From assembly GCF_902652985.1 (NCBI RefSeq), contig NC_047028.1, positions 1,116,001-1,180,000 of the forward strand: 64,000 nucleotides of DNA, written 5' to 3'. Below are positions 1 to 64,000 of the stretch, piece by piece. This stretch comes from Pecten maximus (taxonomy: Eukaryota). Made by a program: the position numbers and the translations under genes. Below the pieces are notes generated by a model. The model did no database searches. It was not told where the DNA came from and saw nothing but the letters and a program-made list of their open reading frames with translations. Every line of letters begins with the position of its first letter. Position 1 is the first letter of the stretch.

Positions 1-44
1 AACCTCCGATTCTAGTAATTCATTGGAATCAGTGTAAACCCTCG

Positions 45-3000
45 TGTCCAATAATTAACCCTAACGTCAATGTAACGTTGTATCGAGTAATTTATCAATG
101 TAAACTAAGTATCGAGTAATTTACCCTAACATCAATGTAACCTTGTCTCGAGTAATTTACCCTGACATCAATGTAAACTCGTTATCAAGTAATTTACCCT
201 AACATTAATGTAAACTCGGTATCGAGTAATTTACCCTAACATCAATGTAACGTTGTATCGAGTAATTTACCCTAACATCAATGTAAACTCGTTATCGAGT
301 AATTTACCCTAACATCAATGTAAACTCGGTATCGAGTAATTTACCCTAACATCAATGTAACGTTGTATCGAGTAATTTACCCTAACATCAATGTAAACTC
401 GTTATCGAGTAATTTCCCCTAACATCAATGTAAACTCGGTATCGAGTAATTTACCCTAACATCAATGTAACCTTGTATCGAGTAATTTACCCTAACATTA
501 ATGTAACCTTGTATCGAGTAATTTACCCTAACATCAATGTTAACTTGTAATCGAGTAATTTACCCTAACATCAATTGTTAACTCGTTATCGAGTAATTTA
601 CCCTAACATCAATGTAACTTTGTATCGAGTAATTTACCCTAACATCAATGTTAACTCGTTATCGAGTAATTTACCCTAACATTAATGTAAACTCGGTATC
701 GAGTAATTTACCCTAACATCAATGTAAACTCAGTATCGAGTAATTTACTCTGACATCAATGTAACCTTGTATCGAGTAATTTACCCTAACATTAATGTAA
801 ACTCGGTATCGAGTAATTTACCCTAACATCAATGTAAACTCTGTATCGAGTAATTTACCCTAACATCAATGTAACCTTGTATCGAGTAATTTACCCTAAC
901 ATCAATGTAAACTCTGTATCGAGTAATTTACCCTAACATCAATGTTCCCTTGTTTCGATTAATTTACCCTAACATTAATGAAAACTCGTTATCGATTAAT
1001 TTACTCTGACATCAATGTAACCTTGTATCGAGTAATTTACCCTAACATCAATGTAACCTTGTTATCGAGTAATTTACCCTAACATCAATGTTAACTTGTT
1101 ATCGAGTAATTTACCCTTACATCAATGTAAACTCGGTATCGAGTAATTTACCCTTACATTAATGTAAACTCGGTATCGACTAATGTACCCTAACATAAAT
1201 GTTAACTCGTTATCGAGTAATTTACCCTTACATTAATGTAAACTCGGTATCGAGTTATTTACCCTCACATCAATGTAACCTTGTATCGAGTAATTTACCC
1301 TAACATCAATGTAACTTTGTATCGAGTAATTTACCCTTACATTAATGTAAACTCGGTATCGAGTAATTTACCTTAACATTAATGTAAACTCGGTATCGAG
1401 TAATTTACCCTTACATTAATGTAACCTTGTATCGAGTAATTTACCCTTACATCAATGTAACCTTATATCGAGTAATTTACCCTTACATCAAGGTAATCTT
1501 AGTATCGAGTAATTGACCCTAACATCAATGTAACCTTGTATCGAGTAATTTACCCTAACATCAATGTAAACTCAGTATCGAGTAATTTACCCTAACATCA
1601 ATGTAAACTCGTTATCGAGTAATTTACCCTAACATCAATGTAAACTTAGTATCGAGTAATTTACCCTTACATCAATGTAACCTTGTATCGAGTAATTTAC
1701 CCTAACATCAGTGTAACCTTGTATCGAGTAATTTACCCTAAAATCAATGTAAACTCGTTATCGAGTAATTTACCCTTACATCAATGTAAACTCGTTATCG
1801 AGTAATTTACCTTAACATCAATGTAAACTCGGTATCGAGTAATTTACCCTTACATAAATGTAAACTCGGTATCGAGTAATTTACCCTAACATCAATGTTA
1901 CCTTGTATCGAGTAATTTACCCTAACATCAATGTAAACTCGGTATCGAGTAATTTACCCTAACATCAATGTAAACTCGGTATCGAGTAATTTACCCTTAC
2001 ATCAATGTGAACTCGGTATCGAGTAATTTACCCTAACATCAATGTAACTTTGTATCGAGTAATTTACCCTTACATCAATGTAAACTCAATATCGAGTAAT
2101 TTACCCTAACATCAATGTAAACACGTTATCGAGTAATTTACCCTTACATTAATGTAACCGTGTATCGAGTAATTTACCCTTACATTAATGTAAACTCGGT
2201 ATCGAGTAATTTACCCTAACATCAATGTAACCTTGTATCGAGTAATTTACCCTAACATCAATGTAACCTTGTATCGAGTAATTTACCCTAAAATCAATGT
2301 AAACTCGTTATCGAGTAATTTACCCTTACATCAATGTAAACTCGTTATCGAGTAATTTACCCTAACATCAATGTAAACTCGTTATCGAGTAATTTACCCT
2401 TACATCAATGTAAACTCGGTATCGAGTAATTTACCCTAACATCAATGTAACCTTGTATCGAGTAATTTACCCTAACATCAATGTAAACTCGGTATCGAGT
2501 AATTTACCCTAACATCAATGTTACCTTGTATCGAGTAATTTACCCTAACATCAATGTAAACTCGGTATCGAGTAATTTACCCTAACATCAATGTAAACTC
2601 GGTATCGAGTAATTTACCCTTACATCAATGTGAACTCGGTATCGAGTAATTTACCCTAACATCAATGTAACTTTGTATCGAGTAATTTACCCTTACATCA
2701 ATGTAAACTCAATATCGAGTAATTTACCCTTACATCAATGTAAACACGTTATCGAGTAATTTACCCTTACATTAATGTAACCGTGTATCGAGTAATTTAC
2801 CCTTACATTAATGTAAACTCGGTATCGAGTAATTTACCCTTACATTAATGTAAACTCAGTATCGAGTAATTTACCCTTACACCATTGTAACCTTGCCTCG
2901 AGTAATTTACCCTAACATTAATGTAAACTCGTTATCGAGTAATTTACCCTTACATCAATGTAAACTCGTTATCGAGTAATTTACCCTAACATCAATGTAA

Positions 3001-3903
3001 ACTCGTTATCGAGTAATTTACCCTTACATCAATGTAAACTCGGTATCGAGTAATTTACCCTAACATCAATGTAACCTTGTATCGAGTAATTTACCCTAAC
3101 ATCAATGTAAACTCGGTATCGAGTAATTTACCCTAACATCAATGTTACCTTGTATCGAGTAATTTACCCTAACATCAATGTAAACTCGGTATCGAGTAAT
3201 TTACCCTAACATCAATGTAAACTCGGTATCGAGTAATTTACCCTTACATCAATGTGAACTCGGTATCGAGTAATTTACCCTAACATCAATGTAACTTTGT
3301 ATCGAGTAATTTACCCTTACATCAATGTAAACTCAATATCGAGTAATTTACCCTTACATCAATGTAAACACGTTATCGAGTAATTTACCCTTACATTAAT
3401 GTAACCGTGTATCGAGTAATTTACCCTTACATTAATGTAAACTCGGTATCGAGTAATTTACCCTAACATCAATGTAACCTTGTATCGAGTAATTTACCCT
3501 TACATTAATGTAAACTCGGTATCGAGTAATTTACCCTAACATCAATGTAAACTCGGTATCGAGTAATTTACCCTTACATTAATGTAAACTCAGTATCGAG
3601 TAATTTACCCTTACATTAATGTAAACTCGTTATCGAGTAATTTACCCTAACACCATTGTAACCTTGCCTCGAGTAATTTACCCTAACATTAATGTAAACT
3701 CGTTATCGAGTAATTTACCCTTACATTAATGTAAACTCGGTATCTAGTAATTTACCCTAACATCAATGTAAACTCGTTATCGAGTAATTTACCCTGACAT
3801 CAATGTAAACTCGGTATCTAGTAATTTACCCTAACATCAATGTAAACTCGTTATCGAGTAATTTACCCTGACATCAATGTTAACCACGTATAGAGTAATT
3901 TAC
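45..3903. repeat. Tandem array, 36/37-bp unit (atcgagtaatttaccctaacatcaatgtaaactcggt), ~105 copies, with ~623-bp higher-order repeat
   Basis: Unit read directly. The rare variant 'gtgaactcgg' recurs at ~2007, ~2630 and ~3254 (spacing 623/624 bp). Confidence 0.97.
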
Positions 3904-3969
3904 ATTGATTACAGCAACTGTCTTGTTGATTCGATATTGAAGGACTTGTTCCAATATCACGATTTCATT

Positions 3970-4495
3970 TAACAATTAAACGCTTGGTAGATTGTATTTA
4001 TTGGCAAGATCACTGCAATGTGCATGACAGATAAATAGAATGACGCCCGTTAGGGCGTCATGAATATTTATCTGTCAACCAGATTGCATTGATATTGACA
4101 ATAAATACAATCTACCAAGCGTTTAATTGTTATATCTACATTAAGACACGTTAAACTCCACTTCCTCTTTGCTAAATCTGGGGTTTAAGCTCAGCTATTC
4201 CCCTGTTTGTTCAATTGAAAGAACGGCACGTATGAAATCGATTTCATTGTAGTGCTTGGCTTGCATTCAAATCCATGTGTAATACAAAGCCTCGGCGTGA
4301 CTATGATCAACAAAGCACCAAAATGACGTCATATTTACGCGATTGTTCTAAGCCGAAATCCTTGCTAGTTTTGATTCACCCGCAAGGCATTGGCAAACAT
4401 TTTTTTTGACGCTGACGGAAGTGACGTCACGTGATCTGGGCTGCATTTAGTTTAACACGGGAGTAATTAGAGACTATCACACAGAATGTAAATAT
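3970..4495 (+). mobile_element. Non-autonomous element beginning with a ~163-bp fold-back hairpin (3970-4132)
   Basis: taacaattaaacgcttggtagattgtatttatt ... aataaatacaatctaccaagcgtttaattgtta, with centre atgacgccc-gtta-gggcgtcat. The right boundary (aatgtaaatat, 4485-4495, near-inverted to atatctacatt after the hairpin) is tentative. Confidence 0.6.
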
Positions 4496-5374
4496 TGACA
4501 GATGTAGACTGCTGATGGGAAACTTAACAATGAAAGGTTTCGTAGGCGTTCCTTCTAAAGTTATAAATATATGTATATATAAAGAAATGGTGTGTTTATT
4601 TATGTTTATATGTTGATATATACCTGTGGATGATAGGTATTCTTTAGCGTCGTTCATAAATACGTTTTCTTAGTACCCTTAGTTGACTCATTCAGGAATA
4701 TCCAGATCTGGTATTGCTACCATTATTACCCACCTATCCCAATTTAATAAACAGAGCCGTATGGTACTCAATACGTTCTTCTGGTTTATTGAATCTACCC
4801 TGTCATTAACCGCTTGAATAAACAAACAATATATGTATTTGTATCGGCAATTGTCAAGAAATATGATAACATCATGTGAAAAAAATGGCGAGGGAATACC
4901 TAAATGGTCGGGCACTTAAGGTGTGTCGGAATAAATACGGGCTAGATGTGCGTTATCTTCATATATAATACCTGGTGTATATCGAAAACAAGAAAGGAAC
5001 ATAAAGGTAAGTCCTTCTTACACAGACTCGAGTGTACCATTCCATAGATCATATAACTCATAACTTTGAGAAAATATGCGAAAACTTTCTCATTTATTTT
5101 CCTGTGGGACTAGTTTTTTTAGACGTTTATCATTACAAAGACAATCACGTAATATCATCACGGCGTCTGGTGTTCATGACGTCACACTAGTGTCATTTGT
5201 ATTGTGATATGTATAACATCCGTATGGCATGAGAGCATATGTGGTATAAGTAACTACGTCAAGTTTTGTGTAATATATATCAACGTCTCATTTGATTATT
5301 TATGTTTTGGTATAAACAAGTAGGAACTAATCTCCGTGGTAAATTTACTTCCTAAATGTCGGATACATACTAAC

Positions 5375-5910
5375 ACCATATGTTGTGTGGTGGAGTATTT
5401 ACCACATGTGTGGTTGATTATTTACCATATGTTGTGTGGTGGAGTATTTACCATATGTTGTGTGGTTGAGTATTTACCATATGTTGTGTGGTGGAGTATT
5501 TACCATATGTTGTGTGGTTGAGTATTTACCATATGTTGTGTGGTTGAGTATTTACCATATGTTGTGTGGTTGAGTATTTACCATATGTTGTGTGGTTGAG
5601 TATTTACCATATGTTGTGTGGTTGAGTATTTACCATATGTTGTGTGGTTGAGTATTTACCATATGTTGTGTGGTTGAGTATTTGCCATATGTTGTGTGGT
5701 TGAGTATTTACCATATGTTGTGTGGTTGATTATTTACCATATGTTGTGTGGTGGAGTATTTACCATATGTTGTGTGGTTGAGTATTTACCATATGTCGTG
5801 TGGTTGATTATTTACCATATGTTGTGTGGTTGATTATTTACCATATGTTGTGGGGTTGAGTATTTACCATATGTTGTGTGGTTGAGTATTTACCATATAG
5901 TTGTTGTTGA
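5375..5910. repeat. Tandem array, 26-bp unit (tttaccatatgttgtgtggttgagta), ~20 copies
   Basis: Direct reading. Confidence 0.96.
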
Positions 5911-6231
5911 GATATTGATTTCGTCAAAAAAAAATGATACAATGAAAAAAAATCAGGCGATATAGTAAAATAGTTTTGCCGCGAATAGCGTCGACAGTAA
6001 GACCAATTATCAATATAGCTCCAATTCACATGAGATTATAGGCGTCACAATTAATGGACTTTACATGGCGCGAGTAGTAATGTACGTTGACTACACCATG
6101 TGACGTGCTCCCACTGAACACTGACATTGTTTTAGGAGACCTAGCTATATACATGTACATGTAGGAGTGGGGTCACATCTAATGGTGAATGATGAAGGAG
6201 GAGCTATTTGAGCTGGCGCAGTAGGTCTAAC

Positions 6232-6777
6232 TACTGTATATCTAGTATGTTTCTCCCCAGGTTATTTTCGCCCTTGAGCAACACAAAAGATATTCGCCCC
6301 GTTTTAATTTCGCCCTAAACTATTTTTACAATCGGAAAATTCCGTTCGGAATTCTCGACCAATTGCACTCGAAACACTCGGGATTTATTCGTTCCTCCAT
6401 TTTCTTTTCTTTGCATATCCCGCTGAGGTGTGAAATGTAATCAGGTGTGAAATATACAACGTTTACCTGTGTTCAGATTTACTTTTAGCCTATATTGATT
6501 CAAATAGTATCAGGAATGCATGATCAATTTTAAGCAAACATGAAGAGTGGTAAATTCACCGTGCCGTGACTAATTACTGACCAGCTTTTTCTCTTGTTCA
6601 ATTGTCATCGATGGAAGCCACATGTGACGATGAACTCATAAAATAAGTCTATGTACGATGACTTGTAAATCCTTCAATTGACCTTGAATTTTTCGCTGTC
6701 ATCTTAAATTCGCCCTATCATCAAAAGGCGAAAATGGCGAAAATTAAAAGGGGGCGAAAATTACCAGGTATACAGTA
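6232..6777. mobile_element. MITE / non-autonomous DNA transposon with TA-flanked TIRs (Tc1/mariner-pogo style)
   Basis: Left end tactgtatatctagtatgtttctcccc vs right end ggggcgaaaattaccaggtatacagta (imperfect inverted repeat). Subterminal ttcgccc/ggcgaaa repeats. Confidence 0.75.
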
Positions 6778-7511
6778 TACGGTTACCATCACCGACAGAC
6801 AAAATGTTTGGTATATGTTGAGGCTATCTGTATTCTTATGTCTTATTGAACAATCTGTGTTGGAGGAGGCACCTCAGCATCTAAACACTTCTGAACCAGA
6901 TGTTTCCTCATGCTGCAAAGAATAGTTTGTTTACATTTAGAGCCTGACTATAAATAGCTTGTAAACAATACCAAGCGTTGTTTTAGTGTAAACAATACGT
7001 TGATAATAGTTAGATACATTATAATTATGTAGTATTTGTCATTAGATGGTTTAAGTCTACCGTGTATTCTACCTGTTGTTGGCCTGTCTCCTGTCAATGA
7101 TCAGTCAGCACTCTGCTTCATTTATTTTACCAGTTAGAATATATTCTTTATCCCCGTGTCATTGGTCCAAGGTGTGTCAGGATAACGGATATTGATATGA
7201 TTGACTAATTTTAAAACACATTTTAAAATCCTGAAAGTAAGCAATGAACCTTCGCTTTCTAATCCATGTAACACAACATTCTACAGATGTCTAGATGCTA
7301 TTTCATAATTTCAAAAATAAAATAATTACACGGTAAGCATGTTATTGTTACTAAATTTGAAACTAATGCAATGATTTGTCGATCAATCTCAGCAAAACAT
7401 AAACTTACCTAGCTGTTTCAGGGCCATGTATTTTATAGCCAAGAAAGGGGACTTTCATCAGTTTGATATGACCATATATAATCCAACTAAATACATAACT
7501 GATAATTAATA

Positions 7512-7770
7512 GGTCCGATCCTATACGTAATCTCTCCGATCCTGTAAATCGTCTTTTGGTTCGGTGTGCGCAGTGCGTTTATGTGGAAAATACTCAATAA
7601 TTCATATTATTTTGTTAAAAGTGTGCATTGTTAAAAGTATGCAATAATGTTTTAAATATGCCAGTTTAAAACCAAAATAAATACATTGGCATAGCATAAA
7701 CGGTCCGATTCTACTCCGATCCTGCCCGATTCTGCCCGATCCTGCCCGATCCTGTAAATCGTCTAACCCG
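7512..7770. repeat. Short dispersed/tandem ccgatcctg repeats, probably a transposon end remnant
   Basis: ccgatcctgtaaatcgtct occurs twice (~7536 and ~7746), with several ccgatcctgc-like units between 7705 and 7755. Confidence 0.45.
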
Positions 7771-9550
7771 CATTTTACTGGGTATTTTTTCTTTGAATAA
7801 TTTGTACCAGAAACCCAGATTGTTTATGTATCATCAACAGCGTAGGCCCTTGGCTTGATTTTTCTTGTGTCCCGTGTTTACACCTGTTCTTCTTTAGTCT
7901 GTCTCTCTTATGAATAAACTGTATACTTGTTGTCGTCGTCAAACCCTAACTCGATATCACCCCATTTCAAGTCATTGACTTCTTTTCTTATTTGTAATAA
8001 ATAACTATATTAACTCGTTATTGCTTTAAACCATCCGGAAATGGTGTTCATTTACGAGTAACTAACAAACTTTGGCATGGTTTATTGCAGAACCGCACAG
8101 TTTAAACCTAGGTATAAATGGCTTGTCAAGCATTTAAATATTGTTTATCTCGTGGTTGATATTTACATGTGTTCGTGTGAGTTATTGATTTAATGTGAAC
8201 GCTGGGAAGCCATGTATACAAGTTTGAAACTAAAACAACATTTTGGAGACGGATATTTTAACGCTTCTTTTGAAAGATTACTGTGATATTTCACTCATAA
8301 ATATTTCATAGATACACTGAAGAACATGTCGCTCAGGTGTGGCACGATATAATGAATACCTGGTGTGTGTACACACATGATAGAACTTTGACTGGTATCA
8401 TTATCATCATACTCAAATATTCCCTGCAAGTGGTAGAGCATTTAAAAAGGATTAATCGATCTGTAGGCCAGCTAGCTTATAGGTATCAGCGTTGCTAACT
8501 CTAACTCTCACCTGACTAGAAATGTTTAGGAAAATAATAGTTTCATTAAGTTCATATTTCGTGATCCATCGGTGGAAGGTGAATATAATTGTGCAGTTAT
8601 GTGTTACGATGAATGATCACAACTTATCAATAAGTCCTCGTATATCCCGAACGTGACATTTGAACGAACTTCTATAGTAGAGAGTTTCCGCAATGTTCCA
8701 TCCTACATACTCTACTAATGATAATACCATAGTTGTACTTCCCGAATTCATTGTTCTGTTTTTCTGATCCCGGTTTAACACAAACCATATAATGAATTAG
8801 ACTGTTACCCTTAAGAAATACGTGGTCTTATTTCACGTCTTACATTTTGAAGATTTTCCAGATTTTGTGAATTTCGAGCTAAAATCGTAGTTTCGTTTTG
8901 ATGTCGATGTTTATCATATGAATCCATGGAAGAAATACGGCTTGAAAAACGGAGTAATTACTGACAAGGGAGATAACAAGCTTGTTATTCATTCAAATAT
9001 CACGATATGTACAATGTACGACCTTTTACGGAACATTGGAGATCCGGAAATGGACGTGTTTGACACCATTACCGAAGAGATGTTCGTAACCGGGTGTTAC
9101 CACAATAAGTACCAGAAGGTTGACCAAGGCAACAGGACAACATATAGGAGGAACCCGGCACAAATAAGGAAGTTTTATCATCAGTTAACGAATGATTTTC
9201 TATGCAGATAAACTACACAATGATTAGCATTGCATAACACTTACTACTTTTTTACACTACATTGCTGATATCAGCACACTAACATGCTATCTGTCAATCA
9301 AGTAATGTTCTTTCTTCAATTAAAGTCCTGACTGGATTGATCATTTTGCAATGTTTGACGTAACCAGACGTCAATCTTACAGGTGGCGACTATATATATC
9401 GAAAATTTCTGTATAATCCGGCCAAACACTGATATTGAGTTTGTTTTTATTGTTGTTATAATAGTGACGGAGTGTGTAATAGATACAGGGTAAAGGGGAC
9501 TACAATGATACATATGCTCGTCAAATAGGGGACAGATTAAAGATCAAGGA

Positions 9551-10087
9551 TTGGTTTGGTTTGGTTTATTTTGTTTAACGTTCTATTAACAGCTAAGGTC
9601 ATTTAAAGACGGCCTCCCGTGCCTGCGACATGTATGCGTGTGGTGAGTGCGTATGTGTGTTTTGGGAGGCTGCTGTATGTTCGTGTTAAGTCTCCTTGTG
9701 ATAGGCCGGAACTTTTGCCGATTTATAGTGCTACCTCACTGAAGCATACTGCCGAAGACACCCAGCAGCACACCCCACCCGGTCACATTATACTGACAAC
9801 GGGCGAACCAGTCGTCCCACTCCAAATATGCTGAGCGCTAAGCAGGAGTAGCAACTACCATTTTTAAAGACTCTGGTATGTCTCAGCTAGGGGACAGAAC
9901 CCAAAGCCTTCCTCACAGGGGCGAACGCTCAACTAAAGGCCAAAAGTGAGGCATTGTCAAGGGAGACATTAGGAAGAAGAAAGTTGTTCAGAAAGAAGAG
10001 AAAAGATAAGATCCCAAATTTGGTCGCCTCATACGATCATGCAATGGGGGCAGCAGGTACAATTCTTACGCCCTACCTGCAGGGCAG
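9551..10087 (-). mobile_element. Full-length SINE: structured 5' head, tRNA-like segment, Meta-like core domain, (aaacc)n tail
   Basis: Exact 13-bp TSD taaagatcaagga at 9538-9550 and 10088-10100. Minus-strand core aaaaatggtagttgctactcctgcttagcgctcagcat resembles the MetaSINE domain (recalled, not searched). Tail ...acgttaaacaaaataaaccaaaccaaaccaa. Confidence 0.88.
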
Positions 10088-10920
10088 TAAAGATCAAGGA
10101 ATGGAAACTTCACGTGTAATGATTTTTTATCCTCAACACACATTGGTAACGATCGTACTTAGTCTCTCACCAAAAACAGCTTGTTCTATTTGGATTATTC
10201 TGTTGCAATTGATAAAAAATATTTATTGTTTGGGAGTATATAAAGGCATCCATCAGCAGCTGACGTTTAAAATGTGTTATCACTCTTTCTTGAGAAATAG
10301 TTGAGGGACATTTCTCAAATTAAATACCATTCATTAGGTAGGTTTAGTTTTCACAGCACCAACACGGTCCTTAAAGAGTTGGTTTCTGGGATCTGCTGTT
10401 AGAAACTCTGGTGCATGTATGTCTTGGCCAGGGGAAAGAAACCAATGCTTTCCTCGCACGTTAAGCGATAATCCCAATGTAAGCATTTTGGCGGCTCTTA
10501 GATTAGGGTAACCCGTAATACCAACTCCCCATAATGTAGAACATTTACCAGAATCATTAGAAGTACACTCCAGCTGTTCCATCCACAATGCTCATAACTA
10601 ATGTGTTGGGTATCATAATGGTGCGAAAAGAATTTTGTGTCCTCTACCAAGACGCGCGGAAACAACCTAGATAGATATACTTATTGAAACAGTTGGTATA
10701 TATATATCTCCTCTCCCAATAACTCATCATATGGGAACATCAATTACATTGTGACCTTGCATTAATCGCCCACATGTCAATACAAATGGAAACCTTCAAA
10801 CTGTTACTGTACTGTCAGCAAGCCTAATTGTCAGAACTGTTTAGTCGACTGACAATACAGAATGATTGATGAGATGTCATGTTGCTATATCTAAGTTAAG
10901 ATATTTGAGTGTTAGTAGTT

Positions 10921-11105
10921 CTAGGTAGGACATAAGATTTGTATATTTTCCCCTCATTGCATGAACGGAAGAGGCAACTAAATTTGGGATCTGATCTTTT
11001 CTCTCCTCCCATAAAAACGTTCTTCTTCCTAATGTATTTCGGGTTCTTTGTCCTGGTCGAGACATACCGTAGTCTATTATAATAATAGTTGCTACTCCTG
11101 CTCAA
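10921..11105 (+). mobile_element. Degenerate, internally deleted copy of the same SINE in opposite orientation
   Basis: cattgcatgaacggaagaggcaactaaatttgggatct and gagacatacc...tagttgctactcctgct match the reverse complement of parts of 9840-10080. Confidence 0.8.
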
Positions 11106-11629
11106 GTAGATTAATTGTAAATGTAAGTAATAACCTTGTATTTGTGTAGGCTACGAGATCAGAAATCCAATATAGGAGTCAGTAAATTGATCATAACTCA
11201 TGTTCCAATGAATATTATATGATCTTACATGACTAAAAAGGTAAATCCGTATATATTCCCCAGCGGTACATCAACATCAGTTATTAACAAATATATACAT
11301 GTAGTGAATACTTACATGGCACTTTGTGTTAAAAAAAATGATATGTGCATGCGATGACACAGAGTCAAAGAATGGCATTTTATCGTATCATTTCCTCCCT
11401 CATTTACAAATTAGTCTCCCATTTGACTTGTTTAAGACTTTTCTGTCGCCCCTAGGATATGAGAGATGGCACGCTGTTGCACCAGTACAATAGCGTCACC
11501 GCGACAATACAATGACGTCACGGCAATAATCAAATTACATTTCGGTAACGATGCAATCACATCACGTCAACGCTTTGTTGAATTGCAATATTTTTTTCTT
11601 AATATATAAACAACTGAACACTTTAATTA

Positions 11630-11968
11630 AAACAACCAGTTCCATTGAGGACGTGACAGCGATATCTCAAGCCCGCTGGGTTATATGTTTGATCGTCTTA
11701 CCCTCTAAAACGCCTCGGGCGTCTGCTCCCAATCTCTTTATGGCTCTGAGACCCCCAACTAAACGGGATAGTGTTGTCCCATGACGTTATATTTACCATT
11801 GTATGGCACTGCCACTATATAACCCTACCAATTCAGTTGTGTGTTCACCAGCCTATGAACTGCCAACAGGAAGTGATCTCTGCTACTGGTAAGCGCGGGA
11901 AATTTGAATTTGAAAATTTCAAAACTAAAATCGTATGACAAATAAAAAATCGCAGATGGTAAATATAA
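11630..11968 (+). mobile_element. Degenerate split-hairpin non-autonomous element
   Basis: Decayed palindrome ~11640-11790 (centre gcctcgggc). Perfect 13-bp inverted pair ttatatttaccat (11787-11799) / atggtaaatataa (11956-11968). Confidence 0.5.
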
Positions 11969-12990
11969 GAATTGAACGGCTTTCAGTTGGCATTCATAGT
12001 CAATATAAATGCCAACTGAAAGCCGTTCAATGCTTAAGTGAATGTTCCTGCATTATCAGAGCAATGGTCCTACACCTATCGACTTTACTCAATCGCGGCG
12101 TTTTGCTGTACAATCGCTTCGAAAAGAAATGTTGTGTAAAAGATCTGTGCTATTCCAGTGTTCAATTTGAAAGGATTTAACAGCATATATGGTGAAAGAG
12201 TACCCAAGATCCACGCTTTCTTGAAAAAAATGCTGAAAGCATGCATCCTCGAGCGTGGTCCAGGTCGACTGAATTTTAATTGAAGAACATTTGCACAGTG
12301 CAAGGTGTGTGTGGCATTTGTAGATTGAATAGCGGTATTTCGCGTTGCTCCTTCAAGTTAAAGTAAATACATGTTTAACTCTAATTTTGTTCCTGTTAGG
12401 TATTCAGAATTCATGTTTTATGCATAAATGGTGTAAGTTGATCAGCCCCAAGGCCAACATATCTAGTATATTGTTAATTGCTTACACCTTATTGTAAAAA
12501 AAAATATCAATTTAAAAGCTAGAACAACCTGTTAAATAAAATAATTTATTGCATTTTTGCCAGAGAAATACAGAAATTTATCAAACTTATAAAACTTGTA
12601 TTTTCACTGAAGCGAAAATATAAGTTTTCCGTTTCAGAGCGAACCTTTGTATTCACATCGTTGAAACTTGCCGATTTTTCAATCGAAGCAGAGATAGATA
12701 AATTGGTTATTTTGCTGTATTTCTGAAATTTCCAGACTAGTTTTTGACAAAATACTCACTTGACGTTAGCTATTCATGCACAGATTCTCCGATAACAGCA
12801 GTAAACCTTTAAATTGCGTTGATCAGTCCTTCGAAAATGGCGCCGTAAAGTTGACGTAGAGTAAAGTCACAAAGAGATGACGTCATTACTGATTCCCGCA
12901 CTTTTTGTGACTTTTGATTTTTCAATGTTTTTAATTTTGCCTTTAAGTTTATGAAATACAATAAAAAGAAAATGGAATGGTTTCCCGTTA

Positions 12991-13101
12991 GATATAACAT
13001 ACCTTTCACACGTATACCAGAATATTTCGATATTTTTCACTCGTGTTTCGCACTCGTGAACACATCGATATTCCGTCATACTCGTGAAGTATATGTTATA
13101 T
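12991..13101. mobile_element. ~110-bp imperfect fold-back hairpin, end of a non-autonomous element
   Basis: atataacata...ttcac(a)cg...tcgat / atcga...cgtgaa...tatgttatat arms, with centre cactcgtgtttcgcactcgtg. Partner end not located. Confidence 0.55.
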
Positions 13102-13810
13102 TAAACGTGGGGCCATTCAATATCCTCTATTAAGTGTATATTGACATTAAGATTACTGTACTACAAATCACGTACACGTGTAAGCCCTGTTGGAGTAACT
13201 ACGACGTATCGTTCAGCACGTATGTCGCGCCGTGCAAATTAACGTCAGTTATGTAAACCAGCTAAACAAAATGAGTTAACTAGATATGATCATCTGGCGG
13301 GAGTTTCTGATTATCAGTGATGGATTCACAAATATCTTCAGATGTTAAAACATAAATTAACTTATGTTAACACAAGCATGAACCCTTTATAGACATTTAA
13401 ATGATCGTACGTGTGAGGTGTAGATAAACAGTATATATAGCGGACATCAAGGAACTACCTATCGTAGGGTCCTTATATCCGGTTTCTTACTTTTACTTCA
13501 CCTTAAAACCAATCTATGATTTTTTATTGAATTAAATGCCGCGCAATTCATGATACATGCATTTTAAAACCCTAATGCATGATAATCAACACATGTAACA
13601 ACATGTTTTATATTATCAAAATAAGCGTTGGTCGAGAGTTCTCGATTCAGAGTTAAATGTTCTATATTTATAGAGATATGTATTATAACCGGACAGGAAA
13701 TCTCAAGATCAATGTGGATGTCTATATATTTAAAATGGTGATCAGAGCATTTCAAAAAGGTTTGTAGATTAATGTATCAATCTTATTGATTAGCTGCACT
13801 GTACATACAT

Positions 13811-16160
13811 TATGTAGGTAGTGAACACATATTTCACAAAGATTGCGGATTATGTTCACTTTGTGTACAAGTAGCGAAGACAGATTAGATTTACTGTATG
13901 TATGTACTGAAAACAGATTTCACAAAGATTGTGGATTAGATTTACTGTATGTAGGTAGTGAAAACAGATTTCACAAAGATTGTGGATTAGATTTACTGTA
14001 TGTAGGTGGTGAAAATAGATTTCAAAAACTATACGGATTATATTTACTGTATGTAGGTAGTGAAAACAGATTTCAAAAACTATACGGATTAGATTTACTA
14101 TATGTAGGTAGTGAAAACAGATTTCACAAAGATTGTGGATTAGATGTACTGTATGTAGGTAGTGAAAACAAATTTCACAAAGATTGCGGATTAGATTTAC
14201 TGTATGTAGGTAGTGAAAACAGATTTCAAAAACTATACGGATTAGATTTACTGTATGTAGGTAGTGAAAACAGATTTCAAAAATTATACGGATTAGATTT
14301 GCTGTATGTAGGTAGTGAAAACAGATTTCACAAAGATTGTGGATTATATTTACTGTATGTAGGTGGTGAAAACAGATTTCACAAAGATTGTGGATTAGAT
14401 TTACTGTATGTAGGTAGTGAAAACAGATTTCACAAAGATTGTGGATTAGATTTACTGTATGTAGGTAGTGAAAACAGATTTCACAAAGATTGTGGATTAG
14501 ATTTACTGTATGTAGGTAGTAAAAACAGATTTCACAAAGATTGCGGATTATATTTACTGTATGTAGGTAGTGAAAACAGATTTCAGAAAGATTGTGGATT
14601 AGATTTACTGTATGTAGGTGGTGAAAATAGATTTCAAAAACTATACCGATTAGATTTACTGTATGTAGGTAGTGAAAACAGATTTCACAAAGATTGTGGA
14701 TTAGATTTACTGTATGTAGGTAGTGAAAACAGATTTCACAAAGATTGTGGATTAGATTTACTGTATGTAGGAAGTGAAAACAGATTTCACAAAGATTGTG
14801 GATTAGATTTACTGTATGTAGGTAGTGAAAACAGGTTTCACAAAGATTGCGGATTAGATTTACTGTATGTATGTAGTGAAAACAGATTTCACAAATATTG
14901 TGGATTAGATTTACTGTATGTAGGTAGTGAAAACAGATTTCACAAAGATTGTGGATTAGATTTACTGTATGTAGGTAGTGAAAACAGATTTCACAAAGAT
15001 TGTGGATTAGATTTACTGTATGTAGGTAGTGAAAACAGATTTCACAAAGATTGTGGATTAGATTTACTGTATGTAGGTAGTGAAAACAGATTTCACAGAG
15101 ATTGTGGATTAGATTTACTGTATGTAGGTAGTGAAAACAGATTTCAAAAACTATACGGATTAGATTTACTGTATGTAGGTAGTGAAAACAGATTTCAAAA
15201 ACTATACGGATTAGATTTGCTGTATGTAGGTAGTGAAAACAGATTTCACAAAGATTGTGGATTAGATTTACTGTATGTAGGAAGTGAAAACAGATTTCAC
15301 AAAGATTGTGGATTAGATTTACTATATGTAGGTAGTGAAAACAGATTTCACAAAGATTGTGGATTAGATTTACTATATGTAGGTAGTGAAAACAGATTTC
15401 ACAAAGATTGTGGATTAGATTTACTGTATGTAGGTAGTGAAAACAAATTTCACAAAGATTGCGGATTAGATTTACTGTATGTAGGTAGTGAAAACAGATT
15501 TCACAAAGATTGCGGATTAGATTTACTGTATGTAGGTAGTGAAAACAGATTTCACAAATATTGTGGATTAGATTTACTGTATGTAGGTAGTGAAAACAGA
15601 TTTCACAAAGATTGTGGATTAGATTTACTGTATGTAGGTAGTGAAAACAGATTTCACAAAGATTGTGGATTAGATTTACTATATGTATGTAGTGAAAACA
15701 GATTTCACAAAGATTGTGGATTAGATTTACTGTATGTAGGTAGTGAAAACAGATTTCACAAAGATTGTGGATTAGATTTACTGTATGTATGTAGTGAAAA
15801 CAGATTTCACAAAGATTGTGGATTAGATTTACTATATGTATGTAGTGAAAACAGATTTCACAAAGATTGTGGATTAGATTTACTGTATGTAGGTAGTGAA
15901 AACAGATTTCACAAAGATTGTGGATTAGATTTACTATATGTAGGTAGTGAAAACAGATTTCAAAAACTATACGGATTAGATTTACTGTATGTAGGTAGAG
16001 AAAACAGATTTCAAAAACTATACGGATTAGATTTACTGTATGTAGGTAGTGAAAACAGATTTCAAAAACTATACGGATTAGATGTACTTGATGTAGGTAG
16101 TGAAAACAGATTTCACAAAGATTGTGGATTAGATTTACTGTATGTAGGTGGTGAAAATAG
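13811..16160. repeat. Tandem array, 51-bp unit, ~46 copies, two subtypes (cacaaagattgt vs caaaaactatac)
   Basis: 17-aa periodicity of the spurious ORFs on both strands. Unit read directly. Confidence 0.97.
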
Positions 16161-17591
16161 AGGTTCCCCAACGAGTGGAGATTGTATTATATCACTTTCA
16201 TCCAACTCGAATTAGTTAGCTAAAGCTCGTGTCTTTTCAAAATTAGAAAATTAACTTACGAGAGTTGGATAAAAACGATATACAATCGTCATGAGTAGGG
16301 GAACTTGTTTATCCCATAACTTCTTTACTTACAAATGTAAGCTTGTCAAGTTCAAATTCTCCCAACGTAGCAACTAAATTCCGTGAACCAAATCACTACG
16401 CGACAAAATATAGGTCGTTATGAACGAAAGCTTATCATCTATTTTAGATGCCCGACTCATATCTTCGGTACTTTATTTGTAAATGATATACTTTTACAAA
16501 GCGAAATATTAGTCTGACAACCCTTGTGTCTGTGTGATTTATTGATAGGTAACTTGTTTAAACGACTCCGCTCAAATAAATATCAAAGACGACACCGTCA
16601 TCGCGAAGTCGAACGTCATCCCTGAATATTAGACTAATCATTGTCAGATTCAATTATCGCTCCTTTCCTGGATTTCGTAGGTATGCTATTACTGGTTATT
16701 GTGATGTTAAATGTTCATTCTGAGATTTATTCATTCAAGACACCGTGCATTTCAACAAATATTTCGGAAACCGAGCTGGAGTGCTAAGCAATATGTAGCC
16801 GATTTCACGTCTGTCAGTATGCTTACACGAAATCTCGTCAGGATACTGACATGAGACAAATGTTCCAAACCGATTTTTACATTTTTGTGTTTGGGATATA
16901 GACATCTATATTTTCGCAATAAAGGTAAGTGGAATGATAAGAAAGTGTTTTTCTGATGGTACAATATCCGTTGCGAATGACACCGAACTAAAAGGGGAGC
17001 TCTAGGCTTAGACCTACGTTAGATGCCGCGACCGTTTCATTCAACTGACTACGATTAGAGACAGCGATTTAACCATTTTGTACTACATCTGTTCATTGTT
17101 TTGATAATTTATTCATGGCTATCGGGGTCCACTGCATATCGAGAATCAAGGGAGAGGTGGGGTGTTAGTTTGGTTCGCTAGGCATGTAATCAACGCAATA
17201 TCTCGCTTCCGTGCGTCGTCTATTTTACCAAATTTTTTATCAAATTATATTTCGTACGTCTCAAACCCCAGATTGATCGAAATTTCCATGAGGAAAATCC
17301 TCTCAACTAGTTATGCTAATGTTGACCACTGACAAATCCACAAAACGTGTCCATGTTGATCTGTTGAAGACAGACGACAAAAACAAAAGAATTAAGTGGG
17401 GGTAGTGAAACTAGTCCGTAGTCAAAGGCCGGAGATTTGCCAATAAGATTTGTTGAGGGTCACAAATGACCAATCGGAGGCTTAGAAAGTGGTTTAACAC
17501 TGCGGTGTGTAAACAAAAACAATAACACACTGCTATCAATTTCCTCACGTGCCATATCAGTTGTGAAACAAGCGTAGTTATGGGATAAACA
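16161..17591 (+). mobile_element. 1.43-kb split-hairpin element inserted into the 51-bp array without a TSD
   Basis: Hairpin 16161-16305 (gttcccc/ggggaac, gattgta/tacaatc, atccaactc/gagttggat). Perfect 16-bp inverted pair tgtttatcccataact (16306-16321) / agttatgggataaaca (17576-17591). The array resumes in register at 17592. Confidence 0.8.
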
Positions 17592-17845
17592 TATTTCACA
17601 AACAGTGTGGATTCGATTTACCATATGTAGGTAGTGAAAACAGATTTCACAAACATTGTGGATTAGATTTACTGTAGATAGTAGTGAAAACAGAATTCAC
17701 AAAGGTTTGTGAATTGATGACTATGTTGGTGGATTAGATGTTGTGTATATAGGTAGTTAAAACTGCGGTCACAAAGGTCTGTGGATTGATGACTATGTTG
17801 GTGGATTAGATGTTGTGTATATATATTTGTAGGTTGTTAAACAGG
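17592..17845. repeat. Degenerate continuation of the 51-bp array
   Basis: tatttcacaaa...gtaggtagtgaaaacagatttcacaaa units with increasing divergence. Confidence 0.85.
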
Positions 17846-18131
17846 TGGAAGGTGGTGGATTAACATTTGTAACACCTCATTAGTAACATTATTTTAGTGA
17901 TTATTATGATTTTGTTATTTATTTACATCTATTGATGTATGATAATCCTATAGTTTTAATGAATACGATCCGTAAGTATCCTAGGTATTGAAAAGTGTTC
18001 ATTCATCTTTCCGTAGTTTAATTGTGCCTGCTGACAAAACTAAATGATGTACTTATTTGTTTAAATTGATTCTATTGCATGTTAGACAACCTACTATCAA
18101 ATAACCAATAACAAACTGTGACGTCACACTG

Positions 18132-18164
18132 ATGGGTTGTTCGGCATCACAGGTTCGGAGAAAT
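18132..18164 (+). CDS. Coding exon 1 of the 5-exon gene (MGCSASQVRRN)
   Basis: ATG at 18132, strong donor gtaagt at 18165, phase 0. Confidence 0.75.
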
Positions 18165-21100
18165 GTAAGTTATGTTTTAACAATTTATGACATTACAACT
18201 TAGTTATAGACATTTCTTTTGAATTCTGTGCTCACGGTTTAATTTAGCTCGAATCAAAACTGAGTATCCCTAATATTAATGTTAAGTACATTTTTGTAGC
18301 TGGTTCTGTGTCCCACTGTGACACGTGTGTCTCGTGCCAAACATTATTATTTCATTAACGGATATTCTATCGGTAAAACATATTACGGGTAAAAACAGCA
18401 CATTTTAAAATACAATAATGTATAAGATTCAAGTGGAAGGAAATACATTAATCAAAATTCTTTTAACTCAATATCATTGTACATCATTACGTTTACAATT
18501 ACGTTTCCAGGGGACACAAGAACAGTCTGGAGTGGTACCAGTGGGTTTATATGTTGGCAGAAAGAACGGAACAAAGCAGTTCGACCCTAACAATGAAAAC
18601 AGATTTATAATCCAATATTATAATGGCAAGCACAAAATGTACCTTAAACTTGAACCGGGTAATTTGGTCGGCTCATATCTTACTGACTTGGATTCCTCAT
18701 TATGCCGTACGTATATTATCGCCAACATCACGTCACTCTTAACATCTACTTCCATATTATAATGTCAGATATTCCGTGTCTCGCCACAGCCTCATTTTTT
18801 TATCTATACTTGTTAGGTGGATCAATATCCTAAATGTTAAGCAATCATATATTGTTTACTGTCAGATATTTTTTCATAAACTTTTTTTCTAATATTCTAA
18901 GATAGACTTTTAAGCTTGGCGGCGTCGCATAGTAATGTTAGATAAGCTTTGGCTTATTAAAACGTCGTATGTTTTATAGATTGTCCTAACGCCACACAGA
19001 GCTCATTTCTTTATGACAGTGTTATTTTGTTATTTCAATCAACATTTGATGATTTAAATACGAATATGTGTCACCATTCCTAAGGATTTGGACGTGACAT
19101 CATAGTAACATATCTTTATTGTGGTGTTTCTGAATCATAACTATACATAGCTGATAGAATGTACTGGAAGAGTGACTTCAACACTTATATCCTTAATTAG
19201 GGCTTTTCACCAATGGTGAAAAGACCTATTGTTTTCGTTATGTTTCTTATTCTTATTATTCTTCTGCCGTTTTTGTGGCGTATTAATCTTTTGATTGGTA
19301 AAGATTAGGCTAATTGTCTTTCATGTATATTGTTGGCCAAGGTATGAACATGTGTCAAAAACTTTTAAAAGTAGGTCAAGAATCCAATATGGACGCCATG
19401 ACGTCATTCCTAAAAAAATTAAAATTACGCTATTTTGAATATTTTTGTTCTATTGGGTATGCCCACAACTCACATTTTCCGTTTCTTCTAAAATTTCACC
19501 AGTGCGATTCAGCACAAACTTTGACAAAATGACTTTGAGATATGGTACTGACCAAGTCTTGTTATCTTGGGGTCGGTCCAAAATCCAATATGGCCGTCAT
19601 GACGTCATGTATTGAAAAGATTAAAATGGCCATAACTCACAAAGGATTCATTTTACAGAGATCACGTAATTATGTTATTTGCTATGCTAAGTTTGCTATG
19701 AGGTCAAAGGTCACCAAATTTCCAACTTTTTTATTTTACAGATATTTTTAAATAGATCAATGCAGTATGTCATTCTGATTATTTTGGAATCTTCAGTTTT
19801 TCTTTAGCACTTCCGGTTTAGGTGGTACGCCATTTTGAAAATTGTCATGATTGCTCAATCATTATTAACATTCTACAAATAATAAGGACATCTTCTAAAA
19901 AAACCAAGAGGCCTAGGGACTTGATATTTGGCCAGTAACATGCTTTGGTGAAGGGCTACCAAGTTTGTTCTAAAGAAAGACCTTAATCTAAATTCAAGGT
20001 CACAGGTGTCAAATTGGTTACACTCTTGAAACGACTTCTGAATAACCAGGGAGGCACAGGGAGTTGATATTCGGTCTGTAGCATGCTTGAATAACGGTCT
20101 AACAAGTTAGTTAAAATGATTGACCTTTGCCTACATTCAAGGTCATAAAGGTAAATGATCCCTTAAAAATGGTCAAAGGTGTGAAAAGCCCATCAAATTG
20201 TCCATGACAATTTCTAGTTTATATTTAGTTACAAAGTTTAAAATGTTAAAACTTGCTAACTAAACGTAGCGGAAATGTAATTGTTGTAATATTAATTTTT
20301 CATTAATTGATTTCAGCGTATTGCGCCGTGTTTAGAAAGCATATCGTTTTGGAACAGTCACGGCCCGTAATCTGCCACACCATCACATATACAGGCGCTG
20401 ATAGGCGGTCCCGGTTTACGGTGTCCATTACTCCGGACTTCACATTGGAATTGCTGGTATTTAATTAATATTATCAGATATTATAATTACATCCTAGCTT
20501 TTCAAAGACGGGTGTGCAGTTATCAATTTGTCGGTGCATGATCTAGTGGCAGACTGAACGAAAATGAAAATGAAATCCGTATGAAAATAAAAATATAAAT
20601 ATGCATAAAAAAGGGAAGTCAAGGGGAGAACAGAACGCAATCCACTTGTTAAATCCGTCGGTCTACATCTAACGGATAGAATTAGATTTGGATGGTCAAG
20701 TTTTAAGGTTGACGGCTGAAGAGAAAGAAAACAGTTGTGTACAACATATATCATGAACATCTATCTATAAAATTGGAATTCATTATCAGATATGTATTAT
20801 TAAACATCTATCTATAACATTGGAATTCATTATCAGATATTTATCATTAAACATCTATCTATAACATTGGAATTCATTATCAGATATGTATTATTAAATA
20901 TCTATCTATAACATTGGAATTCATTATCAGATATGTATTATTAAACATCTATCATTGGGATATATTAATAGACATTTAATATTGGAATCTATTATTAAAC
21001 ATCTATCATTGGAATTTTTTAATAGACATTTACTATTGGAATCTATTATTAAACATCTATCATTGGAATATATTAATAGACATTTAATATTGGAATCTAT

Positions 21101-24100
21101 TATTAAACATCTATTATTGGAATTTATTAATAGACATTTAATATTGGAATCTATTATTAAACATCTATCATTGGAATTTATTAATAGACATTTACTATTG
21201 GAATCTATTATTAAACATCTATCATTGGAATATATTAATAGACATTTAATATTGGAATCTATTATTAAACATCTATTATTGGAATTTATTAATAGACATT
21301 TAATATTGGAATCTATTATTAAACATCTATCATTGGAATTTATTAATAGACATTTACTATTGGAATCTATTAGTAAACATCTATCATTGGAATATATTAA
21401 TAGACATTTAATATTGGAATCTATTATTGGAATTTATTAATAGACATTTAATATTGGAATCTATTATCAAACATCTATTATTGGAATATTAATTAATAGA
21501 CATTTAATATTGGAATCTATTATTAAACATCTATCATTGGAATATATTAATAGACATTTAATATTGGAATCTATTATTAAACATCTATCATGGGAATATA
21601 TTAATAGACATTTAATATTGGAATATATTATTAAACATCTATTATTGGAATATATTAATAGACATTTAATATTGGAATATATTATTAAACATCTATTATT
21701 GGAATTTATTAATAGACATTTAATATTGGAATCTATAATTAAACATTTATCATTGGAATATATTAATATACATTTAATATTGGAATATATTATTGGAATT
21801 TATTAATAGACATTTAATATTGGAATCTATTATTAAACATTTATCATTGGAATATATTAATATACATTTAATATTGGAATCTATTATTGGAATTTATTAA
21901 TAGACATTTAATATTGGAATCTATTATTAAACATTTATCATTGGAATATATTAATAGACATTTAATATTGGAATCTATTATTAAACATCTATCATTGGAA
22001 TTTATTAATAGACATTTACTATTGGAATCTATTATTAAACATCTATCATTGGAATATATTAATAGACATTTAATATTGGAATCTATTATTTAACATCTAT
22101 TATTAGAATTTATTAATAAACATTTAATATTAGAAACTATTATTAAACATCTATCATTGGAATTTATTAATAGACATTTACTATTGGAATCTATTATTAA
22201 ACATCTATCATTGGAATATATTAATAGACATTTAATATTGGATTCTATTATTAAACATCTATTATTGGAATATATTAATAGACATTTATTATTGGAATCT
22301 ATTATTAAACATCTTTTATTGGAATTTATTAATAGACATTTGATATTGGAATATATTATTAAACATCTATCATTAAACATTTATTATACGATATCTTTTA
22401 TTAGACCTCAACTATCAGACATCTAGTATTAAAATGTTTCATCAATTAAAGAGTTGGGGTCGTGGTATATCTATGTAAGCCCCGGCTCATTTTACTTATA
22501 TATATATTAGGAATGAAGACGGCCGTCAGAGTAGTAATAAAACGGGTTATTAGAAACATTTCTTATCAACACAAGAAGAGTAATATAAAATATGATAATG
22601 TTATCAATGACTTTATCATATGCTCAACAGGAGGATATTCGCCCGGCAGCATTCCTCCATTGTTTATTTAAACTTCACCAAAATTCGGCTGGTCTGATGA
22701 AATTGGAGAGCATGATGTATAATGGTAAGGAAACATAGTAAATGAATACATTTTACGTACATTGTAGCTTTTATTACTATACTTGCATAACCAGCCATTG
22801 TTTGATCTACATGTAAAACTGGTGTTTTATTTTAACAACACGATTTTAAGTGTGAGTGCAGCTGAAAAAGTACAACTTTGTCGGAGATATCAATCTGATT
22901 TGTCGTAATAATACTGATGGTCATGATGTATGTGATGTACATGGTGTGTGATGTACATGGTGTGTGTGATGTACATCGGGTGTGTGATGTACATGGTGTA
23001 TGTGTGATGTACACGGTGTGTGTGATGTACATGGTGTGTGATGTACATGGTGTATGTGATGTACATGGTGTGTGTGATGTACATGGTGTGTGTGATGTAC
23101 ATGGTGTGTGTGATGTACATAGTGTGTGTGATGTACATGGTGTGTGTGATGTACATGGTGTGTGTGATGTACATGGTGTATGTGATGTACATGGTGTGTG
23201 TGATGTTCTGGGGTAAGAGATGTACATGGTGTGTGTGATGTACATGGTGAATGTGATGTGTATCGTGTGTGTGATGTACATGGTGTGTGTGATGTACATG
23301 GTGTGTGTGATGTACATGGTGTGTGTGACGTACATGGTGTATGTGATGTACATGGTGTATGTGATGTGTATGGTGTATGTGATGTACATGGTGTGTGTGT
23401 GATGTACATGGTGTGTGTGATGTACATGGTGTGTGTGTGATGTACATGGTGTATGTGATGTACATGGTGTGTGTGATGTACATGATGTATGTGTGATGTA
23501 CATGGTGTATGTGATGTACATAGTGTGTGTGATGTACATGATGTATGTGATGTACTGGGGTAAGAGATGTACATGACGTGTGTGATGTACATGGTGTGTG
23601 TGATGTACATGGTGTGTGTGATGTACATGGTGTGTGATGTACATGGTGTGTGTGATGTACATTGTGTAGTTGTAAATGGTGTGTGTGATGTACTTGGTGT
23701 ATGTGATGTACATGGTGTGTGTGATGTACATGGTGTGTGTGATGTACATGGTGTATGTGATATACATGGTGTATGTGATGTACATGGTGTGTGTGATGTA
23801 CATGGTGTGTGTGATGTACATGGTGTGTGTGATGTACATGGTGTGTGTGACGTACATGGTGTATGTGATGTACATGGTGTATGTGATGTGTATGGTTTAT
23901 GTGATGTACATGGTGTGTGTGTGATGTACATGGTGTGTGTGATGTACATGGTGTGTGTGTGATGTACATGGTGTATGTGATGTACATGGTGTGTGTGATG
24001 TACATGATGTATGTGTGATGTACATGGTGTATGTGATGTACATAGTGTGTGTGATGTACATGATGTATGTGATGTACTGGGGTAAGAGATGTACATGACG

Positions 24101-27048
24101 TGTGTGATGTACATGGTGTGTGTGATGTACATGGTGTGTGTGATGTACATGGTGTGTGTGATGTACATTGTGTAGTTGTAAATGGTGTGTGTGATGTACT
24201 TGGTGTATGTGATGTACATGGTGTGTGTGATGTACATGGTGTGTGTGATGTACATGGTGTATGTGATATACATGGTGTATGTGATGTACATGGTGTGTGT
24301 GATGTACATGGTGTGTGTGATGTACATGGTGTATGTTACATGTATGTACATGGTGTATGTTATATACATGGTGTATGTGATGTACATGGTGTGTATGATG
24401 TACATGGTGTGTGCGATGTACATGGTATATGCTATGTACATGGTGTGTGATGTACATGGTGTATGTGATGTGTATGGTGTGTGTGATGTACATGGTGTAT
24501 GCGATGTACATGGTGTGTGTGATGTACATGGTGTGTGTGATGTACTGGGGTAAGAGATGTACATGGTGTGTGTGATGTACATGGTGTATGTGATGTACAT
24601 AGTGTGTGTGATGTACATGGTGTATGTGATGTACTGGGGTAAGAGATGTACATGACGTGTGTGATGTACATGGTGTGTGTGATGTACATGGTGTGTGTGA
24701 TGTACATGGTGTGTGTGATGTACATTGTGTAGTTGTAAATGGTGTGTGTGATGTACTTGGTGTATGTGATGTACATGGTGTGTGTGATGTACATGGTGTG
24801 TGTGATGTACATGGTGTATGTGATATACATGGTGTATGTGATGTACATGGTGTGTGTGATGTACATGGTGTGTGTGATGTACATGGTGTATGTTACATGT
24901 ATGTACATGGTGTATGTTATATACATGGTGTATGTGATGTACATGGTGTGTATGATGTACATGGTGTGTGCGATGTACATGGTATATGCTATGTACATGG
25001 TGTGTGATGTACATGGTGTATGTGATGTGTATGGTGTGTGTGATGTACATGGTGTATGCGATGTACATGGTGTGTGTGATGTACATGGTGTGTGTGATGT
25101 ACTGGGGTAAGAGATGTACATGGTGTGTGTGATGTACATGGTGTATGTGATGTACATAGTGTGTGTGATGTACATGGTGTATGTGATGTACATGGTGTGT
25201 GACGTACATGGTGTGTGTGATGTACATGGTGTGTGAGATGTACATGGTGTATGATGTACATAGTGTATGTGATGTACATGGTTTGTGATTGACATGGTGT
25301 GTGTGATGTACATGGTGTATGTGGTGTACATGGTGTATGTCATGTACATGATGTATGTCATGTACATGGTGTATGTGTGATGTACATGGTATGTGTGATG
25401 TACATGGTGTGTGTGATGTTCATGTTGTGTGTGATGTTCATGATGTGTGATGTACATGGTGTGTGTGATGTACATGGTGTATGTGATGTACTGGGGTATG
25501 TTATGTACATGTTGTGTGTGATGTACATGGTATATGTGGTGTACATGATCTGTGTGATGTACATGGTGTATGTGATGTACATGGTGTGTGATGTACATGG
25601 TATATGCTATGTACATGGTGTGTGATGTACATGGTGTTTGTGATGTACGTGGTGTATGTGATGTACATAGTGTGTGTGATGTACATGGTGTGTGTGATGT
25701 ACATGGTGTGTGTGATGCACATGGTGTGTGTGATGTACATGGTGTATATGATGTACATGGTGTGTGACGTACATGGTGTGTGTGATGTACATGGTGTATG
25801 TGATATACATGGTGTATGTGATGTACATGGTGTGTGTGATGTACATGGTATATGCTATGTACATGGTGTGTGATGTACATGGTGTATGTGATGTGTATGG
25901 TGTTTGTGATGTACATGGTGTATGCGATGTACATGGTGTGTTTGATGTACATGGTGTGTGTACTGGGGTTAAGAGATGTACATGGTGTGTGTGATGTACA
26001 TGGTGCGTGATGTACATGGTGTATGTGATGTACATGGTGTGTGACGTACATGGTGTGTGTGATGTACATGGTGTGTGAGATGTACATGGTGTATGATGTA
26101 CATAGTGTGTGTGATGTACATGGTGTATGTGATGTACATGGTGTGTGATGTACATGGTATATGCTATGTACATGGTGTGTGATGTACATGGTGTTTGTGA
26201 TGTACATGGTGTGTGATGTACATGGTGTGTGATGTACATGGTATGTGATGTACATGGTATATGCTATGTATATGGGGTGTGTGATGTACATGGTGTATAT
26301 GATTGTGTTTAAGTGATTGTTTATTGGTGATTATGTATTGGTGATTGTGAATTAGTGATTGTGTACCGGTGATTGTGTACCGGTGATGGTGTACCGGTGA
26401 TTGTGTACCGGTGATTGTGTATTGGTGATTATGCTTTGGTGATTGTGAATTAGTGATTGTGTACCGGTGATTGTGTACCGGTGATGGTGTACCGGTGATT
26501 GTGTAATTGGTGATTGTGTATTGGTGATTATGCTTTGGTGATTGTGAATTAGTGATGGTGTACCGGTGATTGTGTAATTGGTGATTGTGTATTGGTGATT
26601 ATGCTTTGGTGATTGTGAATTAGTGATTGTGTACCGGTGATTGTGTATTGGTTATACTTTGTCTCAGTCATAGGACGGGACCGGAAGCCGCCATCATAGG
26701 TGCAGATGTCGTCGATCGAAACAGAGTACATCCTATTTTTACTTAATTAATTGTTTTTCGTTTTCAGGGGTATACCTCTTTGTTGATAATGACACAAACA
26801 AAGCCGTGTTTCGCGTCCATAGACAACTTTCTGACTTACCGAGCCAACTGTTCAGGTTATTTCCCTGCCCAGATCGTACTGTCAGCACAACAACGATCGC
26901 GGTAAACAGATTTTATCGGCAATCAAATCGTCGCTTATGTGGCAACAATAGTGATCGTGAATTGGATATTGAATCTGTAACAAATGTTGAATGGGAGGAA
27001 AGGGCTGTAACAAGTACCGCCAATAGAGACTATGTTACATTTGACTAA
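18132..27048 (+). CDS. 5-exon gene, 231 aa, MGCxxS N-terminus, putative beta-trefoil (IL-1-like) protein; join(18132..18164,18511..18658,20317..20456,22631..22724,26768..27048)
   Basis: All four introns are GT-AG and phases chain 0,1,0,1 into an uninterrupted 696-nt frame: MGCSASQVRRN GTQEQSGVVPVGLYVG...YLKLEP AYCAVFRKH...PDFTLELL EDIRPAAFLHCLFKLHQNSAGLMKLESMMYN GVYLFVDNDTNKAVFRV...DYVTFD*. Gene structure is well supported; fold assignment is inference. Confidence 0.82.
18511..18658 (+). CDS. Coding exon 2 of the 5-exon gene
   Basis: Acceptor tttccag at 18510, donor gtaatt at 18659; only one frame is open. Confidence 0.8.
19193..20220 (+). mobile_element. Helentron-associated interspersed element (HINE / DINE-1-like), intronic
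   Basis: 5' subTIR gggcttttcac with adjacent partial inverted copy gtgaaaagacc, then a (ttc/tta) microsatellite and two ~143-bp internal repeats (19907-20150). The 3' end has subTIR gtgaaaagccc (20181-20191), hairpin aaattgtc-cat-gacaattt and ctagtt. Confidence 0.85.
20317..20456 (+). CDS. Coding exon 3 of the 5-exon gene
   Basis: Acceptor atttcag at 20316, donor gtattt at 20457; phase 1 in, phase 0 out; GC-richer than flanks. Confidence 0.8.
20756..22380. repeat. AT-rich intronic array: four 47-bp units followed by 54-bp units (dimer of two 27-bp subunits)
   Basis: attggaatctattattaaacatctatc alternating with attggaatatattaatagacatttaat. Confidence 0.95.
22631..22724 (+). CDS. Coding exon 4 of the 5-exon gene (EDIRPAAFLHCLFKLHQNSAGLMKLESMMYN)
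   Basis: Acceptor caacag at 22630, donor gtaagg at 22725; phase 0 in, phase 1 out. Confidence 0.8.
22925..26300. repeat. Intronic minisatellite, 16-20-bp unit (gtgtgtgatgtacatggt), with ~500-560-bp higher-order duplications
   Basis: Identical ORFs at 24100 and 24657 (557-bp offset). Marker gtagttgtaaatgg recurs three times. Confidence 0.97.
26300..26652. repeat. Minisatellite, ~14-bp unit (ggtgattgtgtacc and variants)
   Basis: Direct reading. Confidence 0.9.
26768..27048 (+). CDS. Terminal coding exon of the 5-exon gene
   Basis: Acceptor tttcgttttcag at 26767; phase 1; includes track ORF 26806..27048. Confidence 0.8.
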
Positions 27049-27066
27049 CGTGAAGAATTAACGATT

Positions 27067-40675: not shown

Positions 40676-41557
40676 AATCTTTGTCTGACTTAACACAGTT
40701 GAGAGTATAATCTAACAGCTTTTCGATAGATTACGTGTTTAAATGTCTTGCACTAGATATATGTGAAGCTCCGTTCTCTTTTGTGTGTGAATTATATATT
40801 CTAGAGATAACACAATGATACCTACCACTGGACACAGCCAGATGGATAACTCTCCAAAACAAATGTTGCGTATATAGAAATACCCATTCTTTTGTAACCT
40901 GTTGTCCTATGTTTAACTCATTTTACTCAAATGGACGTTATAGCTACACAGATGGACAAACAGGTTGTCAGTTTAAATCCAACCAAAAATGGAATGCATT
41001 ATTGTATATAACAAAGCATATATAATACTGTAGGTAAATATACACTGGGATGTTTGTATGATATCAGCAACTTATGACAACCTTCTCTATCGTCTGACAG
41101 GGTATGCTTGTAAACAGCTTCACGGTATGTGGGTTGGATAAGTGGTTTACCTCTGCGACATGTTCAACAAAAGGCCAATACAGTATATAAACATTGCCAC
41201 AGTGATGCGGATACAAATGATAATGATGGGATAATAAAAATCCTTCTTTTGACAAAATGACATTTTAATTGCGACATGTTTGAGAATCTCACCTGCGTCT
41301 GAGTTTAATGTGAAATTAAGATACATTGATACGTTCAGTGTATTTTCTAGCAGATCTAGGAGAATAAAAGAGTAAAATTGGTGAATTTTTAAAGATACTA
41401 AACAACATATTGAAGGGTTTGCATTTAAGGATTGATTATTTTGTTGCTTGCCTGGACTGTTGAGGGGGGGAAGTGAACCTCATACAAATGACACTAGAAT
41501 GAGATTAACCCAGCTTTATAGTATGATAATGTAATACATGTAAATTATTGACTTAAC

Positions 41558-41677
41558 GAGAGATATACTGACGATATGGAGGATTTTTATGACCTATACT
41601 GCAATATTCCAAACACTTCTTGGAATATTGCATTCTGGGTCATAAAAAATCCTCCATATACGACAGTAATTCTCTCT
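41558..41677. repeat. Left terminal hairpin (~120 bp)
   Basis: gagagatatactgacgatatggaggatttttatgacc...tgcaatattccaa / ttggaatattgca...ggtcataaaaaatcctccatatacgacagtaattctctc. Confidence 0.92.
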
Positions 41678-41794
41678 ACTGTATCTTGGTTTCAAATACA
41701 GAAGTGACATACCTTTCTTTAACTGCATTTGCTTGAGATTTTATCTTTTCAGGTTTTTTTGGACATCTTTCAATATATGTTGTTGATGATTCAT

Positions 41795-42120
41795 GGCTAG
41801 CCGGGTTGGTTTTCATGAAGTTATTGACTTTCGGTATGCTAGTATAGTATGTAAATGGCTAGCCGGGGTGGATTTCACGACGTTATTGACTTTCGGTATT
41901 CTAGTATAGTATGTAAATGGCTAACCGGGTTGGATGTCATGACGTCATTGACTTTCGGTATGCTAGTATAGTATGTAAATGGCTAGCCGGGGTGGATTTC
42001 ACGACGTTATTGACTTTCGGTATTCTAGTATAGTTTGTAAATGGCTAACCGGGTTGGATGTCATGACGTAATTGACTTTCGGTATGCTAGTATAGTGTGT
42101 AAATGGCTAGCCGGGTTTGT
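41795..42120. repeat. 62-bp tandem repeat in the left TIR (5 full units plus partial)
   Basis: ggctaRccggg heads at 41795, 41857, 41919, 41981, 42043 and 42105. Confidence 0.93.
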
Positions 42121-42139
42121 TTTCAAGTCATTATTTATC

Positions 42140-44205
42140 ATTTTGTCATGATTTTGTCATGAAATTGTCATTTTTGTCATGATTTTGTCATGCTTAGTCA
42201 TGGTTTTGTCATGATTTTGCCTTGTTTTGTCATGATTTTATCATTATGTCATGATTTGTCATGTTTTGTCATTTTATCATGATTTTTTCATGTTTGTCAT
42301 GATTGTAATGTTTGTCATGATTTTGTCATTTTTGTCATGGTTTGTCATGATTTTGTCATATTTTGTCATGATTTTGTCTTGTTTTGTCATGATTTTATCA
42401 TTATTTTATGATTTGTCATGTTTTGTCATGATTTTGTCATTTTGTCATGGTTTGTCATGATTTTGTCATGTTTAGTCATGGTTTTGTCATGATTTTGTCA
42501 TGATTTTGTCTTGTTTTGTCATGATTTTATCATTATGTCATGATTTGTCATGATTTTGTCATGTTTTGTCATTTTGTCATGATTTTTTCATGTTTGTCAT
42601 GATTGTAATGTTTTGTCATGATTTTGTCATTTTTGTCATGGTTTGTCATGATTTTGTCATGTTTAGTCATGGTTTTGTCATGATTTTGTCATGATTTTGT
42701 CTTGTTTTGTCATCATTTTATCATTATTTCATGATTTGTCATGCTTTTGTCATGTTTTGTCATTTTGTCATGATTTTTTCATGTTTGTCATGATTGTAAT
42801 GTTTTGTCATGATTTTGTCATTTTTGTCATGGTTTGTCATGATTTTGTCATGTTTTGTCATGATTTTGTCATGATTTTGTCTTGTTTTGTCATGATTTTA
42901 TCATTATTTTATGATTTGTCATGTTTTGTCATGATTTTGTCATTTTTGTCATGGTTGTCATGATTTTGTCATGTTTAGTCATGGTTTTGTCATGATTTTG
43001 TCATGATTTTGTCTTGTTTTGTCATCATTTTATCATTATTTCATGATTTGTCATGCTTTTGTCATGTTTTGTCATTTTGTCATGATTTTTTTCATGTTTG
43101 TCATGATTGTAATGTTTTGTCATGTTTTTTCCATGATTTTGACATTTTTGTCATGATTTGTCATGATTTTGTCATGATTTTGTCATTTTTGTCATGGTTT
43201 TGTCATGTTTAGTCATGATTTTGTCATGTTTTGTCATGATTTTGTCATGTTTTGTCATGATTTTATCATTATGTCATGATTTTGTCATGCTTTGTCATTT
43301 TGTCATGATTTTTCATGTTTGTCATGATTGTAACGTTTTGTCATGTTTTGTCATAATTTTGTCATTTATGTCATGTTTTGTCATGATTTTGTCATTTTTG
43401 TCATGATTTTGCTATGTTTTGTCATGTTTTGTCATGATTTTGTCACGTTTTGTCATGATTTTGTCATGTTTTGTCATTTGTTCATGATTTTGTCATGTTT
43501 TGTCATGATTTTGTCATAATTTTGTCATGTTCAGTCATGATTTTATCATTTTGTCATGATTTGTCACAACTTTGTCATGTTTTGTTATTTTGTCATTGTT
43601 GTCATTGTTGTCTTTATATCATGATTTTGTCATTTTTTATCATGATTTTGTCATGTTTTGTCATGTTTTGTCATTTTTTATAAAGTTTTTGTCATGTTTT
43701 GTCATGATTTTGTCATTTTTGTCATGATTTTGTCATGTTTTGTCATTTTTGTCATGTTTTGTCATGTTTTGTCATAATTTTGTCATTTTTGTCATGATTT
43801 TGTCATGTTTTGTCATCATTTTGTCATGATTTTGTCCTGTTTTGTAATGATTTCGTCATTATGTCATGATTTGTCATGATTTGTTATGATTTTGTCATGT
43901 TTTGTCATTTTTGTCATTTTTTCATGACTTTTTCATGTTTGTCATGATTGTAATTTTTTGTCATGTTTTGTCATGATTTTGTCATGTTATGTCATGATTT
44001 TGTCTTTTCTGTCATTTTTGTCATGCTTTTGTCATGTTTTGTCATTATTTGTCATGTTTTGTCATGATTTTGTCATGTTTTGTCATGATTTTGTCATGGT
44101 TTTCACTTGATTTTGTCATGATTTTGTCGTGATTTTGTCATTTTTGGCATGTGTTTGGCCTATTTTGTCATTTTTGTCATGTTTTGTCATTTTTGTCATG
44201 ATTTG
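42140..44205. repeat. 10/11-bp minisatellite (ttttgtcatg[a])n in the left TIR
   Basis: Direct reading. Confidence 0.97.
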
Positions 44206-44784
44206 ACATTATTCTTCGGAGAGGCATGATATTCTTCAATTACAGTTGTCTTGGAGATTCTATGATGTATACCAAAAAAAACATGGCAGCCATTACAATA
44301 GACTTCTGATTGAAATACAAGAATTCACATGACCCTGATGTGTTGAAAGATGAAATAAAAATTTGATCTATTTTTGGAATAAAGACAGTAAAAAAGAATC
44401 CTCTGTTCCAAGGAAAAAGTTGCCAACAAGTGTATAAAAGGAATCATCTTACAGGAAATATGTATCATTACTATGATGTTGTCAAATTCAGCATACACCA
44501 TGTTAAAAATCATTCAGTCTCCAATCAAATTTTACCTGACGTGGAAACTGAGAAAAAGCAAAAGCTGGATATCATTGATAATGTGCAACAAAACAAAAAA
44601 TGATTATTGGGAAGTAATAAATGATGTAGACCGTACATGTTTACGTGGAAAATTAGTTTGTGAAATATTTACCAAAGATTTATGTGAAGTGCAAAGAACC
44701 GATTCATTTCTTAAACAATTTGAACTGTTAGTAGCACATGAAAATGTATAAATAGCTTTTCAATGAATATATGAATAAGAAAAA

Positions 44785-45570
44785 ATGTCAAAAAAGCAGA
44801 AAGATTTTCTGAAGAAGATATGTTATGATCCAAAACATGTGTTGGGATTCACTGGCCCCAAAAGGTTGTATGAGGGTACATGTATAAAAAAGAAAAGCAA
44901 ATTGAAGAGAAGTCGATCACGGGTCACTGCTTGGTTGCAGAATTAAGATCCTTATAGTGTAAGACGATAAGTTAGACACAAAACACCAAAAGTCAAAACT
45001 CCTTTGGTGAGTGTGGACTACATGTGGGATGCTGATTTAGCAGATGTCTCCAATATCAAAGACTATAATGAAGGCATCACTTTCTTACTAGTTGTTGTGG
45101 ATTATTTTTCAAGTTATGCTTGGGTACTACCCCTTAAAAACAAGAAGGCTACCACAGTGTTGGAGGCTTTCAAAAAGATATTTGCAAAACGTCAGCCCAT
45201 CATCATCAGATCAGATCATGGAAAAGAGTTCTTAAGCAATGCATTTCAAAAGCATTGCAAAGCCATTGGGGTCACCCACATTGCAAGTCACAGTGCTCAT
45301 AAAGCTTCATTTGCTGAATCATTTATAGGGAAGTTGAAAAATATTTTGTACAGATACTTGCATTCCAATCAAACGTTTACATACGCTCAAGAATTACAAA
45401 AAGGTCTACAAATCAAAAGAAACGAAGTGGAAAATAGAAGACGTCTTAAAAGTTAAGAGAGCTAAAGGAAAGAAATTAGCGTTGTTTAGATGGTTAGGAT
45501 GGCCAAAAAAAACATTGATTCCTGGATAGATTATGATGACATTGAAGTGCCCATAAAAACTATAAATAAG
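44785..45570 (+). pseudogene. Maverick/Polinton rve (DDE) integrase with C-terminal chromodomain, disrupted
   Basis: MSKKQKDFLKKICYDPKHVLGFTGPKRLY is in frame with ORF 45004 across stops at 44944 and 44968. Catalytic motifs WDADL, IRSDHGKEF and AESF. An internal deletion precedes YAQELQK, then a frameshifted chromodomain KIEDVLKVK...LFRWLGWPKK..DSWI. Confidence 0.9.
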
Positions 45571-45598
45571 CTGAAAAAACACCAAAGTAAAGAAAACC

Positions 45599-46323
45599 AT
45601 GGCTTACGTGTGTCAATTTTGTTCTAAAACGTACACGTTGAAAAACTATCTGGATCAACATATCAGAAGAAAACATTTCAAAGATCTACGTGAAATACCG
45701 TGCTCATCAGCTGGCAAAATTACCTCTCAGAAGGAATTTGATATAGTTAATGTACCTGAACACATGTTACCCCCAGTACCTAGAGGACATTTCTTGCCCT
45801 GGAAACATCCCTTTACCTGTATCATAGCAGCTCCCACAGGATGTGGAAAAACAACGTTTGTGAAGAGGTTTATAGACAACATTCAACAGATGATGACTCC
45901 CATACCCGATAAAATCCTGTGGTGTTATGGAGAATATCAAACAATCTTGATAATTTGATAGTGATAGATGATTTGATGTCTGAAGTTAACTCTGACGTGA
46001 CGTCATTATTAAGAGTCATCATTGCAACATCAGCGTCATGTATATAGTTCAGAATTTATTTTGTCAGAGTAAAAAAACATAGAGACATCAGTTTAAATAC
46101 TCATTACATTGTTTTGATGAAAAATCCTAGAGATTCGTCACAGGTCAGGTGTTTGTCCCATGAGATGTTTCCAAGTAAAACTTTACTGATGGAAGCCTAC
46201 AAGGATGCTACTCTTCATCCTCATGGATATCTGTTAGTAGATTTGAAACAAAACACTCCTTCAGATCTCAGATTACGTACATGTATATTTCCTGGAGAGT
46301 ATCAGTTTGTGCATGTCCCCTAA
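45599..46323 (+). pseudogene. C2H2 zinc finger plus A32/FtsK-HerA-type DNA packaging ATPase, disrupted
   Basis: CQFC-x12-HIRRKH; Walker A region HPFTCIIAAPTGCGKTT; out-of-frame Walker B LIVIDDLM; YIVQNLF, ISLNTHYIVLMKNPRD, AYKDAT..PHGYLLVDL and RLRT motifs. Confidence 0.9.
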
Positions 46324-46384
46324 AAACTTATATATATATATGCTTCATGGAAGGTTAAGTTAAGGTAGATGTTGTTTGACGAAG

Positions 46385-46624
46385 ATGTCTTCATATCTGG
46401 AGAAACATTGTAAATACTTGGAGTATTTGTGCCAAGCTGAACCTTCTATACGCAAAGTCATCCTAGAAAAAGCCAGTAAAAGTTTCATATACTGTTTATG
46501 TGAGTGCATACAAAACATTCTACAACCTCCTGTAGACTCTTTCGTAAAATCCCTTCACCACATTGAGGGGGAAATGGCAAGTACTTTGCAACTTGAAGAT
46601 CTTCCAAAAAATGACTTTGTATGA
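46385..46624 (+). pseudogene. Small Maverick-type ORF (RKVIL..AS..FIYCLCECIQNIL), probably fused by deletion to the next gene
   Basis: The CECxxN(I/V)L motif downstream of the ATPase is recalled from animal Mavericks; not searched. Confidence 0.55.
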
Positions 46625-47419
46625 TCAGGATTTAATAAAATACCTTTCTAGACATCAACAATACAAACAGGATGGTTTAACACCCAAGGTAGTGAATACC
46701 ATCGAAAATTTTCCCAAAGATGACCTCCCACGTAAACTTGTTTTTGCAGAGTGTACCGAAAACTGCTTAACCTAAGACAGAAATGTTGATGGATAGATTA
46801 AAACAGGTAGTCCAGTGGAATGACAAAGGAGAATTTGGATATAAAGGTGCCCCGGTGATTTCAGGTTCTAATCTAGTGGATTAAGTGGGCAACGCTACAC
46901 GTCAAATATGAATACCTTTCTAACCGCTTTAAGGGATCTGAATGTCCCTCAGAGCTGGATGAGTAATAAAGAATATTTGGATAAAATACAAACTGTTGCC
47001 TCTACTCCTTTACCAACGATACGAGAGACTATACCATCTGGAGAAATTCTTTGGCTAGACCTCCAGTTACTCTTACATCTATGATGCCATCTCCAGTCAC
47101 CCCATTGGCGACATCTCAATCTACGCATACACCATCTCATGTTACCCCTTTGGCTACATATCAAGATTTTCATACACCGATACCATCTGGAGCTACCCCT
47201 TTGACTACATCTGAGAACACCCTCCTTTCTCCAACACAAATGGATTGGAAGGAATACAGTGATGAGAGTGGCTACAACACTTTTTCTAAACCCACTTCAC
47301 GATCAACGTTACCTAGAAAACCAGTTTTAGACATGCTAAAGAAATGGAAAAAAATAAGCCTACATATTAGAGCCCAGATAAAGTATAAAAGTCATCGAAA
47401 CACTCCACTTCAATCATAA
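46560..47419 (+). pseudogene. Disrupted conserved Maverick-type hypothetical protein with S/T/P-rich C-terminus
   Basis: Fragments LYDQDLIKYL, QWNDKGEFGYKG..ISGSNLVD* and FLTALRDLNVPQSWMSN in shifting frames. Confidence 0.55.
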
Positions 47420-47651
47420 TAAAATGACTAACAATACCAGTGGAAACTCAAATTGGTTGTTTGTTTGGTACCAAACTGCCAAGAGAAGAAATTATTTTCT
47501 TTTGTCAAGTGTGCATCATTAAAATTTTATATTATCATCTGCTGTAGCATCTATCATCTGAGCATAGGTCATCCACTAGAGTCTCTGTGGGTTTCTTTGT
47601 TGAGCAGTGGTGTTGGCTATCTAATACCTAGTCCTACTCTGAAAAAGAAAG

Positions 47652-47890
47652 ATGTTTTACATAACCCTTCCTAGTAATAGTTCAATGGAGTAATTTCAAG
47701 ACAATACATTAACAACTGACAAGACACGTTTGCCTCAACCTCTAGATCTCAAAGGTTGTTGGGAGATGGGTCTAGCTGAAATTCAATATCCTCACTCTTG
47801 GTTCAACGTACGTGAAGGTGAATTGTGGTTGGAGATGATCGTTGGTGGCAGTGACAATGTTGCTAATGTTGAATTTGATCCTGGAGCTGC
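47652..47890 (+). pseudogene. N-terminal part of the Maverick minor capsid (penton-like) protein, truncated by the right-hand array
   Basis: MFYITLPSNSSME*FQDNTLTTDKTRLPQPLDLKGCWEMGLAEIQYPHSWFNV; stop at 47691; breaks off after EFDPG. Confidence 0.8.
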
Positions 47891-47896
47891 ATTAAT

Positions 47897-49200
47897 CATG
47901 ACAAAACATGACAAAAGCATGACAAATCATGAATAAAATCATGATAAAAATGACAACATCATGACAAAACATGACAAAATCATGACAAAACCTGACAAAA
48001 CATGACAAAAACATGACAAAGCATGACAAAACATGACAAAATCATGACAAAACTGGCAAAAAACATGACAAATCATGACAAAATCATGGCAAAACATGAC
48101 AAAACATGACAAAGCCAGGACAAAACCATGACAAAACCATGACAAAACATGACAAAATCATGACGAAAATGACAAATCCAGACAAAACATGACAAAACCA
48201 GGACAAAACCATGACAACACATGACAAAATCAGGACAAAAATGACAAAAGCATGACAAATCATGAATAAAATCATGATAAAAATGACAAAATCATGACAA
48301 AACATGAAAAAAATCATGACAAAACCTGACAAAACATGACAAAAACATGACAAAGCATGACAAAACATGACAAAATCATGACAAACTGGCAAAAACATGA
48401 CAAATCATGACAAAATCATGGCAAAACATGACAAAATCATGACGAAAATGACAAATTAAGACAAAACATGACAAAACTAGGACAAAACCATGACAAAACA
48501 TGACAAAATCATGACGAAAATGACAAATCAAGACAAAACATGACAAAATCATGACAAAACCTGACAAAACATGACAAAAACATGACAAAGCATGACAAAA
48601 CATGACAAAATCATGACAAAACTGGCAAAAAACATGACAAATCATGACAAAATCATGGCAAAACATGACAAAACATGACAAAGCCAGGACAAAACCATGA
48701 CAAAACCATGACAAAACATGAAAAAATCATGACGAAAATGACAAATCCAGACAAAACATGACAAAACCAGGACAAAACCATGACAACACATGACAAAATC
48801 AGGACAAAAATGACAAAAGCATGACAAATCATGAATAAAATCATGATAAAAATGACAAAATCATGACAAAACATGAAAAAATCATGACAAAACCTGACAA
48901 AACATGACAAAAACATGACAAAGCATGACAAAACATGAAAAAATCATGACAAACTGGCAAAAACATGACAAATCATGACAAAATCATGGCAAAACATGAC
49001 AAAATCATGACGAAAATGACAAATTAAGACAAAACATGACAAAACTAGGACAAAACCATGACAAAACATGACAAAATCATGACGAAAATGACAAATCAAG
49101 ACAAAACATGACAAAACTAGGACAAAACCATGACAAAACATGACAAAATCAGGACAAAAATGACAAAAACATGACAAAACATGAAAAAAATCAGGACAAA
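47897..49200. repeat. 10/11-bp minisatellite (catgacaaaa[t])n in the right TIR, reverse complement of 42140-44205
   Basis: Direct reading; internal ~569-bp duplication. Confidence 0.97.
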
Positions 49201-49482
49201 AATGATAAATAATGACTTGAAACCAAACCCGGCTAGCCATTTACATACTATACTAGCATACCGATAGTCAATAACGTCATGAAATCCAACCCGGCTAGCC
49301 ATTTACATACTATACTAGCTTACCGAAAGTCAATAACGTTATGAAAACCAACCCGGCTAGCCATGAATCATCAACAACAGATGTTGAAAGAAGATGTCCA
49401 AAAGAACCTGAAAAGATAAAATCTCAAGAAAATGCAGTTAAAGAAAGGTATGTTACGTCTGTATTTGAAACCAAGATACAGT

Positions 49483-49619
49483 AGAGAGAATTACTGTCGT
49501 ATATGGAGGATTTTTTTATGACCAAGAATGCAATATTCCAAGATGTCTACCTTCTGGTAGACATCTTGGAATATTGCATTCTGGGTCATAAAATCCTCCA
49601 TATCGTCAGTATATCTCTC
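49483..49619. repeat. Right terminal hairpin (~137 bp)
   Basis: Perfect 27-bp inner stem agaatgcaatattccaagatgtctacc (49525-49551), loop ttct, then ggtagacatcttggaatattgcattct; imperfect outer stem. Confidence 0.95.
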
Positions 49620-49895
49620 CTTTCCCACGGTGATATAGTAAACCACAGCTTCGTTAAATTGGCACGGAGAAAATATATGAAATGTAATATATTTCAAATA
49701 AAAAGAAAGTTACAAAACACATCTTCAACACTGCAAGATTAATAACACAAATGTGGTATAGAAAACACAGTGTATCAAATAGCTTATCAACCAGAACAAA
49801 TCATTCATCCAAGAAGAAAAATGTGTTCTTTCCTCCAGTCAATAAAAATATTAGTGTATGATAACTGGTGAATAGGCAGCAATCGACGAGAGCAG

Positions 49896-50640
49896 TGACA
49901 TTAACCATACTTTGACGCCATCTGTTAGCTTGACATTAACCATACTTTGGCGACATCTGTTGGATTGACATTAACCATACTTTGGCGCCATCTGTTGGCT
50001 TGACATTAACCATACTTTGACGCCATCTGTTGGCTTGACATTAACCATACTTTGGCGCCATCTGTTGGCTTGACATTAACCATACTTTGGCGCCATCTGT
50101 TGGCTTGACGTTAATCATACTTTGGCGCCATCTGTTGGCTTGACATTAACCATACTTTGACGCCATCTGTTGGCTTGACATTAACCATACTTTGACGCCA
50201 TCTGTTGGCTTGACATTAACCATACTGTGACGCCATCTGTTGGCTTGACATTAATCATACTTTGGCGCCATCTGTTGGCTTGACATTAACCATACTTTGA
50301 CGCCATCTGTTGGCTTGACATTAACCATACTTTGGCGCCATCTGTTGGCTTGACATTAACCATACTTTGGCGCCATCTGTTGGCTTGACATTAACCATAC
50401 TTTGACGCCATCTGTTGGCTTGACATTAACCATACTGGGACGCCATCTGTTAGCTTGACATTAACCATACTTTGGCGCCATCTGTTGGCTTGACGTTAAC
50501 CATACTTTGGCGTCATCTGTTGGCTTGACGTTAACCATACTTTGGCGCCATCTGTTGGCTCGACATTAACCATACGTTGGCGCCATCTGTTGGCTTGACG
50601 TTAATCATACTTTGGCGCCATCTGTTTGGTCGACATTAAC
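49896..50640. repeat. Tandem array, 35-bp unit, ~21 copies, each with a CTCF-like motif
   Basis: tgacattaaccatactttggcgccatctgttggct; minus strand reads ccaacagatggcgcca. Confidence 0.96.
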
Positions 50641-50761
50641 CAAATTGATATAAACAGTTGACTTGATATTAACCAAATTGGTGTAAACATTTGACTTGAT
50701 ATTAACCAAATTGGTGTAAACAGTTTACTTATTAACCAAATTGATGTCTTCTGTTCTATAA

Positions 50762-51025
50762 AGACTGGTAAACGTTGACACTTTTTGGGGATAAGAGACT
50801 GGTAAACGTTGGCACTTTTTGGGGATAAGAGACTGGTAAACGTTGGCACTTTTTGGGGATAAGAGACTGGTAAACGTTGGCACTTTTTGGGGATAAGAGA
50901 CTGGTAAACGTTGACACGTTTTGGGGATAAGAGACTGGTAAACGTTGACACTTTTTGGGGATAAGAGACTGGTAAACGTTGACACTTTTTGGGGATTAGA
51001 GACTGGTAAACGTTGACACTTTTTG
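50762..51025. repeat. Tandem array, 34-bp unit, ~7.5 copies
   Basis: aagagactggtaaacgttgacactttttggggat. Confidence 0.95.
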
Positions 51026-51058
51026 AGATAAGGTTTCGCCAATCATCGGAGATAGTCG

Positions 51059-53380
51059 TTACTGGGTTCTGTCGTAAGTACAGAGTAGTGTTGTATGGTT
51101 GGTAGTAGTTAGGATGTTATAGCCATAAAAAAATGCATTGTTGTTTGATCCTTCTGGTAATGAACGTGCAAAGATGTCTGTAACAGTCTGTAATGTACTC
51201 GTACAGACATCTTCCTTCGGGGAGGACGAGTCTTTCAATTGTAAACGCCCCAGGTCAGGCAGGCAAAACGTTTCCTGTTCTGCTAGCGATTTAGAGCTAC
51301 AGGTATAGTGGAAATGTCATAAAAAATATACCAAAGGTTCTGATATAGGACAACCTATATTACAGCTTACAGCTATACCTGAGTTTAAACAGAGTAACTG
51401 TGAACTATGTTACAGCTATATCCAAGGTCGAATAGAGTATTTGTAAACTATGATCTATGGTCGATAACGGGGAACTTAGTATCTTTTTGAAAAGTTTCCA
51501 TTTTATCAGAGAAGATATCAAATATGGAATTCCGCCAAGAGTTAAAACAAAACTAGGGCACGAGCCTCACAAAAAGACAATAGTTTCAGCAATAACGACA
51601 GGCACGTAACAGATAGAGCACTAGTCTGACACAGTGTTATAGCGATCATTTCAAGTTATTCCCCTGGAAATCTTAACAGACAGATAGTGCCCACACAAAC
51701 GTGTTTGTTTTGCATTTTACTAAAGATGAGTAGTGCCATCACGTCACGGAGTAAAGCTGCTTTGTTGAAAGATTCAGAAATGGAGGAATCTACCCCAGGA
51801 ATAGTGTCTTTGTTCAAGTCTAACAAAAATCATTTTATGTAATCCATAATACCATTCTTTTACGATTCTTCTACAAGATTTTAGGGCAGTGCAATACAAC
51901 CTACCTGTTGGTCAACTGTTCAGGTGTGTCCCAGTCTTCTGATGTGCAGCTGTGTCCCAGTCTTTTGATGTTCAGGTGTGTCCCAGGCTTCTAATGCTCA
52001 GGTGTGTCCCAATCTTCTTAAGCTCAGGTGTGTCCTAATCTTCTGATGTTCAGTTGTGTCCCAATCTTCTGATGTTCAGTTGTTTCCCAGTCTTCTAATG
52101 CTCAGTTGTGTCCCAATCCTCGAATGTTCAGGTGTGTCCCATTCCTCGGATGTTCAGGTGTTTCCCAATCCTCGGATGTTCAGGTGTGTCCCAGTCTTCT
52201 GATGTTCAGTTGTGTCCCAGTCTTCTGATGTTCAGGTGTGTCCCAATCCTCGGATGTTCAGGTGTGTCCCAATCCTCGGATGTTCAGGTGTGTCCCAATC
52301 CTCGGATGTTCAGGTGTGTCCAAATCCTCGGATGTTCATGTGTGTCCCTGTCTTCGGATGTTCAGGTATGTCCCAATCCTCGGATGTTCAGGTCTATTGT
52401 GTGATGGTGATGACAAACAGACATACGATACGTAAATAAGGTCTGGCATGACAGATGAATACGTACGTGTTATTCTCATAAATTTGCATACAATCACAGA
52501 CATTTGCGTAATTGAACATAAGATTTGAAAGCATTATTTACAACACACATATTTTATATTTTTCCAAATCCTGGGTGCACATGCACATAAACAGCAGACA
52601 TCAATAAACTACGAGTAAGTAAGTATCTTGTTAAACGCCTTGATGATCCGCCTATTGCTAGATTTCGTCTAGTTTTATGTGGTTCGTCCTATTATAAGTA
52701 ATATTACATCAACATGCTCGGTCGCCTTCAAGGTCACTGACGAATCCTGAAAGGTTACAATAGCTGTGTGTTATAGTTTAATCAATTGTGGGTCGCTCTA
52801 TATATCTAACTCCCTTTTATATAGAAACCAATTAATGACTTGGTTGCCTGTTATATAATCTTTAATTAGTACCTATCCCTTGAAATGTTCCATGTATGGT
52901 TTTGGTATTATTAGACGTCATATCAATAGCTATGATCATTTAAGCTGGCCTCCTCTGTGTACGAGATGGAAGCGTGTAGTTGATGTGTGCTTGTTTATGA
53001 CGCTGTAGTACGTTCGTGTGTTTGTCTCCTTGTGACAGCGCGTTAGTGATACCCACTTTATAGTGCGATCCCACTGAAGTGTACTGACAATTTTCTGTGA
53101 TTTGAGCTGTGTTATGTTCTATATTAACATATATAATATTGATAGCATAAAAATAACATTTATATCAATATATATTGCTATAGACGTTATGAGCACGGGA
53201 AAGTGTGTTCTTGAAATACATTTCTTTAATACTCAATGATTCGCTATAATAAGCATAAATCGTTTCCTTACCTGCAGCAATTTGATCTTTTACAAATTGA
53301 GATTTTGACACACCGGTTGTTGATATATAGCATGCAATGATTATTCGTTGGATGGATATTCGGCTTCTATTTTCAGGGTT
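51059..53380 (-). CDS. Possible 3' exons of an unidentified gene (approx. 53272-53380, 51853-51904, 51059-51296)
   Basis: GT-AG junctions chain in phase to NPENRSRISIQRIIIACY...QIAAG RLYCTALKSCRRIVKEC SKSLAEQETFCLPDLGRL...TYDRTQ*. No family recognised and no upstream exons found. Confidence 0.3.
51917..52393. repeat. Tandem array, 26-bp unit, ~18 copies
   Basis: tgttcaggtgtgtcccaatcctcgga and variants. Confidence 0.95.
52903..53088 (-). mobile_element. Old 3' fragment of the SINE family at 9551-10087
   Basis: tcatttaa..ggcctcc, gttcgtgt..gtctccttgtga and tttatagtgc..cactgaag are collinear with 9570-9750. Confidence 0.7.
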
Positions 53381-53714
53381 CTGCAAGTATGTACTAGATT
53401 TCACCACCTCGATGGATTTCTACACCAATAGGGTATACTTGTATATCACACTGACTGTGTCACTGGAAAGTTTACCTTTGATTTTATGTTCCGTGTTAAG
53501 GGGATACAACATGCCCCCTGAATACATTTGATTTAATTATAAGCTGTACTCTCACGTAGGTCTGGCGTTCGACGGGTAATCTTTTTCTCGCTGGATAGCA
53601 TTTCTCGAGAGTTTTCAATCCAATTAACTTTCTTGTAAGGGTTGCATAATGATATGCGAATTTTATCAGTTCATTCTATTAACAAAACTCAGACGAACGA
53701 TTATAAAATTCAAA

Positions 53715-54363
53715 TATATCATGTCGCATTTATATAATATAGAACTGGGCTATTCCAGAACGTCAATACGATTGTAAATATACCATGTCGTATTTAAATA
53801 ATCTAGAACTGATACATACATGTACCCGAACGTCAATACGACAGTAAACATACCATGTCATATTTATATAGTCTAGAACTGGTACATACCAGCACGTCAG
53901 TACGACAGTAAATATACCATGTCATATTTATATAGTCTAGAACTGGTACATACCAGAACGTCAGTACGACAGTTAATATACCATGTCATATTTATATAGT
54001 CTAGAACTGGTACATACCAGCACGTCAGTACGACAGTTAATATACCATGTCATATTTATATAGTCTAGAACTGGTACATACCAGCACGTCAGTACGACAG
54101 TAAATATACCATGTCATATTTATATAGTCTAGAACTGGTACATACCAGCACGTCAGTACGACAGTTAATATACCATGTCATATTTATATAGTCTAGAACT
54201 GGTACATACCAGCACGTCAGTACGACAGTAAATATACCATGTCATATTTATATAGTCTAGAACTGGTACATACCAGAACGTCAGTACGACAGTTAATATA
54301 CCATGTCATATTTATATAGTCTAGAACTGGTACATACCAGAACGTCAGTACGACAGTTAATAT
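53715..54363. repeat. Tandem array, 64-bp unit, ~10 copies
   Basis: aatataccatgtcatatttatatagtctagaactggtacataccagcacgtcagtacgacagta. Confidence 0.95.
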
Positions 54364-57091
54364 ATTACATATCATCGCTAATCAATAAGGAAACATAGAA
54401 TACAGGTACCTGGAACTATCAGTTACTCAATGTGGTTTCAGTCAGTGTAGATTAACTAATCAAATAAATTGATACGTGTATTGTTGTTTACCGGACGTTC
54501 AATATATACCAACTTCCGGTTTATTTGACTACTAAATGTATATTTCCAGCTGTTGCATTAGATTTGGTCAACCACGTCAGACTTGCCATTCTTAAGTCAC
54601 TTAATGGCGAACTCAAATCGGTCACCTTTTTGTGACAATTACAATGCGTTTTTTCTTAACTTTGTTTTCCTGTTGAACAATATTTACCCAGTCAGTGACC
54701 TAGTAAGTGTTTCTTTTTGTTTTCCAGGTGGATTATTTAAAATGAAGATTTGTTAATACCTATATGAGGATTGTATATACCTTAAATGTTGGAAAGAATA
54801 GTAAGTCCTTCCAAGGATAAAAGGAATATAGCTCTTCGCATGGATATTGTATGGATCCTAAAACTAACTTTGTTTTGGTGAGTGGACATAATGTTTACCT
54901 GACATTTTTTCTTTTCGGATTTTAATATTTTCGTTAACACATTTGTTTTATTTAGATCGATGCTTAATGGTTTCACCTTCCTATCTGTTGCTACCAAGTT
55001 ACCACACACATGTCACGTGGTTCCAAAACATATGTTTATCATCATGATGCGAAATGGATTTTTACTGTTTCTGATTACAGTTTGGACAAAAAGTCTTGAT
55101 ACAATTTTGATAGTTGAATTGGCTGATGGACATTGTCTGTGTTCATCACGTAGCTTATATATGTAATAGCATGGTGACAAATATCATGTAACAGAGCCCA
55201 TACAGAAAAGTAAGTTACAGTCGCCGTCGTTCAAATAGTGATTGAAATAAGTATATATATCTTGTCTGGTGAAGGTTGTAAAAACGAATAAAAGTCAAAT
55301 TATTCAACATCAAAAAACCAAGGACAAAATTATACTTCAGCACATTATGAAGCATGTTTCACAAGTTTTGAAGTATGAGTGTGAATAAACTTTGGTATAA
55401 CACAACCAGTGTAAGATTTAATCGTAACATTTCGGTGACCATACACTGTCGCCTTCAGACAAATGGTTAGCTGAGTTCATGTACACTGAGGTTTTGAGTT
55501 TAAGATACTGTAATAAAGTCTTTTCGTCCACACCATAACCTGTTTATACTGAGGCGGCAAATAGTGTACACGTCGATTCGGAGGACAAGAGTTTGTTAAT
55601 TGTCTAAAGCCCCCCTCGTCCCGGTTTATAACTGACCCGTTTATATAAAATTATGAAAACGAAAACGTCAACACCAAATCACAAAAATCACTAACACTCA
55701 GTTATAAATAATGGATCCGATCTACGTACGAACTTTTCTGTATAGCCAAAAATGAAACCGAATATGTATACAGTAGAATATCAATGTTAGTTTAGGATGT
55801 GTTTTCAAAGCCCGTTTTTAAAGAAGAAACACCCGCCTCTACCTCTCGTCGCTCCAACATTGTTATTATACAAATGAACAGAGTTATGACCCGTGATGAA
55901 AAATGATTGACCACATTCCAACATTTCTATTTAAAACAGCAGCGAAACATCTACTTACATATAAAATCCTTCATCATCTTATATGTACATGTATGTATGT
56001 ATGTGAATGAATTGATATGTCTTGTTCAAAATAATTAATACGGTTTCAATGGTATGTACAGTTTGTACATTGTATACTGGTTGTTTCAAATTGTTGGCAG
56101 CGTTAACATTGCAGTAGAACGAAATATTTAGAATTATTGCTGCTGTGGTGCTTTAACATAAATCGTTAAAAATGGTGACAAATGTCATCAGTTTATACAC
56201 ACAGAACGGGTAAACAGCATGTTACAATGTATATCAAGTATACAGCGTGTGGGAACTAATACATTGTTACATGATATATTATGAACCACTTTCAGTGGAG
56301 TTAATATATGCACTTGTACATTGTAGTGGGAATGTGCAGAGGGAATTTCCATATTACATCTATATAGTTATCAGTATCACTGTGAAACACCTAGGTTGTA
56401 TTCGTGCTTTAAACCGTAACATATATAGATTCTGTACAGATTGTGAAGTTATTTCCTCCGACACATATATCTATATTTCAATGTTCTTTTTCATATGTCG
56501 CCATGTGAATCTAAATATAACCCAATTTAAGTTTGAATTATGATTTCGTTAACATTTCGGTATTTTTCTCGTTTTCTCAAAGGTCTCCGCTTAATAAGGT
56601 TTTATTCTGATTTTGTCTCTTTATCAACTTTTTAATCAAAATGACGGTTTTGTTTGAATTTTGGTATAAAACACAACATTGTTCATCACTTAATTCCTAT
56701 GACGTGAAGATCATTATGTATAAATATAACGTACTCACTAACTTCGAGCTATCGGGTATCATATACATAATAACCAACAACGGAATTATCCAACTAAAAC
56801 GAGAGAGTTATTTTAATAGGCGTGCATAATGAGAAAACTGCACTTCTGCTAGGAACGTATCCATGTCTGTTACACATTGGTACTTAACTCTTTAATAGAA
56901 TCTGTTATTCTGTTGTGCAACATCATGTACATGTAAACCGAATAATGAATAAATTTCACCATACAGCTGTTTCGTCACTTTAGGATTCGTCAATGATCAG
57001 GAGCCAGTGTATGCAAAAGCGGTGATAATGTAGTTTTAATGAATGCTGAAATGTAAAAAGAAGTGTTAGGGAGTATATCGAGATTACTCAG

Positions 57092-59466
57092 GTTAACCAA
57101 ACATTATCTACTGATGTGTTAACCTAACACAACCTACTGATGTGTTAACCTAATACAACATACTGATGTGTTAACCTAACACAATCTACTGGTGTGTTAA
57201 CCTAACACAACCTACTGATGTGTTAACCTAACACAACCTACTGATGTGTTAACCTAACACAACCTACTGATGTGTTAACCTAATACAACATACTGATGTG
57301 TTAACCTAACACAACCTACTGATGTGTTAACCTAAACAGTCTACTGATGTGTTAACGTAACACAACCTACTGATATGTTAACCTAACACAATCTACTGAT
57401 GTGTTAACGTAACACAACCTACTGATGTGTTAACCTAAACAACCTACTGATGTGTTAACCTAAACAATCTACTGATGTGTTAACGTAACACAACCTACTG
57501 ATGTGTTAACGTAACACAACCTACTGATGTGTTAACCTAACACAATATACTGATGTGTTAACCTAACACAACCTACTGATGTGTTAACCTAAACAACCTA
57601 CTGATGTGTTAACCTAAACAATCTACTGATGTGTTAACCTAACACAACCTACTGATGTGTTAACCTAACACAACCTACTGATGTGTTAACCTAACACAAT
57701 CTACTGATGTGTTAACCTAACACAATATACTGATGTGTTAACCTAACACAACCTACTGATGTGTTAACATAACACAACCTACTGATGTGTTAACCTAACA
57801 CAATCTACTGATGTGTTAACCTAACACAACCTACTGATATGTTAACCTAACACAACCTAATGATGTGTTAACCTAACACAATATACTGATGTGTTAACCT
57901 AACACAATCTACTGATGTGTTAACCTAACACAACCTACTGATGTGTTAACCTAACACAACCTACTGATGTGTTAACCTAACACAACCTACTGATGTGTTA
58001 ACCTAACACAACCTACTGATGTGTTAACCTAACACAACCTAATGATGTGTTAACCTAACACAACCTACTGATGTGTTAACCTAACACAACCTACTAATGT
58101 GTTAACCTAACACAACCTACTGATGTGTTAACCTTACACAACCTACTGATGTGTTAACCTCACACAACCTACTGATGTGTTAACCTAAACAACCTACTGA
58201 TGTGTTAACCTAACACAACCTACTGATGTGTTAACCTAACACAATATACTGATGTGTTACCCTAACACAATATACTGATGTGTTACCCTAACACAACCTA
58301 CTGGTGTGTTAACCTTACACAATCTACTGAAGTGTTAACCTTACACAATCTACTGAAGTGTTAACCTTACACAATCTACTGGTGTGTTAACCTTACACAA
58401 TCTACTGAAGTGTTAACCTTACACAATCTACTGGTGTGTTAACCTTACACAATATACTGATGTGTTAACCTAACACAACCTACTGATGTGTTAACCTAAC
58501 ACAATCTACTGATGTGTTAACCTAACACAACCTACTGATGTGTTAACCTAACACAACCTACTGATGTGTTAACCTAACACAACCTACTGATGTGTTAACC
58601 TAACACAACCTACTGATGTGTTAACCTAAACAATCTACTGATGTGTTAACCTACCACAATCTACTGGTGTGTTAACCTAACACAACCTACTGATGTGTTA
58701 ACCTAACACAACATACTGGTGTGTTAACCAAACACAACCTACTGATGTGTTAACCTAACACAATCTACTGATGTGTTAACCTAACACAATCTACTGATGA
58801 ATTAACCAAACACAACCTACTGATGTGTTAACCTAACACAACATACTGGTGTGTTAACCTAACACAACATACTGGTGTGTTAACCAAACACAACCTACTG
58901 ATGTGTTAACCAAACACAACCTACTGATGTGTTAACCTAACACAACCTACTGATGTGTTAACCAAACACAACCTATTGATGTGTTAACCTAACACAACCT
59001 ACTGATGTGTTAACCAAACACAACCTACTGATGTGTTAACCTAACACAATCTACTGATGTGTTAACCTAACACAATTTAATGATGTGTTAACCTAACACA
59101 ACCTACTGATGTGTTAACCTAACACAATCTACTGATGTGTTAACCTAACACAACCTACTGATGTGTTAACCTAACACAACCTACTGATGTGTTAACCTAA
59201 CACAATATACTGATGTGTTAACCTAACACAACCTATTGATGTGTTAACCTAAACAACCTACTGATGTGTTAACCTAACACAACCTACTGATGTGTTAACC
59301 TTACACAATATACTGATGTGTTAACCTAACACAACCTACTCTTGTGTTAACCTAACACAACCTACTGATGTGTTAACCTAACACAACCTACTCATGTGTT
59401 AACCTAACACAATCTACTGATGTGTTAACCTAACACAATCTACTGATGTGTTAACCTAATCACAAT
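57092..59466. repeat. Tandem array, 26-bp unit (24-bp variants), ~90 copies
   Basis: tactgatgtgttaacctaacacaacc. Confidence 0.97.
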
Positions 59467-59744
59467 CATGGTTTGTTTTGTATAATTGAAAACAAGGAGT
59501 CGGCTACCACATGAAATGTCATAAAAATGTCTGTTTGGATTCGTACAGTATAGTGCGAGGTCAAAGAAGCGCCAGCTTTGGAGTTCGAATATGCATGAGA
59601 TACAAAATGTACTCACCACCCGCATGAAATACCATCCACCCCTATGAAATACTCATTTATCTTCATTAAATGTTCATATACCCGAAAAAATACCCATCTG
59701 CCCTCATTAAAAGCTCATTAAAAGCTTATCTACCCTAATACAAT

Positions 59745-62700
59745 ACTCATCCACCTCTATAAAACACTCATCTACATTGTACTTTCATAAAACACTCATC
59801 TACCTTCACAAAACACTCATCTACCACTATAAAACACTATCTACCACTATAACACACTCATCTACCACTATAAAACGCTCATCTACCACTATAAAACAAT
59901 CATCTACCGCTATAAAACACTATCTACCACTATAAAATACTCATCCACCGCTATAAAATGCTCATGTTCCCCTATAAAACTCTCATCTACATTGTACTTT
60001 CATAAAACACTCATCTACCACTATAAAACACTCATCTACATTGTACTTTCATAAAACACTCATCTACCGCTATAAAACACTCATCTACCGCTATAAAACA
60101 CTCATCTACCACTATAAAACACTCATCTACCGCTATAAAACACTCATCTACCACTATAAAACACTCATTTACCACTATAAAACACTCATCTACCACTATA
60201 AAACACTCATCTACCGCTATAAAACACTCATCTACCACTATAACACACTCATCTACCACTATAAAACACTCATCTACCACTATAAAACACTCATCTACCG
60301 CTATAAAACACCCATCTACCACTATAAAACACTCATCTACCACTGTAACACACTCATCTACCACTATAAAACACCCATAATCCACTATAAAACACTCATC
60401 TACCACTATAAGACACTCATTTACTACTATAAAACACCCATCTACCACTATAAAACACTCATTTACCACTATAAAACACTCATCTACCACTTTAAAACAC
60501 TCATCTACCGCTATAAAGCACTCATCTACCACTATAAAACACTCATCTACCACTATAAAACACTCATCTACTGCTATAAAACACTCATCTACCACTATAA
60601 AACACCCATAATCCACTATTAAACACTCATCTACCGCTATAAAACACTCATCTACCACTATAAAACACTAATATACCACTATAAAACACTCATCTACCAC
60701 TATAAAACACTCATCTACCATTATAAAACACTCATCTACCATTATAAAACACTCATCTATCACTATAAAACACTCATCTACCACTATAAAACACCCATAA
60801 TCCACTATAAAACACTCATCTACCACTATAAAACACTCATCTACCACTATAAAACACTCATCTACCACTATAAAACACTCATCTACCACTATAAAACACC
60901 CATAATCCACTATAAAACACTCATCTACCACTATAAAACACTCATCTATCACTATAAAACACTCGTCTACTACTATAAAACACTCATCTACCGCTATAAA
61001 ACACTCATCTACCACTATAAAACACTCATCTACCGCTATAAAATACTCATTTACCTTCATTAAATGTCATATACCCTAATACAATACTCATCCACCGCTA
61101 TAAAATGCTCATTTTCCCCTATAAAACTCTACATTGTACTTTCATAAAACACTCATCTAACACTATAAAACACTCTTCTACATTGTACTTTCATAAAACA
61201 CTCATCTACCTCTATAAAACACTCATCTACCGCTATAAAACACTCATCTACCACTATAAAACACTCATCTACTGCTATAAAACACTCATCTACCACTATA
61301 AAACACCCATAATCCACTATAAAACACTCATCTACCGCTATAAAACACTCATCTACCACTATAAAACACTCATATACCACTATAAAACACTCATCTACCA
61401 CTATAAAACACTCATCTATCGCTATAAAACACTCATCTACCACTATAAAACACCCATAATCCACTATAAAACACTCATCTACCGCTATAAAACACCCATA
61501 ATCCACTATAAAACACTCATCTACCACTATAAAACACTCATCTACCACTATAAAACACTCATCTACCGCTATAAAACACTCATCCACCACTATAAAACAC
61601 TCATCTACCATTATAAAACACTCATCTACCACTATAACACACTCATCAACCACTATAAAACACTCATCTACCACTATAAAACACTCATCCAACACTATAA
61701 AACACTCATCTACCATTATAAAACACTCATCTACCACTATAAAACACTCATCTACCACTATAAAACACTCATCTACCGCTATAAAACACTCATCTACCAC
61801 TATAAAACACTCATCCACCACTATAAAACACTCATCTACCGCTATAAAACACTCATCTACCACTATAAAACACTCATCTACCACTATAAAACACTCATCT
61901 ATCACTATAAAACACTCGTCTGCTACTATAAAACACTCATCTACCGCTATAAAACACTCATCTATCACTATAAAACACTCGTCTACTACTATAAAACACT
62001 CATCTACCGCTATAAAACACTCATCTACCACTATAAAACACTCATCTACCGCTATAAAACACTCATCTACCACTATAAAACACTCATCTACCGCTATAAA
62101 ACACTCATCTACCACTATAAAACACTCATCCACCACTATAAAACACTCATCTACCATTATAAAACACTCACTACCACTATAAAACACTCATCTACCACTA
62201 TAAACACTCATCTACCGCTATAAAACACTCATCTACCACTATAAAACACTCATCCACCACTATAAAACACTCATCTACCGCTATAAAACACTCATCTACC
62301 ACTATAAAACACTCATCTGCCACTATAAAACACTCATCTACCACTATAAAACACTCATCTACCATTATAAAACACTCATCTACCACTATAAAACACTCAT
62401 CTACCACTATAAAACACTCATCTACCGCTATAAAACACTCATCTACCACTATAAAACACTCATCCACCACTATAAAACACTCATCTACCGCTATAAAACA
62501 CTCATCTACCACTATAAAACACTCATCTACCACTATAAAACACTCGTCTGCTACTATAAAACACTCATCTACCGCTATAAAACACTCATCTATCACTATA
62601 AAACACTCGTCTACTACTATAAAACACTCATCTACCGCTATAAAACACTCATCTACCACTATAAAACACTCATCTACCGCTATAAAACACTCATATACCA

Positions 62701-64000
62701 CTATAAAACACTCATCTACCGCTATAAAACACTCATCTACCACTATAAAACACTCATCCACCACTATAAAACACTCATCTACCATTATAAAACACTCATC
62801 TACCACTATAAAACACTCATCTACCACTATAAAACACTCATCTACCGCTATAAAACACTCATCTACCACTATAAAACACTCATCCACCACTATAAAACAC
62901 TCATCTACCGCTATAAAACACTCATCTACCACTATAAAACACTCATCTACCACTATAAAACACTCATCTACCACTATAAAACACTCATCTACCACTATAA
63001 AACACTCATCTACCACTATAAAACACTCATCTACCGCTATTAAACACTCACCTACCGCTATAAAACACTCATCTACCGCTATAAAATACTCATTTACCTT
63101 CATTAAATGTCATATACCCTAATACAATACTCATCCACCGCTATAAAATGCTCATTTTCCCCTATAAAACTCTCATCTACATTGTACTTTCATAAAACAC
63201 TCATCTACCACTATAAAACACTCATCTACATTGTACTTTCATAAAACACTCATCTACCGCTATAAAACACTCATCTACCATTATAAAACACTCATCTACC
63301 GCTATAAAACACTCATCTACCACTATAACACACTCATCTACCACTATAAAACACTCATCTACCACTATAAAACACTCATCTACCACTATAAAACACTCAT
63401 CCACCACTATAAAACACTCATCTATCGCTATAAAACACTCATCTACCACTATAAAACACCCATCTACCACTATAAAACACTCGTCTACCACTATAAAACA
63501 CTCATCTACCACTATAAAACACTCATCTACCGCTATAAAACACTCATCTACCACTATAACACACTCATCTATCGCTATAAAACACTCATCCACCACTATA
63601 ACACACTCATCTACTACTATAAAACACTCATCTACTACTATAAAACACTCATCTACCGCTATAAAACACTCATCTACCACTATAAAACACTCATCTACCG
63701 CTATAAAACACTCATCTACCACTATAAAACACTCATCTACCGCTATAAAACACTCATCTACCACTATAAAACACTCATCTACCGCTATAAAACACTCATC
63801 TACCACTATAAAACACTCATCTACCGCTATAAAACACTCATCTACCACTATAAAACACTCATCTACCGCTATAAAACACTCATCTACCACTATAAAACAC
63901 TCATCCACCACTATAAAACACTCATCTACCATTATAAAACACTCACTACCACTATAAAACACTCATCTACCACTATAAACACTCATCTACCATTATAAAA
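59745..64000. repeat. Tandem array, 21-bp unit (ctataaaacactcatctacca), with kb-scale higher-order duplication; runs off the window end
   Basis: 7-aa periodic spurious ORFs. The unique spacer tactcatttaccttcattaaatgtcatataccctaatacaatactc recurs at ~61044 and ~63086 (diverged at ~59650). Confidence 0.97.

What the first reader, a model, noticed from the sequence alone, without database searches (positions are those of the whole stretch)
18132..27048. Hidden 5-exon gene: lipid-anchored (MGCxxS) protein with an IL-1-like beta-trefoil signature
Seen: five short exons buried among satellites splice in phase into a 231-aa ORF with no signal peptide. Knowledge: MGCxxS is the classic N-myristoylation plus palmitoylation motif. 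F-x6-8-(F/L)ES-x2-(Y/F)-x-G-x-(Y/F)L is the hallmark of the last trefoil unit in IL-1-family cytokines and some other beta-trefoils (AbfB, fascin). Here it reads LFKLHQNSAGLMKLESMMYNGVYLFVD, followed by V-F and 'SQLFRL' strands like the IL-1 C-terminal strands. Inference: a leaderless, membrane-tethered IL-1-like protein in a mollusc, a group where such cytokines are hard to detect by sequence search.
Basis: partly seen in the sequence, partly recalled or inferred. Interest (0 to 1): 0.8.

Follow-up and report, generated by a model that had tools for sequence, protein, structure and literature searches.

The report
Lipid-tagged IL-1-like scallop trefoil gene
This is a real, transcribed five-exon gene of the great scallop (already annotated as "uncharacterized LOC117342603"). 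Its 247-residue, leaderless protein starts with a textbook fatty-acid anchoring motif, and its core is predicted to fold like interleukin-18/interleukin-1, so it may be a very divergent, membrane-tethered relative of the IL-1 cytokines.

Summary
The gene is real. RNA-derived contigs skip introns at 18164>18511, 18706>20317 and 20456>22631. An exon-5 search returned a 247-aa RefSeq protein, XP_033760690.1, "uncharacterized protein LOC117342603 [Pecten maximus]", that contains all five exons. So the gene is not hidden.

An in-frame TAA in the transcribed 5'UTR fixes the MGCSAS start. No signal peptide or membrane segment is present.

No homologue was found among 1.8 and 5.8 billion proteins, in Pfam or in PDB sequences. 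AlphaFold without an alignment failed twice.

For the core (residues 18-190), the 20 nearest named clusters are all IL-18/IL-33/IL-1 (score 0.95, 202/256 features). The Atlas model matches IL-18 best (TM 0.74/0.70), ahead of other trefoils. The two central introns have phases 1 and 0, as in IL-1beta genes.

IL-1-type "IL-1anc" proteins were published for this species in 2025-26, and this scan met one 24 Mb away on the same contig (s1-793012). This PDZ-less, acylation-tagged protein looks like a further, divergent variant. IL-1 membership and lipidation remain predictions.

The parts
18099..18131 (+). 5'UTR (minimum extent). It contains an in-frame TAA at 18102-18104 and a perfect CRE palindrome TGACGTCA at 18119-18126.
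   Evidence: X14 contig record 7 is collinear from 18099 to 18164. Stop and CRE found by script.
18132..18164 (+). Exon 1 coding part, 33 nt: MGCSASQVRRN (predicted N-myristoyl-Gly2 / S-palmitoyl-Cys3 motif). Donor GTAAGT; the following intron is phase 0.
   Evidence: Joint 18164>18511 GT..AG. Translation maps to P0001 residues 1-11.
18511..18706 (+). Exon 2, 196 nt, residues 12-76 (first trefoil unit). The true donor is at 18706 (GTACGT), not 18658. The following intron is phase 1.
   Evidence: X1 record 1 and X2 record 14 run to 18706. Joint 18706>20317. Translation.
20317..20456 (+). Exon 3, 140 nt, residues 77-123, flanked by a phase-1 and a phase-0 intron.
   Evidence: Joints 18706>20317 and 20456>22631 in X1 record 1. 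Phases.
22631..22724 (+). Exon 4, 94 nt, residues 124-154, carrying LES (148-150). The following intron is phase 1.
   Evidence: X1, X2 and X14 contigs end this piece at 22724/5 and go on for 329 nt. Translation.
26768..27048 (+). Exon 5 coding part, residues 155-247 plus TAA. It holds the last trefoil strands (VYLFVD, AVFRVH, QLFRLF), then a 57-residue acidic tail. The last ~26 codons align to degenerate 52-bp satellite units.
   Evidence: 100% match to P0001 residues 156-247. X1 holds all sampled words. Satellite alignment.
27049..27096 (+). 3'UTR (minimum, inferred from the 329-nt contig remainder). It runs into the 52-bp satellite at 27025-28971.
   Evidence: Contig lengths, table 8. TRF.
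20756..22374 (.). AT-rich 47/54/108-bp satellite inside intron 3.
   Evidence: TRF. No RNA contigs lie on it.
22922..26652 (.). 18-bp (22922-26296) and 14-bp (26300-26652) GT-rich tandem arrays filling intron 4.
   Evidence: TRF.

Best explanation
LOC117342603 of Pecten maximus is an expressed five-exon gene for a 247-residue cytosolic (leaderless) protein with three parts.

1. An N-terminal MGCSAS motif. It is predicted to be N-myristoylated on Gly2 and palmitoylated on Cys3, which would pin the protein to the cytosolic face of membranes (inferred).
2. A ~170-residue beta-trefoil core (residues ~20-190). Its closest relatives by predicted fold, by language-model features and by gene structure are IL-1 family cytokines, IL-18 above all (predicted).
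3. A 57-residue acidic, probably disordered tail, partly built from the neighbouring satellite (shown at DNA level).

The most likely reading is a very fast-evolving, PDZ-less offshoot of the IL-1 superfamily, whose 'IL-1anc' branch is already known in this scallop. Like other leaderless IL-1s it would leave the cell by a non-classical route: here on shed vesicles, after cleavage from its anchor, or on cell lysis. It would then signal damage or infection to Ig-TIR (IL-1R-like) receptors. Release and signalling are inference only.
For: Gene and ORF:
- Spliced contigs from runs of two studies were laid (X1/X2 and X14), and exon-5 words are held by runs of six studies.
- All five exons map to the database protein P0001 = XP_033760690.1.
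- Only the used frame is open in exons 2-5 (exon 5 bar its own terminal stop).

Start and localisation:
- An in-frame TAA at 18102 in the transcribed leader, with no ATG between, fixes Met-Gly-Cys.
- Gly2, Cys3 and Ser6 fit the N-myristoyltransferase / dual-acylation consensus of G-alpha-i and Src-family kinases (established knowledge).
- Maximum Kyte-Doolittle 19-residue hydropathy is 0.92, so there is no signal peptide or membrane segment.

Fold:
- The Atlas model has pTM 0.59.
- Whole protein: IL-18 0.93 by features and first by structure.
- Core 18-190: IL-18 0.95 with 202/256 features. The 20 best named clusters are all IL-18/IL-33/IL-1. The next trefoil families reach at most 0.87/112.
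- By structure, IL-18 scores TM 0.74/0.70 over 146 residues, and all ten rows are trefoils.
- Weak internal repeats appear at trefoil spacing: LKLEPGNLVGSYL / MKLESMMYNGVYL and AVFRKH / AVFRVH.

Gene structure:
- Intron phases are 0,1,0,1.
- IL-1beta genes have I,I,0 around the three trefoil exons (PMC4880838). So the two introns inside the trefoil (1, then 0) match.
- The phase-0 intron lies 24 residues before LES, the (F/L)ES motif that marks strand 9 in IL-1/IL-1anc (PMC13736523).

Context:
- IL-1anc genes of P. maximus lie on chr14 (PMC13736523).
- This gene is on the same 38.9-Mb contig as a PDZ+trefoil gene noted earlier (s1-793012).
Against: - No sequence-level homology to anything. Pfam gives 0 families even at E<=10. 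PF00340 finds nothing in the genome, though that search rang in no control genome either and so shows nothing. PDB sequences give nothing meaningful. There is no relative among 5.8e9 or 1.84e9 proteins and no paralogue in the genome.
- AlphaFold2 single-sequence models are useless (pLDDT 32 and 30). The fold therefore rests on one source, ESM, whose two searches count as one line of evidence.
- Structural margins over other trefoils are small (0.74 against 0.65-0.69).
- There is no PDZ domain, no pro-domain and no evident caspase site. A C-terminal extension is atypical for IL-1s.
- As I recall the PROSITE IL-1 signature, it is not met (M151 and N154 where [ASLV] and P are expected).
- The three variant codons seen in run X14 are all amino-acid changing (P37L, R92V, I95L). 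This fits either immune-type rapid evolution or weak constraint.
- No similarity to the IL-1anc-type locus 24 Mb away.
Confidence: 0.5

Rival explanations
1. It is a genuine beta-trefoil but not an IL-1 homologue or cytokine. It would be an intracellular, membrane-anchored adaptor that works on the cytosolic face of membranes, in the manner of the myristoylated trefoil hisactophilin (actin-membrane linker) or fascin/FGF-homologous-factor-like proteins, and is never secreted.
For: - The dual-acylation motif points to a permanent inner-leaflet location (established knowledge of MGC motifs).
- There is no pro-domain, caspase site or PDZ.
- AbfB, ricin-B and FGF models superpose almost as well as IL-18 (TM 0.65-0.69 against 0.74).
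- All trefoils share strand patterns, so the LES-type motif may be convergent.
- Pfam IL1 does not match.
Against: - Language-model features separate IL-1 family clusters (165-202 shared features, 20 best named hits) sharply from other trefoil families (112 or fewer).
- No FGF or fascin cluster is among the 30 nearest by features.
- Intron phases and their position relative to LES fit IL-1 genes (PMC4880838, PMC13736523).
Confidence: 0.3
2. It is a young, weakly constrained lineage-specific gene whose product has no stable trefoil fold. On this view the IL-18 likeness is an artefact of language-model prediction on an orphan sequence.
For: - No homologue anywhere and a single copy.
- AlphaFold2 pLDDT about 30. 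The Atlas model is only of medium confidence (pLDDT 0.61).
- All observed variant codons are nonsynonymous.
- The C-terminal ~26 codons are derived from a satellite.
- Shuffled proteins reach 0.95 about once in 100 (tool note).
Against: - A 247-codon ORF kept open and in phase over five exons in a 35%-GC region.
- The signal gets stronger, not weaker, when the tail is removed (0.93 rises to 0.95; 172-180 rises to 202 features).
- Ten of ten structural neighbours are trefoils.
- Internal repeats occur at trefoil spacing.
- The intron-phase pattern is IL-1-like.
- Exon-5 words are held by runs of several studies and spliced contigs by runs of two.
Confidence: 0.12
3. It is a C1q/TNF-like or other jelly-roll fragment, suggested by the local likeness of residues 22-68 (KMYLKLEPGNLVGS) to the C-terminal strands of cerebellin-4.
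For: PDB sequence hit 5h4b (Cbln4) at residues 22-68, E 0.66. C1q-domain genes are very numerous in bivalves (general knowledge).
Against: - The E-value is not significant.
- Pfam C1q does not match.
- There is no C1q paralogue match in the genome for exon 2.
- The motif sits at the wrong end of the protein for a C1q domain.
- All structural neighbours are trefoils.
Confidence: 0.03

Closest known systems
IL-1 family cytokines, especially IL-18 (Pfam PF00340; IL-33 PF15095)
   Same: - Leaderless, ~150-170-residue predicted 12-strand beta-trefoil.
- (F/L)ES-type motif followed by aromatic-hydrophobic strands.
- Two central trefoil introns of phase 1 and 0.
- Nearest clusters by ESM features and structure.
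   Different: - No Pfam or HMM match.
- No N-terminal pro-domain or caspase site. The trefoil starts ~20 residues from the N-terminus.
- A 57-residue C-terminal tail.
- An extra phase-1 intron right after LES.
- An N-terminal MGC acylation motif, unknown in the family. As far as I know, IL-1alpha is only reported as myristoylated on internal lysines.
IL-1anc proteins (PDZ + IL-1 trefoil) of Eumetazoa, including Pecten maximus PmaxIL-1.1-1.3 (PMC13736523; preprint PMC12338702)
   Same: - Same species and same chromosome (chr14 / contig C14).
- Leaderless, IL-1-type trefoil with an L/FES motif.
- Undetectable by BLAST or HMMER.
- A few published members also lack the PDZ domain.
   Different: - No PDZ domain.
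- PmaxIL-1.1 has its trefoil at aa 126-290, so it is a different protein.
- No detectable similarity to the PDZ-trefoil locus 24 Mb away.
- Whether XP_033760690.1 is PmaxIL-1.2 or 1.3 could not be checked, because the supplementary tables are not held. The published search strategy (PDZ first, then BLAST) would probably not reach it.
Dual-acylated 'MGC' proteins (G-alpha-i/o, Lck, Fyn)
   Same: Met-Gly-Cys start with Ser at position 6. This is the consensus for co-translational N-myristoylation followed by palmitoylation of Cys3.
   Different: Only the first six residues are alike. The rest of the protein is unrelated. Lipidation is not shown.
Hisactophilin (Dictyostelium), a myristoylated beta-trefoil
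   Same: N-myristoyl anchor plus a single trefoil domain in a cytosolic protein (general knowledge).
   Different: Hisactophilin is ~118 residues and histidine-rich. It was not among the nearest ESM neighbours. No comparison could be run here.
FGF family (PF00167)
   Same: Trefoil fold. Some members are leaderless. The Atlas model superposes at TM 0.65/0.58.
   Different: No FGF cluster is among the 30 nearest by features. No Pfam FGF match.

Membership tests
IL-1 superfamily | 12-strand beta-trefoil fold closest to IL-1 family structures | tested here: met
   ESM Atlas model (pTM 0.59): IL-18 is first, TM 0.74/0.70 over 146 residues, and all ten rows are trefoils. Caveat: this is one predicted model of medium confidence. 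AlphaFold2 without an alignment was uninformative, so no search against solved structures was possible.
IL-1 superfamily | Match to the family sequence profile (Pfam IL1 PF00340 / IL33_bt PF15095) | tested here: not met
   hmmscan of P0001 at E<=10 returns 0 families. PF00340 finds nothing in the genome, but that search rang in no control either. The published IL-1anc proteins are also said to escape such searches (PMC13736523).
IL-1 superfamily | (F/L)ES motif in strand 9 | tested here: met
   A single LES at residues 148-150, followed by MMYNG-VYLFVD. As I recall the stricter PROSITE IL-1 signature, it is not satisfied (M151, N154, F159, V160).
IL-1 superfamily | [quoted passage not shown] | tested here: met
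   Introns E2|E3 phase 1 and E3|E4 phase 0, the latter 24 residues before LES. IL-1beta genes: the last three introns are 1,1,0 and the trefoil lies in the last three exons (PMC4880838). Conservation is also stated for IL-1anc (PMC13736523). Two phases match by chance about once in eight.
IL-1 superfamily | No signal peptide (most members) | tested here: met
   The first 30 residues are hydrophilic (mean KD -0.51). Maximum 19-residue hydropathy is 0.92.
IL-1 superfamily | Binding to an Ig-TIR receptor and cytokine activity | not testable with these tools
   Needs recombinant protein and receptor assays.
IL-1anc subfamily | N-terminal PDZ domain before the trefoil | tested here: not met
   No PDZ family in Pfam. 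Only ~20 residues precede the predicted trefoil. [quoted passage not shown]
N-myristoylated / Cys3-palmitoylated proteins | Initiator Met followed by Gly2, small uncharged residue 3 (here Cys), Ser/Thr at position 6, no Pro at position 7 | tested here: met
   MGCSASQ. The start codon is fixed by the in-frame TAA at 18102 inside the transcribed leader.
N-myristoylated / Cys3-palmitoylated proteins | Lipid actually attached; membrane localisation lost in G2A/C3A | not testable with these tools
   Needs metabolic labelling and mutants.
FGF family | Match to PF00167 or nearest neighbours FGF | tested here: not met
   No Pfam hit. FGF is absent from the 30 nearest clusters by features. By structure it scores TM 0.65/0.58, below IL-18.

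The most novel reading that the evidence does not exclude
This would be the first IL-1-superfamily protein carrying a co-translational myristoyl-palmitoyl anchor. An IL-18-like trefoil would be parked on the inner membrane leaflet and exported on shed vesicles, or freed by cleavage or lysis. That would be an invertebrate solution to the long-standing puzzle of how leaderless IL-1 cytokines reach the outside. It would also be a fourth, PDZ-less scallop IL-1 missed by the published survey.
Probability: 0.3. Interest if true: 0.75.

Novelty: new variant of a known kind. Interest (0 to 1): 0.55.

Why it matters
IL-1-type cytokines outside vertebrates were recognised only in 2025-26, and only through their PDZ domain plus structure prediction. 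The authors themselves say that very divergent members may have been missed.

A PDZ-less, sequence-orphan, IL-18-like trefoil in the same species would show that the invertebrate IL-1 repertoire is wider than the published set. It would also show that protein language-model features can find such members.

The predicted lipid anchor gives a simple, testable handle (G2A/C3A) on how a leaderless IL-1-like protein is positioned at membranes and released. This bears on the unresolved mechanism of unconventional IL-1 secretion.

If the IL-1 reading fails, the gene is still a clean example of a fast-evolving, taxon-restricted trefoil gene whose tail was recruited from a satellite.

Tried and rejected
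- **Exon-by-exon Pfam scan** and **exon-by-exon searches of the genome**: nothing but the gene itself.
- **Big HMMER search with exon 5**: besides the gene's own protein, only a 2256-aa CUB-repeat protein (P0002; E 4.9e-5, 29% identity, six repeats). I take this for a repeat-inflated chance match.
- **Word search with P0001**: no relatives.
- **PDB sequence search**: a trimeric PCNA fusion (three 6-bit stretches), a COMM-domain protein and cerebellin-4. None is significant, and the C1q idea was rejected.
- **AlphaFold2** on the full length and on residues 18-190, without an alignment: pLDDT 32 and 30. Fold search was therefore not run, as it would be meaningless.
- **Looking for the published PmaxIL-1 genes near the window** through PDZ profiles PF13180 and PF17817: no hit on contig C14.
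- **The earlier-noted PDZ-trefoil locus** was fetched (L024/L025). It showed no significant similarity to P0001.
- **Supplementary tables** of the IL-1anc paper and preprint are not held. No paper mentions LOC117342603.
- **Rfam** on 17-29 kb: nothing.
- **The 139-aa ORF at 39865-40284**: no Pfam family and no real likeness to P0001.
rejected by three contigs that read through it.
Full report

**Is the observation there?** Five segments have canonical acceptor and donor sites:
- 18132-18164
- 18511-18706
- 20317-20456
- 22631-22724
- 26768-27048

Cumulative lengths give intron phases 0, 1, 0, 1 and an ORF of 744 nt. In exons 2 to 5 only the used frame is open (exon 5 bar its own terminal stop). 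The introns and the downstream flank are indeed filled with tandem arrays.

Contigs of four public runs were laid on 18000-22760.
- They skip 18164>18511 (X14), 18706>20317 (X1; X14 with a one-letter offset) and 20456>22631 (X1), each GT..AG. These runs therefore hold spliced RNA.
- X1 record 1 (771 nt) covers exons 2, 3 and 4 and then runs on for 329 nt. X2 and X14 contigs show the same 329-nt remainder.
- X1 holds all sampled words of 26768-27060. This fits exon 5 plus about 48 nt of 3'UTR, up to the point where the 52-bp satellite would break an assembly.
- The exon 4>5 joint itself lay outside the stretch laid and was not seen directly.

All three contigs that reach 18658 read through it to 18664 or 18706.

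The exon-5 peptide searched against 1.84 billion representatives found a 247-aa protein, 100% identical over residues 156-247. Its sequence contains every exon translation at positions 1, 12, 78, 124 and 156. It is XP_033760690.1, 'uncharacterized protein LOC117342603 [Pecten maximus]', on a 38.9-Mb contig. So the gene is real and expressed, but annotated rather than hidden, and it encodes 247 aa, not 231.

**The ends of the protein.**
- The X14 contig is collinear with the genome from 18099. An in-frame TAA lies at 18102 and no ATG lies between it and 18132. The product of this transcript must therefore begin Met-Gly-Cys-Ser-Ala-Ser.
- By established knowledge of N-myristoyltransferase substrates (Gly2, small uncharged residue 3, Ser/Thr at 6, no Pro at 7) and of Cys3 palmitoylation in G-alpha-i/o and Src-family kinases, this is a good dual-acylation motif. 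Lipidation itself is inferred.
- There is no hydrophobic leader or membrane segment.
- At the other end, residues 191-247 are acidic (pI 5.3) and hydrophilic.
- From about 26970 the DNA aligns to two degenerate units of the 52-bp satellite that follows the gene. So roughly the last 26 codons and the stop were recruited from satellite sequence.

**Relatives.** None was found.
- Pfam gives no family for the exons or the whole protein, even at E<=10.
- PDB sequences give only insignificant or repeat-inflated hits.
- The word search of 5.8 billion proteins finds only the protein itself.
- Its 90% cluster has one member.
- Exons 2, 3 and 5 are single copy in the 918-Mb genome.
- The only other hit of the big search is a CUB-repeat protein that I regard as chance.

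**Fold.** AlphaFold2 without an alignment failed for the whole protein (pLDDT 32) and for residues 18-190 (pLDDT 30). No model was fit for Foldseek or VIA, and I did not run them.

The ESM Atlas holds this sequence with a model of medium confidence (pTM 0.59, pLDDT 0.61).
- **Whole protein.** Of the 30 nearest clusters by features, most are IL-18, IL-33 or IL-1 (0.93; 172-180 of 256 features). The nearest model is IL-18 (TM 0.54/0.70), followed only by other trefoils.
- **Core, residues 18-190.** The signal rises. IL-18 scores 0.95 with 202 shared features. The 20 best named clusters are all IL-1 family, and then there is a drop to ricin-B and fungal trefoil inhibitors at 0.87 or less with 112 or fewer features. 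By structure, IL-18 scores TM 0.74/0.70 over 146 residues, against 0.65-0.69 for AbfB, ricin-B and FGF.
- **The tool's own calibration.** 0.95 is reached by about 1 shuffled protein in 100. At least 170 shared features is typical of true family members (9 in 10) and rare for chance hits or distant relatives (1-2 in 10). These figures were not measured for parts of proteins, and the two searches count as one source.
- **Internal repeats.** A weak internal repeat at about two trefoil units' distance (LKLEPGNLVGSYL / MKLESMMYNGVYL; AVFRKH / AVFRVH) fits a pseudo-threefold trefoil.

I rate 'beta-trefoil' at about 0.85 and 'IL-1 superfamily homologue' at about 0.55-0.6.

**Gene structure.** IL-1beta genes carry their twelve strands in the last three exons, with intron phases I, I, 0 (PMC4880838). 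The two introns inside the trefoil are thus 1 then 0, as here (E2|E3 = 1, E3|E4 = 0).

The exon between them is 140 nt here. From memory, unverified, it is about 131 nt in human IL1B. The phase-0 intron lies 24 residues before LES.

[quoted passage not shown] The match of two phases alone has a chance probability of roughly one in eight, so this is supporting evidence, not proof.

Also from memory only, the spacing of the last four strands resembles that of human IL-1beta. I give that as a lead, not as a result.

**What is already known.** PMC13736523 (preprint PMC12338702) describes 'IL-1anc' proteins across Eumetazoa.
- They have an N-terminal PDZ domain plus a C-terminal IL-1 trefoil with an (F/L)ES motif and no signal peptide, and they are undetectable by BLAST or HMMER.
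- The set includes PmaxIL-1.1, 1.2 and 1.3 of Pecten maximus, on chr14. [quoted passage not shown]
- The authors note that very divergent members may have been missed.
- PmaxIL-1.1 has its trefoil at aa 126-290, so it is not this protein.
- Whether 1.2 or 1.3 is this protein cannot be told, because the supplementary tables are not held.
- The published route (PDZ first, then BLAST/PSI-BLAST) would hardly reach a PDZ-less protein with no detectable paralogue.

An earlier finding of this scan (s1-793012) places a PDZ+trefoil gene on the same contig, 24.4 Mb further on. I fetched that DNA and found no significant similarity to P0001. Sharing a chromosome is a mild point in favour (1 in 19 by chance).

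**How it most likely works.**
- Shown: the transcript, the splice pattern, the ORF and the start codon.
- Predicted: the trefoil core, nearest to IL-18/IL-1.
- Inferred: co-translational myristoylation and palmitoylation that hold the protein on the cytosolic leaflet; release on vesicles, after cleavage between anchor and trefoil, or on lysis or pore formation; and action on Ig-TIR receptors as a damage or infection signal.

The main rival is an intracellular membrane-bound trefoil adaptor that is never secreted (0.3). A weakly constrained orphan without a stable fold is less likely (0.12). In its favour: the three variant codons in run X14 are all amino-acid changing (P37L, R92V, I95L) and the tail is satellite-derived. 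Against it: the long multi-exon ORF, the strengthened signal on the core alone, and the intron pattern.

**Verdict.**
The gene, the motifs and the satellites are right. One donor, the length and 'hidden' are wrong.
Leaderless: yes. Trefoil and IL-1-likeness: supported by one predictive source plus gene structure. Family membership at sequence level: not met. Lipid anchor: a strong motif, untested.
- Against the 2025-26 literature this is no longer a first mollusc IL-1, but a probable new, PDZ-less and acylation-tagged variant.

Noticed in passing
window 19900-20225 (intron 2): RNA contigs of all four runs pile up here at very high word depth (up to ~13,000). They show back-joints and loose ends unlike the window. 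It looks like an abundantly transcribed dispersed repeat or transposon fragment, not part of the gene.
   Followed up: no
window 18119-18126: A perfect palindromic cAMP-response element, TGACGTCA, lies 6 nt before the start codon, inside the transcribed leader. No NF-kB or AP-1 consensus occurs in the 1.5 kb upstream.
   Followed up: partly
window 26970-28971: A 52-bp satellite (37 units, each with an AATAAA) starts inside the coding end of exon 5. The last ~26 codons and the stop align to degenerate units. So the C-terminal tail and probably the poly(A) signals come from the satellite.
   Followed up: partly
window 39865-40284 (- strand): A single open frame of 139 aa with a strand-rich, non-repetitive sequence. 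It has no Pfam family and no real likeness to P0001. It is unexplained.
   Followed up: partly
window 45004-45958 (+ strand): ORFs with an integrase-like stretch (150 aa) and a zinc-finger/P-loop-like stretch (119 aa) lie inside the element another reader called Maverick/Polinton-like (s1-802653).
   Followed up: no
window 13843-16215 and 60032-64000: Long tandem arrays give artefactual ORFs of 200-790 aa on both strands. Strong GC skew over 58-64 kb.
   Followed up: no
P0001 residues 22-68: A local likeness to the C-terminal strands of cerebellin-4 (a C1q domain): KMYLKLEPGNLVGS here against a near-identical run in 5h4b. E 0.66, not significant.
   Followed up: partly
L025 3345-3456 (G000:C14:25626344-25626455): In the earlier-noted PDZ-trefoil locus, a candidate exon bounded by AG and GTACGT reads '...TTFQRKDTGFLAVDERENV'. 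This would be a strand 9/10-like stretch with a variant of the FES motif. It is not significantly similar to this gene.
   Followed up: partly

Follow-up and report, generated by a model that had tools for sequence, protein, structure and literature searches.

A decayed capsid unit of a hairpin-ended, likely two-part Maverick in the scallop Pecten maximus

The 64,000-nt stretch of Pecten maximus DNA analysed here (the window) contains an element at 41558..49619 that combines remnants of Maverick genes with long fold-back ends. The initial annotation offered two origins for it, namely a Maverick-related lineage with hairpin telomeres and a different replication or integration route, or two inverted hairpin-satellite elements that captured a Maverick fragment as a composite transposon. 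The locus thus raises the question of what kind of element this is and how such ends would be copied. The element belongs to a hairpin-ended Maverick family of P. maximus, as a decayed copy of its capsid/integrase unit. Taking all observations together, we lean slightly towards explaining it as the decayed capsid unit of a likely two-part Maverick. The element is laid out as follows:

41552..41557, no strand: left flank CTTAAC, probable decayed 6-bp target-site duplication (TSD), 4/6 match to right flank
41558..41676, + strand: left terminal hairpin, begins GAGAGA, 2-nt mismatch at positions 7-8, shortened tip
41677..41792, + strand: unique part of the terminal inverted repeat (TIR), common to capsid and polymerase units
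41793..42125, + strand: 62-bp tandem repeat, 5.4 copies, within the long TIR
42140..44213, + strand: 10/11-bp satellite (ATTTTGTCATG), within the long TIR
44779..45579, + strand: rve integrase (retroviral-type), broken, internal deletion; PF00665 E 8.6e-13; 89% to sister copy
45575..46320, + strand: C2H2 finger and packaging ATPase (IVa2/A32-like), broken
46364..46525, + strand: small conserved ORF, first half, no profile match; presumably PW-like
46523..47356, + strand: ORF that we take to be PZ-like, frameshifted, no profile match
47643..47894, + strand: 5' part of an ORF assumed to be minor capsid-like; a deletion fuses it to the satellite
47897..49209, − strand: 10/11-bp satellite, right TIR
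49220..49364, − strand: 62-bp repeat, right TIR, 2.3 copies
49365..49483, − strand: unique part, right TIR
49484..49619, − strand: right terminal hairpin, 136 nt
49620..49625, no strand: right flank CTTTCC, probable decayed TSD

The architecture read from the window was largely borne out. Each end forms a long, imperfect hairpin (41558-41676, 119 nt, −38.9 kcal/mol, z −14.0; 49484-49619, 136 nt, −58.2 kcal/mol, z −21.6), with 0 of 200 shuffles equally good, and the tip of the left hairpin is ~17 nt shorter than that of the right. The two TIRs, excluding repeats, are identical at 222 of 234 positions, and their homology ends exactly at the hairpin edge, the limit being the outer GAGAGA. The hairpin-bearing termini do contain satellite, with 62-bp repeats and the 10/11-bp satellite inside both TIRs. 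Consistent with a Maverick-like identity, integrase and ATPase remnants are present, and polymerase, major capsid protein (MCP) and protease are absent from the window, as annotated. Specifically, the deletion at the junction of the 47643..47894 ORF and the satellite took out the remaining block, including MCP and protease.

The claim that the element lacks a TSD does not survive comparison with the family. The hairpin family comprises 41 end pairs, of which 33 could be scored and 8 could not, and 30 of the 33 are flanked by a perfect 6-bp TSD. CTTAAC and CTTTCC agree at 4/6 positions and are probably a decayed TSD. The rve integrase matches PF00665 above cut-off in the window and in a sister copy, and the packaging ATPase and protease of the family match PF04665 and PF00770 above cut-off. 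The family's own MCP has no direct Pfam match; it falls in Atlas clusters at 0.98, where 14–30% carry PF21738, and one 55% homologue is above cut-off. Compared with it, the MCPs of Argopecten and Mizuhopecten show 76% and 69% identity. A pPolB (PF03175, E 2.6e-28) lies inside TSD-bounded units with the family's ends. The family gene set consists of rve integrase, ATPase, capsid, protease and a VSR-type pPolB that retains the terminal-protein domain; the VSR insert is possibly a nuclease. The family TIRs are 0.35–2.6 kb long and begin GAGAGA, a register unlike the (AG)3/(AGT)2 given in the vertebrate survey PMC8097293. The family is almost certainly a Maverick with TSD.

With 6-bp TSDs and pPolB, the family has what the initial annotation expected of an ordinary Maverick. 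Its conserved hairpin and the division of its genes over two units nevertheless set it apart from ordinary Mavericks; none of the 41 end pairs in this one assembly encloses all core genes. The first proposed origin holds in part: this is a Maverick lineage whose hairpin ends are conserved, but it integrates in the usual manner (rve integrase, 6-bp TSD) and its replicase is a pPolB with a terminal-protein domain. As for the replicase between the termini, TSD-bounded units contain pPolB, and none of the bounded units showed an HUH, protelomerase or tyrosine recombinase gene. Likewise, profile scanning of ORFs of the window and sister units gave no HUH nickase, protelomerase or junction resolvase.

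The terminal hairpin is very probably under selection as a structure. It measures 127–136 nt in three end types with differing stem sequences, and compensating changes are found at 20 of 51 stem pairs. The 2-nt mismatch at the stem base (positions 7-8) is present in 110 of 112 ends, where the adjoining bases co-vary; the two ends missing it are one insertion represented twice. End type B has a distinct stem, with length, start and basal mismatch unchanged.

A search for flip and flop forms found no inversion of the whole hairpin (0 vs 88; also 0/112 complete ends); the tip alone inverts. In five cases a loop sequence is present in either orientation (24:7, 4:3, 6:1, 3:1 and 11:11), and for three stem mismatches all counts fall on one side (20:0, 18:0 and 19:0). 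When the two ends of a copy are compared, 17 of 26 pairs agree in their loop and 2 have it inverted. The 11:11 ratio, which is that of type B, was rejected as proof of flipping in each round, since 10 of 11 ATTT loops come from one lineage. Patch conversion between hairpin arms is visible at the right end of C263.

Seven other TIR-bounded pPolB/Maverick elements in this assembly have no hairpin. The VSR insert was considered as an explanation of the hairpin and rejected, as AGTAG-type ends without hairpin are found in two one-piece relatives that carry the VSR motif. Among 86 metagenome loci (48 of ≥5 kb), 3 ends folded at z below −3.5, a survey that shows little because contigs break at repeats. 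An 8-kb pPolB-only contig (L200), a candidate protist relative, has an end that forms a branched hairpin.

The two gene modules were never found together in this assembly. Among the 41 end pairs, 19 contain capsid-block genes only, 3 contain pPolB only, 19 contain neither and 0 contain both. The assembly holds at least 44 family MCP loci with 77–100% identity (97 of 211 candidates were scored, and some small contigs duplicate chromosomal loci) and 10 family pPolB loci, and the closest MCP and pPolB loci lie 1.6 Mb from each other. Each module has its own TSD-bounded unit with fixed layout and common ends. Other Maverick families in the assembly have pPolB and MCP side by side in 5 of 7 fetched loci. 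The capsid genes and the polymerase lie only on separate units in this assembly; therefore, the viral genome is likely two-part, and its parts, known from integrated copies alone, would be mutually dependent.

In the capsid units, the distance from TIR edge to integrase is 479–544 bp in 12/12 units measured, across three end types, and that from protease to TIR edge is 197–253 bp in 11/12. MCP variants show synonymous:nonsynonymous counts of 32:13 when shared and 70:130 when private. Type B is the youngest capsid lineage, and the polymerase units found in the assembly all lack type-B ends. A 17.5-kb type-B copy does not qualify as a full-length element, since the additional 5.3 kb contain transposase-like ORFs and no pPolB.

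The polymerase units have a common layout in four independent insertions, with deletions: TIR, PC4 gene, satellite, pPolB and short TIR. Besides the 3 pPolB-only end pairs, a fourth pPolB-only unit is flanked by the TSD GCTGTT. All family pPolB copies examined are broken, and their selection signal is weak (7:5 among shared variants, 5 copies). The pPolB units are similar in age to the capsid units (p-distance 0.035 against 0.024).

The TP (D1)/vOTU region of the family shows homology with the N-termini of intact pPolBs (E to 1e-24). Across 50 pPolB N-termini, the only columns without variation are S81 and C130, and S81 is placed between helix 2 and strand 4, where the linking residue has been located (PMC11161782), making S81 a candidate for the linking serine of the terminal protein. 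Fold matches of the N-terminal domain, including Y-family little-finger domains, are weak alone (Z 3.6–5.0, rmsd 3–5 Å, ~80 aligned), and a fold search in viral models gave no match at E 0.001. Single-protein scans of viral contigs gave no match; alignment gave 6 distant loci. The idea that the hairpin replaces protein priming was rejected, with the terminal-protein domain and the invariant serine kept.

If the genome is two-part, the units would share the work: the polymerase unit would replicate itself and its partner, and the capsid unit would provide integration and packaging for the pair. Protein-primed synthesis by pPolB may start at the outer (GA)3, and the ends of the displaced single strand would fold into hairpins. 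The fixed 2-nt mismatch could identify the outer arm as the genuine terminus and disable the inner copy. Second-strand synthesis would then likely be primed or restarted by fold-back or template switching at the hairpin, which could account for the inverted tips, the conversion between arms, the fold-back junction and the derivatives that are giant palindromes. That the hairpin itself is used for priming is a tentative suggestion.

The terminus does not always flank Maverick genes: 22 of 41 pairs contain capsid-block genes or pPolB, and the other 19 have no core gene, which would suit a composite transposon. However, these gene-less pairs consist of TIR and polymerase-unit arm sequence and are mostly palindromes (11 of 19 are 72–100% self-inverted); a third gene class was sought in them, and only arm sequence was found. 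Moreover, 19 pairs from independent insertions with TSDs enclose one and the same gene block, set at constant distances from the ends, so that capture as a composite transposon is refuted and has practically no chance of being correct. A replicon of parvovirus or poxvirus type, with closed or self-primed ends resolved every round and another replicase or integration route, would fit the five loops found in both orientations and the single head-to-head fold-back junction (C6:13116600), which could have formed in the chromosome. It is largely refuted and very improbable given that the whole hairpin never inverts, that stem mismatches are one-sided, that the same loop prevails at both ends of a copy and ATTT loops come mostly from one lineage, and that TSD, integrase and terminal protein are all ordinary. 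A hairpin without a role, arising from an ancient inverted end duplication and kept symmetrical by template switching during copying, is distinctly improbable. The arm conversion at C263 is in keeping with it, conversion by itself makes arms co-vary, and seven elements manage without a hairpin, but the length is constant in three end types despite unlike stems, palindromes of this size are deletion-prone, and blind copying would remove the mismatch that is kept amid co-varying bases.

Two further explanations concern the polymerase. A one-piece master of ~20 kb outside the assembly (in other animals, as free virus or lost) could move capsid-only, polymerase-only and palindromic deletion derivatives. 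Non-autonomous derivatives are often more numerous than their masters, a common pattern that would suit this explanation, as would the type-B capsid units without partner in the assembly. A length of 20 kb fits the 12.7–24.6 kb range given for vertebrate Mavericks in the accessible part of PMC8097293. In addition, a copy bounded by a TSD at C17:11616648 carries a PC4 gene with 74% identity to the polymerase-unit PC4 and, linked to it, the MCP 3' end and protease, so pieces of both modules can occur on one molecule. However, the PC4 neighbour in this copy is a divergent PZ-like ORF in the opposite direction, which fits a recombinant of the two units. Furthermore, 0/10 pPolB loci and 0/44 MCP loci are linked, the capsid-unit borders are conserved in three end types, and the MCP is under purifying selection among polymerase-less copies. 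We consider the master unlikely; contigs of 4 public runs, which carry no strand or end state, showed no one-piece form and give no decision either way. Alternatively, the capsid unit may be independent of its own polymerase unit, its 3' hairpin serving as primer for a polymerase of the host or of a helper virus, a mode suggested for protist virophages with palindromic ends. The accessible part of the Halocafeteria preprint (bioRxiv 10.64898/2026.07.28.741278) has palindromes accompanying non-pPolB elements, and the youngest capsid lineage, type B, has no matching pPolB unit. This explanation is quite unlikely, as the pPolB units have the same ends and similar age, the terminal-protein serine is invariant, and scanning showed no resolvase or nickase gene in the capsid unit. 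The likely two-part, hairpin-ended Maverick is the explanation that we slightly favour.

Parvovirus termini, notably the single-orientation left end of minute virus of mice, are imperfect hairpins of 100–140 nt with a fixed asymmetry that distinguishes the arms, and parvovirus hairpins require an HUH nickase (NS1/Rep). The scallop ends resemble them in hairpin length, imperfect pairing and fixed arm asymmetry. Unlike parvovirus ends, they come with no HUH nickase seen and are integrase substrates with TSD.

Among known systems, mollusc Mavericks/Polintons (Polintoviricetes) with VSR-type pPolB2 (Jeong et al. 2023, PMC10748475; vertebrate survey PMC8097293) share with the scallop family, as far as the accessible parts of these articles go, the rve integrase, packaging ATPase, adenain protease, double jelly-roll MCP, 6-bp TSD and dinucleotide-repeat end, as well as a pPolB with TP, vOTU and VSR insert. 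The scallop family differs from them in its 130-nt terminal hairpin, in its (GA)3 end against their (AG)3/(AGT)2, and in having capsid block and pPolB on separate units. The words 'hairpin' and 'palindrom' have 0 occurrences in the accessible text of the two articles, and the 'hairpin' matches in 10.1101/2022.05.25.493380 proved to be protein beta-hairpins. Outside subscription journals, Repbase entries and bioRxiv supplements, we found neither a segmented Maverick nor hairpins in animal Mavericks in print. Mavericks are described as one-piece and plain-ended, and the pipelines in the methods of PMC8097293 and PMC10748475 require pPolB and integrase in one TIR pair; therefore, a two-part family would be overlooked or classed as junk.

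The Bombyx mori bidensovirus (Bidnaviridae), as described in the accessible part of PMC4061559, resembles the proposed two-part genome in having two linear segments with shared terminal repeats and a Polinton-derived pPolB on one. It differs in its ssDNA, parvovirus-type capsid, lack of integrase and ATPase, and ends stated to be non-hairpin. Bidnaviridae are marked by ssDNA in a single jelly-roll capsid and an S3H helicase; the scallop gene set is Maverick-type. If the two-part reading is correct, the double jelly-roll DNA viruses include a segmented member, which forms a natural bridge to bidnaviruses. More speculatively, it may be a segmented scallop polintovirus with capsid/integrase and polymerase/PC4 segments, shared hairpin ends, reassorting ends and partners, and hybrid copying by protein priming and hairpin fold-back, which would make it a living model of the step from Polinton to two-segment bidnavirus, possibly with protist kin.

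Terminal palindromes are already published for protist virophages. In the accessible part of that 2026 preprint (bioRxiv 10.64898/2026.07.28.741278), the virophages/PLVs of Halocafeteria seosinensis resemble the scallop family in terminal palindromes adjoining TSDs, and a hairpin-priming model is proposed for them. They differ in their protist host, in their 52-nt palindromes and in being mostly non-pPolB elements, and that text reports no segmentation, compensating changes or fixed mismatch. If our reading is correct, the scallop family offers more than 100 natural end variants for testing this hairpin-priming model; the scallop data indicate that protein priming is kept and that the hairpin never inverts whole.

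The element in the window is a broken copy of its family, and it extends as follows.

41558-49619: whole element, hairpin-ended on both sides

The left and right ends form imperfect hairpins of 119 nt (z −14.0) and 136 nt (z −21.6), each with 0 of 200 shuffles equally stable, and left-right homology ends at the outer GAGAGA, consistent with the fold-back termini and the limit at the hairpin edge proposed in the initial annotation. On the inner side of each hairpin, a 62-bp repeat and then a satellite of 10/11-bp units follow; both ends belong to type C of the three terminal sequence types (A, B, C). The gene block is broken: it retains an rve integrase, a zinc finger with ATPase, a pair of Maverick-type ORFs, and the first portion of a minor capsid-like gene, while the remainder is gone by deletion at ~47895. 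Most segments that could be matched to sister copies are 75–96% identical to them. The labels PW, PZ, pVII-like, and minor capsid are our presumptive assignments from gene order and motifs, with no profile match behind them. The major capsid protein (MCP) of the family has a 99% identical database match, which its source labels Pecten maximus. Elsewhere in the window, dense unrelated tandem arrays of 14–64-bp units occupy 94-36183 and 49896-64000 (55 rows), and an open frame of 151 codons without Pfam matches lies at 39865-40320 (−).

In the assembly, one end motif has 88 exact matches and a second end type has 22. The 1.4 Mb of fetched DNA (L-numbers, loci; C-numbers, contigs) contains 144 ends (112 type A, 23 type B, and 9 type C), which form 41 left-right pairs. 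Thirty-three pairs are scorable for target site duplication (TSD) and eight are unscorable; 30 of the 33 have a perfect 6-bp TSD, so the absence of TSD claimed from the window does not extend to the family. Two pairs, including the window element, match at 4 of 6 positions, and one matches at 2 of 6; in that copy an inverted duplication separates the end from its TSD, which lies 0.6 kb outward. In two public runs, contigs (11 and 9) all leave the element at one terminal base, and the flanks they enter are many and different. Together, the TSDs and these exits indicate ordinary Maverick integration. At C10:3120367-3132800 (L239-L240), one end is the flip and the other the flop form over the ~15–20 bp nearest the tip; on the right, an inverted duplicate of 0.5 kb of the left flank precedes half a hairpin and the TSD.

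The 41 pairs fall into units with capsid-block genes (19), pPolB (3), or neither (19), and none has both modules. A fourth pPolB unit has a damaged right end and the TSD GCTGTT. To the question of which replicase lies between the ends, the answer is a pPolB, located in polymerase units and never in one unit with MCP among the 41 pairs. Genome-wide, there are 44 family MCP loci with 77–100% identity (from the 97 scored among 211 candidates; chromosomal loci recur on some of the small contigs) and 10 family pPolB loci (all 91 candidates scored; one locus is a 1.2-kb contig, uninformative on linkage), with a minimum MCP-to-pPolB distance of 1.6 Mb. For comparison, pPolB and MCP occur together in 5/7 fetched loci of other Maverick families.

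Between long TIRs, the capsid unit has the order integrase, ATPase, two ORFs, minor capsid, pVII-like, MCP, protease, and is ~10.5–11.7 kb long without insertions. Its borders are constant in all three end types, 479–544 bp in 12/12 measured pairs and 197–253 bp in 11/12 (3 of 15 pairs were unmeasurable). The polymerase unit begins with a TIR, a small ORF and an outward-directed PC4-like gene; after these come satellite, an ORF rich in Pro/Ser, pPolB, and a short TIR, a layout common to four insertions, with deletions. Median p-distance is 0.024 for 27 MCP copies and 0.035 for 5 pPolB copies, and the two units are similar in age. Synonymous and nonsynonymous variants number 32:13 (shared between copies) and 70:130 (private) in MCP, 18:18 and 49:133 in integrase, and 7:5 and 34:48 in pPolB. 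Because most of the shared MCP variants are synonymous, the capsid genes were under selection during the multiplication of the unit. The gene-less pairs are composed of TIR and polymerase-unit arm sequence; 11/19 are self-inverted over 72–100%, and these are snap-back derivatives.

We consider a two-part genome the somewhat favored reading of the family. Counted against it are the failure to find a type-B-ended pPolB unit and the type-B copy at C17:11616648-11626396 (L286), in which a PC4 gene and a PZ-like ORF, both divergent, are joined to the MCP 3' end and protease. The PC4 gene of this copy is 74% identical to that of the family and is found once in the genome; the copy is probably a recombinant, a trace of an unseen type-B partner unit.

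The hairpin itself is conserved. Compensating change is present in 20/51 hairpin pairs (59 of 104 distinct complete ends: 55 type A and 4 type C, mostly one per insertion). In 83 type-A ends, uncorrected for relatedness, a 6-bp segment beside the basal mismatch gives a pairing of 391, against a mean of 312 and a maximum of 335 in 2000 shuffles. In type B, the MCP is 99% identical and the stem unlike, but the hairpin agrees in length, in its start, and in having a 2-nt mismatch at positions 7–8. This basal mismatch is kept in 110/112 complete ends, the two exceptions being one insertion held twice.

Inversion of the hairpin is rare and confined to the tip, as indicated by three observations: the whole-hairpin inverted form was found 0 times against 88 direct in a genome motif search, so the flip and flop forms looked for are limited to the tip; three stem mismatches are one-sided (20:0, 18:0, and 19:0); and five loop sequences occur in both orientations, the two loops within one copy agreeing in 17/26 pairs, being inverted in 2, and otherwise differing in 7. 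Because one loop is inverted among four host-duplicated ends with the same flank (L038-L040, C17:24349k-24536k), flipping of the tip can also occur once the element is integrated, or arise in assembly. In one end, an inner-arm patch is converted to the outer arm. At a head-to-head junction (L014/L076, C6:13116530-13116780), ~75 bp of inverted inner TIR is joined to a hairpin with one arm mostly deleted, the product expected of 3'-end fold-back and extension.

No comparable hairpin was found in seven TIR-bounded elements of other families (ends AGTAG- or TATAGT-like), two of which carry the VSR motif. TIR-bounded elements of 6.5–9.8 kb with the other pPolB type are present at C5:1513k, C8:32026k, and C10:24283k (L134-L145). 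Among ORFs of at least 200 aa, some of them have pPolB only, and others have pPolB with integrase and one or two further ORFs; capsid genes thus seem to be missing. The metagenome contig L200 (7990 bp) has a branched, two-eared hairpin at its first base (1-75, z −5.6), a TIR match of 109 bp, a pPolB with VSR motif, and three other ORFs of at least 120 aa, and has the look of a small unit with polymerase only. L188 has a hairpin at its end as well.

The family pPolB is of the VSR-insert type (motif present; DUF559 match below cut-off), a type described for molluscs by Jeong et al. (PMC10748475). Every copy examined is broken; with one stop rendered as X, the N-terminal region matches intact homologues. 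S81 and C130 are the sole invariant columns among 50 sequences. In the model (pLDDT 83.7), S81 lies where helix 2 ends, ahead of strand 4, the site of the terminal protein's linking residue according to PMC11161782 (section 6). That source also links the Y-family polymerase fold to the terminal protein; Y-family chains account for 11 of the 50 fold matches listed, with Z of 3.6–5.0, no higher than unrelated entries. Given the conserved N-terminal part, the invariant S81, and its modeled position, protein priming is probably kept.

The mechanism we propose builds on the observed ends, TSDs, two unit types, conserved hairpin, and terminal-protein domain. At the outer (GA)3 of either unit, the pPolB of the polymerase unit would start synthesis from its terminal protein and displace one strand, whose ends would fold into hairpins. 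Owing to the basal mismatch, the end motif's inner copy would serve neither as an origin nor as a site for the integrase. Extension of the folded-back end, or a template switch at the hairpin, would start or restart the second strand, occasionally flipping the tip, converting one arm to the other, or giving a palindromic genome. The capsid unit would provide integrase and particle proteins to the capsid, polymerase, and palindromic kinds. A priming role of the hairpin is possible, though we hold it only tentatively; the likelihoods given to the readings refer to different steps and do not add to one.

The literature search found neither a segmented Maverick nor an animal Maverick with hairpin ends; PMC11296320 and 10.64898/2026.10.13.758929 treat, in their relevant parts, replicase exchange, not segmentation. 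The family works like a Maverick, with ordinary integration, in all respects used for membership save one: its core genes were not found within a single element. For virophages and PLVs of protists, which mostly lack pPolB, a preprint from 2026 describes terminal palindromes and a priming model (10.64898/2026.07.28.741278). Bidnaviruses descend from Polintons and have two segments, but their DNA is single-stranded and hairpin-free (PMC4061559).
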